A stretch of 52,042 nt of DNA from a virus (Duplodnaviria > Caudoviricetes): positions 1 through 52,042 of IMG/VR virus record IMGVR_UViG_3300044591_001148; one strand, given 5' to 3'. How positions within the stretch are numbered: the first letter of the stretch is position 1; every line of letters begins with the position of its first letter. The notes under the pieces were generated by a model. It was given only the letters and a program-made list of their open reading frames with translations, had not been told where the DNA came from and ran no database searches. The translations under genes and the position numbers were made by a program. Positions 1 through 52,042 of this stretch are shown here, piece after piece.

Positions 1-13
1 TTGTGGGGGACAC

Positions 14-316
14 ATGACGGACGATAAAGGCGCATTGATTGAAAAGGCTACATTTGCAATACTGCCACTGCTGTTTAGCTGCGTTGTGTATCTGATGTCG
101 GCTCTGTCAAATCTCAGCCATGAAGTGACTATTCTCAATAGCAAGATCAGCTTGGTGGTAACCAGTGACAACAAGCAAGCCAGCAACTCAGGCGCTGAGT
201 TGGCAAGGGAAAAGCTGAGACAAGATTTGGAAAAAGAAATCCAAAAGAACCGAGATGACATCATGCACAACAGACAAGAGATTGCCGTGATCAACACCAA
301 GTTGGAGAAGAAGTAA
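14..316 (+). CDS. Membrane-anchored coiled-coil protein of lysis module A
   Basis: N-terminal hydrophobic helix followed by a heptad-rich C-terminus; upstream of the holin-like gene and endolysin. Confidence 0.5.
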   Translation: MTDDKGALIEKATFAILPLLFSCVVYLMSALSNLSHEVTILNSKISLVVTSDNKQASNSGAELAREKLRQDLEKEIQKNRDDIMHNRQEIAVINTKLEKK

Positions 317-801
317 TGGATTGGCTTAAACAGATTGCACCAACGATTGCCACCGCACTTGGTGGACCATTGGCAGGCATGGCGGTAAGCGCCATCTCCA
401 AGGCCATTGGGGTTGACCCCGAGAAGGTTGGCGACATGATCAGCAGCAACAAGCTGACGGCAGATCAGATTGCAATGGTGAAGATTGCTGAGATTGAGTT
501 GCAGAAGCAAGCGCAGGAGCTTGGCCTCAACTTTGAGAAGCTGGAGGTGGAGGACAGGAAATCCGCAAGGGATATGCAGTCAGCCACCAGATCCATGATG
601 CCGCCAATACTCGCTGGTGCCGTGACCTTGGGATTCTTCAGCATCATGGTAATGATGTTCTTCAACCAGATTGACTCCAACAACCCCGCCATCCTGATGA
701 TGCTGGGGTCACTCGGCACAGCTTGGACCGGGATCATTGCTTACTATTTCGGCAGTTCTGCTGGAAGCCAAGCCAAGACAGATTTACTCTCAAGGAAGTG
801 A
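316..801 (+). CDS. Holin-like membrane protein
   Basis: Two C-terminal hydrophobic helices ending in YYFGSS; DRKSARDM motif; lysis context. Confidence 0.6.
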   Translation: MDWLKQIAPTIATALGGPLAGMAVSAISKAIGVDPEKVGDMISSNKLTADQIAMVKIAEIELQKQAQELGLNFEKLEVEDRKSARDMQSATRSMMPPILAGAVTLGFFSIMVMMFFNQIDSNNPAILMMLGSLGTAWTGIIAYYFGSSAGSQAKTDLLSRK

Positions 802-803
802 CT

Positions 804-950
804 ATGAAACCCGGACTCTACGCAAACATCAACGCCAAGCAGGAACGCATCAAGGCTGGCTCAAAAGAGAAGATGAACAAGGTCGGCAGCAAGGCAGCGC
901 CTAGCGCCAAGGACTTCAAGCAAGCAGCCAAGACAGCCAAGAAGAAATGA
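804..950 (+). CDS. Small basic phage protein (MKPGLYANINAK...)
   Basis: ATG at 804 with AGGAAG upstream; stop overlaps the next start (ATGA). Confidence 0.7.
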   Translation: MKPGLYANINAKQERIKAGSKEKMNKVGSKAAPSAKDFKQAAKTAKKK

Positions 951-1234
951 AGACTCCAGCTTGGCAGCGTAAGGAAGGACAAAACCCCAAGGGTGGGTTG
1001 AATGCTGCTGGACGGGCAAGCCTCAAGGCGGCTGGGCAAAACATCAAGCCACCCGTCAAGTCTGGTGACAATCCTCGACGAGCCAGTTTCCTCGCACGGA
1101 TGGGCGGCAACGATGGTCCAGAGTACAAAAACGGTAAACCCACCCGGCTGCTGCTGAGTCTCAATGCTTGGGGAGCCAGCTCCAAGGCAGACGCCAAGGC
1201 CAAGGCCAAAGCAATATCAGCGAGGAACAAATGA
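947..1234 (+). CDS. Small basic phage protein, DUF6321-like
   Basis: AWQRKEGQNPKGGLN...RRASFLARM motif. Confidence 0.65.
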   Translation: MKTPAWQRKEGQNPKGGLNAAGRASLKAAGQNIKPPVKSGDNPRRASFLARMGGNDGPEYKNGKPTRLLLSLNAWGASSKADAKAKAKAISARNK

Positions 1235-1641
1235 CGCCTCACTTTAGCCTTGCTGAGTTGACCTGCACTGACCACCGCAGCCTGGACAACACGCCTAACG
1301 CACAGGAGTTGGCAAACCTTCAGCGGCTGGCTGAGTTCTTGGAGACAATGAAGACAGCACTTGGCGGCAAGCCTGTGATGATCAACTCAGCCTTCCGCAG
1401 CAAGGCAGTCAATGATGCCGTAGGAAGCAAGGACACCAGTCAGCATAGGCAAGGCTTGGCCTGTGACTTTAGGGTGCCTGGGATGACGCCAGACGCTGTG
1501 GTGAGGGCGCTGATTTCGGCTAAACTTCCCTTTGACCAAATCATCCGTGAATATGATTCTTGGACTCACATCAGCATTGCTGAAAAGCCAAGGGGTCAGG
1601 CTCTAATTATCGACAAGCAAGGTACTAGACAGTTTGTCTGA
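1231..1641 (+). CDS. Endolysin, peptidase M15 family (Zn-dependent)
   Basis: HFSLAEL start, INSAFRS, SQH-x6-D and WTHIS zinc motifs; ATG at 1231 overlaps the previous stop. Confidence 0.85.
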   Translation: MTPHFSLAELTCTDHRSLDNTPNAQELANLQRLAEFLETMKTALGGKPVMINSAFRSKAVNDAVGSKDTSQHRQGLACDFRVPGMTPDAVVRALISAKLPFDQIIREYDSWTHISIAEKPRGQALIIDKQGTRQFV

Positions 1642-1650
1642 AAGATCAAT

Positions 1651-3129
1651 ATGCTGATGCCACTCAAGATACCGGCAGGCGTTTACCGTAACGGCACTGA
1701 ATACCAATCAATGGGTCGGTGGTTCGGCGCTAACTTGGTTCGGTGGTTTGAGAACACTCTCAGGCCAGTTGGAGGCTGGCGCAAGAGGGCTAATGGACAG
1801 ATGTCAGGCACCTGCCGTGGCATTATCAATTGGCGGGACAACAGCTCAACCCGGTGGATTGTGGCTGGCACCAACACCAAGCTGTATGTGATGAACCAGG
1901 CGGGGACGCTGAAGGAAATAACCCCAACCATATTCACACCTGGTGCAGCCGATGCGTCACTGCTAGTTGGCTATGGCTACGGCAACTATGGTGCATTTGC
2001 CTATGGTGTGGCTAGGCCAGACACTGGCGCAATCATTAACGCTGCAACCTGGTCAATGGACACTTGGGGTGAGTATTGGGTCGGATGCTGCAACAGTGAC
2101 GGTCAATTGCTGGAGTGGCAGTTGGGATTCACAACGCCAACCAAGGCAGTGGCAATTGTCAATGCACCCACCAGTTGCGCGGCGGTGATGACCACCTCTG
2201 AGCGTTTCATGTTCGCCTTGGGTGCCAGCGGTAACCCAAGGCTTGTGGCATGGTGTGATCAGGAGGACAACACCACCTGGTCACCAGCCGCCAATAACCA
2301 AGCAGGCAGCTTTGAGCTGACCACTGTCGGCTCCATCTTAGCGGGTAAGCGGGTGCGAGGCGTCAACCTGATATTCACTGACGTTGATGTCCACACCAGC
2401 AGCTACATTGGTCAGCCGTTCGTGTTCAGCTTTGAGAAGGCTGGCTCTGGTTGCGGCTTGATTGGACCCCAAGCTGTAGCGGCTATAGACACTGCCGCCA
2501 TCTGGATGAGTAGGTCAGGTTTCTGGATTTACGACGGTTACGTCAAGCCACTGCCGTCTGACGTTGGCGACTACGTGTTTAGCAATATCAACTTGGAGCA
2601 GGCCAGCAAGGTTTACGCTGTCCACAACAGCAAGTTTGGGGAAATCTGGTGGTTCTACACCAGCAGCGCCAGCATTGAAAATGACTCCTACGTCATCTAT
2701 AACTACCGTGAAAACCATTGGTCAATAGGCACCTTGGCGCGTTTGGCTGGGGTTGACAAGGGCGTCTTCAATAACCCGTTGATGGTCAGTGCTGACGGTT
2801 ACATCTACGAGCATGAGGTGGGCTTTGCCTATGACTCACAGACAATTTACGCTGAGTCAGGCCCGGTGGAGATTGGCAATGGCGAGCAAATCATGCAGGT
2901 TCGCAAGGTGATACCGGACGAGTCCAACCTTGGGGATGTCAACATCAGCTTCAGCAGCCGTTTCTATCCAACCGACACAGAGACAACCTACGGTCCATTC
3001 ACCAGCGCCAACCCAACCGACGCACGGTTCAGTGGACGCCAGGTCAAGATGAAGGTAACAGCCGATACTTTGAGTGATTGGCGGGTTGGGGTGATGCGCC
3101 TAGATGCAGTGCCAGCCGGGAAACGCTGA
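1651..3129 (+). CDS. Tail nozzle / DNA stabilisation protein (podovirus gp10/gp12-like)
   Basis: 492 aa, beta-rich and Trp/Gly-rich; precedes the ejection genes. Confidence 0.65.
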   Translation: MLMPLKIPAGVYRNGTEYQSMGRWFGANLVRWFENTLRPVGGWRKRANGQMSGTCRGIINWRDNSSTRWIVAGTNTKLYVMNQAGTLKEITPTIFTPGAADASLLVGYGYGNYGAFAYGVARPDTGAIINAATWSMDTWGEYWVGCCNSDGQLLEWQLGFTTPTKAVAIVNAPTSCAAVMTTSERFMFALGASGNPRLVAWCDQEDNTTWSPAANNQAGSFELTTVGSILAGKRVRGVNLIFTDVDVHTSSYIGQPFVFSFEKAGSGCGLIGPQAVAAIDTAAIWMSRSGFWIYDGYVKPLPSDVGDYVFSNINLEQASKVYAVHNSKFGEIWWFYTSSASIENDSYVIYNYRENHWSIGTLARLAGVDKGVFNNPLMVSADGYIYEHEVGFAYDSQTIYAESGPVEIGNGEQIMQVRKVIPDESNLGDVNISFSSRFYPTDTETTYGPFTSANPTDARFSGRQVKMKVTADTLSDWRVGVMRLDAVPAGKR

Positions 3130-3341
3130 TGTCTCTCAACGTACCGCACCCACCTCAAGTCTATACGCCAGTGATGGAGGCACAGCGTAATTTCCTGCTG
3201 GAGAACGCTGACCGATTGAACAGGAAGACTAACGCTGACGTTGAGATTAGCAGCAGTAAGCTGATATTGACATCACCAAATGGGACTAGGTACAGTGTGG
3301 TGGTGAGTAACGCTGGCGCATTGTCAACAACGGCACTATGA
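3129..3341 (+). CDS. Small virion protein
   Basis: ATG at 3129 overlaps the previous stop; LILTSPNGTRY motif seen in tail proteins. Confidence 0.55.
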   Translation: MSLNVPHPPQVYTPVMEAQRNFLLENADRLNRKTNADVEISSSKLILTSPNGTRYSVVVSNAGALSTTAL

Positions 3342-3697
3342 CAGATATTGAGAGATTGAGGCCAGAGATTGAAAAAGCCTTAAAATATTCGTTGAACACT
3401 CACACATTTGATGATGTCGTTGAGCTGGTCCAGCAAGCCAAGATGCAATTCTGGCCTGGACGGAATTCGGTGGTGGTTACGGAGATTGTTCTCCACCCAC
3501 AGCAAAAATGCCTAAACTATTTTCTAGCAGCAGGCGTGATGGAAGAACTAGAACTGATGTCACCAATGATCGAGGCTTGGGGTAAGAGCCTTGGATGCAC
3601 TCGCGTCACTTTAGCTGGACGTAAGGGATGGCAGAAGACTTTTCTGGCGAAGACAGGTTACACACCCCAGTGGTGGATTATGAGCAAGGAGTTATAG
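3338..3697 (+). CDS. Putative GNAT-fold morphogenesis protein
   Basis: WGKSLGC...GRKGW motif; sits just before the ejection proteins. Confidence 0.45.
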   Translation: MTDIERLRPEIEKALKYSLNTHTFDDVVELVQQAKMQFWPGRNSVVVTEIVLHPQQKCLNYFLAAGVMEELELMSPMIEAWGKSLGCTRVTLAGRKGWQKTFLAKTGYTPQWWIMSKEL

Positions 3698-3698
3698 C

Positions 3699-5507
3699 AT
3701 GGCTGATATGTCAATCCAGAGCGCCTACGAGCGAGTCTTAGGCCGCGCACCAAGTGCCGATGAAGTTGCCTATTGGCAGGAGGCGTTTGGTAACAGCGTG
3801 GACCCTGTTGAACTGTCAACCTTCAGCGTAGCGGCTCAACCTGAACTTGCAGCGGCAGCGCCAACGAATACAGCCGTGCGGGATATGTACCAGCAAGTTC
3901 TGGGCAGAGCGCCTGACGCCTCTGGCTTGCAATACTTTGCTGAGCGTTTTGGTACGTCTATTGACCCCACTGAGTTGGGTATTTTCCAGAGCATGGCGGC
4001 TGAAGAAATTGCTGCTAATGCCGCTAGGAATGCAGCACAACAGGCGGCAGCAGCAGCTAACACTACTACTACAACTGATGATAGTGCTGGCATACAAGTT
4101 GTTGTATTTGGTCCAGATGGAACACCTTATGGTAGCCCTGCTGCTGCTGCTAGAGCAGGTGTGACTAACTACACAATGGAAAATCCTGCAACTACTGCTG
4201 CTACAACTGCTGCTACTGGAATGTCCATTGCAGACGCCTACCAAAGGGTCTTGGGACGAGCGCCATCTGCCTCTGAAATTGCTTACTGGACATCTCAGTT
4301 TGGGTCTGACGTTGACCCTACTGAGCTATCCACATTCAGTGTGGCGGCTCAACCTGAACGAGCTGCTGCGCCAACAACGAATGATGCTATTCGGCAGATG
4401 TACCTGTCAGTCTTGGGGCGTGAACCTGACGCATCGGGGCTTCAATACTTTGCTGACCGTTTCGGCACTGAAGTTGACGCCTCTGAACTCGGCATATTCA
4501 AAGGGATGGCAACGCAGGAAATCAATGCCAATGCAGCTAGAAACGCTGGCACTACGACAGGTACAGGCACTACTGCTGGCACTACGACAGGTACAGGCAC
4601 TGCTGGTACTGTCCAGCCCATCACCAGGCCAACAGCACAAAGGCAAGTGACAGGCACCCAGCTTGCACCAGCGCGGGTCACCAACACAGCCATTACGGGT
4701 ACGCCTTTTCGCAACATTTACACGCCATCGACTATGCAGCAGAACGCGCCTACGCTGGCGCAAATCAACGCTGCATCTCAGTCGGCTAACCCGTACCAGT
4801 CCCTGATGGCGCTGACGCCTCAACGCACACTGTCACCAGCGTATGCAGCCCAAGCAGGGCAGACAACCGCCAACACCAACCTTGGTGGTTTCAACCCAGC
4901 CGTTTACAAACCACCAGCGGCAACGACAACGACAGGAGGTGGCCTGTTAACCACTGCGGAGTCACCGGCTGGTGGAGAGAATACGTCAACTGGCACTGGT
5001 ATGGCAGGCATTAACAACCAAGCAGCTTTGTCAGCAGCCCTATCCAATCTTGGGTTCGCAGGCTTGGGTCAAGGGTTAGCAACAAGTGTCGGAAACCAAC
5101 TTGGTAGTTTGACAATGGCTGACATTTTGGGCGGGAACATTGCTGGTGTTAATACTGGTGGTTTTCCAGAAGGGTATATTGACCCAGGTGACTACGAAGG
5201 CGGTCTTGGGTCTTCAGCGGGTATGGGTGGACTTACCGGACCTAATTATTCAGATTATGGTGGCATGGCTGGCGAAACTGGCGGCGGCGACACAATGGGT
5301 TTTGGTGGAGAGTATGCCAAGGGCGGCATGGTCAAAATGAAACCGCAAAAGTACAACCCACCAGGACCAGACGATGGCTACGCAGCACTGGAGAATGGCG
5401 AGTACGTCATCCGCAAGAGTGCAGTCAAGAAGTATGGCGCGAACATTTTCGAACAAATTAACGCAGGCAAGATTCCAGCCAAGCGTTTGAAATCTCTGTT
5501 GGAGTAA
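3699..5507 (+). CDS. Putative internal virion protein with four DUF4214-like repeats
   Basis: Four Y-x2-VLGR-x-P-x6-Y[WF] units in two ~107-aa blocks; C-terminal AKGG...GPDDGYAALENGEYV motif. Confidence 0.6.
   Translation: MADMSIQSAYERVLGRAPSADEVAYWQEAFGNSVDPVELSTFSVAAQPELAAAAPTNTAVRDMYQQVLGRAPDASGLQYFAERFGTSIDPTELGIFQSMAAEEIAANAARNAAQQAAAAANTTTTTDDSAGIQVVVFGPDGTPYGSPAAAARAGVTNYTMENPATTAATTAATGMSIADAYQRVLGRAPSASEIAYWTSQFGSDVDPTELSTFSVAAQPERAAAPTTNDAIRQMYLSVLGREPDASGLQYFADRFGTEVDASELGIFKGMATQEINANAARNAGTTTGTGTTAGTTTGTGTAGTVQPITRPTAQRQVTGTQLAPARVTNTAITGTPFRNIYTPSTMQQNAPTLAQINAASQSANPYQSLMALTPQRTLSPAYAAQAGQTTANTNLGGFNPAVYKPPAATTTTGGGLLTTAESPAGGENTSTGTGMAGINNQAALSAALSNLGFAGLGQGLATSVGNQLGSLTMADILGGNIAGVNTGGFPEGYIDPGDYEGGLGSSAGMGGLTGPNYSDYGGMAGETGGGDTMGFGGEYAKGGMVKMKPQKYNPPGPDDGYAALENGEYVIRKSAVKKYGANIFEQINAGKIPAKRLKSLLE
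4545..4604 (+). repeat. 30-bp tandem duplication (AGTTTGTGT[T/A] x2)
   Basis: GCTGGCACTACGACAGGTACAGGCACT[A/G]CT twice. Confidence 0.9.
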
Positions 5508-5511
5508 CACC

Positions 5512-6687
5512 ATGAGCAAAAGCGGCGGCAGTCAGACAGTCACTACACAAATTGACCCAACAATTAAAGCAGCCTACCTGCAGAACTTGCAGCAGGCGCA
5601 GGGCGTAGCCTCGGCGTTACCCGTCAGGGAGTTTGCTGACTTCAACCCCATCTATCGGGCTGGTGAGCAGCAGATGGTGAACACTGGTTTGGCAGGCCGT
5701 GGCATTGACACTACCAACATTGCTGCCGAGTACGCCAACCAAGCGGCTCAGTTCAACCCTTACTACACAGGCGGCGTCAACGCTGGTCTGTCCAACCAGA
5801 TTGGTGCTGTTGGCTACACACCAACTGATGTCACTGCTGCTCAGAGCAACATGAGCAACATCAGCAACTACATGAACCCGTACACTAATCAGGTCATTGG
5901 TGGTTACAACCCTGCCACCAAGACATCCACTGGTGTGCTGGGTGACATTGAGGCTGCACGTCAAGCAGCCGTACAACAGATGGGTGAGGCTGCGACTAGG
6001 GCTAAAGCCTACGGCGGTACACGCCAAGGAGTTGCGGAGGCCGCTACTAACAGGGCATACGCTGACAAGGCGGCTCAGATGTCCGCACAGCTACGCCAGC
6101 AAGGGTTTGACACCAGCGCCAACCTGATGCAGCAAGACCTGGCACGACAGCAGCAGGCTAACCTCCAATCAGCAGCACAAGGTACTGGTGCGGCTCAGTA
6201 TGGTGCTGGCGCCATCAACGCTGCCATGGGCGGTAATGCAGCAGCGCAGAATGCTATGGCTCAGTTCAACGCTCAGTTGGCGCAGCAGTCTGACCTAGCT
6301 AACCAACAGGCTTACGCTGCCGCCAATGCACAGCGTCTTGGTGCTGCTGGACAGCTAGGCGCACTCGGAGCGCAGCAGCAGAGCCTTGGTCTTGGTGGCG
6401 CACAGGCTGTCATGGGCGTAGGGTCAGCGCAACAACAAATGACCCAGGCGCAACTGGACGCCTTGCGCGGTATTGGATTAGAGAAGCTGGGCATTACTCA
6501 GCAGGCAATGTCCACTGCTTTGCCTAATGCTGGCGGTAGCCAAACATCTCCAACCTACAAGAATCCATTGACCAGCGGGCTTGGCGGTGCTTTGGGTGGT
6601 TACCAGCTTGGTGCTTTACCAGGCATGGCTGCAATTGGTGGTCCTGCTGGTGCTGCAATTGGTGGTCTTCTTGGACTTTTGAGCTAG
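5512..6687 (+). CDS. Putative DNA ejection/pilot protein
   Basis: MSKSGGSQT N-terminus, Q/A/G-rich helical body, Gly-rich hydrophobic C-terminus. Confidence 0.6.
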   Translation: MSKSGGSQTVTTQIDPTIKAAYLQNLQQAQGVASALPVREFADFNPIYRAGEQQMVNTGLAGRGIDTTNIAAEYANQAAQFNPYYTGGVNAGLSNQIGAVGYTPTDVTAAQSNMSNISNYMNPYTNQVIGGYNPATKTSTGVLGDIEAARQAAVQQMGEAATRAKAYGGTRQGVAEAATNRAYADKAAQMSAQLRQQGFDTSANLMQQDLARQQQANLQSAAQGTGAAQYGAGAINAAMGGNAAAQNAMAQFNAQLAQQSDLANQQAYAAANAQRLGAAGQLGALGAQQQSLGLGGAQAVMGVGSAQQQMTQAQLDALRGIGLEKLGITQQAMSTALPNAGGSQTSPTYKNPLTSGLGGALGGYQLGALPGMAAIGGPAGAAIGGLLGLLS

Positions 6688-6696
6688 GAGATAGAC

Positions 6697-8049
6697 ATGG
6701 CTGAATTCAATTTAGAGGGACTGCTGGGCAACGTCTTTGGCGGTGGTGGCGGTAACGCATTGGACGAGTACCTGACGCCAGAGCAACGTGCGGCTATGCA
6801 ACGCAATGCAATGCTGGCAGCGTCAGCAGCCTTGCTGAAGGCTGGCGGGGAAAGCACCCGGCGCATTGGCATTGGTGAGGCTCTAGGTGGCGCGTTTGAG
6901 GCAGGCCAAGCCGGGTACGAGAAAGCGCAGACGGGTGCGCTGACTCAGATGGCAATGAAGCAGAAGATGGAAGAGGCGAAGAAGGCCAAGGAATTGAAAA
7001 AATTGATTGCTGGTGTATTTGCACCTCAAACAACAATGCCAGGCGCAGCGCCAATGCCAGAAGTTGACACAGGCGTACCGCCATTACCCACTGCTGGTGC
7101 AGCAATGCCGCCAGCGCAAGGTATGCCAGCGCCAATGAACGCAAATATTGCTAAAGCTAACCAGTATCGGCAAGTAGCAAAAATGCTGGAGGACGATGGT
7201 CAATTAGAGAAGGCGATGCAGTACCAAAAGTTTGCGATGGACCTTGACCCACCAACCACTGCCACCGGAACTGCTTTGTCAAAGTTAATTGCAGAACGCG
7301 CTATGCTGCCTGTTGGTAGTCCATTGTTTAAAGCATACGATGCAGCAATTGAGAAGGAATCTCAATTTGCCCCACCTGCGCCAAGGGCAGGAACTTTACT
7401 ATCGCAACTTCAAGCTGATTTGGCTGGGGCAACTGACCCTAGAATAAAACAACAAATTGAAGCTAGGATACAAAAAGAAATTAACAACGCACCGCCACAA
7501 ACAGTCATCTTAAACGAAGGTAAACAAGGATTTGAGAATGTAATGAAGTTAGGTGCTGCCTTTAAGGGTGAGCCTATCTACAAAGAATATCAAGGAATGC
7601 AAACAGCGTTTAATCAAGTAAATACTGCGCTTAACCAGGAAACTCCAATTGGTGACCTTGCTGGTGCAACGAAAATGATGAAGCTAATGGATGAGGGTTC
7701 TGTGGTTAGAGAAACGGAACTTGCACTTGCAATGGCTGCTGCTGGACGCATGGACAGATTGAAAAATTATCTTAATCAGGCAATGACAGGTCAGAAGTTG
7801 ACACCAAAACAGCGCATTGAATTTAAGGCTTTGTCAAATGAGCTGTATGCAGCAGCAGGTCAAGCGTATAACCAAAAGCGAAGTGAGTACGAGGCATTTG
7901 GCAACGCATATCAACTTCCGAACCTAAACACTTCTCTTGGCGCACCAGCTAATGTGCCATCTATAGTGAGGCAACCAGGTGGTTCTGTTACGGCACCAGG
8001 TGGTGGTAGACCAACTTTAAATAACATCTTTGGCATACCAGGGAGATAA
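6697..8049 (+). CDS. Putative ejection protein
   Basis: Helical, with DEGSVVRETE motif typical of podovirus internal proteins; module position. Confidence 0.55.
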   Translation: MAEFNLEGLLGNVFGGGGGNALDEYLTPEQRAAMQRNAMLAASAALLKAGGESTRRIGIGEALGGAFEAGQAGYEKAQTGALTQMAMKQKMEEAKKAKELKKLIAGVFAPQTTMPGAAPMPEVDTGVPPLPTAGAAMPPAQGMPAPMNANIAKANQYRQVAKMLEDDGQLEKAMQYQKFAMDLDPPTTATGTALSKLIAERAMLPVGSPLFKAYDAAIEKESQFAPPAPRAGTLLSQLQADLAGATDPRIKQQIEARIQKEINNAPPQTVILNEGKQGFENVMKLGAAFKGEPIYKEYQGMQTAFNQVNTALNQETPIGDLAGATKMMKLMDEGSVVRETELALAMAAAGRMDRLKNYLNQAMTGQKLTPKQRIEFKALSNELYAAAGQAYNQKRSEYEAFGNAYQLPNLNTSLGAPANVPSIVRQPGGSVTAPGGGRPTLNNIFGIPGR

Positions 8050-10139
8050 TGATGGATGGCATTGAAGACAAAATCAAACAGGCCAAAAAAGCTGGTTATA
8101 GGGACGAGGATATCGTCCAGTTTTTGGCGCAGCTTCCAGACGTTGGGCCTCAAGTCTTGGCTGCATTGGAGCAGCAATACAAGCCAGCCGAAATTCTAAA
8201 GTTCCTGGGGCAGTCTCCTGCTTACCGAGCAGGCACAGAGAAATCTACGTTGCAGCGCGGTGCCTTAACTGCACTGCAAGGGCCAACTTTTGGGTTTGCT
8301 GACGAGCTGTATGGCGCAGTCAGCGCACCATTCACAGCGGTACAGCAAGGCATCCCGATGGGTCAGGCGTATGAGCAAGGACGGGATGTTGTTCGAGGTC
8401 AAACAGAATCGTTTGAACAAGAATCGCCATTCACTGCTGCTGGCCTGCAACTCGCAACCAGTTTGCCTATGGGAGTGATCAGCGCACCAGCCGCCATTGG
8501 CAGGGCAGTTATGCCAGCCATCACCCGTGCATTACCAACCGTAGCACCAGCTATCCAGGCCGCAGGCAGATACATGACAGCAGCTCCTGGTGCTGGTACG
8601 GCAATGGGTTTAGGTCAGCGCACAGCTCAAGCTGCTGGCTCTGGTGCTGGCTACGGGTTTGTTAGCGGTTTAGGGGCATCCAATGAGAGTGATGCAATAG
8701 ACATACTCAACGATGCAGCCAGAAGTTCACTGATTGGTGGCACTCTTGGCGGTGTATCACAGCCCACCATGAGCGTTTTAGGTGCTGCTGGCAGACAAGC
8801 CACAGCAAGAATGTCCCCCACAGCCGCTGGAACCTACGCCCAGCAAAAAGTTGCCGAGGCTTTAATTCGTGATAAACCAGAGAATTTAGCCCCAAGCGCA
8901 CTGAACATGGCGCAGGCCAGGCTCTTGAAACTTGGCCCAGAGGCGCGTATTGCTGACGTTGGTGGCAAGTCCACACGCAACCTGCTGGATGTGCAGGCCA
9001 CATTGCCTGGCACCACGGCAGAGGCTGTGGAACGTGCCATTCGGGAGCGCCAGGTAGGACGCGCTGGAAGACTGATGGCTGGTGCTGATGAGGCACTTGG
9101 CACTCAAAACGCACAGTTTACGCAGAGCATTGACAACTTTAGTAACCAGAGATTTGCCGCATCACGCCCGTACTATGCTGCAATTGATCAATCTACAGCA
9201 ACGGTGAATAATTCCATCTTTGATGCCTTGAGCAAATCAAAGGGTGTGCAAGGTTCTGCTGAACTGCTGTTCAGAACAAAGACGGGTCAGGTGATTGACT
9301 TGTCAAATCTCAAGCCTGGTGACTCGGTGCCAATGAATGTCCTGGATTCGTTAAAGCAATCTCTTTATGACACATCTACGGAACTGCGTAGAGCTGGCAG
9401 CAATGCCCAAGCTGAAGCGTATGACAAGGTGCGGTTACAACTTGTCAAGCAATTGGAAGACCAAGCGCCAAAGATTGGTGGTCAATCTGCCTACACAATG
9501 GCAATGAAAACATGGGCTGGTCCATCACAGATGATGGATGCTGCTGAGATTGGTCGCAAGGTAATGAAGGGCGATATTCTTGACATACAGCAGGCCACCA
9601 AGAATTTATCTGCCTCTGAGATTGACGCATTCCGAATTGGTGTGTTGCAGGGACTGAGAGAGAAAACTGGCACTGAGGCTGGACAGACATCACTGCTGAA
9701 GTTTTACAAAGAGCCAAGCACACAGGCTAGATTAAGGGCTGCATTTGGAGGAGACTTCAAAGCATTCTCTTCCTCTGTTTTGGCTGAAGAAGCTCTCAAA
9801 CGATTTGAGTCTGCTGGTCGCGGTTCTAAAACGGCTGCAATGCTTGCTGGCGGTGCAGACTTGGATGTTGCACCACTGGCACAGGCAGCAGGCTCAGTGG
9901 CATCTGGAAGTCCAACTGCAATATTGACTGCAGCAAGTAACCTGGCTCGACAGACGCAAACGCCAGAGGCTGTTCGCAATGAAATCGGAAAGATTTTGCT
10001 TTCACGTGACCCCAGGCAACTACAGCAGCTTTCTGAAATCATCAGACAACTGAACGCATCACGGGCAAGGGCGGCGGGTGCTGCAGGCTTTGGTGCGGGT
10101 CAGATAGGTGGCATGGCCCCCAGTTATTTTGCACCATAA
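8049..10139 (+). CDS. Putative large ejection protein
   Basis: AKKAGY-x-DEDI N-terminal motif, QGPTFGFADE motif, Ala/Gly-rich. Confidence 0.6.
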   Translation: MMDGIEDKIKQAKKAGYRDEDIVQFLAQLPDVGPQVLAALEQQYKPAEILKFLGQSPAYRAGTEKSTLQRGALTALQGPTFGFADELYGAVSAPFTAVQQGIPMGQAYEQGRDVVRGQTESFEQESPFTAAGLQLATSLPMGVISAPAAIGRAVMPAITRALPTVAPAIQAAGRYMTAAPGAGTAMGLGQRTAQAAGSGAGYGFVSGLGASNESDAIDILNDAARSSLIGGTLGGVSQPTMSVLGAAGRQATARMSPTAAGTYAQQKVAEALIRDKPENLAPSALNMAQARLLKLGPEARIADVGGKSTRNLLDVQATLPGTTAEAVERAIRERQVGRAGRLMAGADEALGTQNAQFTQSIDNFSNQRFAASRPYYAAIDQSTATVNNSIFDALSKSKGVQGSAELLFRTKTGQVIDLSNLKPGDSVPMNVLDSLKQSLYDTSTELRRAGSNAQAEAYDKVRLQLVKQLEDQAPKIGGQSAYTMAMKTWAGPSQMMDAAEIGRKVMKGDILDIQQATKNLSASEIDAFRIGVLQGLREKTGTEAGQTSLLKFYKEPSTQARLRAAFGGDFKAFSSSVLAEEALKRFESAGRGSKTAAMLAGGADLDVAPLAQAAGSVASGSPTAILTAASNLARQTQTPEAVRNEIGKILLSRDPRQLQQLSEIIRQLNASRARAAGAAGFGAGQIGGMAPSYFAP

Positions 10140-10169
10140 TATTATCAACATCTTCACAGGAGCATCACA

Positions 10170-10484
10170 ATGAGCAAGCTATTTCGGGACGACAACGGGC
10201 AACTGACTACCTTCGGGTCGCTTGGCACCACCCAAGTGATGACAGTCACAGCCACCAGCGTACAGTCAACGGCAGTGGGGGCTGGAGTCACCATGCTGCG
10301 CTTGGCAAACACCGGTGGGGCGCATTGCCACTTTGCCATTGGCGCTAACCCAACCGCCAGCCTGACCACCTCACCTCATCTGCCGACCAACGCTGTTGAG
10401 TACGTTGCCTGCGCTGGTGGCGACAAGGTGGCTGTTATCCGTAACGCCACTGCCACCGATATCTCAATCACGCAGATTTCGTAA
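10170..10484 (+). CDS. Hypothetical beta-rich protein
   Basis: AGGAG Shine-Dalgarno upstream; last rightward gene of the block. Confidence 0.6.
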   Translation: MSKLFRDDNGQLTTFGSLGTTQVMTVTATSVQSTAVGAGVTMLRLANTGGAHCHFAIGANPTASLTTSPHLPTNAVEYVACAGGDKVAVIRNATATDISITQIS

Positions 10485-10628
10485 GCGGTATGCTGCTATG
10501 GCGTCCTTGAGGTCGCCCCTGAGTTGCTCAAGCTGGTCCTGCTGCTGCTGCAACTTTAGGTAGACCTCAAGCGCAAATTTATCGAGCGTCTGGCGATCCC
10601 AGGCTGCGAAATTCGGTAGATCGTTCAA
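10464..10628 (-). CDS. Small hypothetical protein (MNDLPNFAAWDRQTLDKF...)
   Basis: TTG start with AAGGA upstream, 54 aa; below the ORF-track cutoff. Confidence 0.55.
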   Translation of the reverse strand: MNDLPNFAAWDRQTLDKFALEVYLKLQQQQDQLEQLRGDLKDAIAAYRLRNLRD

Positions 10629-10758
10629 CTTGGTTCCTTATCCATTGTGGGCCTAAACGCATCAGTGCAATACGCTGGCTCTGGGTTAGCTTGATTGAGT
10701 AGACCACAGACAGTGGCTCACCTACACGCTTGGCTTTGTCGATGCGTTTGTCTCTCAT
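10579..10758 (-). CDS. Small putative DNA-binding protein
   Basis: SIKLT...WIR pattern suggests ribbon-helix-helix; start overlaps the upstream stop. Confidence 0.45.
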   Translation of the reverse strand: MRDKRIDKAKRVGEPLSVVYSIKLTQSQRIALMRLGPQWIRNQVERSTEFRSLGSPDAR

Positions 10759-11000
10759 AGCCGCTTCCTCGGCAGCGGCGCCCAATACTGCCAGAACTGC
10801 GTCTCGCCCACCTTGTAGATGTAGTGCCCCATCGTGGCAACACCAGACCGTCCTAGTAACAGCACCTTGACACCTTGCGGTGTCTGATCGTCAATAGGCA
10901 TCCAGAAGTAGTCTTGTGCTACTGCTGCCGTGAAGGTGCTGTCCAGCCTGAACTTCTGCTCATGCCTGAAACGCTCAAACTCTTCGTCCTCAGTATCCAT
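10755..11000 (-). CDS. Hypothetical early protein (homolog of 50701-50949)
   Basis: W-x-PID-x2-TP-x-GVKVLLLGR...HW/YWAPLP; the homolog lies in the same window. Confidence 0.8.
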   Translation of the reverse strand: MDTEDEEFERFRHEQKFRLDSTFTAAVAQDYFWMPIDDQTPQGVKVLLLGRSGVATMGHYIYKVGETQFWQYWAPLPRKRL

Positions 11001-11784
11001 TGCGCTCCTTTAGCTTGGCTTCAATAAGTTTTGTGAGACACACCACTTTCCACAACAAGTCGCCGAAATCAACTTCCATGTCAGCTACTGCGTCACTCAT
11101 TTCCTCATCCGTCAGCCCCTGCCACGGGCGCTGTGCTGCGGGTGGGGTGGTGTAGAGCGCATACGCAACGCAAGTACCCCCGATGCGTTTTGCCTCTGCT
11201 TTTGCGTCAATCTCCGCAAACTCATCACGCCACATTTTTGAACAGCCTTGCACCGCCCACGCCACCGGCTCATGCTCTGGCTGTGCTACTGGCTGTGCCT
11301 TCGTATTCCCACAGTCTTTGTAATGACACGCATCTCCGTCTTGGCAGGGGCATCGCGGGTCTTTTCCTATGCACGGCTCGGCTTGCTGCTTGGGTGGGGC
11401 AACTTTTTTGATTGCCTGATGCACAACATGGAACATGGTTTCGTAATGACCGTGCTTTCCCTCCTGCATTTTTTCGTCATACAAGCTTTGTACAAAGCAG
11501 TTAATTTCTGTTTTGTCATACGCCACCGGCTCCTGCTCTGGTTGCGCTGCTGCAAGTGGGGTAGCAAAGTGATCAGCCAACTCACGCGCTTTGTGCTTGT
11601 TGATACCCTCGCGGACTAGGCTGACTACAACCATGTCACGCCACTGGGTTGGCTCCTGCTCTGGCTGTGCCAGTTCGGTTTGCAGGGCGGTGATGGCTTC
11701 TACGATGTGCGTGTACTTGGTCACATAACGCTCATCTTCCAGCGCCTCCAGCGCCTGTTGCGCGGCTTGTCTTAGGTCAGTCAT
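10990..11784 (-). CDS. Mosaic early protein with QPEQEPVA linkers
   Basis: Four linker copies separate unrelated modules; shares architecture with 51031-51936. Confidence 0.75.
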   Translation of the reverse strand: MTDLRQAAQQALEALEDERYVTKYTHIVEAITALQTELAQPEQEPTQWRDMVVVSLVREGINKHKARELADHFATPLAAAQPEQEPVAYDKTEINCFVQSLYDEKMQEGKHGHYETMFHVVHQAIKKVAPPKQQAEPCIGKDPRCPCQDGDACHYKDCGNTKAQPVAQPEHEPVAWAVQGCSKMWRDEFAEIDAKAEAKRIGGTCVAYALYTTPPAAQRPWQGLTDEEMSDAVADMEVDFGDLLWKVVCLTKLIEAKLKERNGY

Positions 11785-12074
11785 GTCCCATCCTTGATGT
11801 TGTGGGCGGCTTCGATGGCATCAACTACTTTTCTGCCTTGTTTTGATACGGGGCCAGCACCACCGTTCTGTCCAAAGTAGTAGCGCAAGGTTTCGTCGGC
11901 CAAAATGTCTTTATCCGTTAGCGGTTTGCGCTGGGCTGCTTTCTTGCCGTTTTCAAAACCGTTGTCGTATGCACTCTTCAGAGCCGCTTCGTACTCTGCG
12001 ATGTAGCCTTGTGCGTCATCATCATCATTCATCTTGTTCTGCGCTGCTTGGCGCTTTGAATCAAATCCTGTCAT
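11781..12074 (-). CDS. Hypothetical early protein
   Basis: C-terminal ETLRYYFGQNGGAGPV module resembles EILRYHFSLNNGPV in 51031-51936. Confidence 0.7.
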   Translation of the reverse strand: MTGFDSKRQAAQNKMNDDDDAQGYIAEYEAALKSAYDNGFENGKKAAQRKPLTDKDILADETLRYYFGQNGGAGPVSKQGRKVVDAIEAAHNIKDGT

Positions 12075-12370
12075 TTTGTTGCTCCTATCACGGCCAATGC
12101 AATGGCGCGTTGTGGTGTGTCTGCGTTAAAAAACCCGAGTTTGTATTTGCCCCTTGATATTGCCTCCCATGCCCTGCCCCTTAGTCTCAAAGGGAAGCAG
12201 TCGTACCTCTCCGCAATCGGGCCGATCACGTTCCAGTCGCGGTGGGAGAACACGCGCCAACTACCGTTGTACACAACAACTGCCCACATATCGTCGTGGA
12301 ACTTAACATCAAACAGCTTGTACCCAATAGCCAGCGCCAGCGCCTTGTCGATTTCAATGTCAGTCATCAC
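12071..12370 (-). CDS. NinX-like phage protein
   Basis: DWNVIGPIAER...W-x-A...TPQRAIA pattern. Confidence 0.55.
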   Translation of the reverse strand: MMTDIEIDKALALAIGYKLFDVKFHDDMWAVVVYNGSWRVFSHRDWNVIGPIAERYDCFPLRLRGRAWEAISRGKYKLGFFNADTPQRAIALAVIGATK

Positions 12371-12990
12371 ATCCCCCTCTTTGGTGTGTTTAAAGCACGA
12401 TCAATACTCCACCCATTTCTAAGCCGCGCGTAAAGCGTTGAATAGGGTAGGCCAACTTCTAAAGCCCAATCTTGAACTAACATTGTTTTGCCTTTATGCT
12501 CAATCCAAACCGTCACACTACGATTTTTGTTTTGCTCAAATTTTGTAGCCCATCTGCAATTTTCTGGCGTGTAGTCACCGTTGTTGTCAATGCGATCAAG
12601 CGAGTGGTCTTTGGTTGGTTTGCGGCCCATATCGGATAAAAAATTAAGGTAGTTCTCCCACCTTCCGCAAACTTTTATACCCCGTCCACCATACTTCTCG
12701 TAGTATTTTGTGTTTTGATCTTTGCAACGGTTACGCATACTTCTCCATGCGTAATACTCAAGCGACTTGTGGTCGCCGTGTATCGTGTGTGTTTCTGTTT
12801 TTAGACACCCGCACGATTGTGTTTTTCCAAGTCGCAACGGAGTTGTGGCTACAACGGTTTTGTTTCCACACTCGCAGATGCAATTCCAAATTCGCTTCTG
12901 ATGCTTGTCAACACCAGCGCCAGATGAGACTGTTAGTTTGGAAAACTTCAGCCCAATCATTTCACCAAGGTCATTTCTTTGTTTACGCAT
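12367..12990 (-). CDS. Free-standing HNH homing endonuclease
   Basis: CECGN, SCGC, YGGRGIKVC, SLDRIDNNGDYTPENCRWAT motifs; AT-richer than neighbours; ATG 12990 avoids overlap with the upstream gene. Confidence 0.85.
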   Translation of the reverse strand: MRKQRNDLGEMIGLKFSKLTVSSGAGVDKHQKRIWNCICECGNKTVVATTPLRLGKTQSCGCLKTETHTIHGDHKSLEYYAWRSMRNRCKDQNTKYYEKYGGRGIKVCGRWENYLNFLSDMGRKPTKDHSLDRIDNNGDYTPENCRWATKFEQNKNRSVTVWIEHKGKTMLVQDWALEVGLPYSTLYARLRNGWSIDRALNTPKRGM

Positions 12991-12998
12991 GGTTTCTA

Positions 12999-13328
12999 TT
13001 ATAAACCAGAATCGGCCAAGAACTCGGCCAAGATCAAACAGAACACACGGCGCTGTTCTTCGGTGCTTTTCCAATATCCATCTTCCCTTTCAATCTCAAC
13101 CCGACAGTAAGGAACGTCAGCATCTTCACAGTCACCAGTTAGCGCAACCTCCCGTAGCATCGTGCTGATCGGGCCGTACTGCAAGTGTTCGTCAGCCGGG
13201 TGGATGCGGTAATAGCGCATATCTTCAACCAAAACAAGTTGTCCGGTTGCTTGCCAAGAGTCTCCTGAGTCCACCCATTTTGTTTGTATCCTCGCTCCAC
13301 GGGCGGCAGCGTGTAGTAGTCTGCTCAT
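12999..13328 (-). CDS. Hypothetical early protein
   Basis: ATG 13328 with GGAG upstream, coupled to the previous stop. Confidence 0.65.
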   Translation of the reverse strand: MSRLLHAAARGARIQTKWVDSGDSWQATGQLVLVEDMRYYRIHPADEHLQYGPISTMLREVALTGDCEDADVPYCRVEIEREDGYWKSTEEQRRVFCLILAEFLADSGL

Positions 13329-13579
13329 GTGTTTCTCCTTGCTCTGATGGCGGTGGCTCGGTTTTCGCAGGCTTGATCCCATGCGCTACTATCCCAATCG
13401 GTTGCATTGTTTATCCCGTCTTCGCACACCTTCGCGCATTTCTCCCTCTCGGCAGCGGCAACAAGGTTGGCAAAGCGTTGAAGGATTTCCCATTCGTAAT
13501 CCAGCAGTGTGTCAAGAGGTCCGCACACTCTCCCGAGGTCATACTCCCGCGCCATGCGGATAAAGTCGTCTTTAGTCAT
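13325..13579 (-). CDS. Hypothetical early protein
   Basis: MTKDDFIRMARE...ERE-x-CAKVC...AIRAR, a common phage early family pattern. Confidence 0.7.
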   Translation of the reverse strand: MTKDDFIRMAREYDLGRVCGPLDTLLDYEWEILQRFANLVAAAEREKCAKVCEDGINNATDWDSSAWDQACENRATAIRARRNT

Positions 13580-13695
13580 GTCAGATACCCCGCCATAAAG
13601 AATATCGCCGCTATCGCCAGCAGCGCGAGGACAATAGCCAAGGCGGTGTCAATCCAGCCGTAGGCAAACAGGTTTTCTACTTCATCGTCTTTCAT
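13576..13695 (-). CDS. Small membrane protein (39 aa)
   Basis: ATGA overlaps at both ends; single hydrophobic helix. Confidence 0.55.
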   Translation of the reverse strand: MKDDEVENLFAYGWIDTALAIVLALLAIAAIFFMAGYLT

Positions 13696-13955
13696 GTTTT
13701 GTTCCCCCTGCTTGGCAAGCTGAACGCATCCAAACTTCCTGCCCGTGGAACCTGACGCATACTGTCCCCATCACCTGAACAGTAGACTCCACGCTCCCAG
13801 ATGCTGAGAGCTGGTGCGCAGACTTCACCAGGACGCTTGATGCGCTCCACGTATACGCCAGCAGACTGTCGTGCATCTCGGCTGAGATAAACATTTGGGA
13901 GCCTTTGCATATGCGCTGGCGCTTTGCTACGGTCAATGTCCTTGAGGTTGCTCAT
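13692..13955 (-). CDS. Hypothetical early protein
   Basis: C-terminal RAGSLDAFSLPSRG motif; coupled starts and stops. Confidence 0.7.
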   Translation of the reverse strand: MSNLKDIDRSKAPAHMQRLPNVYLSRDARQSAGVYVERIKRPGEVCAPALSIWERGVYCSGDGDSMRQVPRAGSLDAFSLPSRGNKT

Positions 13956-14215
13956 TTGGTTGTCCTAAATCCACGTTTTGTAAAACACTGCACGCTGCCG
14001 TTGTCCAGCAGCCTCCATGTGGCATTCTCACCACCGCACATTGCCTGTGCAGCGCGTGAGAACTTCTCCATTGCCAATTGCTCACGCTGAGTAGCCCGAG
14101 CATTGGCGGCTGAATCTACTGCGGCTTGGTAGTCAGATGGTCCATCCAGCAAGTAGGCCGTGGACAGCACCGCCGCCACCGCTACCGCGAGACACCAGTT
14201 GATTGCGTGATTCAT
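13952..14215 (-). CDS. Hypothetical membrane-anchored early protein
   Basis: N-terminal hydrophobic helix; CGGENA-x-W...VQC motif. Confidence 0.65.
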   Translation of the reverse strand: MNHAINWCLAVAVAAVLSTAYLLDGPSDYQAAVDSAANARATQREQLAMEKFSRAAQAMCGGENATWRLLDNGSVQCFTKRGFRTTK

Positions 14216-14340
14216 ACTTCACCCTTTCCCTTGCAGAGGTAGCACCTAGTGTCCTCATGCTGACCTTCACCACTGCCATTGCAGGCAGGGCAGATGCCTG
14301 GTTCATTGTCATCTTCAGGGATATCTTGTTCAGTGTTCAT
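14212..14340 (-). CDS. Mini zinc-finger protein (two CxxCxGxG motifs)
   Basis: Translates MNTEQDIPEDDNEPGICPACNGSGEGQHEDTRCYLCKGKGEV. Confidence 0.65.
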   Translation of the reverse strand: MNTEQDIPEDDNEPGICPACNGSGEGQHEDTRCYLCKGKGEV

Positions 14341-14373
14341 GTTGTGCTTTCAAGGGCCGAAGCCCCGTTGTGA

Positions 14374-14631
14374 TTACTTACGCTCAACAGTGCCGACCAG
14401 TTCGCCTTCAGTGATGGCAAACAGAATTGCTTTGGCAATGTTGAGGGTTTGACGGGCACGCTCCACATCGTTGTAGAGCATCAGTTCCTGGGCATCTGAC
14501 ATCAGGCCAGCAACAACCATGTTGCCGCCAGAGAATTTGTAAGTGATGGATTGCTTGACCTGTTGGATGTATTCCGCAATGTCGGCTACGCCGTACATGG
14601 TCAGATTGCGATTTGGTGTTGCAGTTGTCAT
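14374..14631 (-). CDS. First leftward early gene, hypothetical
   Basis: AAGGA upstream of ATG; followed by GGGGC-TTCG-GCCCT hairpin (14351-14370, minus strand). Confidence 0.7.
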   Translation of the reverse strand: MTTATPNRNLTMYGVADIAEYIQQVKQSITYKFSGGNMVVAGLMSDAQELMLYNDVERARQTLNIAKAILFAITEGELVGTVERK

Positions 14632-14682
14632 GGTGTTTTCCTTGGGTTAAGACCCTGTGCAAAGTGCTAGGGCTTGAGTAGG

Positions 14683-14791
14683 ATTCTAGCGTCACGCTAG
14701 TACAGGTCAAGCACTCAAGCAAAAATATTTGCTATGACAAACCCTTAAGGGTAAACACCTACACATTTAGTCTCAAGCATTACGCTAGAAT
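14683..14791. promoter_or_regulatory. Divergent promoters with two operator-like palindromes
   Basis: Leftward TTGACC(14710-14705)-16 bp-TAGAAT(14688-14683); rightward TAGAAT 14786-14791; CTAGCGTCACGCTAG 14686-14700 and CAAGCATTACGCTAG 14774-14788. Confidence 0.7.
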
Positions 14792-14798
14792 TCTTCGC

Positions 14799-15005
14799 AT
14801 GGAAAACAAATTGACAGCAACGCAACGCCAAGAACTTGCCCAGACGGTCGGCCTCAACGAACAGTGGCTCTACCAGTGCCTCAGTGGTAGGCGGGACATG
14901 AGTCCTGCTGAAGCCATCCGAGTGGAGGCTGCATCTGGTGGTCTAGTCACCCGGCAGATGCTGTGCCAAGGGACATGGTCCAAGATTTGGCCTGAGTTGG
15001 CATGA
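14799..15005 (+). CDS. Cro/YdaS-like HTH regulator
   Basis: 68 aa HTH: QQELA...WLYQCLSGRR...IEAA-like SGGLVTR; first rightward gene. Confidence 0.8.
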   Translation: MENKLTATQRQELAQTVGLNEQWLYQCLSGRRDMSPAEAIRVEAASGGLVTRQMLCQGTWSKIWPELA

Positions 15006-15538
15006 GCAATCTACAATCCCCCCAGGCTATGCAGTTGCCTACTTTAGGGGGGGACAATTTGTCCCCCCCTTCCTTTTCTCGGGTCATTGGCATTGACCCT
15101 GGCGCATCAGGCGCTATTGCACTGCTCCTGAACGGTGTGCTGGTGTCAGTACACGATATGCCAACAGTTACCGTCGAGCGCAACAAGGCGCAGAAACGCC
15201 AAGTCTGTCCTGCTGGCCTTGCACTCTTGATGCAGCAGCTCGCACCTCACAAGGCCATTGTCGAGAAGGTAGGAGCAATGCCTGGTCAGGGTGTCTCTTC
15301 CATGTTCAGCTTTGGGCGTTCAGTTGGCATCATCGAGGGAGTGCTTGCCGCCAAGCAGATACCTGTGACGTTTGTCACACCACAAGCCTGGCAGAAGCAA
15401 TCAGGTGCCGCCAAGGGCAAGGACGGGAGTCGGCAGCGGGTCATGGAGCTGTTTCCTCGGGAGGCGCATCTCTTTGCAAGGGTCAAGGACGATGGACGAG
15501 CTGACGCTGTTCTGATTGGTCTATGGGGTGGTGTATGA
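15002..15538 (+). CDS. RuvC-like Holliday junction resolvase
   Basis: IGIDPG, VEKV, FSFG, W-x-K and DGRADA motifs. Confidence 0.85.
   Translation: MSNLQSPQAMQLPTLGGDNLSPPSFSRVIGIDPGASGAIALLLNGVLVSVHDMPTVTVERNKAQKRQVCPAGLALLMQQLAPHKAIVEKVGAMPGQGVSSMFSFGRSVGIIEGVLAAKQIPVTFVTPQAWQKQSGAAKGKDGSRQRVMELFPREAHLFARVKDDGRADAVLIGLWGGV
15046..15079 (+). terminator. Terminator-like hairpin downstream of cro
   Basis: AGGGGGGGACAA-T-TTGTCCCCCCCT perfect inverted repeat followed by TCCTTTTCT. Confidence 0.55.
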
Positions 15539-15759
15539 CTCTACAAGAAGATGAACGTAAGACGCTGAAGGCGCACATCCTCTGGCTGGGGACTGAGTTG
15601 GAGAAGTCCAGACTCCAGTGCCGAGCCAAGACTGAATTGCTGAAGCGGATGCTGGACCCAGAGGACTTGGGACACGCAGTCAGTAACGAGGTTCGCGCCA
15701 GCATCTACCAAATCCTCATCGAAGACAGTCACAACGAAAGAGACGCATGGAACAGATAA
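15535..15759 (+). CDS. Hypothetical protein
   Basis: ATGA overlap with the resolvase stop; LDPEDLGHAV motif. Confidence 0.6.
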   Translation: MTLQEDERKTLKAHILWLGTELEKSRLQCRAKTELLKRMLDPEDLGHAVSNEVRASIYQILIEDSHNERDAWNR

Positions 15760-16820
15760 AACAGACACTGCTAAGACCAAGTGCTGCTGGACGGTGGATT
15801 GCTTGCCCTGCAAGCGTCCAACTGTCAGCCAAGATGCCAATGGGAGAGTCAGGTGCTGCCGCGCAGCGGGGGACTGCAATTCACAGTCTCTCAGAGTCTT
15901 GTTTTATGACCTCCAGCTTGCCAGAGGAGTGGCTGGGCGTGGAGGTGGAGGGTGTCAGGATGGACGAGGAGGCCATCACCTACGCTCGCAAGCACTTGGA
16001 CTACATTGAGGGTGAGGAGAAGCGTTTGGGTAACGTATTTGTTGAGCAGTACGTCACTGCCCTAGACACGCACAACGTCCGAGTTGCGGGTACTGCTGAT
16101 GTCCTGGGCTGGTCAGATGACACTGGTGAATTCGTCATTGGTGACCTGAAGACAGGGCGGGGATACGTTGATGCTGACAGTGACCAGATGCGTATCTATG
16201 CACTCGGCGGTATGCGTCTGGCAAAGAAGACATTCAAGACGGTGACAATGACCATCGTCCAGCCAGTGCATGGCGTTAACCGCAGTCACACCATGACGGT
16301 CAGTGAGTTGCTCAAGTGGGAGCGCAATGTCCTGATTCCAGCTGCACAGGCTGCAATGGCACCAGACCCCAAGGTAGTACCAAGTGAATCAGCCTGCCAG
16401 TGGTGTCCTGCCAGGGCCATTTGTCCAGCGCACATTGAAACATTTACTGAGCTGGCTGAAGCAGCCTTACCGCAGGCACTCAGCAATGAGCAGTTGGCGT
16501 CCTACCTGAACCAAGTCTCCAAGGTTGAGGCGTTCATCAAGGCACTTGAGACTTACGCAGTCAAGTGCATCAAGGACGGTGCAGCAGTACCAGGCTGGCA
16601 GATGGGGTCCAAGAAGTCAACGAGGAAGTGGACTGATGAGACTGAGGCTGTTGGTGCCTTGGTGCTGGCTGGACTCACTCAAGACCAAATCTATCCAAGA
16701 GAAATCATATCGCCAGCAGTTGCTGAGAAGTTGCTGAACGATAAAACAGTCACGGAAACCTTGACAACCAAGGTGTCCAGTGGACTCACCCTATGCCGAG
16801 CATTCGGCATTGGTGAGTAG
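15747..16820 (+). CDS. PD-(D/E)XK nuclease, DUF2800/Cas4-like
   Basis: PS..RWIACP, GTAIH, GTAD, DLKTG, QMRIYA, CQWC-x5-C motifs. Confidence 0.85.
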   Translation: MEQIKQTLLRPSAAGRWIACPASVQLSAKMPMGESGAAAQRGTAIHSLSESCFMTSSLPEEWLGVEVEGVRMDEEAITYARKHLDYIEGEEKRLGNVFVEQYVTALDTHNVRVAGTADVLGWSDDTGEFVIGDLKTGRGYVDADSDQMRIYALGGMRLAKKTFKTVTMTIVQPVHGVNRSHTMTVSELLKWERNVLIPAAQAAMAPDPKVVPSESACQWCPARAICPAHIETFTELAEAALPQALSNEQLASYLNQVSKVEAFIKALETYAVKCIKDGAAVPGWQMGSKKSTRKWTDETEAVGALVLAGLTQDQIYPREIISPAVAEKLLNDKTVTETLTTKVSSGLTLCRAFGIGE

Positions 16821-16864
16821 TGTCAGTGTGTGTTTAATTCTTAACTCTTAACTCGGAAATCAAA

Positions 16865-17452
16865 ATGCTAAATCTTTCAAGCAACGGCGGTGGGTCTTAC
16901 ATTCGTTTCATGGCGCAAACCCGCCAATGGGAAAACTCTAGCAAGGAGTCAATCACATTGCCGCCAATGGTGATGGACATGGACAGTGTTCGCACTGGCT
17001 GGCTTCTGCTTGGTATCGGTCAGCGGGATTGGGTGGAGGACGAGTCTGTTGGTAAGAAGGGTAAGCAGCCTTCTGCTGACCACAAGCGTGGCTTCAGTGT
17101 CAAGCTGTTCTCGAAACCTACAGGTGTCGTTGAGTGGTGTGCGTCTGGTGTTGGTGTCACCAAGGGCTTTGAGGCCATCTACAACGCCTGTGATGCACAG
17201 GCTGACCACAACCCTGGCAAGGTGCCAGTGATCAATTACGAGGGTGCAACTGCTCTCAAGATTGGCGCAGGAAATACGGCAATTCCCAACTTCAAGTTGA
17301 AGAACTGGGTTAACCGTCCTGCTGCATTGGATGCTGATGGTGAGGCTGTCTACGAGGAGGAAGCACCAGCACCAGCACCAGTGCGTCAGGCAGCAAGGCC
17401 AGCTCCCAAGCCAGCGCCTGTGGTTGAGGATGACGAGGAAATGTTCAACTAA
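16865..17452 (+). CDS. Putative single-stranded DNA-binding protein
   Basis: Pro/Ala linker and acidic aromatic-tipped tail (EDDEEMFN); between nuclease and primase. Confidence 0.55.
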   Translation: MLNLSSNGGGSYIRFMAQTRQWENSSKESITLPPMVMDMDSVRTGWLLLGIGQRDWVEDESVGKKGKQPSADHKRGFSVKLFSKPTGVVEWCASGVGVTKGFEAIYNACDAQADHNPGKVPVINYEGATALKIGAGNTAIPNFKLKNWVNRPAALDADGEAVYEEEAPAPAPVRQAARPAPKPAPVVEDDEEMFN

Positions 17453-17469
17453 AATTTAAACGACAAAGG

Positions 17470-17495
17470 AACCCGGCCTGGTGCCGGGTTTTTTT
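17470..17495 (+). terminator. Rho-independent terminator
   Basis: AACCCGGC-CTGGT-GCCGGGTT followed by a T run. Confidence 0.85.
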
Positions 17496-17592
17496 GACCC
17501 TATGAAACAAGAATATTGGAATCTGCTCCTCATTGCCCTGGCGCGTCGGGTGTACGAGCTGGAGCAGAGAATAAAAACACTGGAAACTGCAC

Positions 17593-19662
17593 ATGGATGC
17601 AAAACTGATTGCGGCGGCACTAGGACACTCAAGGCCAGCAGCAAACGGACATTGGCTGGCGTCCTGCCCGGTCCTTGACCATGGACAGGGGAATGGGGAC
17701 AAGAACCCATCACTGTCAGTCAGGGATGAGGACGGTAAGCTGCTGCTGAAGTGTCACGGTGGATGTTCGCAGCAGGATGTTTGGGCAGCGGTCAGGGACA
17801 TGGGGCTGCTGCCTGAGACATCAGAGTGGGTGGAGCCATTGGCTGGCATTGGCAGGCGTATCAATGGACACCATCCACCAACACCAAGGTTACCAGTACC
17901 TACTACACCTACTACACCAGTTCAGGTAGAACTAGAGCAGGAGTGGCTGTACGAGGATGAGTCTGGCGTCACACAATTCGTGAAGCAGAGGTTCCGAACT
18001 TCAGACGCCAAGGGTAAGACGTACAAGTTGTTGCGGGTGATGTCTGACGGAACCCGGCAGGCGTCAATGTCGGGTGCTAGGATCATCCCTTACCGTCTCG
18101 CTGATGTCCTCGAGGCCAAGTTCCAAGCAAAGCCAATATTCATTTGCGAGGGTGAGAAGGCGGCTGATGCCTTGGCATCACTTGGCGTCTTTACTTGTAC
18201 GTCTCACACTGGTGCTGGGAGTTGGCCTGCTGCCAACAGCGTTTGGTTTAAGGACTTAGCGGTGGTGCTGGTCCCAGACAATGACGCACCAGGCTATAGA
18301 TATGCATCCTTGGTAGCGGCTGCACTTCTTCCAATTGCCAAGTCAGTCAGACTCCTGGCGTTACCCGTAGGGCATACGGAGGATGCGTTTGAGTGGGTGG
18401 CGGCTGGTGGTGATAAGTCTGGCCTGATGGCACTGTGCAAAAGGTTGGAGCCTATCTCTGATGCCTCAGAGATTGTTTATCTCCCACCACCAGCACCAGC
18501 AGAAGACTCTGAGCCAGACGCCGAGGAACTGGATTCAGAGACAGAGGAAGTCGAAAGTAAGATTTTGATTGAGGAGTGGGACACCATCCAGGATGAGCCA
18601 GTGGAGTGGCTGATTCAGGACGTTCTGCCCAGAAAGGGATTCAGCGCACTGTTTGGACCACCGGGTTCGTTCAAGTCTTTTGTGGCCTTGGACATTGCTC
18701 ATTCAGTAGCTACGGGTAAGGCCTGGATGGGTAAGGAGGTGTCTGTCCCTGGCGCAGTGCTTTACATCTGTGGTGAGGGGCATGGAGGCATTGGGGCTAG
18801 GATCAAGGCACTGCGAGTGCATCACAAGACTGAGCCTGGCGCACCAGTCTACGTTATTCGTCACCAGTTGAACTTACGCAGTTCAAAGGAAGACGTACAG
18901 CAGCTCCAGCTTGCCATCACCAACCTAGTGGCAAGGACTCAGGTCAGGTTTGAGCTGGTGCAGGTAGACACCTTGGCTAGAGCGTTTGGCGGTGGCAATG
19001 AGAATGACTCGTCGGACATGGGGTCGTTCATTGCCTCGCTATCAAAGATTCAGCGCCTGTTGGACTGTGCATTGCAGATCGTCCACCACGTTGGTAAGGA
19101 TGTCACCAAGGGACTGAGGGGTCACAGTTCACTACTTGGTGCGTTAGATACTGAGTTGGAACTCCAACGTATTAATGATGGGTTACAAGATAATAATATT
19201 GCTGGTGCTGGTAATATAACTATTACTAAGCAGAAGGATGGAAGTGACGGTGCTAAGTATGGATTTCGTATGGTCAAGGTGGACTTAGATAATACTAATT
19301 TAGGGTTTGAATCTACTCAGAGTTTGGCGGTTGAGGCTACGGATGTGGCTGTAAATGTGCAGCCAGTTGGCCTGAAAAGGACGGGTCAGGGTAAGCATCA
19401 GGGCAAGGCAATGGCAGCTTTTGTGGAGTCAATCAGGGAAACTGATCGCATTCAGTCCACCAAGTTTGGTCAAAAGAAGGTGACTTTGGTGTCTCTTTGG
19501 CGGGAAAAAGTGTGGCGTGGGTTGGGTAAAACGGGTGAGGTTAAGGGTCGAGACATCGAATTTAAGGCTGCTTGGAGGGCTGCAACCAACCTTGAGGGTG
19601 TGACGTTGGACGGTGATTTTGCGTTCTTCACCACCAAGTTTAACGAGAAAGAGCACTTTTAG
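17593..19662 (+). CDS. Primase-helicase (Zn finger + TOPRIM + RepA/AAA_25 helicase)
   Basis: CPVLDH/CHGGC; CEGEKAAD and DND; Walker A GPPGSFKS, Walker B VDT, IVHH, RGHS. Confidence 0.9.
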   Translation: MDAKLIAAALGHSRPAANGHWLASCPVLDHGQGNGDKNPSLSVRDEDGKLLLKCHGGCSQQDVWAAVRDMGLLPETSEWVEPLAGIGRRINGHHPPTPRLPVPTTPTTPVQVELEQEWLYEDESGVTQFVKQRFRTSDAKGKTYKLLRVMSDGTRQASMSGARIIPYRLADVLEAKFQAKPIFICEGEKAADALASLGVFTCTSHTGAGSWPAANSVWFKDLAVVLVPDNDAPGYRYASLVAAALLPIAKSVRLLALPVGHTEDAFEWVAAGGDKSGLMALCKRLEPISDASEIVYLPPPAPAEDSEPDAEELDSETEEVESKILIEEWDTIQDEPVEWLIQDVLPRKGFSALFGPPGSFKSFVALDIAHSVATGKAWMGKEVSVPGAVLYICGEGHGGIGARIKALRVHHKTEPGAPVYVIRHQLNLRSSKEDVQQLQLAITNLVARTQVRFELVQVDTLARAFGGGNENDSSDMGSFIASLSKIQRLLDCALQIVHHVGKDVTKGLRGHSSLLGALDTELELQRINDGLQDNNIAGAGNITITKQKDGSDGAKYGFRMVKVDLDNTNLGFESTQSLAVEATDVAVNVQPVGLKRTGQGKHQGKAMAAFVESIRETDRIQSTKFGQKKVTLVSLWREKVWRGLGKTGEVKGRDIEFKAAWRAATNLEGVTLDGDFAFFTTKFNEKEHF

Positions 19663-19663
19663 G

Positions 19664-19816
19664 GTGTTCACAAATGGGAACAAATGGGGAACAAATGGTA
19701 GACGATTTATGAACAGAAAAGTGTTCACAAATGGGGGCAAGGGTATAACACTTGCCCATTTGTGAACAGTTGGGTAGGTGTTTTGGGGTGGGAACAAATG
19801 GAAGGGGAACAAATGG
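19664..19816. repeat. ACAAATGG iteron array with hairpin; candidate replication origin
   Basis: Direct copies at 19670, 19680, 19691, 19727, 19794, 19809; one inverted copy at 19756. Confidence 0.75.
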
Positions 19817-20463
19817 CAAAAGGTAAAACAGTGGTGGTGGAGGCTAGTCGCTATCCGTTGGATGAGTTCAAGGTGAAGGCTGAGTCTTTGGTGGCTAGGT
19901 TGGAACGGGTGAAGAATGACCATGAGGCTAGGTGGGGAATTAGGCGCATTGAGATGCTGGTGGATTCCAGCTTGAGGTTGAGGCTGGAGCAGCAGATGGA
20001 GAGGGTCTTCAATGCACAGCAGGAGAGGGACATCGAGAAGATGGAGAAGGCGGTTAACGGGATGGTTAAGGGATATGGTGTTCTTGACCAGTGGGCATTA
20101 GATAATAATATTGAGCAGCCGAGTATTAATGCAGTGGAGTGGGTTATGCAGGACAAGAGTGTGATGGTGGTGGTTCAGACTCACGCTGATGCAATATATT
20201 ATCAACAGTTTCGGCCTGATGTTGGTAATAGGCATATATGGTCAATGGAGGAGTTAGAGTTATTATTGCAGTCAGATATTATTAAGGATATTATTAAGGC
20301 AAAGGCGTTACTCCCAGGCACAAGGATGGTTCAGGTGACGCCAGGTGGTAAGACAGGGTTTGATGACTGGCCTGATGCTGACGTTGACCTGAGCGGGGGA
20401 ATCGAGGAGCCTTTGTTCAACTTTGAACACGCAAGGATGATGGGTGGCGTTAGGAGCCGTTAA
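19813..20463 (+). CDS. Hypothetical protein
   Basis: ATG at 19813 with GAAGGGG upstream; intact ORF. Confidence 0.65.
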   Translation: MAKGKTVVVEASRYPLDEFKVKAESLVARLERVKNDHEARWGIRRIEMLVDSSLRLRLEQQMERVFNAQQERDIEKMEKAVNGMVKGYGVLDQWALDNNIEQPSINAVEWVMQDKSVMVVVQTHADAIYYQQFRPDVGNRHIWSMEELELLLQSDIIKDIIKAKALLPGTRMVQVTPGGKTGFDDWPDADVDLSGGIEEPLFNFEHARMMGGVRSR

Positions 20464-20530
20464 AATCGACTCAGGTGGCATCAAAGGTACAGAGTGGTAC
20501 TTGGGGTGCTTGGTTCAACGATAGACGATT

Positions 20531-20965
20531 GTGGAGCGTTTAAAGATGTATGTGAAGCGGAAGGCAGACATCGCCATGCTGGAGTCAATCGACAAGGAAA
20601 TCGTCTTTTCGATGATCGAGGTGGGTAAGTCAATTGCTAATGTCTGCATTGAATTGGGCATTAGCAAGCGTGCGCTTGAGACTTGGATTGAAGATAACGG
20701 TTATGAGCCGGATATACTACGCGCACGCGTGCGTGCTGCCGATATGATGGCTTGCGAGACTGTGGAAATAGCCGACACCATCTCCGACGATAACCCGAGC
20801 AAGCCGCTGCACCGCATCCGAACGCGCCAGTGGCTCGCCGAGAGGTGGGACGCGAAGACATATGGCGCGAAACAGGCAGCGGTGACGGTCAATATCGGCA
20901 ACCTGCGCCTGGACGCCTTGCGCCAGCTTGAGGTGGTCGAGGACTTATCCACAGGCGAAACGTAG
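20531..20965 (+). CDS. terS: Terminase small subunit
   Basis: N-terminal HTH; EIAD...RIRTRQWLAERW..KTYG motif; upstream of terL (start codon uncertain). Confidence 0.8.
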   Translation: MERLKMYVKRKADIAMLESIDKEIVFSMIEVGKSIANVCIELGISKRALETWIEDNGYEPDILRARVRAADMMACETVEIADTISDDNPSKPLHRIRTRQWLAERWDAKTYGAKQAAVTVNIGNLRLDALRQLEVVEDLSTGET

Positions 20966-21032
20966 ACTTTCCAGCTCTATCCTGTGGATAACTACAGGAT
21001 ATGGCTAAAGTGTCTGTATAGCCTGTGGATAA
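20945..21032. promoter_or_regulatory. Cluster of three perfect DnaA boxes
   Basis: TTATCCACA 20945-20953; TGTGGATAA 20983-20991 and 21024-21032. Confidence 0.8.
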
Positions 21033-21042
21033 GCCATTTGCT

Positions 21043-21070
21043 TGTTAACATAATGGACATCGTATTAAGC
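21043..21070 (-). other. dif-like XerC/XerD recombination site
   Basis: Minus strand GCTTAATACGA-TGTCCA-TTATGTTAACA: 11-6-11 layout, with the XerD arm 9/11 to TTATGTTAAAT. Confidence 0.65.
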
Positions 21071-21317
21071 ATTCGGTGCATAACTGCTGTTTCCGTATGT
21101 TTTACGCAACATGGTGAGTCCAGACGCTGGCGGCTCCAGCCTGCCGCGCCAGCCGGGTGACCCCCCCGTCAGCGCCAACGGCGGGGGCGGCAGTTGCAGC
21201 ACCAAACGCCTACCGAAAAAAATAAAACGTAACGTAAAAATAAAACATAGCACCCCCCCACCCACCGCTACTCGCAACACGCCTTCCAAAAAAAATAAAA
21301 AATGCATAATATGAAAT

Positions 21318-22727
21318 ATGACCACTGACGCTAATCCGTTCCTCGCCTTTGCCAAGCTGTATAAAAACAACCCTGTGCTGTTTGTAAGGGAAGTCCTTGG
21401 CGTTAAGCCTGACCCCTGGCAAGAGGAATTCTTGGGGCATATCGCCGCCAACAACAGGCGCATCAGCGTTAGGTCCGGGCACGGCGTCGGCAAGAGTACG
21501 GCAGCGTCCTGGGCCATCATCTGGTATCTGCTGCTGCGTTTCCCGGTGAAGATTGTGGTGACAGCCCCCACCAGCAGCCAACTGTATGACGCGCTGTTTG
21601 CCGAGTTGAAACGCTGGGTGAAGGCGCTACCACCGACACTGCAGGAGCAGTTGGAGGTGAAGCAGGACCGCATCGAGGTGAGAGAGGCACCGACAGAGGC
21701 GTTCATCAGCGCCAGGACATCACGCGCAGAGCAGCCCGAGGCGCTGCAAGGCGTCCACTCCGACAATGTGATGCTGGTGGCTGACGAGGCCAGCGGTATA
21801 CCAGAGCAGGTGTTCGAGGCGGCGGCAGGCAGTATGTCGGGCCACAAGGCCGTGACGCTACTCTTAGGTAACCCGGTACGCAGCAGCGGATTCTTTTTTG
21901 ATACGCACAACCGCCTGAAGGATGACTGGGTGACGATGAAGGTGAGCTGCGCCGACAGCCCCAGGGTGTCAGACGCCTATATGGACGAGATGAAGTCTAG
22001 GTACGGTGAGGAGAGCAACGCCTACCGCATCCGGGTGCTGGGTGACTTTCCGAGGAGCGATGACGATACCGTGATACCTATGGAGCTGCTGGAGGCGGCA
22101 ACGAACAGGGACGTAGCAGTCAGCCCAATAGCCAAGGTTGTGTGGGGGCTGGACGTTGCGAGGTTTGGCAGTGACAGGAGCGCATTATGCAAGCGGCAGG
22201 GTAATGCAGTTACCGAGCCAGTCAAAACGTGGAAGAACCTGGACCTGATGCAACTGACTGGCGCGGTGATGGCTGAGTACCAGGCGCTACCACCGGACCA
22301 GCGTCCGCATGAGATTATGGTGGATAGTATTGGGTTGGGGGCTGGTGTGGTGGACAGGCTGCGTGAGCTGAAGTTGCCAGCCATTGGCATTAACGTGGCA
22401 GAATCCCCGGCATTGGGGAGTACCTACCGGAATCTGAAGGCTGAGTTGTGGCACAAGGCCAAGGCTTGGCTGGAGAAGCGGGACTGCGTTATTCCCAAGG
22501 ATGAGTCCTTGATTGCTGAACTGGCGACAGTAAGGTACTTCTTTACCAGTGGGGGTAAAATTCAGATTGAGGGCAAGGACGAGATTCGCAAGCGTGGGTT
22601 GGCGTCACCCGACAAGGCTGATGCCTTTTGCCTTACATTTGCCAGCGATGCCGGGACTGCGATGTTCGGCTCGCAGATGCATAAGTATGGTTCGAGTTTG
22701 AAACGTAACCTGACGAGGGCAGCATGA
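21318..22727 (+). CDS. terL: Terminase large subunit
   Basis: Walker A SGHGVGKS, Walker B LVADEA, GNP, nuclease GLDVARFGSD and SPDKADA. Confidence 0.95.
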   Translation: MTTDANPFLAFAKLYKNNPVLFVREVLGVKPDPWQEEFLGHIAANNRRISVRSGHGVGKSTAASWAIIWYLLLRFPVKIVVTAPTSSQLYDALFAELKRWVKALPPTLQEQLEVKQDRIEVREAPTEAFISARTSRAEQPEALQGVHSDNVMLVADEASGIPEQVFEAAAGSMSGHKAVTLLLGNPVRSSGFFFDTHNRLKDDWVTMKVSCADSPRVSDAYMDEMKSRYGEESNAYRIRVLGDFPRSDDDTVIPMELLEAATNRDVAVSPIAKVVWGLDVARFGSDRSALCKRQGNAVTEPVKTWKNLDLMQLTGAVMAEYQALPPDQRPHEIMVDSIGLGAGVVDRLRELKLPAIGINVAESPALGSTYRNLKAELWHKAKAWLEKRDCVIPKDESLIAELATVRYFFTSGGKIQIEGKDEIRKRGLASPDKADAFCLTFASDAGTAMFGSQMHKYGSSLKRNLTRAA

Positions 22728-22882
22728 AACTTACAGCAGCAACCAAGAAAATTGCAAAGGTGATGGGTGAATTTAAAGACAAGAAGCTGATGAGCAGCTC
22801 CGGTCAGAAGGTCAAGACCCGTAACCAGGCCGTGGCAATCGCCATGTCCGAGGCGCAGAAGATGAAGAAGGGGATGAAATGA
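22724..22882 (+). CDS. Small basic protein, DUF6496-like
   Basis: KVMGEFK..KL.SSSGQKVK...QAVAIAMSEA; ATGA overlaps at both ends. Confidence 0.7.
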   Translation: MKLTAATKKIAKVMGEFKDKKLMSSSGQKVKTRNQAVAIAMSEAQKMKKGMK

Positions 22883-23301
22883 GAACCATACCCAGGGAGA
22901 TGAAACACGCCGTGATGATTATCATGGGCGGCAAGGAGCCTGGTGATTCCTGTCCAGAGGCAACCCAAGACGTGACGCTAAACCTGAAGAACCGGGAGAA
23001 GGCGATTACCAAGGCGGCATACGGCCCAGAGAACCCCAAGCTGCCTAATACTGAGTTTTGGATGCGTAAGGCAGAGAAATGGGACGTCAGCGCCAAGGAC
23101 GCCAAGATGAGCAGATGCGGTAACTGCTCGGCGTTCAACCAAGACGAGGAGATGCTGGATTGCATTGCCGAGGGTATTGGTAGCGAAGACGTTGAGGACT
23201 TGGGGTACTGCGAGATATTTGACTTCAAGTGCTCCGCCAGCCGAACGTGCGATGCCTGGATTGTTGAAGACGAGGAAATGGACACAGAGCTGGAAGAATG
23301 A
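22879..23301 (+). CDS. Cys-rich putative metal/Fe-S binding protein
   Basis: RCGNCSAF...GYCEIFDFKCSASRTCDAW. Confidence 0.6.
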   Translation: MRTIPREMKHAVMIIMGGKEPGDSCPEATQDVTLNLKNREKAITKAAYGPENPKLPNTEFWMRKAEKWDVSAKDAKMSRCGNCSAFNQDEEMLDCIAEGIGSEDVEDLGYCEIFDFKCSASRTCDAWIVEDEEMDTELEE

Positions 23302-23981
23302 ACCCTCCCATTGTCATCAGCACCGTCCACGGTAAGGGTTTACCCGTACTGCTTGAGAGTATCAGGCAGTACGCACCTGACGTTCAGGTGTATCTCAAGG
23401 GTCCAGAGAATGTGGTTAGCGGATACGGCTGCACACTGATATTGGGTGAGCCAAGTAACTTTGGTGATGACTACAACGCAGTGATTCGCAGGGCGTTAAG
23501 TGATGGTTATGGAGCTGTAGTGATTGCGAATGATGATATTGTCTTGACGCCAAATAGTTATAGGATGTTGCTGGACGATGTTGCTATTTGCAAGGAGTTA
23601 AACCAGAACCCTGGACTGGTGGCGTCAAGGTCCGATGCAGTCAGGCCGTACCAGAATATCAGGTGGAACAACGGGGAAGAGCTGAATAATATGCAGTTCA
23701 CGCATGAGTCATTTGTCAGGCCGTTGTCTGTAGTGAGTCCGATATTTGCTTGGATGAGTGCAGAGGCGTTTGAGGATTGTCAGTTCCCGCCAATCAATTA
23801 CTTCAGCGATGATGTTATTTGCGCTGACTTGGAGAAGAAGGGCTACAAGCACTTTCTAAGTGCCAGCTACGTTCACCACATTGGCAGCAGCACCATAGGC
23901 CGGGATGCATATCAGTTGACGCTGGCGGCTAAACCTTGGATTGACAAGAATCGTCCAACCTACGCAAAAGAATGGTTTTGA
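23298..23981 (+). CDS. Glycosyltransferase (GT-A / GT2-like)
   Basis: IANDDI DxD-type motif, YFSDD, VHHIGS. Confidence 0.7.
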   Translation: MNPPIVISTVHGKGLPVLLESIRQYAPDVQVYLKGPENVVSGYGCTLILGEPSNFGDDYNAVIRRALSDGYGAVVIANDDIVLTPNSYRMLLDDVAICKELNQNPGLVASRSDAVRPYQNIRWNNGEELNNMQFTHESFVRPLSVVSPIFAWMSAEAFEDCQFPPINYFSDDVICADLEKKGYKHFLSASYVHHIGSSTIGRDAYQLTLAAKPWIDKNRPTYAKEWF

Positions 23982-23982
23982 A

Positions 23983-26037
23983 ATGGAAAATCTAAACACC
24001 GACACCCAGGCCGTTGAGGTGATGGACCTGGACGAGCTGCAGGGCATCATCAACATGGAGCTGACCGATGCAGTCAGCTACATTGACACTGACCTGAGTC
24101 CCATTCGAGCCAAGGGTACTGAGTATTACCGAGGCGATTTGTTCGGCACCGAGGAAGAGGGACGTAGCCAGGTGGTGGCAATGGAGGTGCGCGATACCGT
24201 TAGCGCCATGATGCCAAGCCTGATGCGGATATTCTTCAGTTCAGAGAACACAGTCGAGTTTGTGCCAACGGGACCAGAAGACGTTGCCAACGCACAGCAG
24301 GCCACCGACTACTGCAATTTTATTTTCAACAGCGACAACAACGGTTTCCTGACCACCTACGCCACCTTTAAGGATTCACTGGTGCGGAAGTGCGGGATTA
24401 TGAAGTGCTGGTGGGAGGAGGACGAGACTGTCCGGATCGAGGAGTATTCTGGCCTTGATGACCAGACCCTGCAAATCCTGATGCAAGAGCAGACTGATGT
24501 GATGGTGATGAACACCTATCCTGACCAGATGATGGGTCAGTTGCACGATGTCCAGATCAAGCGCAAGATCAAGGGCGGACGGGTGCGGATTATGTCTGTG
24601 CCGCCCGAGGAATTGCTGCTGGACCGCCGAGCTAGGTCATTTGATGACTCAGCCATCATTGCCCACCGCCAGATGGCGACAGTGGCGCAACTGATTGAGT
24701 TGGGCTACGACGAGGACGAGGTGCGGGAGAACATCACCAGCACCGACTTGGACACAAACGAGGAGTACCTGGCGCGTCAGCCTGTGAGTGCCTTTGGTGT
24801 TTCTGCTGAAAGCGCCAACCCCATGATGGAGCGAGTGCTGTACGTTGAGGCGTACCTGCGGATTGACTACGACATGGACGGGATACCCGAGCTGAGGAAA
24901 ATCTGCTGTATCGGCAGCGGCTACAAGATTAAGCGGAACCTGCCAGCGTCCTACATACCCTTCATTGACTTCCCCTGTGACCCCGAGCCACACACCTCAC
25001 CCTTGGAGGCCATGTCCATCTTTGACATTACGCATGACCTGCAAGAGATCAAGAGCGAGATTCTTAGGAATACCTTGGACAGCTTGGCGCAGAGCATCCA
25101 CCCAAGGACTGCCATTGTGGAGGGTCAAGTCAACATTGAGGATGTCCTGAACAACGAGACAGGCGCAATCATCCGCATGAGGGCGCCCGGCATGGTGCAG
25201 CCGTTCAGTACGCCATTTGTGGGACAGGCAGCATTCCCGATGCTGGACTACATGGACCAATTGCGTGAGGACCGTACTGGCATGAGCAAGGCGGCTATGG
25301 GACTGAACGCTGACGCCTTGCAGTCCAGCACCAAGGCGGCAGTGGCAGCAACTATCTCAGCCAGCCAAGGCCGCATTGAGTTGATCAGCCGCATCATGGC
25401 TGAAGGGATGCGGAAGCTGTTCAAGAGCATCTTGTTCTTGGTGACCACCCACCAGGACAAGGCTCGCATGGTGCGCCTGCGTAATGAGTTTGTGCAGATT
25501 GATCCGCGAGCCTGGGACGCTGCGATGGACTGCTCCATCAACATTGGCATGGGCAACGGAGACACCAACGAGCGCGTGGCGGCACTGATGCAGATCAGCG
25601 CCAAGCAGCAAGAAGTGCTGACCCAGCTTGGTGTGGTGAATCCCCTAGTGACGCCATCACAGTACAGCAGCACCTTGCGGAAGATTGTGGAGCTGAACGG
25701 GTTTAAAGACCCAAGCCAGTTCTTCAACCAGATACCCGCCGACTACCAGCCGCCAGCACCACCCGCACCCAAGCCAACACCAGAGGAGATGCTGGCGCAG
25801 GTTCAGGCACAGAGCATACAAGCCGACATCCAGAAGAAGGCAGCAGAACTTGAACTCAGCCGCCAGAAGATGGTGATGGACGATGACTTTGCGCGAGACA
25901 AGATGTACCAAGAGATGGCTCTAAAGAAGTACGAGCTGGAGCTGAAGTACAACACCCAAATCAGTACGGCTGAGATTACGGCTCAACAGAACATTGACCG
26001 TGAGATGCTTAAACAACAAACAGGAACCTTTCAATGA
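23983..26037 (+). CDS. Portal protein
   Basis: ~684 aa; YYRG, GRSQVV, VPPEE motifs, Gln-rich C-terminal barrel; follows terL. Confidence 0.9.
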   Translation: MENLNTDTQAVEVMDLDELQGIINMELTDAVSYIDTDLSPIRAKGTEYYRGDLFGTEEEGRSQVVAMEVRDTVSAMMPSLMRIFFSSENTVEFVPTGPEDVANAQQATDYCNFIFNSDNNGFLTTYATFKDSLVRKCGIMKCWWEEDETVRIEEYSGLDDQTLQILMQEQTDVMVMNTYPDQMMGQLHDVQIKRKIKGGRVRIMSVPPEELLLDRRARSFDDSAIIAHRQMATVAQLIELGYDEDEVRENITSTDLDTNEEYLARQPVSAFGVSAESANPMMERVLYVEAYLRIDYDMDGIPELRKICCIGSGYKIKRNLPASYIPFIDFPCDPEPHTSPLEAMSIFDITHDLQEIKSEILRNTLDSLAQSIHPRTAIVEGQVNIEDVLNNETGAIIRMRAPGMVQPFSTPFVGQAAFPMLDYMDQLREDRTGMSKAAMGLNADALQSSTKAAVAATISASQGRIELISRIMAEGMRKLFKSILFLVTTHQDKARMVRLRNEFVQIDPRAWDAAMDCSINIGMGNGDTNERVAALMQISAKQQEVLTQLGVVNPLVTPSQYSSTLRKIVELNGFKDPSQFFNQIPADYQPPAPPAPKPTPEEMLAQVQAQSIQADIQKKAAELELSRQKMVMDDDFARDKMYQEMALKKYELELKYNTQISTAEITAQQNIDREMLKQQTGTFQ

Positions 26038-26288
26038 CCGAGGAAGACATCATCCGCAAGGGCAACAAGTCAGAGCTACTGCTCCAAGACGAGGTTTTTA
26101 CCAATGCCCTGCAACAGCTTCAAGATATCCAGGTTTACAAGTGGAAGTCTAGCCTTCCAGATGAATCTGCAAAACGTGAGCAAGCGTGGGCGATGCTGCA
26201 AAGCATTGATATGTTGAAAACTGAGCTGAAGAAGATGATCGACAACGGTTGGGTGGAGCGTAAGAAATTGGAACGCACCCGTAAATGA
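26034..26288 (+). CDS. Small head-module protein
   Basis: Typical small gene between portal and scaffold. Confidence 0.65.
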   Translation: MTEEDIIRKGNKSELLLQDEVFTNALQQLQDIQVYKWKSSLPDESAKREQAWAMLQSIDMLKTELKKMIDNGWVERKKLERTRK

Positions 26289-26301
26289 AAGGAACTGAAA
26301 C

Positions 26302-27243
26302 ATGGATAACCTAAATATTGCTAACGCAGCAAGTGCGATCGACGCGATGTTGCCATCGGAAGGTGGGGACCAACAGGACGTTGAGTTGCATGAAGAGTTG
26401 ACGGAAGTTGACTCAGCGGCTCCAGAGGAGGAATTGCAAGACTCCGATGGGGAACAGCCTGATGAGGATGAGGCCGAGGAGGAGGAGGACAAGCCACCCG
26501 TATTCACCGTCAAAGTTGACGGCAAGAATGTCGAGGTCACGCTTGAAGAACTCCAAAAGGGCTACAGCCGAGAAGCAGACTACACCCGCAAGACTCAGCA
26601 AGTGTCCGAGGAACGAAGGGCGTTCCAGGCAGAGGCTGAACTTGTGCGGACGGAGCGCCAGCAGTATTCCCAGTTATTGGGGTCACTCCAGGCGCAACTT
26701 CAGCAAAACGCTGCACCTAAACTTGATATGGATCGTCTTTACAGTGAAGACCCAATCGAGTGGGTGAGGCAAAAGGAACTTGCAAGAGATGCCGAGAAAG
26801 TACACGCAGCTATTCAGTCTGAAAGGCAGCGACTCTCTCACATCCAGGCGCAAGAGCAATACCAGTCTATGCAGGCACACCTCGCACAACAGCAAGATGC
26901 CATGCTCAAAGCCATCCCTGAGTGGAGCAATCCAGACAAGGCCAAGGCTGAAAAGACGTTGCTGATTGAGTGGGGGCAAAAGCTAGGCTTTTCCTCTGAC
27001 GAGCTGAAGAATATTTTTGACCACCGTGCTGTCGTTGCGCTGCGTAAGGCTGCGCTGTACGACCAAATGATGACCAAGAGGGGCAACATCAGGCCAGCGG
27101 TCAACAATGGGCCTAAACCCGCCAAGCCAGGTGCAGCGGGGAGAATGGACAACATAACTGACTCTAGAAGGTCGCAACAACGTCTTGCTAAAACTGGTCG
27201 CGTCAACGATGCGGCTTCCGCAATTGAACATCTTTTGAGGTAA
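26302..27243 (+). CDS. Capsid scaffolding protein
   Basis: Acidic N-terminus, VKVDG..EVTLEEL..GY.READYTRKTQ motif, coiled coil. Confidence 0.85.
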   Translation: MDNLNIANAASAIDAMLPSEGGDQQDVELHEELTEVDSAAPEEELQDSDGEQPDEDEAEEEEDKPPVFTVKVDGKNVEVTLEELQKGYSREADYTRKTQQVSEERRAFQAEAELVRTERQQYSQLLGSLQAQLQQNAAPKLDMDRLYSEDPIEWVRQKELARDAEKVHAAIQSERQRLSHIQAQEQYQSMQAHLAQQQDAMLKAIPEWSNPDKAKAEKTLLIEWGQKLGFSSDELKNIFDHRAVVALRKAALYDQMMTKRGNIRPAVNNGPKPAKPGAAGRMDNITDSRRSQQRLAKTGRVNDAASAIEHLLR

Positions 27244-27249
27244 TTCAAA

Positions 27250-27980
27250 ATGGCTATCGTAACTAACACTTTCACGACATATTCTGCAAAGGGTATTCGG
27301 GAGAACTTGGCAAATATTATCTACAATATATCACCGGAAGAAACTCCATTCCAAAGTAATATTGGAAAAGACAGTGTGCAAAACACGCTGTACGAGTGGC
27401 AAACGGACTCGCTACAGGCTGCGGCTACCAATGCCCAGCTTGAGGGTGATGACATTGGAACCTACGACCCTGTTACCGCAACGGTGCGGATGCAGAACTA
27501 CTGCCAGATCAGCCGCAAAACGGTTGTGCTGTCCAACACCGAGGAAGTTGTCAACAAGGCTGGACGTAAGTCTGAGTTGGCCTACCAGTTGGCCAAAAAA
27601 GGCGCTGAGTTGAAGCGTGACATGGAACTGGTGATGGTTCAGAGCCAAATTGCAAGTGCAGGCAGCACCAGTGCTGCACGTACTACCGGCTCTGTCCTGG
27701 CCTTCATCAAGACCAACACTGATACAACTGGCACTGACCCGTCTTACACAACGCTGCCAAACAGCTTGCGTACCGATGGCACTGTTCGGACCTTTACTGA
27801 AACCATTCTCAAGAATGTGATTCAAAAGACCTGGACATCTGGCGGCACACCGAAAATCCTGATGACAGGTCCGGTGAACAAGCAACGCGTGAGTGGTTTT
27901 GCAGGTATTGCTGCAACCCGCTACAACATTGAAGGTGGCGCTAAACCCGCCACTATCGTTGGTGCTGCTGATGTCTACGT
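27250..27980 (+). CDS. Major capsid protein, exon 1 (DUF5309/SU10-like)
   Basis: RENLANIIYNISPEETPF, EWQTD, NYCQI, ELKRDME; similarity stops at ...ADVYV. Confidence 0.9.
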
Positions 27981-28246
27981 TAATACATGGCGTCACTAAG
28001 CAGTAATGCTTAGTTGTAACTGGGTGAATTCGGTGAACCTCCTAACTGTGAAGCCAAGCAAAGGACAATACCGAGCCAAGCCGAGAAATCGGAAGGTGTA
28101 ACGACTAGAGGCGGGAGCCTCGTAGGACCAAGCGGTCCGAAGTACCCAGCCCCTCAAACGAGGGTGAAGAGATAGTCTGATCTACCAGGTAACTGGTAGC
28201 CCCGAAAGGGGGACGAGAAAATAGCGAATCTCGTTTAACATTGATG
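27981..28246 (+). ncRNA. Group I self-splicing intron (IA-like, no internal ORF), 266 nt
   Basis: Exon ends in U and intron ends in G; P1-P9 helices traceable; core GTAACGACTA and AAGAGATAGTC; removal restores DVYV-SDFG in frame. Confidence 0.93.
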
Positions 28247-28472
28247 CAGTGATTTTGGCAATGTGACGGTGGTAGCAAACAGGTTCCAACGCGAGCGCGA
28301 TGCGCTAGTGCTGGACCCTGAGTACGCATCAGTTGCGTACCTGCGTCCTTTCCAGCAGATGGAACTGGCAAAGACGGGTGACGCTGAGAAGCGGCTGCTG
28401 ATTGTTGAGTACGGCCTGAAGATCACCAGTGAGAATGCTCACGGTCTTGCTGCCGACTTGGTAACGTCCTAA
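28247..28472 (+). CDS. Major capsid protein, exon 2
   Basis: SDFGNVTVVANRF...LAKTGDAEK..EYGL; spliced product is 318 aa. Confidence 0.9.
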
Positions 28473-28477
28473 ACGGA

Positions 28478-28507
28478 GGGGTGGGCCAGGGAAACTTGGT
28501 CCACCTT
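28478..28507 (+). terminator. Stem-loop after the capsid gene (terminator or mRNA stabiliser)
   Basis: GGGGTGGGCCAGG-GAAA-CTTGGTCCACCTT, no U-tract. Confidence 0.5.
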
Positions 28508-28513
28508 CAAAAG

Positions 28514-28828
28514 ATGGAAACACGAATCTTTGACAAAGACGAGACAACAGGCATCACCAGGCTCTGGCATTACAACCCATTGACCGATGAGGCAACCATT
28601 GAGACTCAGCAGGATGTCTCCAATGTGGTGGAGGAGAACAAGGACCAGTTCAACGCTACCGACAACAAGGCCAACTGGACAGGCGAGTGGCACAAGGTGG
28701 CAAGCATTCCACTCAACATCTATTATGAATTGCAGTCCAGCGGCAAGATTACAGATCAAGCCTACATGAAACGCTGGCTTAATGACCCCGACAACAGATT
28801 CTTCAGAACACGACCAGGACAAGTATGA
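28514..28828 (+). CDS. Conserved hypothetical protein following the capsid gene
   Basis: QDV...KVASIP...WLNDPDNRFFRT pattern. Confidence 0.7.
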   Translation: METRIFDKDETTGITRLWHYNPLTDEATIETQQDVSNVVEENKDQFNATDNKANWTGEWHKVASIPLNIYYELQSSGKITDQAYMKRWLNDPDNRFFRTRPGQV

Positions 28829-29454
28829 CAATTATTGCGGTTTGCACTCCAGCGCGTGACATGGTTCACACCCAGTACGCCTATTGCTTGGTAAACATGG
28901 TGGCCTATCACGCCTGCAACACCGATGACCGCATTGACCTCAAAATCATGCAAGGTACGCTGATTCAGAATCAACGGGCAGAGCTGGCGCTGGACGCCAT
29001 GCGCGAGGGTTGCAGCCACATCCTGTTTATTGACTCTGACATGACCTTCCCGCAGGACATGATCCAGCGGCTGATGGCGCATGACCTTGACATCGTGGCT
29101 ACCAACTGCGCCAGGCGTAGGATGCCGACAGGCCCAACTGCCAAGGTTGGCAACAAGCTAATCTACAGCACCCTAGATGACCACGGTCTGCAGGAGGTGG
29201 ACACTATTGGCATGGGCGTTATGCTGATCAAGGCAGACGTCTTCAAGAAGATGTCCGAGCCTTGGTTTGAGACGCCTTGGAGAAATGACAAGCGGGGCTA
29301 TGTCGGCGAGGATGTCTTCTTCTGCCTCAAGGCAAAGGAGATTGGGTATAAAATCTACATTGATCACGATGTCTCTCGGGAAATAGGTCATGTAGGCACC
29401 TTTGAATTCCGACATGAGCACACATGGGTGGTCAAAGACCTGCAGGAGGCATAA
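28825..29454 (+). CDS. Glycosyltransferase (GT-A / GT2-like)
   Basis: LFIDSDM DxD motif, GMGVMLI, GEDVFFC, IGHVG. Confidence 0.75.
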   Translation: MTIIAVCTPARDMVHTQYAYCLVNMVAYHACNTDDRIDLKIMQGTLIQNQRAELALDAMREGCSHILFIDSDMTFPQDMIQRLMAHDLDIVATNCARRRMPTGPTAKVGNKLIYSTLDDHGLQEVDTIGMGVMLIKADVFKKMSEPWFETPWRNDKRGYVGEDVFFCLKAKEIGYKIYIDHDVSREIGHVGTFEFRHEHTWVVKDLQEA

Positions 29455-30078
29455 ATGGCACTCTCTACCTACGCCGAGCTGAAGACATCAGTTGCGGATT
29501 GGCTCAATAGATCAGACCTGACAGCGGCAATTGCTGACTTTGTGACCCTAGCTGAGTCACAGATTGAGCGCGTCCTGCGAAACAGGAATATGCTGACTCG
29601 CGGGACGGGAAACATCACCGCCGAGTACAACGCACTGCCAGCGGATTTCCTTGACGGGTTGACGCTGAAGCTGACGGGAACCAACCCCATCACACCACTC
29701 CAGTTTGAGACACTCAACAGCCTGGACCAGTTGCAAAACACCACTTACCTGTCTGCTGGCAAGCCACTCTTCTACGCCATTATCGGAACCAACTTCCGAG
29801 TCCTGCCGATACCTGACAGCACCTACGCCTACGAGATTGACTACTACGCCAAGCTCGCCAAGTTGAGCGTCAGCAACACAACCAACTGGCTGTTGACTCA
29901 GGCACCAGACATCTACCTGTACGGCTCATTGCTGCAGGCTGCACCTTACTTGCAGAATGACGAGCGCATACCTGTGTGGGTGGCGCTGTACACCAAGGGC
30001 ATTGAAGACTTACGCCTCGCTGACAACAGGTCCAATCAGGCAGGAACTATGCTTGCTCGCGCAAGAACACTAGGATAA
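29455..30078 (+). CDS. Head-tail adaptor / tail tubular protein A-like
   Basis: TYAELK..VADWLNRSDL, LPADFL, NWLL..APD.YLYGSL motifs. Confidence 0.75.
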   Translation: MALSTYAELKTSVADWLNRSDLTAAIADFVTLAESQIERVLRNRNMLTRGTGNITAEYNALPADFLDGLTLKLTGTNPITPLQFETLNSLDQLQNTTYLSAGKPLFYAIIGTNFRVLPIPDSTYAYEIDYYAKLAKLSVSNTTNWLLTQAPDIYLYGSLLQAAPYLQNDERIPVWVALYTKGIEDLRLADNRSNQAGTMLARARTLG

Positions 30079-30081
30079 ATC

Positions 30082-31713
30082 ATGGCAGATACCACGACAA
30101 CCAACCTCTTACTGACCAAGCCAGAAGTTGGTGCCAGCACCGACACATGGGGTACTAAGGGCAACTCTAACCTTGACTTGGTGGACGCACTGTTCGCAGC
30201 GGCTGGCACAGGCACATCAGTTGGCCTGAATGTTGGGGCTGGCAAGACGCTGGCAGTTGCCGGTACGCTGACTGCCACAGGAACCACCAACCTGACATCA
30301 CCAGCAGTCACCACCAGCCTCACAACGCCATCCACCACCTTTGCCTTGGTCAATGCTACGGCAACCACAGTCAACCTGGCTGGCGCTGCCACAGCCGTGA
30401 ACATTGGTGCTGCCACTGGCACTGCCACTGTTAACAACACCACACTGGCGGCGAAAGCCATCACAGCCAGCACCACCCTAGAGGTGACAGGCATCTCCAC
30501 CCTGACAGGTGCAGTTGGCGCACCCGCTGGTGTGACAGGCCCAATCACTTCAAGTTCTGCAACTATCACTGGCGGCAGCATCACAGGCATTACCGACTTG
30601 GCAGTGGCTGACGGTGGGACAGGCGCGTCAACAGCAGCCGCAGCACTGAACAACCTGCTGCCGTCACAGACATCTGCCGCCAACAAGTATTTGCAGTCTG
30701 ATGGCACCAACGCAAACTGGGATGCAGTCACAGTCTCAACTGCCGACATCACAGGCACATTGGGTATCGGCAATGGCGGTACAGGCCAGACCAGCTTTAC
30801 CAACGGTCAACTGCTCATTGGCAACAGCACAGGCAACACGCTGACACCCGCAACACTGACTGCTGGCTCTGGTGTGACCATTACCAATGGCAGCGGTGCC
30901 ATTACCGTTGCCTTCTCTGGTCCAGGCGCTGGCTCAGTCACCAGCGTGGATGTATCTGGTGGCACTACAGGCTTGACCACAAGCGGTGGTCCTATCACTG
31001 GCTCTGGCACCATTACCTTGGCAGGGACATTGGCAGTAGCCAATGGCGGTACGGGAGTCGCCACCAGTACAGGCTCTGGCAGCAATGTATTGTCAACTTC
31101 CCCTACCTTGGTCACGCCTTTGCTTGGCACTCCAACCAGCGGAGTCGCAACCAACCTGACAGGCTTACCTCTCACGACAGGCGTCACTGGCACACTACCA
31201 ATTGCCAACGGCGGTACAGGCGCAACCACTCTGGCGGCGGCTAATATTCCTGTTCTAAATGCTGCCAATACCTTCACTGGCACTCAGACATTCAGCGGTA
31301 CATCATCAGCACTAGCGATGATCTTGAACGACGCAGCAGAGGTGGCGACAGTATCAGCAACAGCGGCCACAGGCACGATTAACTACGATGTCACCACCCA
31401 GTCTGTCCAGTACTACACCAGCAATGCAAGTGCCAACTGGACTGTCAACTTCAGAGCGTCCAGCGGTACATCGTTGAACACTGCCATGACTACGGGGCAG
31501 TCTGTGACTGTGGCTTTCTTGGTCACGCAAGGCTCGACTGCTTACTACAACAATGTGGTGCAGGTAGATGGCACAACAGTGACTCCCAAGTATCAAGGCG
31601 GTACAGCACCAGCGGCTGGTAATGCAAGTTCGGTCGACGTCTATATGTACACCATCGTGAAGACGGGCAGTGCGGCATTCACTGTCTTTGCCTCGCAGAC
31701 CAAGTTTGCATAA
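30082..31713 (+). CDS. Tail fibre protein
   Basis: Thr/Gly/Ala-rich; repeated L-x-[VI]-x-NGGTG; N-terminal [14 protein letters not shown] anchor. Confidence 0.8.
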
Positions 31714-31721
31714 GGACTGAT

Positions 31722-33686
31722 ATGCCATTAGTACAAACAAGGGGTGCGGCATCTGCCCAAGGCTTTGGTGAGTTTGCACAGGCGACTGTTGCCAACTACA
31801 TTGAGGATGTGTTCAGCACGTACCTTTATACGGGTAATGGCTCTACAGGTCAAACCATTACCAATAGCATTGACTTGTCCACAAAAGGTGGGCTAGTTTG
31901 GGGAAAAAGTAGAAGTAATGCCACAGATAATTCTTTGGTAGACACAGTTCGTGGAAATGAAAGTATTATTTATTCAAATCTTACGCAAGCGGCAGATACG
32001 CCTATAGCAAATACAATTTCTTTTTTATCTACCGGGTTTAGTGTTAAAAACAATATTTTAAATGCAAATGGGCACACCTACGCCTCATGGACATTCCGCA
32101 AGCAGCCAAAGTTCTTTGATGTTGTGACGTATACGGGGACGGGTTCAAACACAACAATTGCCCACAGCCTCGGCTCTGTACCCGGCAGCATTATTGTCAA
32201 GCGCACAGACACAACAGCAGCGTGGGCGGTTTACCACCGCAGTCTTGCCAATACCGAATATCTTGTTTTAAACAGCACAGCCGCCAAAGCTACGGGAGCA
32301 ACATGGTGGAACAGCACAACCCCCACATCCGCAGTTTTTAGTGTAGGCACTGACGCAAGTGTTAACGCATCAGGCGGCACTTACGTAGCCTACCTTTTCG
32401 CCCATGACGCAGGCGGCTTTGGCCTGACTGGTACGGACAATGTGATTTCGTGTGGATCGTTTACAAGTGATGGCAGTGGAAGTGCAACTGTGAGCCTTGG
32501 ATACGAACCACAGTGGGTAATGATTAAACGGAGTGATGCAAGTGACGATTGGATTATGTTAGATGTCATGCGCGGTATGTCTTTTAGTAATTGTCTAAAA
32601 TTGGCGGCAAACGCATCATCTGCCGAATATAATTTTGGTGCAAACCAAATTTTTCCGACTGCTACTGGTTTTATTGTTAATGGAACATTGTCTGCAAGCG
32701 CTACCTACATCTACATAGCCATACGCCGTGGCCCGATGAAAGTGCCTACGCTGGGGACGAGTGTGTTTAGTCCTAATGTTGTGAATGCGCCATTGGCAAC
32801 AAAAACAACTGTTGGGTTTCCTATAGATTTGCAGATATTCAATTACTTACCGGGAGATGGGGGTAATAGCCCTGTTCTTACTAGACTTGCAGGTGTCTCT
32901 ACAAACTCCACATCAAGTGGGTCTTTGTTAACAACATCATCTACTGCCGCAGAGTCTTCCGCCTCCGGGTTTTGCCTTGGTTGGGACAATACGGGTTTCC
33001 AAATGCCTAGTGGCTACACAAACAGTAATGTAGTCTTTTACAATTTTGGACGCGCCCCCGGCTTCTTTGATGTGGTTTGCTATACGGGGAATGGAACAGC
33101 AGGTAGAGCCGTGGCGCACAATTTAGCGGCAGTGCCTGAGTTTATGATTATTAAATACCGGAATGACGTGCAAAGTTGGTTTGTATTTCACTCCTTTGGG
33201 ACTTCTATTTATAGGCGTCAGTTTTTAAATTTAACCGACTCAACGGGCGGTTCAGGGGATTATTCTTACGGCTCTGGCGGTATGTACCAAAAGCCAGACG
33301 CAACAAACTTTTATTTGGAGGCCGTTAATGCAAATCAAAGTGGCGGCACCTTTGTCGCCTACCTTTTTGCCACAGTATCAGGCGTCTCCAAAGTGTTTTC
33401 ATATACAGGCAACGGCTCATCACAGACAATTAACTGTGGCTTTACAGGCGGGTCAAGATTCGTAATGATTAAGCGTACTGACGCAGCAGGCGACTGGTAC
33501 GTCTGGGACAGCGCAAGGGGAATTGTTGCAGGGAATGACCCACACCTCAGCCTCAACACAACAGCCGCTGAAGTCACGACAGACGACAGCGTGGACACAG
33601 ACAACACGGGTTTTATTGTCAATCAAGTAGCCGCAACAAATGTAAATGTTTCTTCTGCAACCTACATTGGACTCGCAATCGCGTAA
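31722..33686 (+). CDS. Tail fibre / receptor-binding protein with repeated beta domains
   Basis: Repeated YTGNG...P..V.IKR...W units. Confidence 0.7.
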   Translation: MPLVQTRGAASAQGFGEFAQATVANYIEDVFSTYLYTGNGSTGQTITNSIDLSTKGGLVWGKSRSNATDNSLVDTVRGNESIIYSNLTQAADTPIANTISFLSTGFSVKNNILNANGHTYASWTFRKQPKFFDVVTYTGTGSNTTIAHSLGSVPGSIIVKRTDTTAAWAVYHRSLANTEYLVLNSTAAKATGATWWNSTTPTSAVFSVGTDASVNASGGTYVAYLFAHDAGGFGLTGTDNVISCGSFTSDGSGSATVSLGYEPQWVMIKRSDASDDWIMLDVMRGMSFSNCLKLAANASSAEYNFGANQIFPTATGFIVNGTLSASATYIYIAIRRGPMKVPTLGTSVFSPNVVNAPLATKTTVGFPIDLQIFNYLPGDGGNSPVLTRLAGVSTNSTSSGSLLTTSSTAAESSASGFCLGWDNTGFQMPSGYTNSNVVFYNFGRAPGFFDVVCYTGNGTAGRAVAHNLAAVPEFMIIKYRNDVQSWFVFHSFGTSIYRRQFLNLTDSTGGSGDYSYGSGGMYQKPDATNFYLEAVNANQSGGTFVAYLFATVSGVSKVFSYTGNGSSQTINCGFTGGSRFVMIKRTDAAGDWYVWDSARGIVAGNDPHLSLNTTAAEVTTDDSVDTDNTGFIVNQVAATNVNVSSATYIGLAIA

Positions 33687-33695
33687 GGACACACT

Positions 33696-34175
33696 ATGCA
33701 AATCAGAACAAATGACGGTCAGGTAATGTACGAGGCAGAGTTTCGTGCATACCAAAAAGCCAATGGTGGCCCAGCGTGGGACACAACGACAACCGAGGTC
33801 TTAACGGCTCTGGGTGCTGATGTCGTCTTTGAAGGACCACAAGCCTCTGGCGGGACGGTCTACCAGTACAGCCAACGTGATGGCGTCGAGCAGATCAGCG
33901 GCAAGTGGTACACCAAGTACATCCTTGGCCCTGTCTTCACCGACACAGAAGACACAACTGCCGCCGAGAACGAAGCTGCATACAAGGCCAGCAAGGACGC
34001 AGAGCAAGCCAAGGCGGTACGCACCAGCCGGGATGACAAGCTGACTGAGACTGATTGGCGGTTTCGCAGTGATATGACACCTTCGCAGGCGTGGAAAGAT
34101 TACTGCCAAGCCTTGCGAGACATCCCAGCACAGGCTGGATTTCCTTGGACCGTTACTTGGCCTGACGCACCATGA
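33696..34175 (+). CDS. Tail fibre assembly chaperone
   Basis: R..RD..L.ETDW...W..Y.QALRDIP.Q.GFP....WP motif. Confidence 0.8.
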   Translation: MQIRTNDGQVMYEAEFRAYQKANGGPAWDTTTTEVLTALGADVVFEGPQASGGTVYQYSQRDGVEQISGKWYTKYILGPVFTDTEDTTAAENEAAYKASKDAEQAKAVRTSRDDKLTETDWRFRSDMTPSQAWKDYCQALRDIPAQAGFPWTVTWPDAP

Positions 34176-34342
34176 GTGAAATAGACATCCGATTGACGAG
34201 CCACGAGGCAGTGTGTGCAGAACGGTATGCACAGATCAATGCTCGGCTCAAGCGGCTGGAAGGCGTGATCATGAAGACCACTGGCGTCTTGATCGTCAGT
34301 ATGTCAGCCATCGTTTACGCATCTCTGACGTTGGGCAGATGA
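34172..34342 (+). CDS. Small membrane protein (HEAVCAERY family)
   Basis: 56 aa; ATGA overlap; C-terminal hydrophobic helix. Confidence 0.7.
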   Translation: MSEIDIRLTSHEAVCAERYAQINARLKRLEGVIMKTTGVLIVSMSAIVYASLTLGR

Positions 34343-34343
34343 A

Positions 34344-34496
34344 GTGGATTTCTTTGAAGTCCTGTCCAAAGCCTGGCCCATCCTGCTGGCGCTGATCACC
34401 TTGATCATCGTCTTGGCAAAGTTGGACCTGCGGGTAGCTGTCTTGGAGGACAAGATCAAAACGCTGTTTGAGATGTGGAATAGGCGGGACAAATGA
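34344..34496 (+). CDS. Small membrane protein
   Basis: GTG start, 50 aa, hydrophobic helix plus VLEDKIKTLFE; stop overlaps the next ATG. Confidence 0.6.
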   Translation: MDFFEVLSKAWPILLALITLIIVLAKLDLRVAVLEDKIKTLFEMWNRRDK

Positions 34497-34969
34497 TTGA
34501 TCCGCTAACCGCCTTTGCTGTAGCCCAAGGAGCCATCAAAGGGATACAAGCTGCCATCAAGATGGGCAAGGACATCAATGGCATCTCTGGCGACTTAATG
34601 AAGTTCTTCGAGGCGAAGGACGTTATCGCCAAGGAGTCAGTCAAGAAAAAGCCAAAGGGCTTTGGCAAGAGCGATACGGCAGTGGCGTTTGAGACGGTGA
34701 TGCAGCTCAAGCAGCTCCAAGACGCAGAGAACGAGCTGAAGCAGATGCTGATCTGGTCAGGCAATGACGATGTCTGGAACGCCCTGATGCTGGAGCGTAA
34801 CCGCATGGTGGCTGAGCGCAAAAAGGCAGAGGCAGAGAAGGCTCAGGCCAAGGCACTGAGGGCTAAAGAGATTAACGACATCCTGACCTTTGGCCTGTGG
34901 GCTGCATTGGTGGCTGTAGTGATTGGTTTAACCGCGTGGTTTACGTGGCAACTCGTGGGGGACACATGA
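34493..34969 (+). CDS. Conserved phage membrane protein (MIDPLTA...)
   Basis: Coiled coil plus C-terminal TM helix; its 3' end recurs at window positions 3-17. Confidence 0.7.
   Translation: MIDPLTAFAVAQGAIKGIQAAIKMGKDINGISGDLMKFFEAKDVIAKESVKKKPKGFGKSDTAVAFETVMQLKQLQDAENELKQMLIWSGNDDVWNALMLERNRMVAERKKAEAEKAQAKALRAKEINDILTFGLWAALVAVVIGLTAWFTWQLVGDT
34955..34969 (+). repeat. 15-bp direct repeat shared with positions 3-17
   Basis: GTGGGGGACACATGA at both places, each containing an ATGA stop/start overlap. Confidence 0.85.
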
Positions 34970-35421
34970 TCGACTTAACCAAAACCATCGGGGCAGTCGC
35001 AGCCAGCATTGCAGCCATTGGCGGCGGGTACACGTTGGCAGACAAGTTTGGTTGGTTTGACAGAGCCATTCTTGAGTGGTCACCAGAGCATTTTAAAATC
35101 ACAGCGGCGGCAGGGCAACCTATCAATGTGACAGTGGCCCGGATTAAAAAGCGTGATGATTGCTCTGTTGAGAGTTTTACCCCAAGCATCCGTGACGCAG
35201 CAGGTATGGTGCACGAGGCAACGACAACGGCAAGCAAATTCAGCGGCCCAGCAGGGCCAACGATTGACACGTTTACCTACCAATTGACTATGGTGCAAAA
35301 AGAAAAGATTGCACCCGGCACAGCCACCCTTCTGGCAACGATCAAATACAAATGCCCCGAGGGTGAGCGCGTTGTGCAGTACCCACGCCATGCAAACCTG
35401 AGTTTTGACTTGAAAGGCTGA
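34966..35421 (+). CDS. Membrane-anchored hypothetical protein, lysis module B
   Basis: ATG at 34966; N-terminal hydrophobic helix; two Cys. Confidence 0.6.
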   Translation: MIDLTKTIGAVAASIAAIGGGYTLADKFGWFDRAILEWSPEHFKITAAAGQPINVTVARIKKRDDCSVESFTPSIRDAAGMVHEATTTASKFSGPAGPTIDTFTYQLTMVQKEKIAPGTATLLATIKYKCPEGERVVQYPRHANLSFDLKG

Positions 35422-35423
35422 CC

Positions 35424-35915
35424 ATGCTAACCCTACTCTCGACCCTGATCTCCTTCCTCGCCGGGGGCTTGCCAAAGCTGCTTGGCTTTTTCCAAGACAG
35501 GGCAGACAAGAAGCATGAGATGGCCATGGCCCAATTGCAGATCGAGCGAGAGCTGGAGATGCGCAAGGCCGGGTACGAAGCCCAGCAAAGGGTCGAGGAG
35601 ATCAAGATCGAAGGGCAGATGATCGAGGCAGAGGCATCAGAACGAGCGGCCTTGTACGCGCACGACATCGCCATAGGTCAGGGCGCCAGCCAGTGGATGG
35701 TCAATCTCCGGGCCGGTGTCCGGCCCCTGTTGACTTACGGCTTCTTCTTGCTATTTACCTTCGTCGAAGTCGGCGGGTTTGTCTACGCTTGGAACCACGG
35801 GGTGGCGTTCGATGTTCTGCTCACCAAGTTGTGGAACTCTGACACTCAGATCATCTTTGCATCGATCATCAGCTTCCACTTCGGCGGCCGGGCATTCAAA
35901 GGCGGCAAGGATTGA
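35424..35915 (+). CDS. Holin-like membrane protein
   Basis: LRAGVRPLLTY...FHFGGR motifs; TM helices; directly before the lysozyme. Confidence 0.6.
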   Translation: MLTLLSTLISFLAGGLPKLLGFFQDRADKKHEMAMAQLQIERELEMRKAGYEAQQRVEEIKIEGQMIEAEASERAALYAHDIAIGQGASQWMVNLRAGVRPLLTYGFFLLFTFVEVGGFVYAWNHGVAFDVLLTKLWNSDTQIIFASIISFHFGGRAFKGGKD

Positions 35916-36388
35916 AAGTCTCTGCCCGTTGCAAGGAGATGATCAAGCACCACGAGGGTGTTCGATTTAAACCGTACCGATGCCCAGCGCGTCTTTTTAC
36001 GATTGGAGTAGGTCATGTCCTTTACCCAGATCAAGGTCGCTTACCTTTGGATCAAAGAGACGCTTTCCCACTTGCGGCAGCAGATAACCGCACGTTTTCA
36101 AAGGCAGAAGTAGATGGAATTCTTGGCCGCGATCTTCAGCGATTTGAGGTTGGGGTTGCCAAGCTCTTTCCCGTGGTTCTCACCCAAGGCCAGTTTGATG
36201 CTCTCGTCAGCTTTGCTTTTAATCTCGGTCTGGGAGGAGTTCAGCGATCAACGCTCCGTCAAAAGGTTCTTCGCGGAGAGATCGAAGAAGCGGCGGACGA
36301 GTTTCTGAAATTCACAAGGGGCGGGGGCAAAATCCTGCCCGGACTGGTAAAGCGCAGAAATGATGAACGCGCCCTGTTCTTAATGTAA
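35912..36388 (+). CDS. Endolysin, GH24 lysozyme
   Basis: HEG-x-..Y-x-C-x5-TIG catalytic triad, QFDALVSFAFNLG, GLVKRR..E. Confidence 0.92.
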   Translation: MKVSARCKEMIKHHEGVRFKPYRCPARLFTIGVGHVLYPDQGRLPLDQRDAFPLAAADNRTFSKAEVDGILGRDLQRFEVGVAKLFPVVLTQGQFDALVSFAFNLGLGGVQRSTLRQKVLRGEIEEAADEFLKFTRGGGKILPGLVKRRNDERALFLM

Positions 36389-36393
36389 AATCT

Positions 36394-36439
36394 TTGCGGG
36401 GCCACTGCGCCCGCAATAGGCCGCCTAGTGCGGCTTTCC
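36394..36439 (+). terminator. Tandem hairpins after the lysozyme
   Basis: TTGCGGG..CCCGCAA then GGCCGC-CTAGT-GCGGCT-TT. Confidence 0.5.
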
Positions 36440-36455
36440 TATTTGTGGAGCGAAT

Positions 36456-37688
36456 ATGGCAACAGCAAACAACCCGTTTGATTTAAACACCACGTCAGGG
36501 GCAACCCTGCTCGGCAACGCTACGAGCGCGATCGCCGCACCTCAAGCCACTGGATACACCGCGGCGACGTCTGGCGCAACTGGTTACAAGGCTACCGACG
36601 CCAACCCGTTTGGATACACGGCCAGCACCATGACTGGCGAAGGTTACAACGCGGGTTCGCGAACAGCGGCCGGATACGACGCGGCCGGGGCCCTTGGCAC
36701 CAACTGGAACGTCGACAACAACCAAACAGTTCAAGGACAGATCGGCGGCCTGATTGCTGCCAACTCGCCCCTGCTCCAGCAAGCCCGTGCCAACTCATTG
36801 GCTCAGATGAACTCGCGAGGCTTGGTCAACTCGAGCATGGCCTTGGGAGAGGGCCAGAAGGCCGTCTACTCGGCAGCGCTCCCGATCGCCACACAAGACG
36901 CGGCCACCTTTGCCAACTCAGCTCAGGTCAACGCCAACGCTGCAAACCAGTTGGCCCAGTTCAACGCCGGCCAAAGCAACCAAGCCCTTGGTTTTACAGC
37001 CAACGCTCAGAACCAAGCCGGCTCAGAAAACTTGGCAGCCGGCAATCAGGCTCTCGGATTCACGGCTTCTGCGGCCAACCAAGCCGAAGCTCAAAACCAA
37101 GCTGCGAAAAATCAGGCCATGCAATTTGGCGCGGGTACAGCCAGCCAGACATCCGCGGCCAACGCAGCCGCGGCCAATCAGGCCGCACAGTTCACGGCCG
37201 GCGCGACCAATCAAGCGGCGGCGGCCAATGCGGCAGCCCAGAATCAGGCCGCCCAAGTCACGGCTGCCAACCAGACCGACGTCTCCAAGCAATACGCCAC
37301 CGCTCTCAACAGCACTGTCCAGAACATGATGGACCAGTCGATGAAGTTCGCCCTGTCGAACGCCGACGCTCAGACAAAGATCGAACTGCAGAACATCGAC
37401 GCGTCTACCCGCGCGACCTTGGCTGCAACAGAGGCCGCTTACAAAAACCAGATACAGGCATCGGCCAGCGCAAACGACGTCTTCCAGCAAGTGTCCAAGA
37501 ACATCGCCGACCTCATGGCCAACCCAGACCTCAGCGCTGATGTTAAAGACGCTACGGGTACGCCCCCTGTTACGCCGAAGCAGGCGGCCGTCAACATGCA
37601 GAAAGCCTATTTGCAGAATTCGCTTGAGATTCTCAGCGCAACGTCGGGAATCAAAGGGCTTAAAGATCTGTTGACCGGTCTGTCATGA
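36456..37688 (+). CDS. Putative DNA ejection/pilot protein with 11-residue repeats
   Basis: N/Q/A-rich; RGLVNSSMA motif; ten hendecad units. Confidence 0.65.
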   Translation: MATANNPFDLNTTSGATLLGNATSAIAAPQATGYTAATSGATGYKATDANPFGYTASTMTGEGYNAGSRTAAGYDAAGALGTNWNVDNNQTVQGQIGGLIAANSPLLQQARANSLAQMNSRGLVNSSMALGEGQKAVYSAALPIATQDAATFANSAQVNANAANQLAQFNAGQSNQALGFTANAQNQAGSENLAAGNQALGFTASAANQAEAQNQAAKNQAMQFGAGTASQTSAANAAAANQAAQFTAGATNQAAAANAAAQNQAAQVTAANQTDVSKQYATALNSTVQNMMDQSMKFALSNADAQTKIELQNIDASTRATLAATEAAYKNQIQASASANDVFQQVSKNIADLMANPDLSADVKDATGTPPVTPKQAAVNMQKAYLQNSLEILSATSGIKGLKDLLTGLS

Positions 37689-38074
37689 CACGCGAAGCCC
37701 TTCTTGAACCGATCATCTCCTCGGTTCGCAAGGGCACTGCGTTGTCGAGGTACCAGATCCTTGACTACTTTGCTGACTGGGAAGTTCTTCAGTTCGATTT
37801 TGAAGACCGGCTTGTTTGGACCATGGTGGCCAAAGGGACTGAAGTGCACATTGCTCTTGCCCCTGACTGGCAGCCAAGGGCCAGCATGCGTGACTCGGTC
37901 AGGGCTTTCCTTGAGCCGGTGTTTGAGAGACATGGCTTTTTGACCACTCGCGTATCTCACGAGCGAGTAGATCAAAAAAAGTTTGTGAAACGAATCGGGT
38001 TTAAGCCCACTTGGAAAGACGGGGACGTTGAGTACTACCTGCTTGGCAGCCTACCATTTGAGAGGAAAATATGA
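37685..38074 (+). CDS. Putative GNAT-fold morphogenesis protein
   Basis: EVH...FVKRIGF pattern; ejection-module position. Confidence 0.5.
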   Translation: MTREALLEPIISSVRKGTALSRYQILDYFADWEVLQFDFEDRLVWTMVAKGTEVHIALAPDWQPRASMRDSVRAFLEPVFERHGFLTTRVSHERVDQKKFVKRIGFKPTWKDGDVEYYLLGSLPFERKI

Positions 38075-39132
38075 TTAAGAAATTCTATCTAACCCGGACG
38101 CAAACCCGGGCAATGTCGATTGACCACCCGATTGGCGACCCCACGGGCGGGGCAGCCTACGGTGAGAAGAGAGACCCGCTCAGCGCGGCCATTTCGATAT
38201 TCTCGATGTATACCTCGGGCGCAGCCATTGCAGCAAACGGCTTAACTTTGCTGTCGGGCCTCCAGTTTGTGGGGAGCGCTCTAAGCCTAGTCGGCAACAT
38301 CACCGGAAACAAGACCCTGTCCCAGATCGGCATGGTCGCCGGCCTTGCAGGCGGCATAGGTTCTTTTGCTGAGAAAGCAGGCCTGTTTGACTCTAAGGCC
38401 CTTGACTCAGCTATTGGCCTTGGTGATGACAAGATCACTAACGCTATGCTGCGAGATACAAATTATCGGGGTCTAGAAACCCCCTTGGGTGGGGGCACAC
38501 CGGCTGCTGTCAAGGCGGACATCAGTAGCGTGGCCGAGGATTTTGTTAGGGGTGGTGGCGAGGCACTCGCTGATTCGCGCAGTCTTTCCGCCGCTGGCGT
38601 CAATTCTTTGGATACCCTCAACGCTGGCGGCAGTCCTTTGAATGCCCCGGCCGCCGGTGTTGCGCCCCCTGCGCTGCAAGCCGACTACTCCCTACAGGGG
38701 CCGGGGACGGGGATGGGGCTCAAACCGCCGGTCGGTGCACCAGTGGGTTTGCCGCCCGCCAAGCCCGGAGCCATGGACCTCCTTAAACAGGGCAAATTCG
38801 GGGATGCTGCCATGACCGCGGGCTCCGGTGCCATGGACATGCTGAAGACCAACCCGACCGGCGCTTATGTTGCCTCTAAGGCTGTTGGCGGACTGGCTGA
38901 CTGGCTGAGTGGCAGGTCTGAGGCCGAGCTCGAGCAGATAAAAGCCAACACTGGATACGCCAACGCAAAGGCTTTGGAGGTTCAAGCTACCGTGGACAGA
39001 GAGAAGATGAGGCGTGCCAATTTGAACGCGGGCTATGGTAGCGTCAACGCCGGATTCAAGATCAACCCCAACGCGGTTGTTGCGCAGCCACCCGGCCTCG
39101 TAGCCGGAGCTATGCAACCCCGTTCAGCATAA
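38071..39132 (+). CDS. Putative ejection protein
   Basis: Gly/Ala-rich hydrophobic segments after a short polar leader. Confidence 0.5.
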   Translation: MIKKFYLTRTQTRAMSIDHPIGDPTGGAAYGEKRDPLSAAISIFSMYTSGAAIAANGLTLLSGLQFVGSALSLVGNITGNKTLSQIGMVAGLAGGIGSFAEKAGLFDSKALDSAIGLGDDKITNAMLRDTNYRGLETPLGGGTPAAVKADISSVAEDFVRGGGEALADSRSLSAAGVNSLDTLNAGGSPLNAPAAGVAPPALQADYSLQGPGTGMGLKPPVGAPVGLPPAKPGAMDLLKQGKFGDAAMTAGSGAMDMLKTNPTGAYVASKAVGGLADWLSGRSEAELEQIKANTGYANAKALEVQATVDREKMRRANLNAGYGSVNAGFKINPNAVVAQPPGLVAGAMQPRSA

Positions 39133-39142
39133 GGAGCACAAA

Positions 39143-39631
39143 ATGGCAACAGGCATTATCCAAGACAAAATGGGCCGCCCTGAAGGCGACGAGATCACAA
39201 CCAAAGCGGTTTCTGACAACATCAAGATACCGCCTAAATTGCAAGAGGCTTATGACCGCGTGGTCATTGCAGGCATGAAGATCATGTTCTCCAAAGAAAG
39301 CCACCGGGCCATGCTTCAGGAGATCCAGAAGCCGGGTCCCTTGGACCAGCGTCTCGGCAAAGGCATTGCCGGCTTGATGCTCCTCATGTTCAAGGAGTCG
39401 AACGCGACGATGCCTCCGGACGTAATCATCCCGGCCGGAATCAAGCTGATGATGGAAGCAGTGGACTTCCTGCGCGACAGCGGACTGGAAAAACCAACCA
39501 ACTCTGACATCGCTGGTGGTATGGAGGTCATGATCTCCACGATCCTTGAGAAGTTTGGCGTTGCGCCTGAAAAGATGGCCCAGATGTTGAGCCAGTTCAG
39601 CAACGAAAACATCCCCGAGATGGGAGCCTGA
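39143..39631 (+). CDS. Hypothetical protein
   Basis: Strong AAGGAG Shine-Dalgarno; helical. Confidence 0.65.
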   Translation: MATGIIQDKMGRPEGDEITTKAVSDNIKIPPKLQEAYDRVVIAGMKIMFSKESHRAMLQEIQKPGPLDQRLGKGIAGLMLLMFKESNATMPPDVIIPAGIKLMMEAVDFLRDSGLEKPTNSDIAGGMEVMISTILEKFGVAPEKMAQMLSQFSNENIPEMGA

Positions 39632-39632
39632 T

Positions 39633-40628
39633 ATGGCTAGTTTTGCAGGATTGATCTCTGGCGTTTTGGGCGGAGCCGCGGCTGGCTACGGCGAAGGCGC
39701 ACAGATGGAGATGAAGAAGCAGGCCGATCTGGATCTGAAAAAACAGATGCTGGAAGCAGAGACCGAAAAGAATTTGCGACTGGACGATATCAAACGCCAG
39801 CGTGATGTCAGCTACGCCCGCGCCGAAACAGCTTACAACCAAAACCCCGATACCATAGCGGCCGCAGCAAATGCAGAGGCCAATAAATATGACGCTTTGA
39901 TAAAAGCCGGTGTATCGGAAGCCAAGGCTAGAGCGCTAGTTGCCGAGGGCAAAGCCGCTGCCGGCGCTGAAACCGCGCTTGCACCTGTAAAGGCCGCAGC
40001 TGCTTCAGCCACTACTTTGGCAACCGCAGAAGCAAACGCAGCAGTGGCCCCGGCGGTTGCAAAAGCTTTTACGGATCAGTACAAAGCCAGCAAAGAGTTT
40101 GAAAATCTTAAAGCCTCAGACGCTACAGACGCTCAAATCAAAAAAGCAAAAACTCTTGCTGCCGACACAGGCTATATGGACGCGTTGGCAAAGATTAATT
40201 TGGCTACGCACGCAAACATCATTAAAGCTGCTGAAATCAGAGCCGCTACCGTTGAAAGCACAAGTGAGGACAGGCTTGAAGCGGCTAGAGCGAGGGCTGC
40301 CAGTAAACCAGAAGGGGGTGGCGCGGAAGGCAGCATTGCCCTTGAACGCGCGGAAAAATCAGCCAAAGAAGCACTGGCCCGAGCCCTTGGTGTGGAAGCG
40401 AAGGAAGCTAACCGCGCCTACATAACTTTGAAAAGGATGGCCGATGGCGGTGATGCAGTAGCTAAAGCCAAGTTGGCCGAAGTTACTCCAATGAAAAAGC
40501 GGTTGGAAGACGCCTCGGCTGAATGGGAAAACCGCAAAAAAGCCAAAACAGCCCCGGCCGCAGGAGCCCCGGCAGCGGCGGCTTCGGGTGCCGCGCCACC
40601 TTTGCCACCCAAATTCAAACTGGATTAA
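39633..40628 (+). CDS. Putative ejection protein
   Basis: Gly-rich N-terminus, Ala/Lys coiled coil, PPLPPKFKLD terminus. Confidence 0.55.
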   Translation: MASFAGLISGVLGGAAAGYGEGAQMEMKKQADLDLKKQMLEAETEKNLRLDDIKRQRDVSYARAETAYNQNPDTIAAAANAEANKYDALIKAGVSEAKARALVAEGKAAAGAETALAPVKAAAASATTLATAEANAAVAPAVAKAFTDQYKASKEFENLKASDATDAQIKKAKTLAADTGYMDALAKINLATHANIIKAAEIRAATVESTSEDRLEAARARAASKPEGGGAEGSIALERAEKSAKEALARALGVEAKEANRAYITLKRMADGGDAVAKAKLAEVTPMKKRLEDASAEWENRKKAKTAPAAGAPAAAASGAAPPLPPKFKLD

Positions 40629-40637
40629 AAGAGCAAT

Positions 40638-43600
40638 ATGGGCTTTAAAACCGCAACCAATCCGGAGACCGGAGAACGTGTTGTTTTGGTGGGCAATCGG
40701 TGGGAGCCGTTCACGAAGTCGGCCACCAACGACGCCGGCGACAAAGCGTATCTGGTCAACAACAAATGGGTGACCGACGAGCTTGCCGCCGAGGCAGAGC
40801 CATCGCCGGTCGCTGCAGCGCCGACCACCGCAGCGCCAACCACCGCCACGCCGGCAGCGCCAACCGCCGTTGCTGCCCCGCCCGCCGCCACGCCCAAAGC
40901 CGTTGCACCCAAAGTCGCAGCGCCGGCCGACAACCGCAGCGCTTTGCAAAAGATGCGGGACTTCGTATCGCCCGAATACAAGAGCGTGCTGGAGACAGCG
41001 CCCGTGCCAACAGCGCAACAGCAACAGGCCGAAATCGACAAACGCCTGAGCTACGGCGCCGGACCTATCAGCCGCGAGACCGTGGCCAAGGCCGACCAAA
41101 TGCGCATGGGTCGCGTGCCGGTTGAGCCGGGCCCCGCGCTTACTGTTGCCAAGGTTCGCGAAGCCGAGGGCGCTGAAACTTTTGACCAATTGGCTCAAAG
41201 ATTAAAACGCGACGATCTGCTACAGCAAGAAACCCAAACTGCCCGTCGCCAAGCCTTTGCTGAAGAAAACCCATTGCTTGCCAGCGCTGCTGCTGGATCC
41301 GCAGGTTTGGTCAGCGGCGCCTTAAACATTCCAAGCGTAACGGCCGACGCCTTTAACCAGACGTTTGTCAATCCCGCTTTGCAATTGGCCGGCTTAAAAC
41401 CTTTGGCCAAAGTGACTACTGCGTTTGGCACTGAATACCTTGCCAAAAGCGCACAAGATTTCATGCCTAAGATTGGCACGCGCAGCATGGAAGGCGCATG
41501 GAAAAACGAAGAGTTTTCCCCATGGCTTATGTCCAAGCTGGCGGCCAACTCCCCTCAAATGGCTCAACAATTGGTTGCGGCTTTTGTACCCCCGCTCCGC
41601 GTAGCCTTGCTGGGCGGCATGGGCGGAACAGCGGCCGGCCAAAGCTACGCGCAAGGCGATGACTCCCGCGTGGCCATAGCCAAGGGTGCGCTTGAAATTG
41701 GCACAGAGATGCTGCCGTTAAAAGTTTTTGACAAACTAGGTGACGTGTTCAAAGGCATGTCGGTTGCAAAGCAAAACGCCGTGATGGCAATTGCTGGGCA
41801 ACGGCTAGTCCAAGCCGGTGCCGCGATTACTGCCAACGGCATCACCAACGCCATTGAAGAAACGGCCGCTCAGTTTGGCGGCAACGTGCTTGACAAGTTT
41901 TTCCAAGGCAAAGACATTGAACTGAGCAAGGGCCTTGGCGAGGCTGCTGTGCTTGGCGCAGCTACTGGCACCGCCATGTCAGGTTTGCAAGTTGCCAGTA
42001 TCGCTAGGGGCGCATACGACCCCAACGTACAGATTGCCCGAGCCATTGACCAGAACGTCGCCGGCACGCAGTTCACTGGCACCGACCAAGCCGCGCGTAC
42101 CCTGCTCAGCGCGGACACATACGACGCCCGGCTGATCAGCCCCCTGATGACAGCGGACCCTTCTCGCGTTCTGCAGTCAACGTCGGTCGACGAGGCGGTC
42201 ACGTCGGCGAATGAGTTGGCCGGATCTCTGGAGATCACGCCGGGCCCGGTCGGGCCTACTCTTGACCTCAACGCGCCGGCCCCAGCTGGCGCTTTGGGCC
42301 CAAGCGGCCCTACCCTTGACCTCGACGCGCCGGTCCCAGCTGGCGCCTTGGGCCCGATTGAGCCTACTTTTGACTTCGACGCGCCGGCCCCGGCGGGCCT
42401 CTTGAGCCCGAGCGGCCCTGCGCTTGGCGCCGAGCCGCCGACGCTGCCACGTCTAGCTGAGCGCACTTCTGACTCGGACCTGCTGGCCCGGGTCACCGGT
42501 CAGGTGCCTGAGCTTGCCGGCCTGACCGCGCCACGTCCGCAGAAGATCCAAGGTGTTCCAGTCGGGGATCTGTCCGATGAGCAGCTGACCACCATCGCAG
42601 CCGATGAATCCGTCCCCGCAATCACCCGCAGGGGCGCGTCAGTTGAGCTCACAGCGCGTCAAACGGAGGCGGCCGGTACTACCCCAGCCTCTGGACTTAC
42701 AAACGCTCCCAGCGTAACATTGCCCGATGCAGCAACCACCCAAGACTCAGGCGCCATTGCCGACAAAACCCTCACCCTCCCGGCAGCGCCAATGCGGGGT
42801 GTCCCTCCTACGTCAGTGGGAGGAGTCGCTGACGGAGACGCAGCGAGAGCAGCTGCCACAGAGTCTTTGGGAAGATGGGCAGCTTCCACTGGTGAAGTAA
42901 ACCTACCCGCGGTCTTCAACGCCCCGACCCCAGAAGCCGCCACTGCGGTCGCCGGGATCGCCGAAGCACTGGGCACCCAGTTCAAGGGCAGGGTATTTGC
43001 ATACAACGACGATCGGGCGGACTCGCTCAACGGCATTGCCATTGGCCGGGTTGCCTTTGTCAACACCGGCAGCGTTGACATCAACATCGGTCGCACCGCT
43101 CTTCACGAGTTCCACCACACGGTTGAGCAGATCGCCAAGCTGGAGTCCAAACAGGGCATGGCCAACACGCCGGCCCAGCGTTACGTGGCCAGCATGAAGG
43201 GTATCTTTGCCGGCATGGACCCGGCCGGCAAGCGTGCCTACCTCACAAACTTCCTGCACAAAGACGAGTTGGCCGCGATAGCCGACCCTGTTGCGCGGGA
43301 GCAACGCCTGCAAGAGCTGGTGTCGCTGCCAAATACCGAGTCTGAAATGATCGCCGACTTCCTCGGCAACAGGGCAACAGACAAAAGATTCTGGAAAGAT
43401 GTGGCCAAGACGGACCCGCAAGGGTTCAAAGGTTTTGTCGACAAGTGGATCGGCATCATTGACAATCTGTTGGCCGCGTTCAGGGGTAAAGCCAACCAAG
43501 GGAAGAAGGAGTCTGCCCGGGTTGACAAGTACGTCCAAGATTTAAAAGCGGCAAAGGTCATAGCGCGAGACGCGCTCATTGAATACAGCAAAGGGGTCAG

Positions 43601-45992
43601 AGATGGAAGCATTAACGTTGCAGCAGGTCAAGACGTATCAGAGCCTGCAGCGTCAGCTCGACCAGTCGCTTCTGGAGATGGGGGCGGTCAAGCCCCAGAA
43701 TACGGAACAGCCCGCGAAGGCGCCATCTCAGTTCTCGGCCGCCACTACTCAACCGAAACCAGATCTTCGTTAAGCGGAATTTTTTATGGGACTGGCCTCA
43801 AAGGTGCAGAGCGGGATCGACTGGACGGTAGCCCAGATCCTCGCCTCAAAAACCGCATTTACTTCTATGTTGACCAAGGCTCCGGAATCAGGCCCGAGTC
43901 CGGGGTTGGCGGCATCGCACACGAAGTCCAGCTCAACAACATCTACGACCCCAAAACCCAAACGCTCCCGGTTAAAGGCAATTTCAACGCCTTTGAATCG
44001 TCAGTAATCAACGCTGGTTTTGACGGTTACATCGCTCCCTTCGGCAACAACCAATCTGCCGTAGTCCTGCTGGGCCCGCGCCACTCAGCCGTACCCGTAA
44101 GACCTCTGGGTCGCGTGGCCGGTGCCCCAGCCCCTGTCACAGCCGAACCGACGACGCTGAAGAAGGGGCTCCTGTCCAAAGAGCTGGAGGCCATCGAGGC
44201 TACCCGCGTGCCCGGCGCCCGAGTGCGCAACGGCAATTTGGAGATCCCAACCGGGTCACGCGAAGCGGCCAACGCAGAACTGGAGCGCATCGGCAGCGAC
44301 GTCAGGTTCAGCGAAAAACAAGCAGAGCCAACCGATCTTGGTACGTTCCGCGATGTGGCCAAAAGTCTTGGCCTATCCGAAGAGCAATACAACGCGTCTG
44401 TCTTGGGCCTAATGACCGGCAAAACCAAGGACGCCGCGTTTGAAGCTTCTCGGGTTGGCGGCATTCCGGAAGTCGTCCAATGGTTGGACCAACGGTACCG
44501 TGACGCGGGCATGCCAGTCCTTGACTTGAAAAACGCCGAAGACCGAAGCAAGCTGGCCCACATGTTGGCGGGCGAGGCCGTTGGCGCAATCCGCAGCGCA
44601 GGCAATGCCGTCGAATGGTATGACGAAACCGTGGCCAAAACATTGAGGGTGATGGCGGTTAAATACCCAGAGCTGAACACGGACCAAAACGCACGCAACG
44701 CGTTCTTGATGGCCGTTGCCATTTCGTCCCAGACGATGAACGTGGAAGACAACCTGCGTTACGCCTCAAGCCAGTACGAAGCCTTCCGCCAGTCGCAGCA
44801 ATTTCCCGAAGTTGGCACCGGCAAATCCGCCCCGGCCATGGCCAAAAACTTTGCACTGGCCAACAGCCTGTTGAAAGAATTGGGCGCTGCCGATCTGCGC
44901 AGGTTCCTGCAAACGTCATTGACCAAGCGCGAGCTGGAAAGCATGGGTTTTAAGATCGGCGGCGAGTCGATGGACGAGAAGCTTTTGGGGTCTGCCGTAT
45001 TTGGGCCCAAGATTGGATTTGGTTTCTACAGCAACCTGACCGGCAACTTTGAACCCGTGACCATGGACATGTGGTTCATGCGCACCATCGGCCGCCTCAG
45101 CGGCACGTTGCCGGCCTTTGACCCGGTCCTATTCCCCAAGCAAGTGGCCAAGCTTCGTGCCGCTTTGGCCGAAACCGGAGATTCAAGCCGTGGTGTTTAC
45201 GCGTCAGACTTCAACCGAAAAGAGGTTGTCGCTGCTCGGAAAACCGACGCGGGCGCGGTTGCCTTGGCTCGTAAAATATACAGTTTGCACAACCGGCAGT
45301 TCATCAAGGAACGTGCGGCATTTGACTCTGGCGCCCGCATCAAGACCGCTTTGGTAGGTGCGTCTGGCTCGATCATCAAGTCGGCTGACAAGCCTACTGA
45401 TGCGCCGGGCAGCGGCGGTCAGCGCCAGCTTTTGCGCAGCGTTGTTCGCGAGATGGTGGATTTGGTTGAGAAGCAAACCGGTAAACGCGTACCCCCGGCC
45501 GCTTTGCAGGCTTTGATCTGGTACCCGGAGCAGGAGCTTTACAAAAAGCTGGGCGTAAGGCTTCGGGTGACTAGCCAAGATTATGCGGGTGCGGCACAAT
45601 CCCTTTTAAAGAAAGAAGGCTTCGATGGAAAACGAATTAGCGCAGCAGCCAAATCTGGACCAAGACCAGCACAACCAGTGGCTGCAAAGCAGAACGCCAG
45701 AGCAGCTAGACCGGTTAGCGGTGCGGGTCAAAGACTGGATGCGTTCCAAGGACAGGAACGAACAAATTTCATCCAAGGAAGAGTTGAACAAACCTTAAAC
45801 AGCAAGGCAAATGCTACGCCCCTTGCCGACCTGTTTACCGGATTGGAGAAGCGCGGTTTGGCAAAAACTAAGACCGAGGGTTTGGTCAATCGCCGGCCCG
45901 ATGCCTCTCAGATTCGATACGTGCAAGACAATTTCCTCGACATCCTCGACGAGCTGGACACCTCTGGCAAAGTCAAAATCAACTGCAAATAA
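40638..45992 (+). CDS. Giant polyvalent virion protein (zincin-like HExxH, ART-like and glycosylase-like domains)
   Basis: HEFHH at 43104; HYS..IYFY..GFDGY at 43743-44030; WY..GPKI..TMDMW..QALIW at 44616-45525. Confidence 0.65.
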   Translation: MGFKTATNPETGERVVLVGNRWEPFTKSATNDAGDKAYLVNNKWVTDELAAEAEPSPVAAAPTTAAPTTATPAAPTAVAAPPAATPKAVAPKVAAPADNRSALQKMRDFVSPEYKSVLETAPVPTAQQQQAEIDKRLSYGAGPISRETVAKADQMRMGRVPVEPGPALTVAKVREAEGAETFDQLAQRLKRDDLLQQETQTARRQAFAEENPLLASAAAGSAGLVSGALNIPSVTADAFNQTFVNPALQLAGLKPLAKVTTAFGTEYLAKSAQDFMPKIGTRSMEGAWKNEEFSPWLMSKLAANSPQMAQQLVAAFVPPLRVALLGGMGGTAAGQSYAQGDDSRVAIAKGALEIGTEMLPLKVFDKLGDVFKGMSVAKQNAVMAIAGQRLVQAGAAITANGITNAIEETAAQFGGNVLDKFFQGKDIELSKGLGEAAVLGAATGTAMSGLQVASIARGAYDPNVQIARAIDQNVAGTQFTGTDQAARTLLSADTYDARLISPLMTADPSRVLQSTSVDEAVTSANELAGSLEITPGPVGPTLDLNAPAPAGALGPSGPTLDLDAPVPAGALGPIEPTFDFDAPAPAGLLSPSGPALGAEPPTLPRLAERTSDSDLLARVTGQVPELAGLTAPRPQKIQGVPVGDLSDEQLTTIAADESVPAITRRGASVELTARQTEAAGTTPASGLTNAPSVTLPDAATTQDSGAIADKTLTLPAAPMRGVPPTSVGGVADGDAARAAATESLGRWAASTGEVNLPAVFNAPTPEAATAVAGIAEALGTQFKGRVFAYNDDRADSLNGIAIGRVAFVNTGSVDINIGRTALHEFHHTVEQIAKLESKQGMANTPAQRYVASMKGIFAGMDPAGKRAYLTNFLHKDELAAIADPVAREQRLQELVSLPNTESEMIADFLGNRATDKRFWKDVAKTDPQGFKGFVDKWIGIIDNLLAAFRGKANQGKKESARVDKYVQDLKAAKVIARDALIEYSKGVRDGSINVAAGQDVSEPAASARPVASGDGGGQAPEYGTAREGAISVLGRHYSTETRSSLSGIFYGTGLKGAERDRLDGSPDPRLKNRIYFYVDQGSGIRPESGVGGIAHEVQLNNIYDPKTQTLPVKGNFNAFESSVINAGFDGYIAPFGNNQSAVVLLGPRHSAVPVRPLGRVAGAPAPVTAEPTTLKKGLLSKELEAIEATRVPGARVRNGNLEIPTGSREAANAELERIGSDVRFSEKQAEPTDLGTFRDVAKSLGLSEEQYNASVLGLMTGKTKDAAFEASRVGGIPEVVQWLDQRYRDAGMPVLDLKNAEDRSKLAHMLAGEAVGAIRSAGNAVEWYDETVAKTLRVMAVKYPELNTDQNARNAFLMAVAISSQTMNVEDNLRYASSQYEAFRQSQQFPEVGTGKSAPAMAKNFALANSLLKELGAADLRRFLQTSLTKRELESMGFKIGGESMDEKLLGSAVFGPKIGFGFYSNLTGNFEPVTMDMWFMRTIGRLSGTLPAFDPVLFPKQVAKLRAALAETGDSSRGVYASDFNRKEVVAARKTDAGAVALARKIYSLHNRQFIKERAAFDSGARIKTALVGASGSIIKSADKPTDAPGSGGQRQLLRSVVREMVDLVEKQTGKRVPPAALQALIWYPEQELYKKLGVRLRVTSQDYAGAAQSLLKKEGFDGKRISAAAKSGPRPAQPVAAKQNARAARPVSGAGQRLDAFQGQERTNFIQGRVEQTLNSKANATPLADLFTGLEKRGLAKTKTEGLVNRRPDASQIRYVQDNFLDILDELDTSGKVKINCK
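42243..42420 (+). repeat. 54-bp (18-aa) tandem repeat, about 3.3 copies
   Basis: GPVGPTLDLNAPAPAGAL / GPSGPTLDLDAPVPAGAL / GPIEPTFDFDAPAPAGLL / SPSGP. Confidence 0.85.
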
Positions 45993-46001
45993 GGGTCCAA
46001 C

Positions 46002-46493
46002 ATGACACCGACAATGATCATCTCCGCCGACCTCAAGAGCATGCTCGACGAGGCGATTCACTCAGAGCTCTACGCGTCGAACCTGTACAAGCACATCGCC
46101 AACCAGCTTCAGCGCCTTGGCTACCTTGGCGCGGCCAAATTCTTTTTAAGCGAAAGCAAAGAAGAGCTGAAGCACTACCAGTTGCACGCGCAATTTCAAA
46201 ACGACGTAGGCACGGTGGCCAAGGTCCCGATGATCGAGGCCATGAACGAGTCGATCAAGTCCTTCTCTGACGCGATCGAGCTTGGGTACGAGACCGAGCT
46301 GGAGCTGTACAACAGCTACAAGGGCTGGTACTCTGACGCAAGCGACGATCCAGTGGTCCAGCAGTTCTTGCTCCAGTTCTTGGAGTTCCAACGCACCAGC
46401 GTGGGCGAGTACGGGGACCTGCTGTCGCGCATCCAGCTGGTCGACGGAGACAAAGCCGGCATGCTCTTGATCGATCAGGAGCTGGGGGGCTAA
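46002..46493 (+). CDS. Ferritin-like protein
   Basis: Ferroxidase pattern E22, Y29, E54/E55, H58, then YETEL and FQ; C-terminal G-x-LLID helix E. Confidence 0.88.
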   Translation: MTPTMIISADLKSMLDEAIHSELYASNLYKHIANQLQRLGYLGAAKFFLSESKEELKHYQLHAQFQNDVGTVAKVPMIEAMNESIKSFSDAIELGYETELELYNSYKGWYSDASDDPVVQQFLLQFLEFQRTSVGEYGDLLSRIQLVDGDKAGMLLIDQELGG

Positions 46494-46497
46494 GAAC

Positions 46498-49400
46498 ATG
46501 GCCAACTGCACCTACACGTTCACCGACGGCACCACGATCAAGGGCATACCCGCGCTCAAGGCGTTCTTGGTCAATGGCGGGCTCGACACCTACCTGCCTG
46601 AGCGTGCCATGGAGATGCAGGGCCCGGCGGCGAGTGCACGCCAGACCGACACGCCTGAGTTCAAGCGTTGGTTTGGCGATAGCGAGGTGGTGGATGACGC
46701 GGGCAAGCCGATGGTGGTTTATCACGGGACAACTGACAAAGATTCTGATGGCGGGATTACGGCATTCAAGTCCTCAAAAACTGGGAAGCTTGGCGCTGGT
46801 GTGTACATGACCGCAGAGTCGTCGCGTGCCTCAAATTACGCGAAGGAAAAAGGCCTTGGCGGTCGCGGAGCTTACGTGCTGCCAGTTTATGCGAGCCTTA
46901 AAAATCCCGTTGTTTTTGTGGAACAGAAAAACGGTCTTGTGCTTGAAACACGGCCTGACTTGTTTGGCAAAGAGAGTCCCTACGGACGCTTGGACGGCAA
47001 TGAAATCCAACAAGTTCTTGTTGACGCTGGCTATGACGGCGCCATCATTAAAGATACCAACGGCGTACTCGTAGAAATTCTTGCATTCAAGCCCACCCAA
47101 ATCAAGTCTGCCATCGGCAACACCGGCGCCTTTGACCCGGAGAACCCGGACATCAGGTTCAGTGCACGCCAGACCGACACGCCCGCATTCAAGAGGTGGT
47201 TTGGCGATAGCGAGGTGGTGGATGACGCGGGCAAGCCGATGGTGGTTTATCACTCAACCCCCGAAGACTTTTCGGTGTTTGATACCGCTCGGTCAGAACT
47301 TGGATCTCACTTTGGTCCAGCTGAGCAGGCAAACACTTTTGGCGGCAGCAACGGTAGGCGCATTATGCCGGTCTACTTGTCTATCAAAAAACCAATTCGT
47401 TTAGTTGACTACGGGCAGTGGGACGCGGCAAACACTTGGGGCCAGCTTGTTGACCTTGGTGTTGTAGAGGACGAGGGAGATAAAATTTCGGATTCCCTTG
47501 TAGGCATGGCAACAGGGGGCGCTGGCGATAAGGTGGTGCAAGATGCTTTGATTAAAGCTGGCTACGACGGCATCGTCTATTTAAACCGGCGAGAAGGGTT
47601 TGATCCATTTGGACCCGACGGCGTAGACGGAAACGAGTTGAACGAGATGACGGACGAGGAGGTAATGGATTACTTTCCGGAAGCCCAAGACTCCTATATC
47701 GTCTTCAAGCCCACCCAGATCAAGTCTGCCATCGGCAACACTGGCGCGTTCGATCCGGAGAACCCGGACATCAGGTACAGCCCGAGGCAGTTCCCGTCTG
47801 CCCGGGGGCAGCGGTTCACCCTGAAAGACGAGACCTACACCAAGACAGTCCAGCGCAACTTGCAGGATTACTTTGCCCGGGTCGCTGACGTGCAGGGCGC
47901 CCTGTCTGCGCAGGGAGGCAAGGTGGGCGAGGCCCAGAACGTCTACTTGGCTGAGGAGCTGTCTTACGGTCGCCTGCAGGAGCAGATGGTCGACTTCAAA
48001 GAGGACATGCTCAAGCCTCTGATCAAGGAAGCCAAGGCCGCCGGCTTGGAGCTCAGCGATCTGGCCCTCTATGCCTACGCCAAGCACGCGCCTGAGCGCA
48101 ACCAAGCCATCGCAGCACGCAACAAGACCTTCGGCAAGGGCGAAGGCTCGGGCATGACAACAAGCGAAGCCAACAACATCATGCGTGCTTTCAAGGCAGA
48201 GGGCAAAGACACCGCTCTCGCCGACTTGCACGACAAGCTCATGCAGATCACCCAAGCCACCCGACTTGTGCTGCTGAGCGAGGGCCTGATCACTCAGGAC
48301 CAGTTCGACTCCCTGCAAAGGCAGTACTCTGACTACGTGCCTCTGCGCGGGTTCACCGAAGACGAAGACCTCGAGTCCGGCCGTCCCGTTGCTGGTCCTC
48401 GAGTCGGTGGCCGGGGGTTCAACATCCGAGGCAAAGAAACCATGCGTGCACTTGGACGCGAGTCTCGAGCCGGTCACGTCATCGAGAACATCGTCCTCGA
48501 CTACGAACGCGCCGTGGCCCGGGCCGAACGCAACAACGTGGCCAAGGTGTTCTTGGATCTGGTAACGACCAACCCAGACCCGGGCCTGTGGGAGATCGAC
48601 TCTGTCCGGACAAAGGCTGCATTCGATCGCGCGACTGGGATGGTCAGGTACAACACCTTGATCGACAAGGGAGAGGACACCATCTCGGTCAAGATTGACG
48701 GAAACGAGATCTACATCAAGATCAAGGACCCCCTGCTTCTGCGTGCCATGCGTAACGCGGGCAAGGACGAGACCGGCGCGATCGACCGGGTGCTGGCCAT
48801 GACCCTTGGCCGGTACACCGCCCTGATGCGCAACACCCTGACCCGTTACAACCCAGCCTTTGGTTTTACCAACGCGGTAAAAGACCTCGGCTTCGGCGCG
48901 GTCTCGGCTTTGTCTGATCTGGGTCCAAAGGGCGCGGCTCTGTTCTTCAAGAACTACGCCAACCCTGTCCAGTCAGGTCAGATGTTCGAGGAGTTCCGCG
49001 CGGCTGGGGCGACCACCGGTGGCTGGCACATACGAGACCAGCAGGAGATGCAGAAGGAACTGCAGAGGCTGGTCGAGTGGGAGGGTGGCTCGTCCATCAA
49101 ATCCACGGCCTACTCGATGGGCAAAGCCACTCTGGACGCGTTGGAATTCATTGGCCAGTACAGCGAAACGCAAGCCCGTTTTGCCGCGTACAAAGCAGCC
49201 CGGCAGTTGAACAAGTCGCCTGCCGATGCGGCCAGCATTGCGAAGAACCTGACCACCAACTTCAACCGCAGGGGAGAGTGGGGCTCGGCGATGAACACGA
49301 TGTACCTGTTCTTCAACGCAGGCGTGCAGGGCTCGGTCAAGACAGTCAAGAACCTGCGCAGCCCATACGTCATGGCAGCGATGGCTGGTCTGTCCGGCAT

Positions 49401-50481
49401 GGCTGCAGGTCTGGCTTTCATGGGCGCGGGCGTGGGCGGAGATGACGATGACGGTGAAGCATACTGGGACAAGATCCCCCAGTTCGAGAAGGAACGGAAC
49501 CTGATCATCATGCTGCCGCCCGGAGAGGGGATGATGATCAAAGGCGAGAGCAAGGTCGGCAAGAACGGCCGGTATTTCAAGTTGCCAATCCAGTACGGAA
49601 TAAACGTGTTCTCTACGCTCGGGTACCAGATAGCCGACTTGGCCAGATACACACAGAACCACAGCCGTGGTGTCAGCCCGGCGAAGGCAGCCACCAACAT
49701 GGTGTCGGTGACCTTCGGCTCTTTCAACCCGTTTGGCGGGGGTTTCAACCCAAGCAAACCGACCGAGGTTGCACTCGCGGTCTCGCCTTCGGTCGTGGAC
49801 TTGGGCGTGCAGGCTCTGATGGGAGTCAACAGCTTCGGCACACCAGTCGCTCCCCGCAAATACGACGACGTCAAGCCTGACGCGGAGAACTTCGGGCCCG
49901 GCATGGCAGGCACGTGGGAGCAACGTTTGGCCCGCTGGCTCAGCGAAAGCACTGGAGGTAACCGTGCTGTGGGCGGTGCGATCGACGTGTCCCCCGGATC
50001 GATACGCAACATTGTCCGCAACCTGACCGGCGGAACCGGCGATTTTCTTGCGTCGGTGTTCGTCAACATTCCGTCCAAAATGTGGAGCCCTGAAGGTGAG
50101 GTTGGACCTCGAGACGTGCCTGTGCTCAAAGCCTTCTACGGTGAGGTCGATGACGTGACCGACTCGAAGCTGTTCTACGAACGCAAGGCCGAAGTCTTGG
50201 AAGCTGCCAAGCAAGCATCTGATCGGCAGAAGCTGGGCATCGAGGTGGAATACGATCCCGAATCCAAGGGCCTCCAGTCTCTTGGCAACTCCGCGAAAAG
50301 CTACACCAAGAAGATGACCGAGCTTCGCAAGCAAGAGTTGAAAGTCGCTGAAGACTCAAGCTTGACCGAGGCCCAGAAGAACAGCGAGCGCAAGGCCATC
50401 CAAAAAGAACGGGCTCAAATAGCGTCTGAGTTCAACGCTCTCTACTACGGGATGAAGAAAGACTTGGCCGCGGTCAAGTAG
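46498..50481 (+). CDS. Giant polyvalent protein: two ART-PolyVal-like domains + LPD38-like C-terminus
   Basis: Two FKRWFG..VVYH[GS]T..PVY..GYDG..PTQIKS units; YLFFNAGVQG..IPQFEKERN C-terminal region. Confidence 0.8.
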   Translation: MANCTYTFTDGTTIKGIPALKAFLVNGGLDTYLPERAMEMQGPAASARQTDTPEFKRWFGDSEVVDDAGKPMVVYHGTTDKDSDGGITAFKSSKTGKLGAGVYMTAESSRASNYAKEKGLGGRGAYVLPVYASLKNPVVFVEQKNGLVLETRPDLFGKESPYGRLDGNEIQQVLVDAGYDGAIIKDTNGVLVEILAFKPTQIKSAIGNTGAFDPENPDIRFSARQTDTPAFKRWFGDSEVVDDAGKPMVVYHSTPEDFSVFDTARSELGSHFGPAEQANTFGGSNGRRIMPVYLSIKKPIRLVDYGQWDAANTWGQLVDLGVVEDEGDKISDSLVGMATGGAGDKVVQDALIKAGYDGIVYLNRREGFDPFGPDGVDGNELNEMTDEEVMDYFPEAQDSYIVFKPTQIKSAIGNTGAFDPENPDIRYSPRQFPSARGQRFTLKDETYTKTVQRNLQDYFARVADVQGALSAQGGKVGEAQNVYLAEELSYGRLQEQMVDFKEDMLKPLIKEAKAAGLELSDLALYAYAKHAPERNQAIAARNKTFGKGEGSGMTTSEANNIMRAFKAEGKDTALADLHDKLMQITQATRLVLLSEGLITQDQFDSLQRQYSDYVPLRGFTEDEDLESGRPVAGPRVGGRGFNIRGKETMRALGRESRAGHVIENIVLDYERAVARAERNNVAKVFLDLVTTNPDPGLWEIDSVRTKAAFDRATGMVRYNTLIDKGEDTISVKIDGNEIYIKIKDPLLLRAMRNAGKDETGAIDRVLAMTLGRYTALMRNTLTRYNPAFGFTNAVKDLGFGAVSALSDLGPKGAALFFKNYANPVQSGQMFEEFRAAGATTGGWHIRDQQEMQKELQRLVEWEGGSSIKSTAYSMGKATLDALEFIGQYSETQARFAAYKAARQLNKSPADAASIAKNLTTNFNRRGEWGSAMNTMYLFFNAGVQGSVKTVKNLRSPYVMAAMAGLSGMAAGLAFMGAGVGGDDDDGEAYWDKIPQFEKERNLIIMLPPGEGMMIKGESKVGKNGRYFKLPIQYGINVFSTLGYQIADLARYTQNHSRGVSPAKAATNMVSVTFGSFNPFGGGFNPSKPTEVALAVSPSVVDLGVQALMGVNSFGTPVAPRKYDDVKPDAENFGPGMAGTWEQRLARWLSESTGGNRAVGGAIDVSPGSIRNIVRNLTGGTGDFLASVFVNIPSKMWSPEGEVGPRDVPVLKAFYGEVDDVTDSKLFYERKAEVLEAAKQASDRQKLGIEVEYDPESKGLQSLGNSAKSYTKKMTELRKQELKVAEDSSLTEAQKNSERKAIQKERAQIASEFNALYYGMKKDLAAVK
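46633..47253 (+). repeat. 93-bp direct repeat (box A): 46633-46725 and 47161-47253
   Basis: 5 mismatches by manual comparison. Confidence 0.9.
47086..47776 (+). repeat. 73-bp direct repeat (box B): 47086-47158 and 47704-47776
   Basis: 5 mismatches, all synonymous, by manual comparison. Confidence 0.9.
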
Positions 50482-50704
50482 TTGGGTGTGGGCAGTTGTC
50501 GGGCACGTGGACCGCACACCAGACTGCTTGATGCGGGCATGCGCCCCGGGGCGGCTTCCAGCGGTCGATGTAGACATCCGGCATCTTGGTCACCGCCCGG
50601 TGGGCGTAACGGTAGGGCACTCCGGCAAATTGGGCAATCTCGTTGATGGTCAAGCCGTCAGGATGGACGCGCAGGGTGTTGCGCACAAGGAGCTCAGTCT
50701 TCAT
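50474..50704 (-). CDS. Small HTH-like early protein
   Basis: PDGLTINEIA...MPDVYIDRW...PDNCPHP. Confidence 0.7.
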   Translation of the reverse strand: MKTELLVRNTLRVHPDGLTINEIAQFAGVPYRYAHRAVTKMPDVYIDRWKPPRGACPHQAVWCAVHVPDNCPHPTT

Positions 50705-50949
50705 GCCCTCTTCCGCGGCAATGGAGCCCAGTGGGTCCAGAACTGGGTCTCATTGGGTCGGTGCCGGTACTGGCCAAGTGAGGCCACGCCGCCGCGGCCC
50801 AGCAGAAGTACCTTGACGCCGGTCGGGGTCGACGGGTCGATGGGTATCCAGTAATACTCATGCGACACCATCGCAGTCCTCGTGCTGTCCAGCTTGAACT
50901 TTCGTTCGTGCTTTACGAGCTCGAACTCCTCGTCTTCAGTGATTACCAT
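50701..50949 (-). CDS. Hypothetical early protein (homolog of 10755-11000)
   Basis: Aligns end to end with 10755-11000. Confidence 0.8.
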   Translation of the reverse strand: MVITEDEEFELVKHERKFKLDSTRTAMVSHEYYWIPIDPSTPTGVKVLLLGRGGVASLGQYRHRPNETQFWTHWAPLPRKRA

Positions 50950-51038
50950 GGCGCATCCTCGTGATTGTTGGGGTTGAAGGGGATGGGCTTAGCTGGCTGC
51001 GGCTTGGGCAGTTCAGTGGGAAAGGGCCAGTTATCCAT
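50943..51038 (-). CDS. 31-aa Pro-rich peptide (MDNWPFPTELP...)
   Basis: Fills the gap exactly, overlapping both neighbours. Confidence 0.5.
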   Translation of the reverse strand: MDNWPFPTELPKPQPAKPIPFNPNNHEDAPW

Positions 51039-51936
51039 GGTTCTTTGCTTTCAACAGGGCTGTTACGGTGTCAACAACTGCCATTCCCGCCCTTGTCACC
51101 GGGCCGTTGTTAAGGCTGAAGTGATAGCGCAGGATCTCGTTTGCGTCTATCTCAGCACCCGTCAGACTTAGCCACGGGCGCTGGGTTGTGGGTGGTACTG
51201 GTTGTGCCATTAACTCTCGCGGAACCATCTCACACAGAGCGTCTGCCATGTGGCTCGGCATCTTCCGCTGTGCTGCGGGTGGGGCGTCAGCCCACTTCTC
51301 AAGCACCGTCTTGCATTTCAAAAAGAATGCCAGCCGATGCTCAGAACCACTCGCATGGACCCACGGAAAGCCCTTTCTCTTGCTGAACAGAGACCCATAT
51401 GTATACCCAGCGTTGAACTCGCTTTCAATTTCTACTAGCGCGGTGCTTACGTCTGCGCTCAATTCCTTGAATGTGTGGTTGTCGCGCATGTAGTAAATCG
51501 GCGTCGGCTCGGCTTGCTGCTCTGGCTGTGATGCGGGTGGGGTGACGAATGGTGGCTCAAATCCAGCGTTTAACATAAGCGTTTGCACCGCCGTAGGGAT
51601 TGCACGGAATTGGTGACAGCAGGCTGGGCAAATCACTTTGTTACCGTCCGCCACCGGCTCGGCTTGCTGCTCTGGCTGTGATGCGGGTTGAAAAGCTGGG
51701 TGTTTAGCGAAAGAATCTGGGTTATCTTCTTCAATAATCCACTTCGCCACCGGCTCCTGCTCTGGCTGCTCCAGTGCTTTGCGTAGGGCGGTTGCCGACT
51801 CACGAATTTTCCGCAATCCACGATCAATACTCTTTGGCGTATAAGCTGCCCCAACGAGTGCAATATTGTCGGCAATGGCCAACGCCTCCAGCCCCTGCTG
51901 CACTGTGGCACGGGGTATTGTGATGGTGTCAGTCAT
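51031..51936 (-). CDS. Mosaic early protein with QPEQ linkers
   Basis: Three linker copies; 34-bp identical repeat at 51505-51538 and 51655-51688. Confidence 0.75.
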   Translation of the reverse strand: MTDTITIPRATVQQGLEALAIADNIALVGAAYTPKSIDRGLRKIRESATALRKALEQPEQEPVAKWIIEEDNPDSFAKHPAFQPASQPEQQAEPVADGNKVICPACCHQFRAIPTAVQTLMLNAGFEPPFVTPPASQPEQQAEPTPIYYMRDNHTFKELSADVSTALVEIESEFNAGYTYGSLFSKRKGFPWVHASGSEHRLAFFLKCKTVLEKWADAPPAAQRKMPSHMADALCEMVPRELMAQPVPPTTQRPWLSLTGAEIDANEILRYHFSLNNGPVTRAGMAVVDTVTALLKAKNHG

Positions 51937-52042
51937 GTGGTGCGCTCCTTCAGTTTGGCGTCCATTTGGGCCAGCATTTCTTCAAAAAACGCAAACCGTA
52001 AATCAATAACAGAAAAGTCAACCGCCTCATCGGACATTACAT
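51933..52042 (-). CDS. 3' end of an early gene (partial)
   Basis: ...DAKLKERTT* resembles the EAKLKERNGY end of 10990-11784. Confidence 0.5.
   Translation of the reverse strand, partial: VMSDEAVDFSVIDLRFAFFEEMLAQMDAKLKERTT

Follow-up and report, generated by a model that had tools for sequence, protein, structure and literature searches.

We found that a tailed phage carries, across the end of its small terminase gene and the spacer before its large terminase gene, a compact cassette in which a cluster of DnaA boxes adjoins a dif-like XerC/XerD site (positions 20945 to 21084 of the window, by which we mean the whole 52,042-nucleotide stretch of viral DNA that was analyzed). The motifs are conserved in related phages, the site's arms agree with host-family dif sites, and the presence of the cassette co-varies with the type of replication module that the phage encodes. 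What appears to be new, judging from sequence comparison, is the fusion of both motif types in one conserved cassette whose arms track the host dif type and whose spacer is kept unlike the host's. We infer that host proteins bind the cassette, that an origin fires there, and that recombination takes place at the site. The reading that we favor, with a probability of roughly 0.4, is that the cassette is plasmid-like: a DnaA-dependent origin would be combined with a host XerCD site that cyclizes the genome or resolves multimers, and a private central hexamer would bar crossover with chromosomal dif.

The cassette lies within a 35-kb genome unit that had been proposed in the original prediction and that proved to be real, running from position 1 to about 34,970; the final 17 kb of the window are absent from 35-kb relatives. 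The features of the locus are collected in Table 1. Scans of the ORFs with Pfam or PHROGs gave the same outcome as that prediction, which had recognized neither an integrase nor a repressor: integrase, repressor, partition protein, and DUF3653-type factor were all absent among the ORFs scanned, many small ORFs being without assignment, and no DNA polymerase or initiator was recognized in the 35-kb unit with these collections. The 233-aa product had no sequence match in the PDB and no fold match with an E value of 0.001 or less for a structure model of moderate confidence (mean pLDDT, 66.6). A 67-aa ORF at 21111 to 21314, which had no Pfam hit, was rejected as a gene because its length differences in near-identical relatives are not multiples of three and break the frame. 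A search of 20800 to 21450 against Rfam returned two microRNA families only, both far below threshold. The stretch of about 250 bp of noncoding C-runs and A-tracts that had been described after the site is present up to the terL ATG at 21318. The carrier belongs to a common and abundant family of freshwater tailed phages in which no lysogeny genes were recognized, and 594 relatives of its terL were found in viral contigs.

Table 1. Features of the cassette and its surroundings (window coordinates)
Feature	Position	Strand	Remarks
Primase-helicase	17593..19662	+	T7 gp4-like: primase N-terminus and AAA_25 helicase; PF13481 AAA_25, E 1.7e-39; PHROGs DNA primase/helicase families
233-aa ORF, only hypothetical relatives	19762..20463	+	Always between primase-helicase and terS in cassette-bearing relatives
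Small terminase subunit terS, Sf6-type	20531..20965	+	PF20901, E 2.8e-13; phrog_1482; final codons hold DnaA box 1
DnaA box 1, perfect TTATCCACA	20945..20953	+	Kept in relatives; inside last terS codons (terS stop 20963-20965)
DnaA box 2, perfect TTATCCACA	20983..20991	-	Kept in relatives
DnaA box 3, perfect TTATCCACA	21024..21032	-	10 bp from dif-like site
dif-like XerC/XerD site, 28 bp, 11-6-11	21043..21070	-	XerD arm 21043-21053; hexamer 21054-21059; XerC arm 21060-21070
DnaA box 4, weaker (putative), GGTGCATAA (TTATGCACC, one mismatch at last base)	21076..21084	-	GGTGGATAA in relative L022
G+C hairpin (C7 ... G5), then TGCAGCACCAAAC	21141..21207	+	Longer arms 21141-21155 / 21179-21193; inverted repeat I4
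Noncoding A-tract / C-run leader, variable length	21208..21317	+	Direct repeats D1, D2
Large terminase subunit terL	21318..22727	+	phrog_2, E 5e-46

All of the 9-mers originally described, three perfect and one degenerate, were found in place, and the three perfect TTATCCACA copies are the only ones in the 52,042-base record. The claim that the cluster lies between terS and terL stands for boxes 2 to 4 and fails for box 1, which is still within terS. With their flanks, all three perfect boxes read TTATCCACAGG; they start at intervals of 38 and 41 nt and are unpaired. When the window was shuffled 1000 times with dinucleotides preserved, perfect boxes numbered 0.247 on average, with at least three boxes in 3/1000 and two within 100 nt in 0/1000, counts that exclude a chance origin of the cluster. 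In a comparison of 53 unique related loci, the cassette regions (22,276 nt) contained 106 copies of TTATNCACA and the other 305,070 nt a single copy; a reversed control motif gave 0 and 4 copies, respectively. Variation of the boxes is confined to position 5 (C in 88, G in 12, A in 6), their flanks are not conserved, and they remain unchanged while terS identity drops to 41% (range, 41 to 100%). Box number, spacing, and orientation around the site vary among clades; one locus (L081) has one-mismatch boxes only, and another (L031) contains the 233-aa gene and no boxes. Of 11 clade representatives scanned, 5 have an IHF consensus, AATCAANNNNTTA, some 50 nt away from the site, between it and a distal box. 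By this pattern of conservation the 9-mers behave as DnaA boxes, and DnaA binding is predicted. The degenerate 9-mer GGTGCATAA changes to GGTGGATAA in L022, as a fourth, weaker box would, and is therefore not a Xer arm.

The proposed 11-6-11 site with a TGTCCA center is confirmed at 21043 to 21070; it starts ten bases past box 3 and reads GCTTAATACGA-TGTCCA-TTATGTTAACA on the minus strand. The spacing is exact in 22/22 unique phage sites, and the XerD arm TTATGTTAA, which is the same in host sites, is invariant except for one G among 23 strings. The central hexamer is free to vary, with 8 variants among the 22 sites, and is never the host TGTATA (0/22), so the phage site is dif-like and not a copy of dif. 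In one clade the site is inverted. Host assignment to the Comamonadaceae, from a Limnohabitans MAG, rests on MAG bins. Within the family of that MAG, 66 of 151 genomes contain the pattern ATACRA-N6-TTATGTTAA (at most 1 mismatch), in most cases as a single copy; the control gave 4 hits. The dif pattern of the likely host family is …ATACGA – TGTATA – TTATGTTAA…, with an XerC arm ending in ATACGA or ATACAA. The canonical CGCATAA arm was discarded as the host-family type when it was found in 1 of the 151 genomes, a result that led to the ATACRA pattern; the canonical type is borne instead by a sister lineage and by phage C72C1. One phage variant (L038 type) is identical to one host dif at 22/22 arm positions. 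Both arms of the phage site match the dif of the likely host family, the Comamonadaceae, which confirms what the original prediction had suspected from the ATACGA left arm alone; the arms agree with those of the host group and the hexamer differs.

These properties bear on whether the phage lysogenizes through the site. An integrase-less phage could use XerCD to enter host dif at an IMEX-type attachment site, in the manner of double-stranded VGJphi-type elements, a reading that we regard as quite improbable. It agrees with the lack of a recognized integrase and with arms equal to those of host dif. The hexamer of the window also shares its XerC-side TGT with the host and differs on the XerD side alone, as in VGJphi attP (PMC5357621, in the portion available), and near-identical relatives have TAT on the XerC side, for which one host with the hexamer TATATA exists; some phage groups besides that of the window also have TGT or TAT there. 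Against it, other clades have the hexamers CGACCA or CGGGCA, whose XerC side matches no host hexamer seen, and integrated copies were not found. A one-genome-per-species scan revealed no close prophage; its only three close matches to terL sit on contigs of 3 to 13 kb, and of these one (L084) has the phage arrangement, one (L085) is cut at the hairpin, and one (L086) has no upstream cassette. In 401 host-family genomes the only close terL was on the same short contig, the other 8 hits being at most 38% identical, and two dif-type sites within 60 kb on one contig occurred in 0/151 genomes. Prophages are often lost from MAGs and the samples are incomplete, so their absence is not proof against integration. 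Still, with no close prophage, no paired sites, and no phage site bearing the host hexamer, the suggestion of XerCD integration at dif was not supported, and the search for prophages at dif came back empty. The phage thus resembles IMEX (CTXphi, VGJphi, TLCphi, and the gonococcal island, as well as gokushoviruses and DJR phages) in having no integrase of its own and a host-matching dif-like site; it differs from them in that no integrated copy was found and in that the hexamers of several clades have no XerC-side match. In the portions of the literature searched, no tailed phage is described as an IMEX.

The gene content of the relatives points in another direction, to replication. Homologues of the primase-helicase lie upstream of terS in 47 loci. 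In the loci that have the window-type primase-helicase or 233-aa genes (n = 47), boxes are present in 45 and the XerD-arm core in 46; in the nine loci with another replication module, both are absent (0/9 each). That other module has genes for a primase, a helicase, and its own DNA polymerase (phrog_17, E 4e-83). Two near-complete genomes of the polymerase-encoding sister clade contain zero copies of TTATNCACA, and the terL of this clade without the cassette is still 93 to 97% identical. The comparison of loci suggests that the cassette is tied to replication strategy, namely to the polymerase-less module, with few independent events behind the counts: one clear clade plus L044 and L031, the latter two incompletely typed. 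The expected conservation of the box and dif-like arrangement in related phages was thus seen in relatives with the primase-helicase module.

This association also bears on a very improbable alternative in which the cassette would serve to manipulate or sense the host, its boxes titrating or recharging DnaA, like datA or DARS, or letting DnaA regulate a late promoter, and its site sequestering XerD. In DARS, one DnaA box faces two others. One box likewise opposes two others in the phage, a replicating phage would offer many box copies, and promoter prediction places a sigma-70-like -35 element in box 3 and the matching -10 element (CATAAT) in the XerD arm. The site and the predicted -10 element are, however, inverted in one clade, which leaves the promoter as only a minor rival, and an exact 11-6-11 spacing with conserved arms and a free hexamer is the pattern of a recombination site, unexpected for a promoter or a decoy. 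Titration, moreover, does not account for polymerase-encoding relatives that lack the cassette.

The position of the cassette between terS and terL raises the question of genome ends. A G+C hairpin about 90 nt from the cassette is kept in all relatives, cassette-less ones included, and is probably a genome-end or packaging signal. In phiM5, the closest cultured relative by terL (53% identity), the 357-bp terminal repeat given in the GenBank annotation ends about 15 nt past the equivalent C-run/G-run hairpin. A repeat of similar length in the present phage would take in the cassette, which could then serve terminase recognition from within a terminal repeat or, as proposed for T5, hold an incoming end at membrane-bound DnaA; of 80 contigs retrieved by pattern, about 11 stop no more than 70 nt from the cassette. 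According to the available part of the source, T5-like phages have conserved DnaA boxes in the noncoding part of their terminal repeat (bioRxiv 10.1101/866236). Like that T5 injection-stop region, the cassette has conserved boxes in noncoding DNA of a lytic phage and probably sits close to a genome end. T5, however, has eight boxes, arranged as pairs with 3 bp between them inside large inverted repeats, an arrangement that the present phage lacks, and that part of the T5 source reports no dif-like site. The function of the T5 boxes is itself a hypothesis there. We consider a packaging or genome-end role improbable. The cassette is missing from the clade that shares this hairpin and has a 93 to 97% identical terL, a finding that weakens the coupling to packaging that had been proposed, and the boxes do not track terS across its range of identity. 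The pairing of boxes with a dif-like site also recurs in islands near which no terminase gene was found and, in contig G415, 6 kb from such a gene, and the phiM5 repeat, read by eye, contains neither TTATCCACA nor a ACATAATG-type site. Two contigs that bear a cassette copy at each end were set aside as evidence of a terminal repeat, their exact 127-nt overlaps being an assembler artifact, and contig starts, which are scattered over the spacer in the first locus set, were dropped as a guide to genome ends. In three lake runs other than the possible source, contigs aligned to 19800 to 22600 span the cassette unbroken; contigs of four lake runs, which display neither termini nor rare forms, have no loose end or joint at the site.

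Under the plasmid-like reading, the region from 20945 to 21084 would be a docking region for host proteins and a part of the phage replication module. The injected genome would become a circle, and host DnaA bound to the boxes would open the DNA, upon which the phage helicase and host polymerase would begin plasmid-like replication. Host XerCD acting on the embedded site would then make or maintain monomer circles, either by recombination between the two sites of a terminally redundant genome, the role of Cre/loxP in P1, or by resolving multimers, as at plasmid cer and psi. The private hexamer would let phage sites recombine with each other and not with chromosomal dif. In favor of this reading, related genomes assemble as circles or at more than one unit length. 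DnaA-dependent origins are known from plasmids such as pSC101 and from P1 oriR. What the phage shares with these and with oriC is clustered consensus boxes, adjoining replication genes and, among several relatives, an IHF site; it differs in showing no clear unwinding element or iterons, in having a Xer site where the boxes converge, and in a geometry that varies by clade. No AT-rich unwinding element is obvious directly beside the boxes. The A-tracts at 21213 to 21250 and 21283 to 21317 lie about 130 nt from the boxes, past the hairpin, and also occur in the box-less clade; near-identical relatives differ in leader length by +19, +23, +25, +77, and +78 nt. A fixed origin geometry is not evident, because box number, spacing, and orientation vary and the site is inverted in one clade. 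Two further points count against the plasmid-like reading: monomer circles are of no evident use to a phage that packages from concatemers, and the position between terS and terL, near a phiM5-type terminal-repeat hairpin, also fits a genome-end function. The original idea of a compact cassette with origin-type and terminus-type host motifs side by side nevertheless gained from the conservation, the motif-exact variation, and the host match, and of the several functions it had listed the data favor replication and dimer resolution over dif integration and coupling to packaging.

It is conceivable, though distinctly unlikely in our view, that the cassette is a recombination machine only, with the origin elsewhere: the DnaA boxes, joined by IHF in some clades, would be accessory or architectural sites for a Xer synapse, and DnaA would time XerCD. 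In most clades boxes flank the site on both sides, and with the IHF consensus between site and distal box the layout is core-plus-arm-like. Plasmid Xer sites require accessory sequences and proteins, according to the part of PMC5357621 available. The pairing of boxes with dif-like sites also recurs outside this phage family, a recurrence that counts for the plasmid-like reading as well. Genomic islands of two host genomes contain adjoining DnaA boxes and a further dif-like site whose hexamer is unusual (CGGGCG, GTGGCG), one containing a P4-type primase and AlpA and the other a P4-type integrase; these hosts have only 11 and 23 perfect boxes genome-wide, and none of four true host dif sites examined has a box within 160 nt. 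Two unrelated viral contigs (G414 and G415) pair 2 to 5 boxes with a dif-like site. Second dif-like sites in four other genomes (G053, G114, G132, and G039) had no adjacent boxes and no homologue of 21 window proteins and were not retained. The recombination-only reading is opposed by the inconstant side of the boxes, which lie mainly on the XerD side in the window and on the XerC side in the islands, and by the literature searched, in which no case of DnaA as a Xer accessory factor was found; the tie to the polymerase-less module is better explained by replication.

The closest parallels to a Xer site on such a replicon are cer of ColE1 and psi of pSC101. Like them, in the account of the available part of PMC5357621, the phage would place a host XerC/XerD core with a center unlike that of chromosomal dif on a foreign replicon, beside sites for host architectural proteins and with no recombinase encoded by the element. 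In cer and psi, about 180 bp of accessory sequence beside the XerC arm serves PepA with ArgR or ArcA, whereas the phage region shows DnaA boxes instead, with the IHF consensus in some clades. The carrier here is a tailed phage with no recognized lysogeny genes, recombination at its site is putative, and its circular form is suggested by circular and concatemer assemblies only. A second parallel is phage P1. Its loxP site lies near the packaging start and can fall within the terminal redundancy, where Cre cyclizes injected DNA, and it resolves dimers of the circular form. The present site is likewise placed near packaging genes, its placement in a terminal repeat being putative; P1 encodes its own recombinase, and the present phage would borrow host XerCD. 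We speculate, while considering it unlikely, that a tailed double-stranded DNA phage uses host XerCD as its own "Cre", with a private-spacer dif mimic that cyclizes or monomerizes its DNA; the boxes and IHF sites would be accessory architecture through which DnaA links recombination to the onset of replication within a single nucleoprotein complex, and the box-plus-dif pair would be a portable module of phages and islands in several host groups.

Xer sites on foreign DNA are already known from plasmids, from filamentous and other small phages, and from a few islands; origins and a small number of phage regions are known to have DnaA boxes. That the two motifs recur together in genomic islands and unrelated viral contigs suggests a more widespread module that has gone unnoticed. 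If our interpretation is true, DnaA may have a new accessory role in site-specific recombination, and the arm type of the site would serve as a sequence-only pointer to host range. A small phage without a polymerase or an initiator would then become a plasmid-like replicon through host proteins only.

As the original prediction held, three perfect TTATCCACA boxes are present at the junction of terS and terL, together with GGTGCATAA at 21076 and a leader of C-runs and A-tracts. Box 1 sits within the last codons of terS. Perfect boxes averaged 0.247 in 1000 dinucleotide shuffles of the window; three boxes were reached in 3 shuffles, and two boxes within 100 nt in none (0/1000). Scanning viral contigs for terL yielded 594 relatives. 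In 66 loci of the best 80 of these 594, which were retained, both terS and terL were present, with a spacer of ~120 to 550 bp. Two to five boxes are kept in most relatives, even at terS identities of 41-58%. In 53 unique loci, the cassette regions (22,276 nt) contain 106 copies of TTATNCACA, versus one copy in 305,070 nt elsewhere; a reversed control motif occurs 0 and 4 times, respectively. Variation in these loci is limited to box position 5 (C 88, G 12, A 6), and the sequence flanking the 9-mer is not conserved among relatives. Such conservation is typical of a site recognized by a conserved host protein, not by the diverging terS. GGTGCATAA shows box-like covariation (GGTGGATAA in the relative L022) and is therefore taken as a weaker fourth box.

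Coordinates of the cassette, neighboring genes, and comparable loci (window positions unless a locus is named)
Feature	Position	Remarks
RuvC-like resolvase	15002-15538	
233-aa gene	19762-20463	between primase-helicase and terS
Small terminase, Sf6-type (terS)	20531-20965	
DnaA boxes 1-3	20945, 20983, 21024	perfect 9-mers
dif-like site	21043-21070	
C-run...G-run hairpin with TGCA(G)CACC-type motif	21141-21207 (hairpin 21161-21187); phiM5 (L094) 310-357; C72C1 (L096) 2372-2395	
Large terminase (terL)	21318-22727	
Islands with second dif-like site	L111/L114 (G020:C1, ~2.19 Mb); L116 (G118:C1, ~0.668 Mb)	Comamonadaceae-family genomes; hexamers G+C-rich
Box and dif-like pairs with other gene sets	L245 (G414) 8300-8380; L246 (G415) 8660-9160	left arm ends GATAA; one contig G+C 0.33

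The 28-bp 11-6-11 site likewise lies where it had been described, ten bases after the third box. Of 82 regions inspected, 58 keep its core, which takes 22 unique forms. The XerD arm, TTATGTTAA, hardly varies among them; the left arm follows a separate consensus that ends in ATACGA or ATACAA, and the central hexamers are TGTCCA, TATCCA, CGACCA, TGTTCA, CGGGCA, CGGGCG, CGGACG, and TAGCCA. Phage relatives fall in MAG bins of Burkholderiaceae, Polynucleobacter, and Limnohabitans, the last genus being a member of the Comamonadaceae. The canonical pattern CGCATAA-N6-TTATGTTAA is found in 1 of 151 genomes of that family versus 66 of 151 for ATACRA-N6-TTATGTTAA, mostly once per genome (control matches, 4), and the Comamonadaceae dif arm given in the original prediction therefore holds. 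Proteobacterial dif sites are listed in PMC2731167, the main text of which does not mention Comamonadaceae. The commonest string in the 151 genomes is ATACGA TGTATA TTATGTTAA, and in the complete 4.22-Mb genome G118 the site (3.72 Mb) lies near the antipode of the tightest box cluster (1.66 Mb). Host sites have the form NNTNNATACGA TGTATA TTATGTTAANT, against GCTTAATACGA TGTCCA TTATGTTAACA in the window; one type of phage site (L038) equals a host dif at 22/22 arm positions, the hexamer alone differing, and the host hexamer occurs in 0 of the 22 unique phage forms. The canonical arm type stands at the same place in a sister lineage (L127) and in phage C72C1. Candidate dif sites from the Polynucleobacter and Burkholderiaceae MAGs are of this arm type too. 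The arms therefore appear to follow host type. Genome G039 has a dif-type site on each of two large replicons (G039:C2:541980 [L117] and G039:C1 [L122]), with identical arms and different hexamers, TTAAGA and TATATA.

Integration at dif was examined in host genomes. A one-genome-per-species scan gave three close terL relatives, all on short contigs: one has the phage arrangement (L084), one is cut off at the hairpin (L085), and one is without the upstream cassette (L086). Among 401 host-family genomes, a close terL was found on the same one short contig alone, eight others being at most 38% identical. In the 151 genomes scanned for sites, no contig carried a pair of them 60 kb or less apart. 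A Pfam/PHROGs scan of the ORFs in the 35-kb unit recognized no integrase, repressor, partition gene, or DNA polymerase.

That unit of ~35 kb, window 1 to ~34,970, is the real genome length and is found in circular order in relatives of 34.4-36.9 kb, from which the last 17 kb (34970-52042) is missing. Two long relatives, G004 and G005, were assembled to more than a single unit and show self-repeat periods of 34,441 and 37,214. The window is a complete virus record of 52,042 bases, classed as linear with 100% completeness; it appears to be a full unit fused with an alternative tail/injection module from a co-occurring variant, in an assembly either chimeric or more than unit length. The replication block consists of the RuvC-like resolvase, a DUF2800 nuclease, and a primase-helicase, and portal, scaffold, capsid, tail, and lysis genes are also encoded (Pfam/PHROGs). 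An HNH endonuclease gene (12367-13074, minus strand; phrog_374, E 4.5e-66) lies in the leftward early operon. Within the last 17 kb are an endolysin and ORFs encoding 1784 and 1327 aa. The 1327-aa ORF contains direct repeats (93 and 77 nt; 92-95% identical; 46633-47780), which suggest that domains have been duplicated within a large protein of virion type. A leftward ORF (51031-51936) shares short repeats with ORF 10990-11784.

Two host genomes contain a second dif-like site whose hexamer is unusual (CGGGCG or GTGGCG), each time inside a genomic island and adjoining DnaA boxes and a small HTH gene, the two HTH genes being homologous. One island carries a P4-type primase, AlpA, a subtilase and AAA ATPase, and arsenic-resistance-type genes, and the other encodes a P4-type integrase together with a HigB-like toxin-antitoxin pair. 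These two entire genomes hold only 11 and 23 perfect boxes, and within 160 nt of the four true dif sites inspected there is no box. Searching viral contigs by pattern yielded at least 120 stretches; the loci checked were, among the matches listed, mostly of the window's phage family. G414 and G415 differ in gene content and likewise carry two to five boxes alongside a dif-like site, which in G415 lies with its boxes 6 kb away from the terminase gene. The pairing thus seems to extend beyond a single phage family or host group. A full-text literature search, judged mostly from the entries listed, found no description of a tailed phage in which DnaA boxes flank a host Xer site.

The cassette varies with the replication module. 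In a clade with 93-97% identical terL, the spacer is only 120-190 bp and retains the hairpin and leader, but boxes and site are both absent from it, and TTATNCACA is absent from both near-complete genomes. This clade has a different replication block with DNA polymerase (phrog_17, E 4e-83), helicase, and primase. In its member L097 (G009:C1:12000-24200) the block is completely different from window 14700-20500, comprising an SNF2-type helicase, DUF2800 nuclease, DNA polymerase, and RepB/DUF5906 primase, and terS is merely 68% identical. Leaving out 24 untyped loci, boxes occur in 45 and the core in 46 of 47 loci with window-type primase-helicase or 233-aa genes versus 0/9 and 0/9 with the polymerase-bearing block, counts that reflect few independent swaps; L031 is an exception, and L044 could not be assigned to either type.

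The hairpin and its motif upstream of terL are kept in all relatives, distant cultured phages included, and probably mark where terminase recognizes or cuts the DNA. Among cultured relatives, phiM5 is the nearest by terL (53% identity); its annotated direct terminal repeat of 357 bp ends ~15 nt past a C9...G5 hairpin just upstream of terL, and the window hairpin is of the same kind. If the window has a terminal repeat close to that of phiM5 in size, the cassette would by analogy lie inside it. Its apparent presence at both contig ends as a terminal repeat was rejected, the ends being 127-nt assembler overlaps. The leader between hairpin and terL (window 21208-21290; L004-L027) varies by short tandem repeats such as AACGCCA-type units; its length changes, with presence or absence of the cassette, give spacers of 120 to 550 bp, and assemblies frequently break there. 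According to a preprint, T5-like phages have conserved DnaA boxes in a non-coding part of the terminal repeat, proposed as an injection stop (bioRxiv 10.1101/866236).

A plasmid-like cassette would fit these observations best. Against this reading, box geometry is not fixed between clades, a clear unwinding element was not found at the boxes, and co-variation with the replication module rests on few events. A review covers IMEX elements and plasmid Xer sites (PMC5357621); according to it, an unknown resolvase finishes the XerC-made Holliday junction at cer; by analogy, the RuvC-like resolvase could do so here. In the plasmid-like model, a phage with neither polymerase nor initiator would recruit DnaA to start replication, and XerCD, acting at a dif mimic with a phage-specific hexamer, would form or keep monomer circles. 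Were the site in the terminal repeat or redundancy, recombination between end copies would cyclize injected DNA, as Cre/loxP recombination between end copies does in P1. With a polymerase of its own, the cassette-free clade could replicate in linear form and would need neither the DnaA nor the XerCD part of the cassette.

What the first reader, a model, noticed from the sequence alone, without database searches (positions are those of the whole stretch)
27981..28246. ORF-less group I intron interrupting the major capsid protein gene
Seen: the capsid ORF stops early at 27999 and resumes in another frame. Joining 27980 to 28247 gives TAC-GT|C-AGT-GAT-TTT-GGC (YVSDFG) and a 318-aa protein. The insert follows group I rules: exon ACGU pairs with guide GCGU (U.G wobble) and the intron ends in G. 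Helices traced: P2 ACTAAGCA-GTAA-TGCTTAGT; P3 CTGGGT/ACCCAG; P4 TTCGGT/ACCGAG; P7 GACTA/TAGTC; P7.1 GAGGC-GGGA-GCCTC; P7.2 GGACC-AAGC-GGTCC; P8 CCCTC/GAGGG; P9 CTACCAG-GTAA-CTGGTAG; plus two further 3' hairpins. Known: P7.1/P7.2 mark subgroup IA as in T4 introns, and classic phage introns lie mostly in DNA-metabolism genes. Inference: the most abundant virion protein depends on ribozyme splicing, and the intron has no mobility ORF of its own.
Basis: partly seen in the sequence, partly recalled or inferred. Interest (0 to 1): 0.9.

Follow-up and report, generated by a model that had tools for sequence, protein, structure and literature searches.

The report
Self-splicing intron in phage capsid gene
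A 266-base self-splicing group I intron with no gene of its own interrupts the major capsid gene of a freshwater phage; it is real and seems to move between related phages, but introns of this kind in capsid genes have been described before.

Summary
Window 27981-28246 (+) is a complete group I intron (Rfam RF00028, 76.6 bits, E 9e-18). It splits a SU10-type major capsid gene into exon 1 (Pfam profile positions 2-221) and exon 2 (221-291). Joining 27980|28247 gives a 318-aa protein that aligns without a gap to intron-less homologues. On 11 related capsid introns, 98% of cells pair and 23 of 76 pairs show compensatory changes, one of them between exon and guide sequence in P1.

New here: 79 of the 80 closest IMG/VR relatives lack the intron. 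The same intron sits at the same site in other, diverged capsid alleles, 91-99% identical where exons are 69-88% identical. Clusters of silent flanking-exon changes mark the insertion site. No homing endonuclease was found in this genome or in five intron-bearing relatives.

Splicing was not shown: the RNA-library contigs are ambiguous. Capsid-gene group I introns and ORF-less phage introns are already published (mycobacteriophage LittleE, BAKA; crAss-like phages).

The parts
27250..27980 (+). Major capsid protein exon 1 (243 codons plus the first two bases of the Val codon)
   Evidence: Pfam SU10_MCP, profile positions 2-221, E 5.4e-63. Aligns to intron-less homologues up to ..ADVY-V.
27981..28246 (+). 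ORF-less group I intron, 266 nt
   Evidence: RF00028, 76.6 bits, E 9e-18. Absent from 79 of 80 closest relatives, exactly at this point. An RNA-library contig of a ~93% identical relative has exactly the 27980|28247 junction.
28247..28472 (+). Major capsid protein exon 2 (third base of Val, 74 codons, TAA stop at 28470-28472)
   Evidence: Pfam SU10_MCP, profile positions 221-291, E 1.1e-23.
27977..27993 (+). P1: exon ACGU (27977-27980) plus intron UA, paired with the internal guide UGGCGU (27988-27993). The U27980.G27990 wobble marks the 5' splice site.
   Evidence: All 11 sequences pair. In L125 exon ACCU goes with guide GGGU, a compensatory G-C to C-G change between exon and intron.
27997..27999 (+). 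In-frame TAA that ends translation of unspliced RNA 5 codons into the intron
27995..28014 (+). P2 hairpin with GUAA loop
   Evidence: 3 of 8 pairs show changes on both sides.
28020..28025 (+). P3 5' strand (pairs with 28144-28149)
   Evidence: G-C to A-U at one pair in 4 of 11 sequences.
28030..28097 (+). P4-P5-P5a-P6-P6a domain (P6a has a GAAA loop)
   Evidence: P4 never varies. P5/P5a has 5 pairs and P6a has 2 pairs with changes on both sides.
28103..28107 (+). P7 5' strand GACUA (pairs with 28173-28177 UAGUC; pseudoknot with P3). Expected guanosine-binding helix.
   Evidence: Invariant in all 11 sequences, so paired but without covariation.
28108..28121 (+). P7.1 hairpin
   Evidence: 100% paired, one pair varies on one side only.
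28125..28138 (+). P7.2 hairpin
   Evidence: 2 of 5 pairs show changes on both sides.
28144..28149 (+). P3 3' strand
28151..28164 (+). P8 hairpin
28173..28177 (+). P7 3' strand
28182..28199 (+). P9 hairpin with GUAA loop
   Evidence: 4 of 7 pairs show changes on both sides.
28200..28234 (+). Two 3' peripheral hairpins: P9.1 (28200-28211, GAAA loop) and P9.2 (28213-28234). They lie beyond the Rfam match.
   Evidence: each has 2 pairs with changes on both sides. The MFE fold recovers both.
28246..28246 (+). Terminal G of the intron (omega-G), the 3' splice site
   Evidence: a G ends the intron in all 11 capsid introns examined.
28247..28307 (+). Exon-2 tract with clustered silent differences from the nearest intron-less relative (putative co-conversion tract)
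   Evidence: Window vs L007: 10 of 65 differences lie in +0..+60 and none in the remaining 162 nt of exon 2. Binomial p 0.008.

Best explanation
Window 27981-28246 is a 266-nt ORF-less group I ribozyme intron with the subgroup IA architecture (P7.1/P7.2). It sits inside the Val codon of the conserved ..DVY-V-SDFG.. segment of a SU10-type major capsid gene, in a complete 52-kb freshwater phage genome.

How it most likely works (inferred from the anatomy): the late transcript folds into the P1-P9 core. An external guanosine attacks after U27980, which is held in P1 by the guide sequence GCGU. The freed exon-1 end then attacks after G28246. This joins the exons into an mRNA for the 318-aa capsid protein. 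Unspliced RNA stops at the TAA five codons into the intron.

At the DNA level the intron behaves as a mobile or recently mobile element. It is missing from the closest relatives, it sits at the identical site in diverged capsid alleles, it is far better conserved than its exons, and short silent exon tracts travelled with it. The likeliest route is gene conversion or homologous recombination between co-infecting phages, possibly started by an endonuclease supplied in trans, because no endonuclease gene was found in the intron or in the genome.

Shown: the anatomy, the covariation, the empty sites, the distribution and the flanking tracts. Inferred: self-splicing and the route of transfer.
For: Identity as a group I intron:
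- RF00028 full-length match, 76.6 bits against a gathering score of 50, E 9e-18.
- Pfam SU10_MCP is split at profile position 221.
- The spliced product aligns without a gap to the intron-less capsid protein of MW202879.1.
- Covariation on 11 capsid introns: 98.0% of 833 cells pair and 23 of 76 pairs change on both sides, reached by 0 of 500 shuffles. Slid controls give 34-41% paired and 1-4 such pairs.
- Energy-only fold: z -4.49.

Distribution:
- 79 of the 80 best IMG/VR capsid relatives are intron-less. That includes alleles with 98-99% aa identity. One relative (L049) has the intron at the same site.
- In a core-motif scan, 12 of the 80 listed loci are SU10-type capsid genes with the intron at this site.

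Intron versus exon nucleotide identity:
- window vs L122: intron 99.2%, exons 87.9%.
- window vs L088, L094, L098, L115, L152, L153: intron 91-94%, exons 68-70%.

Tree: a capsid tree of 89 rows needs at least 5 changes of intron state. The window's sister row, L007, is intron-less with 98% support.

Flanking tracts:
- L049 vs its 98.1% identical intron-less relative L061: 11 of the 18 differences, all silent, lie within -18..+45 of the site. 0 of 20,000 permutations reach this.
- Window vs L007: 10 of 65 differences lie in +0..+60 and none in the next 162 nt. Only 3 of the 65 change an amino acid.
- All 10 close intron-bearing alleles share the flanks TCTACGT|..|CAGTGAT, against 1 of 79 intron-less alleles.

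No endonuclease:
- Pfam on 46 translated ORF segments found none.
- Six-frame searches of the genome for HNH, HNH_3, GIY-YIG, LAGLIDADG_3 and Endonuclease_7 found none.
- Endonuclease_7 and HNH are absent from five intron-bearing relatives' records, two of them at least 98% complete.
Against: - Splicing was not observed. The one RNA-library contig with the exact 27980|28247 junction (run X1) differs from the window by 31 letters and 6 gaps in exon 1. It may come from an intron-less relative or from DNA in the library. A contig in run X3 carries the intron unspliced at about 97% identity.
- P7 and P4 never vary, so they have no covariation support.
- P10 pairing is weak: 2 bp in the window by my reading of the sequence.
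- The shared exon flanks could partly reflect selection for P1 pairing rather than co-conversion. Position -3 lies in P1.
- The 79-of-80 figure covers only the best 80 of 595 confirmed relatives. The intron-bearing rows added to the tree were chosen by an intron motif, so frequencies are not population estimates.
- LAGLIDADG_1/2, EDxHD and PD-(D/E)XK-type homing enzymes were not specifically excluded. A PD-(D/E)XK/DUF2800 gene lies at 15747-16820.
- 16 of the 62 greedy ORFs were not scanned with Pfam.
Confidence: 0.9

Rival explanations
1. The intron is a decayed, non-splicing relic. The capsid gene is then a pseudogene in a defective phage or a mis-assembled contig.
For: No direct splicing evidence. 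The record is a metagenome assembly with no end repeats.
Against: - The full core is kept, with compensatory changes in 23 of 76 pairs across 11 contigs. This shows selection on the fold.
- Exons evolve almost only at silent sites: 3 aa changes in 65 nt differences from L007, and 0 in 18 for L049 vs L061.
- The intron-bearing allele recurs in 12 IMG/VR loci and in an RNA-library contig.
- CheckV rates the record 100% complete.
Confidence: 0.04
2. The intron is real and splices but is not mobile. It is ancestral to this capsid family and was lost precisely many times. The conserved flanks reflect only what P1/P10 pairing needs.
For: - Counts of changes on a tree cannot tell gain from loss.
- Position -3 of the flank lies in P1.
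- 4 of 79 intron-less alleles carry the AGT (Ser) codon at the start of exon 2 and could be loss footprints.
Against: - Vertical descent predicts intron divergence that tracks exon divergence. Instead the intron is 91-94% identical where exons are 68-70%, and 99.2% where exons are 87.9%.
- Flank differences at -18, -9, -6 and +24..+45 lie outside P1 yet cluster at the site.
- Loss would have to be the rule in 79 of 80 close relatives.
Confidence: 0.1
3. The intron moves with no endonuclease at all. One route is reverse splicing into capsid mRNA, then reverse transcription and recombination. The other is plain homologous recombination with no targeted break.
For: - No homing endonuclease family was found in six intron-bearing records.
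- No extra ORF lies next to the capsid gene in 12 intron-bearing loci.
- Passages read in PMC3984707 describe reverse splicing as needing only 4-6 nt of P1 complementarity.
Against: [quoted passage not shown]
- No reverse transcriptase was seen in the 46 ORF segments scanned.
- Insertion is always at one site, with DNA-type flanking tracts. That is what break repair gives.
- In the wider family, Endonuclease_7, LAGLIDADG_2, HNH_3 and GIY-YIG ORFs lie downstream of many copies, so trans-acting enzymes exist in the same viral pool.
Confidence: 0.2

Closest known systems
Group I introns of cluster J mycobacteriophages: LittleE capsid gene, BAKA/Optimus tail gene (PMC3706429, passages read)
   Same: - Group I introns in virion structural genes.
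- U at the exon-1 end and G at the intron end.
- Present in only some close relatives.
- The BAKA/Optimus intron is 265 bp and has no endonuclease gene, almost the same size as this one.
- The LittleE intron interrupts the major capsid gene.
   Different: - The LittleE capsid intron is 819 bp and holds an endonuclease ORF; this one is ORF-less.
- Splicing was shown there by RT-PCR and protein sequencing, not here.
- The hosts are Actinobacteria siphoviruses with an unrelated capsid family.
- No sequence comparison was made here.
Group I introns in MCP and other core genes of crAss-like phages (PMC7886860, passages read)
   Same: Group I introns sit in conserved core genes, including the capsid gene. 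Some capsid genes hold several introns, as does relative L122 here, which has two.
   Different: Those introns were found through their endonuclease domains, so they are ORF-bearing. They come from gut Bacteroidetes phages. This one is ORF-less and from freshwater SU10-type phages.
Subgroup IA phage introns such as T4 td/nrdB/nrdD (named from recall; PMC11835236 passage: over half of viral group I introns are IA2)
   Same: P7.1 and P7.2 lie between P7 and P3'. The size is compact. The introns are phage-borne.
   Different: The T4 introns lie in nucleotide-metabolism genes and td and nrdD carry endonuclease ORFs (recall). IA1, IA2 or IA3 was not assigned here, because no subgroup models were at hand.
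Collaborative homing of an ORF-less intron with a free-standing endonuclease: cyanophage S-PM2 psbA with F-CphI, and T4 mobE trans homing (PMC3984707 passages; PMC6083498 and PMC2790892 abstracts in a search listing)
   Same: An ORF-less intron at a conserved site could spread when an endonuclease encoded outside the intron cuts the empty site.
   Different: No free-standing endonuclease was found next to the capsid gene or anywhere in this genome.
Unannotated introns of the same sequence family in isolated phages: Rhizobium RHph_N3_13 (ribonucleotide reductase), Ralstonia DU_RP_I and Klebsiella RCIP0099 (DNA polymerase), Shewanella 1/4 (after the tape-measure gene)
   Same: 69-77% nucleotide identity over 75-177 nt of the core. 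All are RF00028 matches of 58-84 bits. Ralstonia and Klebsiella also share the 3' hairpin motif.
   Different: Different host genes and different phage groups. Some have a neighbouring or internal ORF.

Membership tests
Group I catalytic intron (Rfam RF00028) | Covariance-model match above the curated gathering score | tested here: met
   76.6 bits against 50, E 9e-18, model positions 1-253 of 253.
Group I catalytic intron (Rfam RF00028) | P1 between the 5' exon end and an internal guide sequence, with a U.G wobble at the splice site | tested here: met
   ACGU/GCGU with U27980.G27990. Paired in 11 of 11 sequences, with one exon-guide compensatory change in L125.
Group I catalytic intron (Rfam RF00028) | Intron ends in G (omega-G) | tested here: met
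   G28246. The same holds in all 11 capsid introns.
Group I catalytic intron (Rfam RF00028) | Conserved core P3-P8 with the P3/P7 pseudoknot | tested here: met
   All helices are 92-100% paired. P3, P5, P6a and P8 show changes on both sides. P4 and P7 are invariant, so they have no covariation support.
Group I catalytic intron (Rfam RF00028) | Precise removal restores the host reading frame | tested here: met
   The 318-aa product aligns without a gap to intron-less homologues. The empty sites in 79 of 80 relatives match the boundaries exactly.
Group I catalytic intron (Rfam RF00028) | Guanosine-dependent self-splicing | not testable with these tools
   The RNA-library contigs are ambiguous. 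An in vitro assay is needed.
Subgroup IA | Extra helices P7.1 and P7.2 between P7 and P3' (definition from recall; the PMC3984707 passage names P2, P7.1 and P7.2 as class features) | tested here: met
   Two hairpins at 28108-28121 and 28125-28138, 100% paired. P7.2 has 2 compensatory pairs. Rfam treats the 33 nt as an insertion at that point.
Subgroup IA | Assignment to IA1, IA2 or IA3 with subgroup-specific models | not tested
Mobile (homing) group I intron | Intron-encoded homing endonuclease | tested here: not met
   266 nt, with the longest internal + strand ORF at 31 aa. No endonuclease family was found in the genome.
Mobile (homing) group I intron | Sporadic distribution at one site, with co-conversion of flanking exon markers | tested here: met
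   At least 5 state changes on the capsid tree. Flank clusters with p < 5e-5 for L049 vs L061 and p 0.008 for the window vs L007.
Mobile (homing) group I intron | Super-Mendelian inheritance in crosses | not testable with these tools
   Needs cultured phages. No isolate with this capsid intron was found among 50,697 phage records.
SU10-type major capsid protein (Pfam PF17236) | Profile match over the whole family model once the exons are joined | tested here: met
   Exon 1 covers positions 2-221 and exon 2 covers 221-291 of 292. SU10-type portal and adaptor genes flank it.

The most novel reading that the evidence does not exclude
A single ORF-less IA-type intron lineage spreads between freshwater phages whose capsid genes differ by about 30% at the nucleotide level. 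It always enters the same codon and carries a few dozen bases of exon with it. None of the intron-bearing genomes encodes a recognisable homing endonuclease. If no trans-acting enzyme exists either, this would be a natural case of endonuclease-independent horizontal spread of a group I intron, by reverse splicing or recombination alone. The same family would also be specialised on the most conserved virion and packaging genes.
Probability: 0.2. Interest if true: 0.65.

Novelty: new member of a known kind. Interest (0 to 1): 0.38.

Why it matters
**Annotation.** The capsid gene of this phage would be called as two fragments or a pseudogene unless the intron is recognised. The same error is visible in deposited records, where the ribonucleotide reductase or DNA polymerase genes of the Rhizobium, Ralstonia and Klebsiella phages are annotated as two partial CDS.

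**Biology.** The case adds a well-resolved population picture: the empty site, the filled site, the flanking tracts, and a relative with two introns in the same capsid gene. It shows an ORF-less intron circulating among uncultured freshwater phages. It also shows that this intron family often lies in structural and packaging genes, not mainly in DNA-metabolism genes.

**Open question.** It gives a concrete system for asking how introns without an endonuclease gene spread. It does not change what is known about group I introns.

Tried and rejected
**RNA evidence.** 24 runs were listed and four RNA runs were laid, all held as contigs.
- X1 has one 1506-nt contig with the exact 27980|28247 joint, but it is about 93% identical with a 6-nt insertion. 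It may be an intron-less relative or DNA, so I do not count it as splicing.
- X1 also has a 261-nt intron contig (27997-28251, 17 other letters and 1 gap).
- X3 has a 412-nt contig that carries the intron unspliced.
- X2 and X3 contigs match only about 28074-28108 and run on unlike the window. They are other introns with the same core.
- No habitat or expression claim is made from these runs.

**Endonuclease search.**
- Pfam on 46 ORF segments found none.
- Six-frame searches for PF01844, PF13392, PF01541, PF14528 and PF02945 in the window found none.
- PF02945 and PF01844 in five relatives' records found none.
- 16 of the 62 ORFs were not scanned with Pfam, including the 1784-aa and 1327-aa ORFs.
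- LAGLIDADG_1/2 and EDxHD were not searched.

**Neighbour check.** No extra ORF lies beside the capsid gene in 12 intron-bearing loci.

**P10.** I looked for 3'-exon pairing with the guide region and found only 2 bp in the window, so I make no claim about it.

**The AGT codon at the start of exon 2.** I first thought it was exclusive to intron-bearing alleles. One search showed it in 4 of 79 intron-less alleles, so the claim was narrowed to the 14-nt flank (1 of 79).

**Rows with problems.**
- L118 has a frame problem in my exon join (one stop; 0.267 identity). Its exon identity was ignored, and its flanks were read.
- L062 was dropped from allele counts because its exon 2 is cut by the contig end.
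- L111, L113 and L125 were left out of the tree because they are partial or distant.
- L095 is the same contig as L049 and was counted once.

**Host-gene tallies.** These use the longest open frames near the motif, chosen by a heuristic and not verified as exons. One ORF can match several families.

**Not run.**
- The build_rna_model tool.
- Structure prediction.
- The large protein-database searches. They were not needed.

**Closed or unseen.**
- Supplementary files of the papers were not seen. Intron tables in the supplements of PMC12880540 and PMC7886860 may list further capsid-gene introns.
Full report
**What the window is.** The window is a whole IMG/VR virus record of 52,042 bp that CheckV rates 100% complete. 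Its GC content is 54% and a greedy call gives 62 ORFs, mostly on the + strand. The genes around the finding form a SU10-type head module:
- portal, 23941-26037 (PF23899, E 4e-193);
- an 84-aa ORF;
- a 313-aa ORF in the scaffold position;
- the capsid gene;
- a 115-aa ORF;
- an Anp1-like glycosyltransferase, 28825-29454;
- a SU10-type adaptor, 29455-30078.

**Check of the observation.**
- The capsid frame opens at 27250 and meets TAA at 27997-27999. The C-terminal 74 codons lie in another frame and end at 28470-28472.
- Pfam SU10_MCP matches the first piece on profile positions 2-221 and the second on 221-291 of 292. One gene is therefore cut at one point.
- I tried six joins that each remove 266 nt. 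Three give the protein ..AADVYVSDFGNV... Only 27980|28247 leaves U as the last exon base and G as the last intron base.
- The 318-aa product aligns without a gap across the junction to the uninterrupted capsid protein of MW202879.1 (..AADIYVSDFGNVS..).

**It is a group I intron.**
- Rfam RF00028 matches 27971-28199 over the whole model at 76.6 bits (gathering score 50), E 9e-18. It is the only Rfam match in the record.
- I wrote out the helices from the sequence: P1 (27977-27982 with 27988-27993, with U27980.G27990 at the splice site), P2, P3, P4, P5/P5a, P6/P6a, P7 (a pseudoknot with P3), P7.1, P7.2, P8, P9, and two further hairpins (P9.1 and P9.2) beyond the Rfam match.
- An energy-only fold recovers P2, P3, P4, P5, P6a, P7.1, P7.2, P8, P9, P9.1 and P9.2. 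Its z-score is -4.49 and 0 of 200 shuffles fold as well.
- I aligned 11 capsid-gene introns from different contigs (A2) and counted pairs:
  - 98.0% of 833 cells form standard pairs;
  - 23 of 76 pairs change on both sides;
  - 0 of 500 shuffles reach either value;
  - sliding the partners by 1-3 columns gives 34-41% paired and 1-4 such pairs.
- P2, P3, P5, P6a, P7.2, P8, P9, P9.1 and P9.2 all show compensatory changes. P4, P6 and P7 never vary, and P7.1 varies on one side only, so for these four the support is the model match alone.
- In the distant capsid allele L125 the exon reads ACCU where the others read ACGU, and its guide reads GGGU where the others read GCGU. Exon and intron have therefore co-varied in P1.
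- Two hairpins between P7 and P3' are the feature I recall as defining subgroup IA. The review passage read in PMC3984707 lists P2, P7.1 and P7.2 among the class-defining features. I could not assign IA1, IA2 or IA3.

**No gene inside the intron.** The longest + strand ORF in the intron is 31 aa, and 266 nt cannot hold an endonuclease.

**Distribution among relatives.**
- A protein-guided scan of IMG/VR with exon 1 found 595 confirmed relatives and kept the best 80.
- In 79 of the 80, exon 1 and exon 2 are separated only by the 3-nt junction codon, so they are intron-less. This includes 13 loci with exon-1 identity of 97.5-98.8%.
- One locus, L049, has a 265-nt insert at the same point that is 89% identical to the window's intron. 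Its exon 1 is 74% identical in amino acids.
Twelve of the 80 are SU10-type capsid genes with the intron at this site:
  - L122: 99.2% intron identity;
  - L115, L153, L088, L098, L118, L094, L152: 91.5-94.6%;
  - L095: 89.1% (this is L049's contig);
  - L111: 94% (partial);
  - L125 and L113: distant capsid alleles, 75% and 74% over the core.

**The intron is better conserved than its host gene.**

| Pair | Exon nt identity | Intron nt identity |
|---|---|---|
| window vs L122 | 87.9% | 99.2% |
| window vs L088, L094, L098, L115, L152, L153 | 68-70% | 91-94% |
| window vs L049 | 69.6% | 89% |

- A maximum-likelihood tree of 89 spliced capsid genes, 10 of them intron-bearing, needs at least 5 changes of intron state. 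Well-supported branches alone force 5.
- The window's sister row is the intron-less L007, with 98% support.
- The eight intron-bearing rows added from the motif scan were chosen because they have the intron. The tree therefore shows scatter, not frequency.

**Flanking exon tracts.**
- L049 differs from its nearest intron-less relative L061 (98.1% identical) at 18 positions, all silent. Eleven lie within -18..+45 of the insertion point. The hypergeometric p is 1e-9, and 0 of 20,000 permutations over third-codon positions reach 11 in any 64-nt span.
- Six of those eleven (-18, -9, -6, -3, +3, +6) carry the window's base.
- The window differs from L007 at 65 positions, of which 3 change the amino acid. 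Ten fall in +0..+60, none in the remaining 162 nt of exon 2, and none in -44..-1 (binomial p 0.008).
- All 10 close intron-bearing alleles have TCTACGT before the intron and CAGTGAT after it. Only 1 of 79 intron-less alleles (L025) has both.
- Position -3 lies in P1 and could be held by splicing. The other positions lie outside P1. I read these tracts as exon sequence carried in with the intron by gene conversion.

**How it might move.**
- None of the 46 ORF segments scanned with Pfam is an endonuclease of a homing family.
- Six-frame searches of the whole record for HNH, HNH_3, GIY-YIG, LAGLIDADG_3 and Endonuclease_7 found nothing at E <= 0.1.
- Endonuclease_7 and HNH are also absent from the full records behind L122, L088, L098, L152 and L111. 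CheckV rates these 98, 78, 63, 100 and 54% complete.
- In 12 intron-bearing loci the gene order around the capsid gene is the same as in the window, with no added ORF.
- The only nuclease-like gene seen is a DUF2800/PD-(D/E)XK ORF at 15747-16820. I take it, from general knowledge, to be a recombination exonuclease rather than a homing enzyme. This was not tested.
- In the wider intron family, downstream ORFs match Endonuclease_7 (8 of 66), LAGLIDADG_2 (2), HNH_3 (2), SegE-type GIY-YIG (2) and I-HmuI-like (2). Such enzymes therefore circulate with relatives of this intron.
- The review passages read in PMC3984707 describe "collaborative homing" of ORF-less introns with free-standing endonucleases. 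They describe reverse splicing as a proposed route without direct experimental support.
- My best reading is DNA-level gene conversion during mixed infection, with the source of the initiating break unknown.

**RNA.** Four RNA-library runs were laid, all held only as contigs.
- One X1 contig has exactly the 27980|28247 joint. It is a relative at about 93% identity with a 6-nt insertion typical of the 245-codon exon-1 alleles, so it may be an intron-less phage or DNA.
- An X3 contig spans 27958-28369 with the intron in place, at about 97% identity.
- Neither contig shows or excludes splicing.

**Comparison with what is known.**
- Passages read in PMC3706429:
  - an 819-bp group I intron with an endonuclease ORF in the LittleE capsid gene, spliced, shown by protein N-terminal sequencing;
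  - a 265-bp endonuclease-less intron in a BAKA/Optimus tail gene, spliced by RT-PCR;
  - a citation of a capsid-gene intron in lactococcal phage Tuc2009.
- Passages read in PMC7886860: group I introns of Delta-group crAss-like phages typically sit in core genes including MCP, and one Zeta-group MCP gene is split into five fragments.
- Passages read in PMC12880540: 2513 group I introns of about 206 nt in 136 of 139 jumbo gut phage genomes. Metatranscriptome reads supported splicing for 37 of 76.
- A passage read in PMC11835236: over half of viral group I introns are subtype IA2.
- My tally of ORFs next to 68 non-SU10 motif loci (45 upstream and 66 downstream ORFs, chosen by heuristic) gave these matches:
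  - capsid families: Gp10A-like (5), Phage_capsid_2 (4), P22 coat (3 upstream, 1 downstream), Phi29_MCP (1 and 1), Phage_capsid_4 (1);
  - other virion and packaging genes: T7-type and T4-type terminases, portal, tail tube, tape measure;
  - replication and transcription genes: DNA polymerases A and B, RNA polymerase.
- Literature searches. I found no paper on introns in SU10-type capsid genes, but I did not search for that phrase.

**Verdict.** The finding is a real, well-formed, ORF-less group I intron of IA architecture in the major capsid gene. Population evidence shows that it moves, or recently moved, between phage lineages. It is a new member of a known kind. The open point of some interest is how it spreads without any detectable endonuclease.

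Noticed in passing
L122:4380-4680 and L122:5084-5349 (homologous empty site in the window: 27583|27584): A close relative (capsid 94% aa identical) has two group I introns in its capsid gene. The first is a 301-nt intron (RF00028, 92.3 bits) at a site that is empty in the window. The second is a 99.2% identical copy of the window's intron. Removing both gives an open 320-aa capsid frame.
   Followed up: partly
L005 (Shewanella phage 1/4, KJ018209): 2231-2439, 2449-2679, 2736-2948: Three RF00028 matches in tandem (58-78 bits) lie in the unannotated gap between the tape-measure CDS and an HNH endonuclease CDS.
   Followed up: no
L002 (Rhizobium phage RHph_N3_13), L003 (Ralstonia phage DU_RP_I), L004 (Klebsiella phage RCIP0099): The ribonucleotide reductase gene (L002) and the DNA polymerase gene (L003) are deposited as two partial CDS around unannotated group I introns of the same sequence family (63-84 bits). 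L004 has the same layout, but its CDS are labelled hypothetical. In the Rhizobium phage an ORF labelled 'Srd decoy of host sigma factor' lies between the two halves.
   Followed up: partly
Neighbouring ORFs match six different capsid Pfam families, terminases, portal, tube, tape measure and polymerases. L147 has two copies 500 nt apart.
   Followed up: partly
window 46002-46493, between 40638-45992 and 46498-50481: A ferritin/rubrerythrin-like ORF (PF00210, E 5e-16) sits between two very large ORFs of 1784 and 1327 aa that I did not scan.
   Followed up: no
window 28825-29454: An Anp1-like glycosyltransferase ORF (PF03452, E 7e-11) lies two genes after the capsid gene. It keeps that place in most relatives, which raises the possibility of virion glycosylation.
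   Followed up: no
whole window, compared with records G001 and G004: The window is 52 kb at 100% estimated completeness. Intron-bearing relatives with the same head module are 36-37 kb at 98-100%. The intron-less near relative L007 lies on a 55-kb contig. Genome size therefore varies widely in this group.
   Followed up: no
L025, L019, L031, L026 (intron-less capsid alleles): Four of 79 intron-less alleles carry the AGT (Ser) codon at the start of exon 2, which all intron-bearing alleles have. L025 has the full 14-nt flank. These could be footprints of precise intron loss or natural homing sites.
   Followed up: partly
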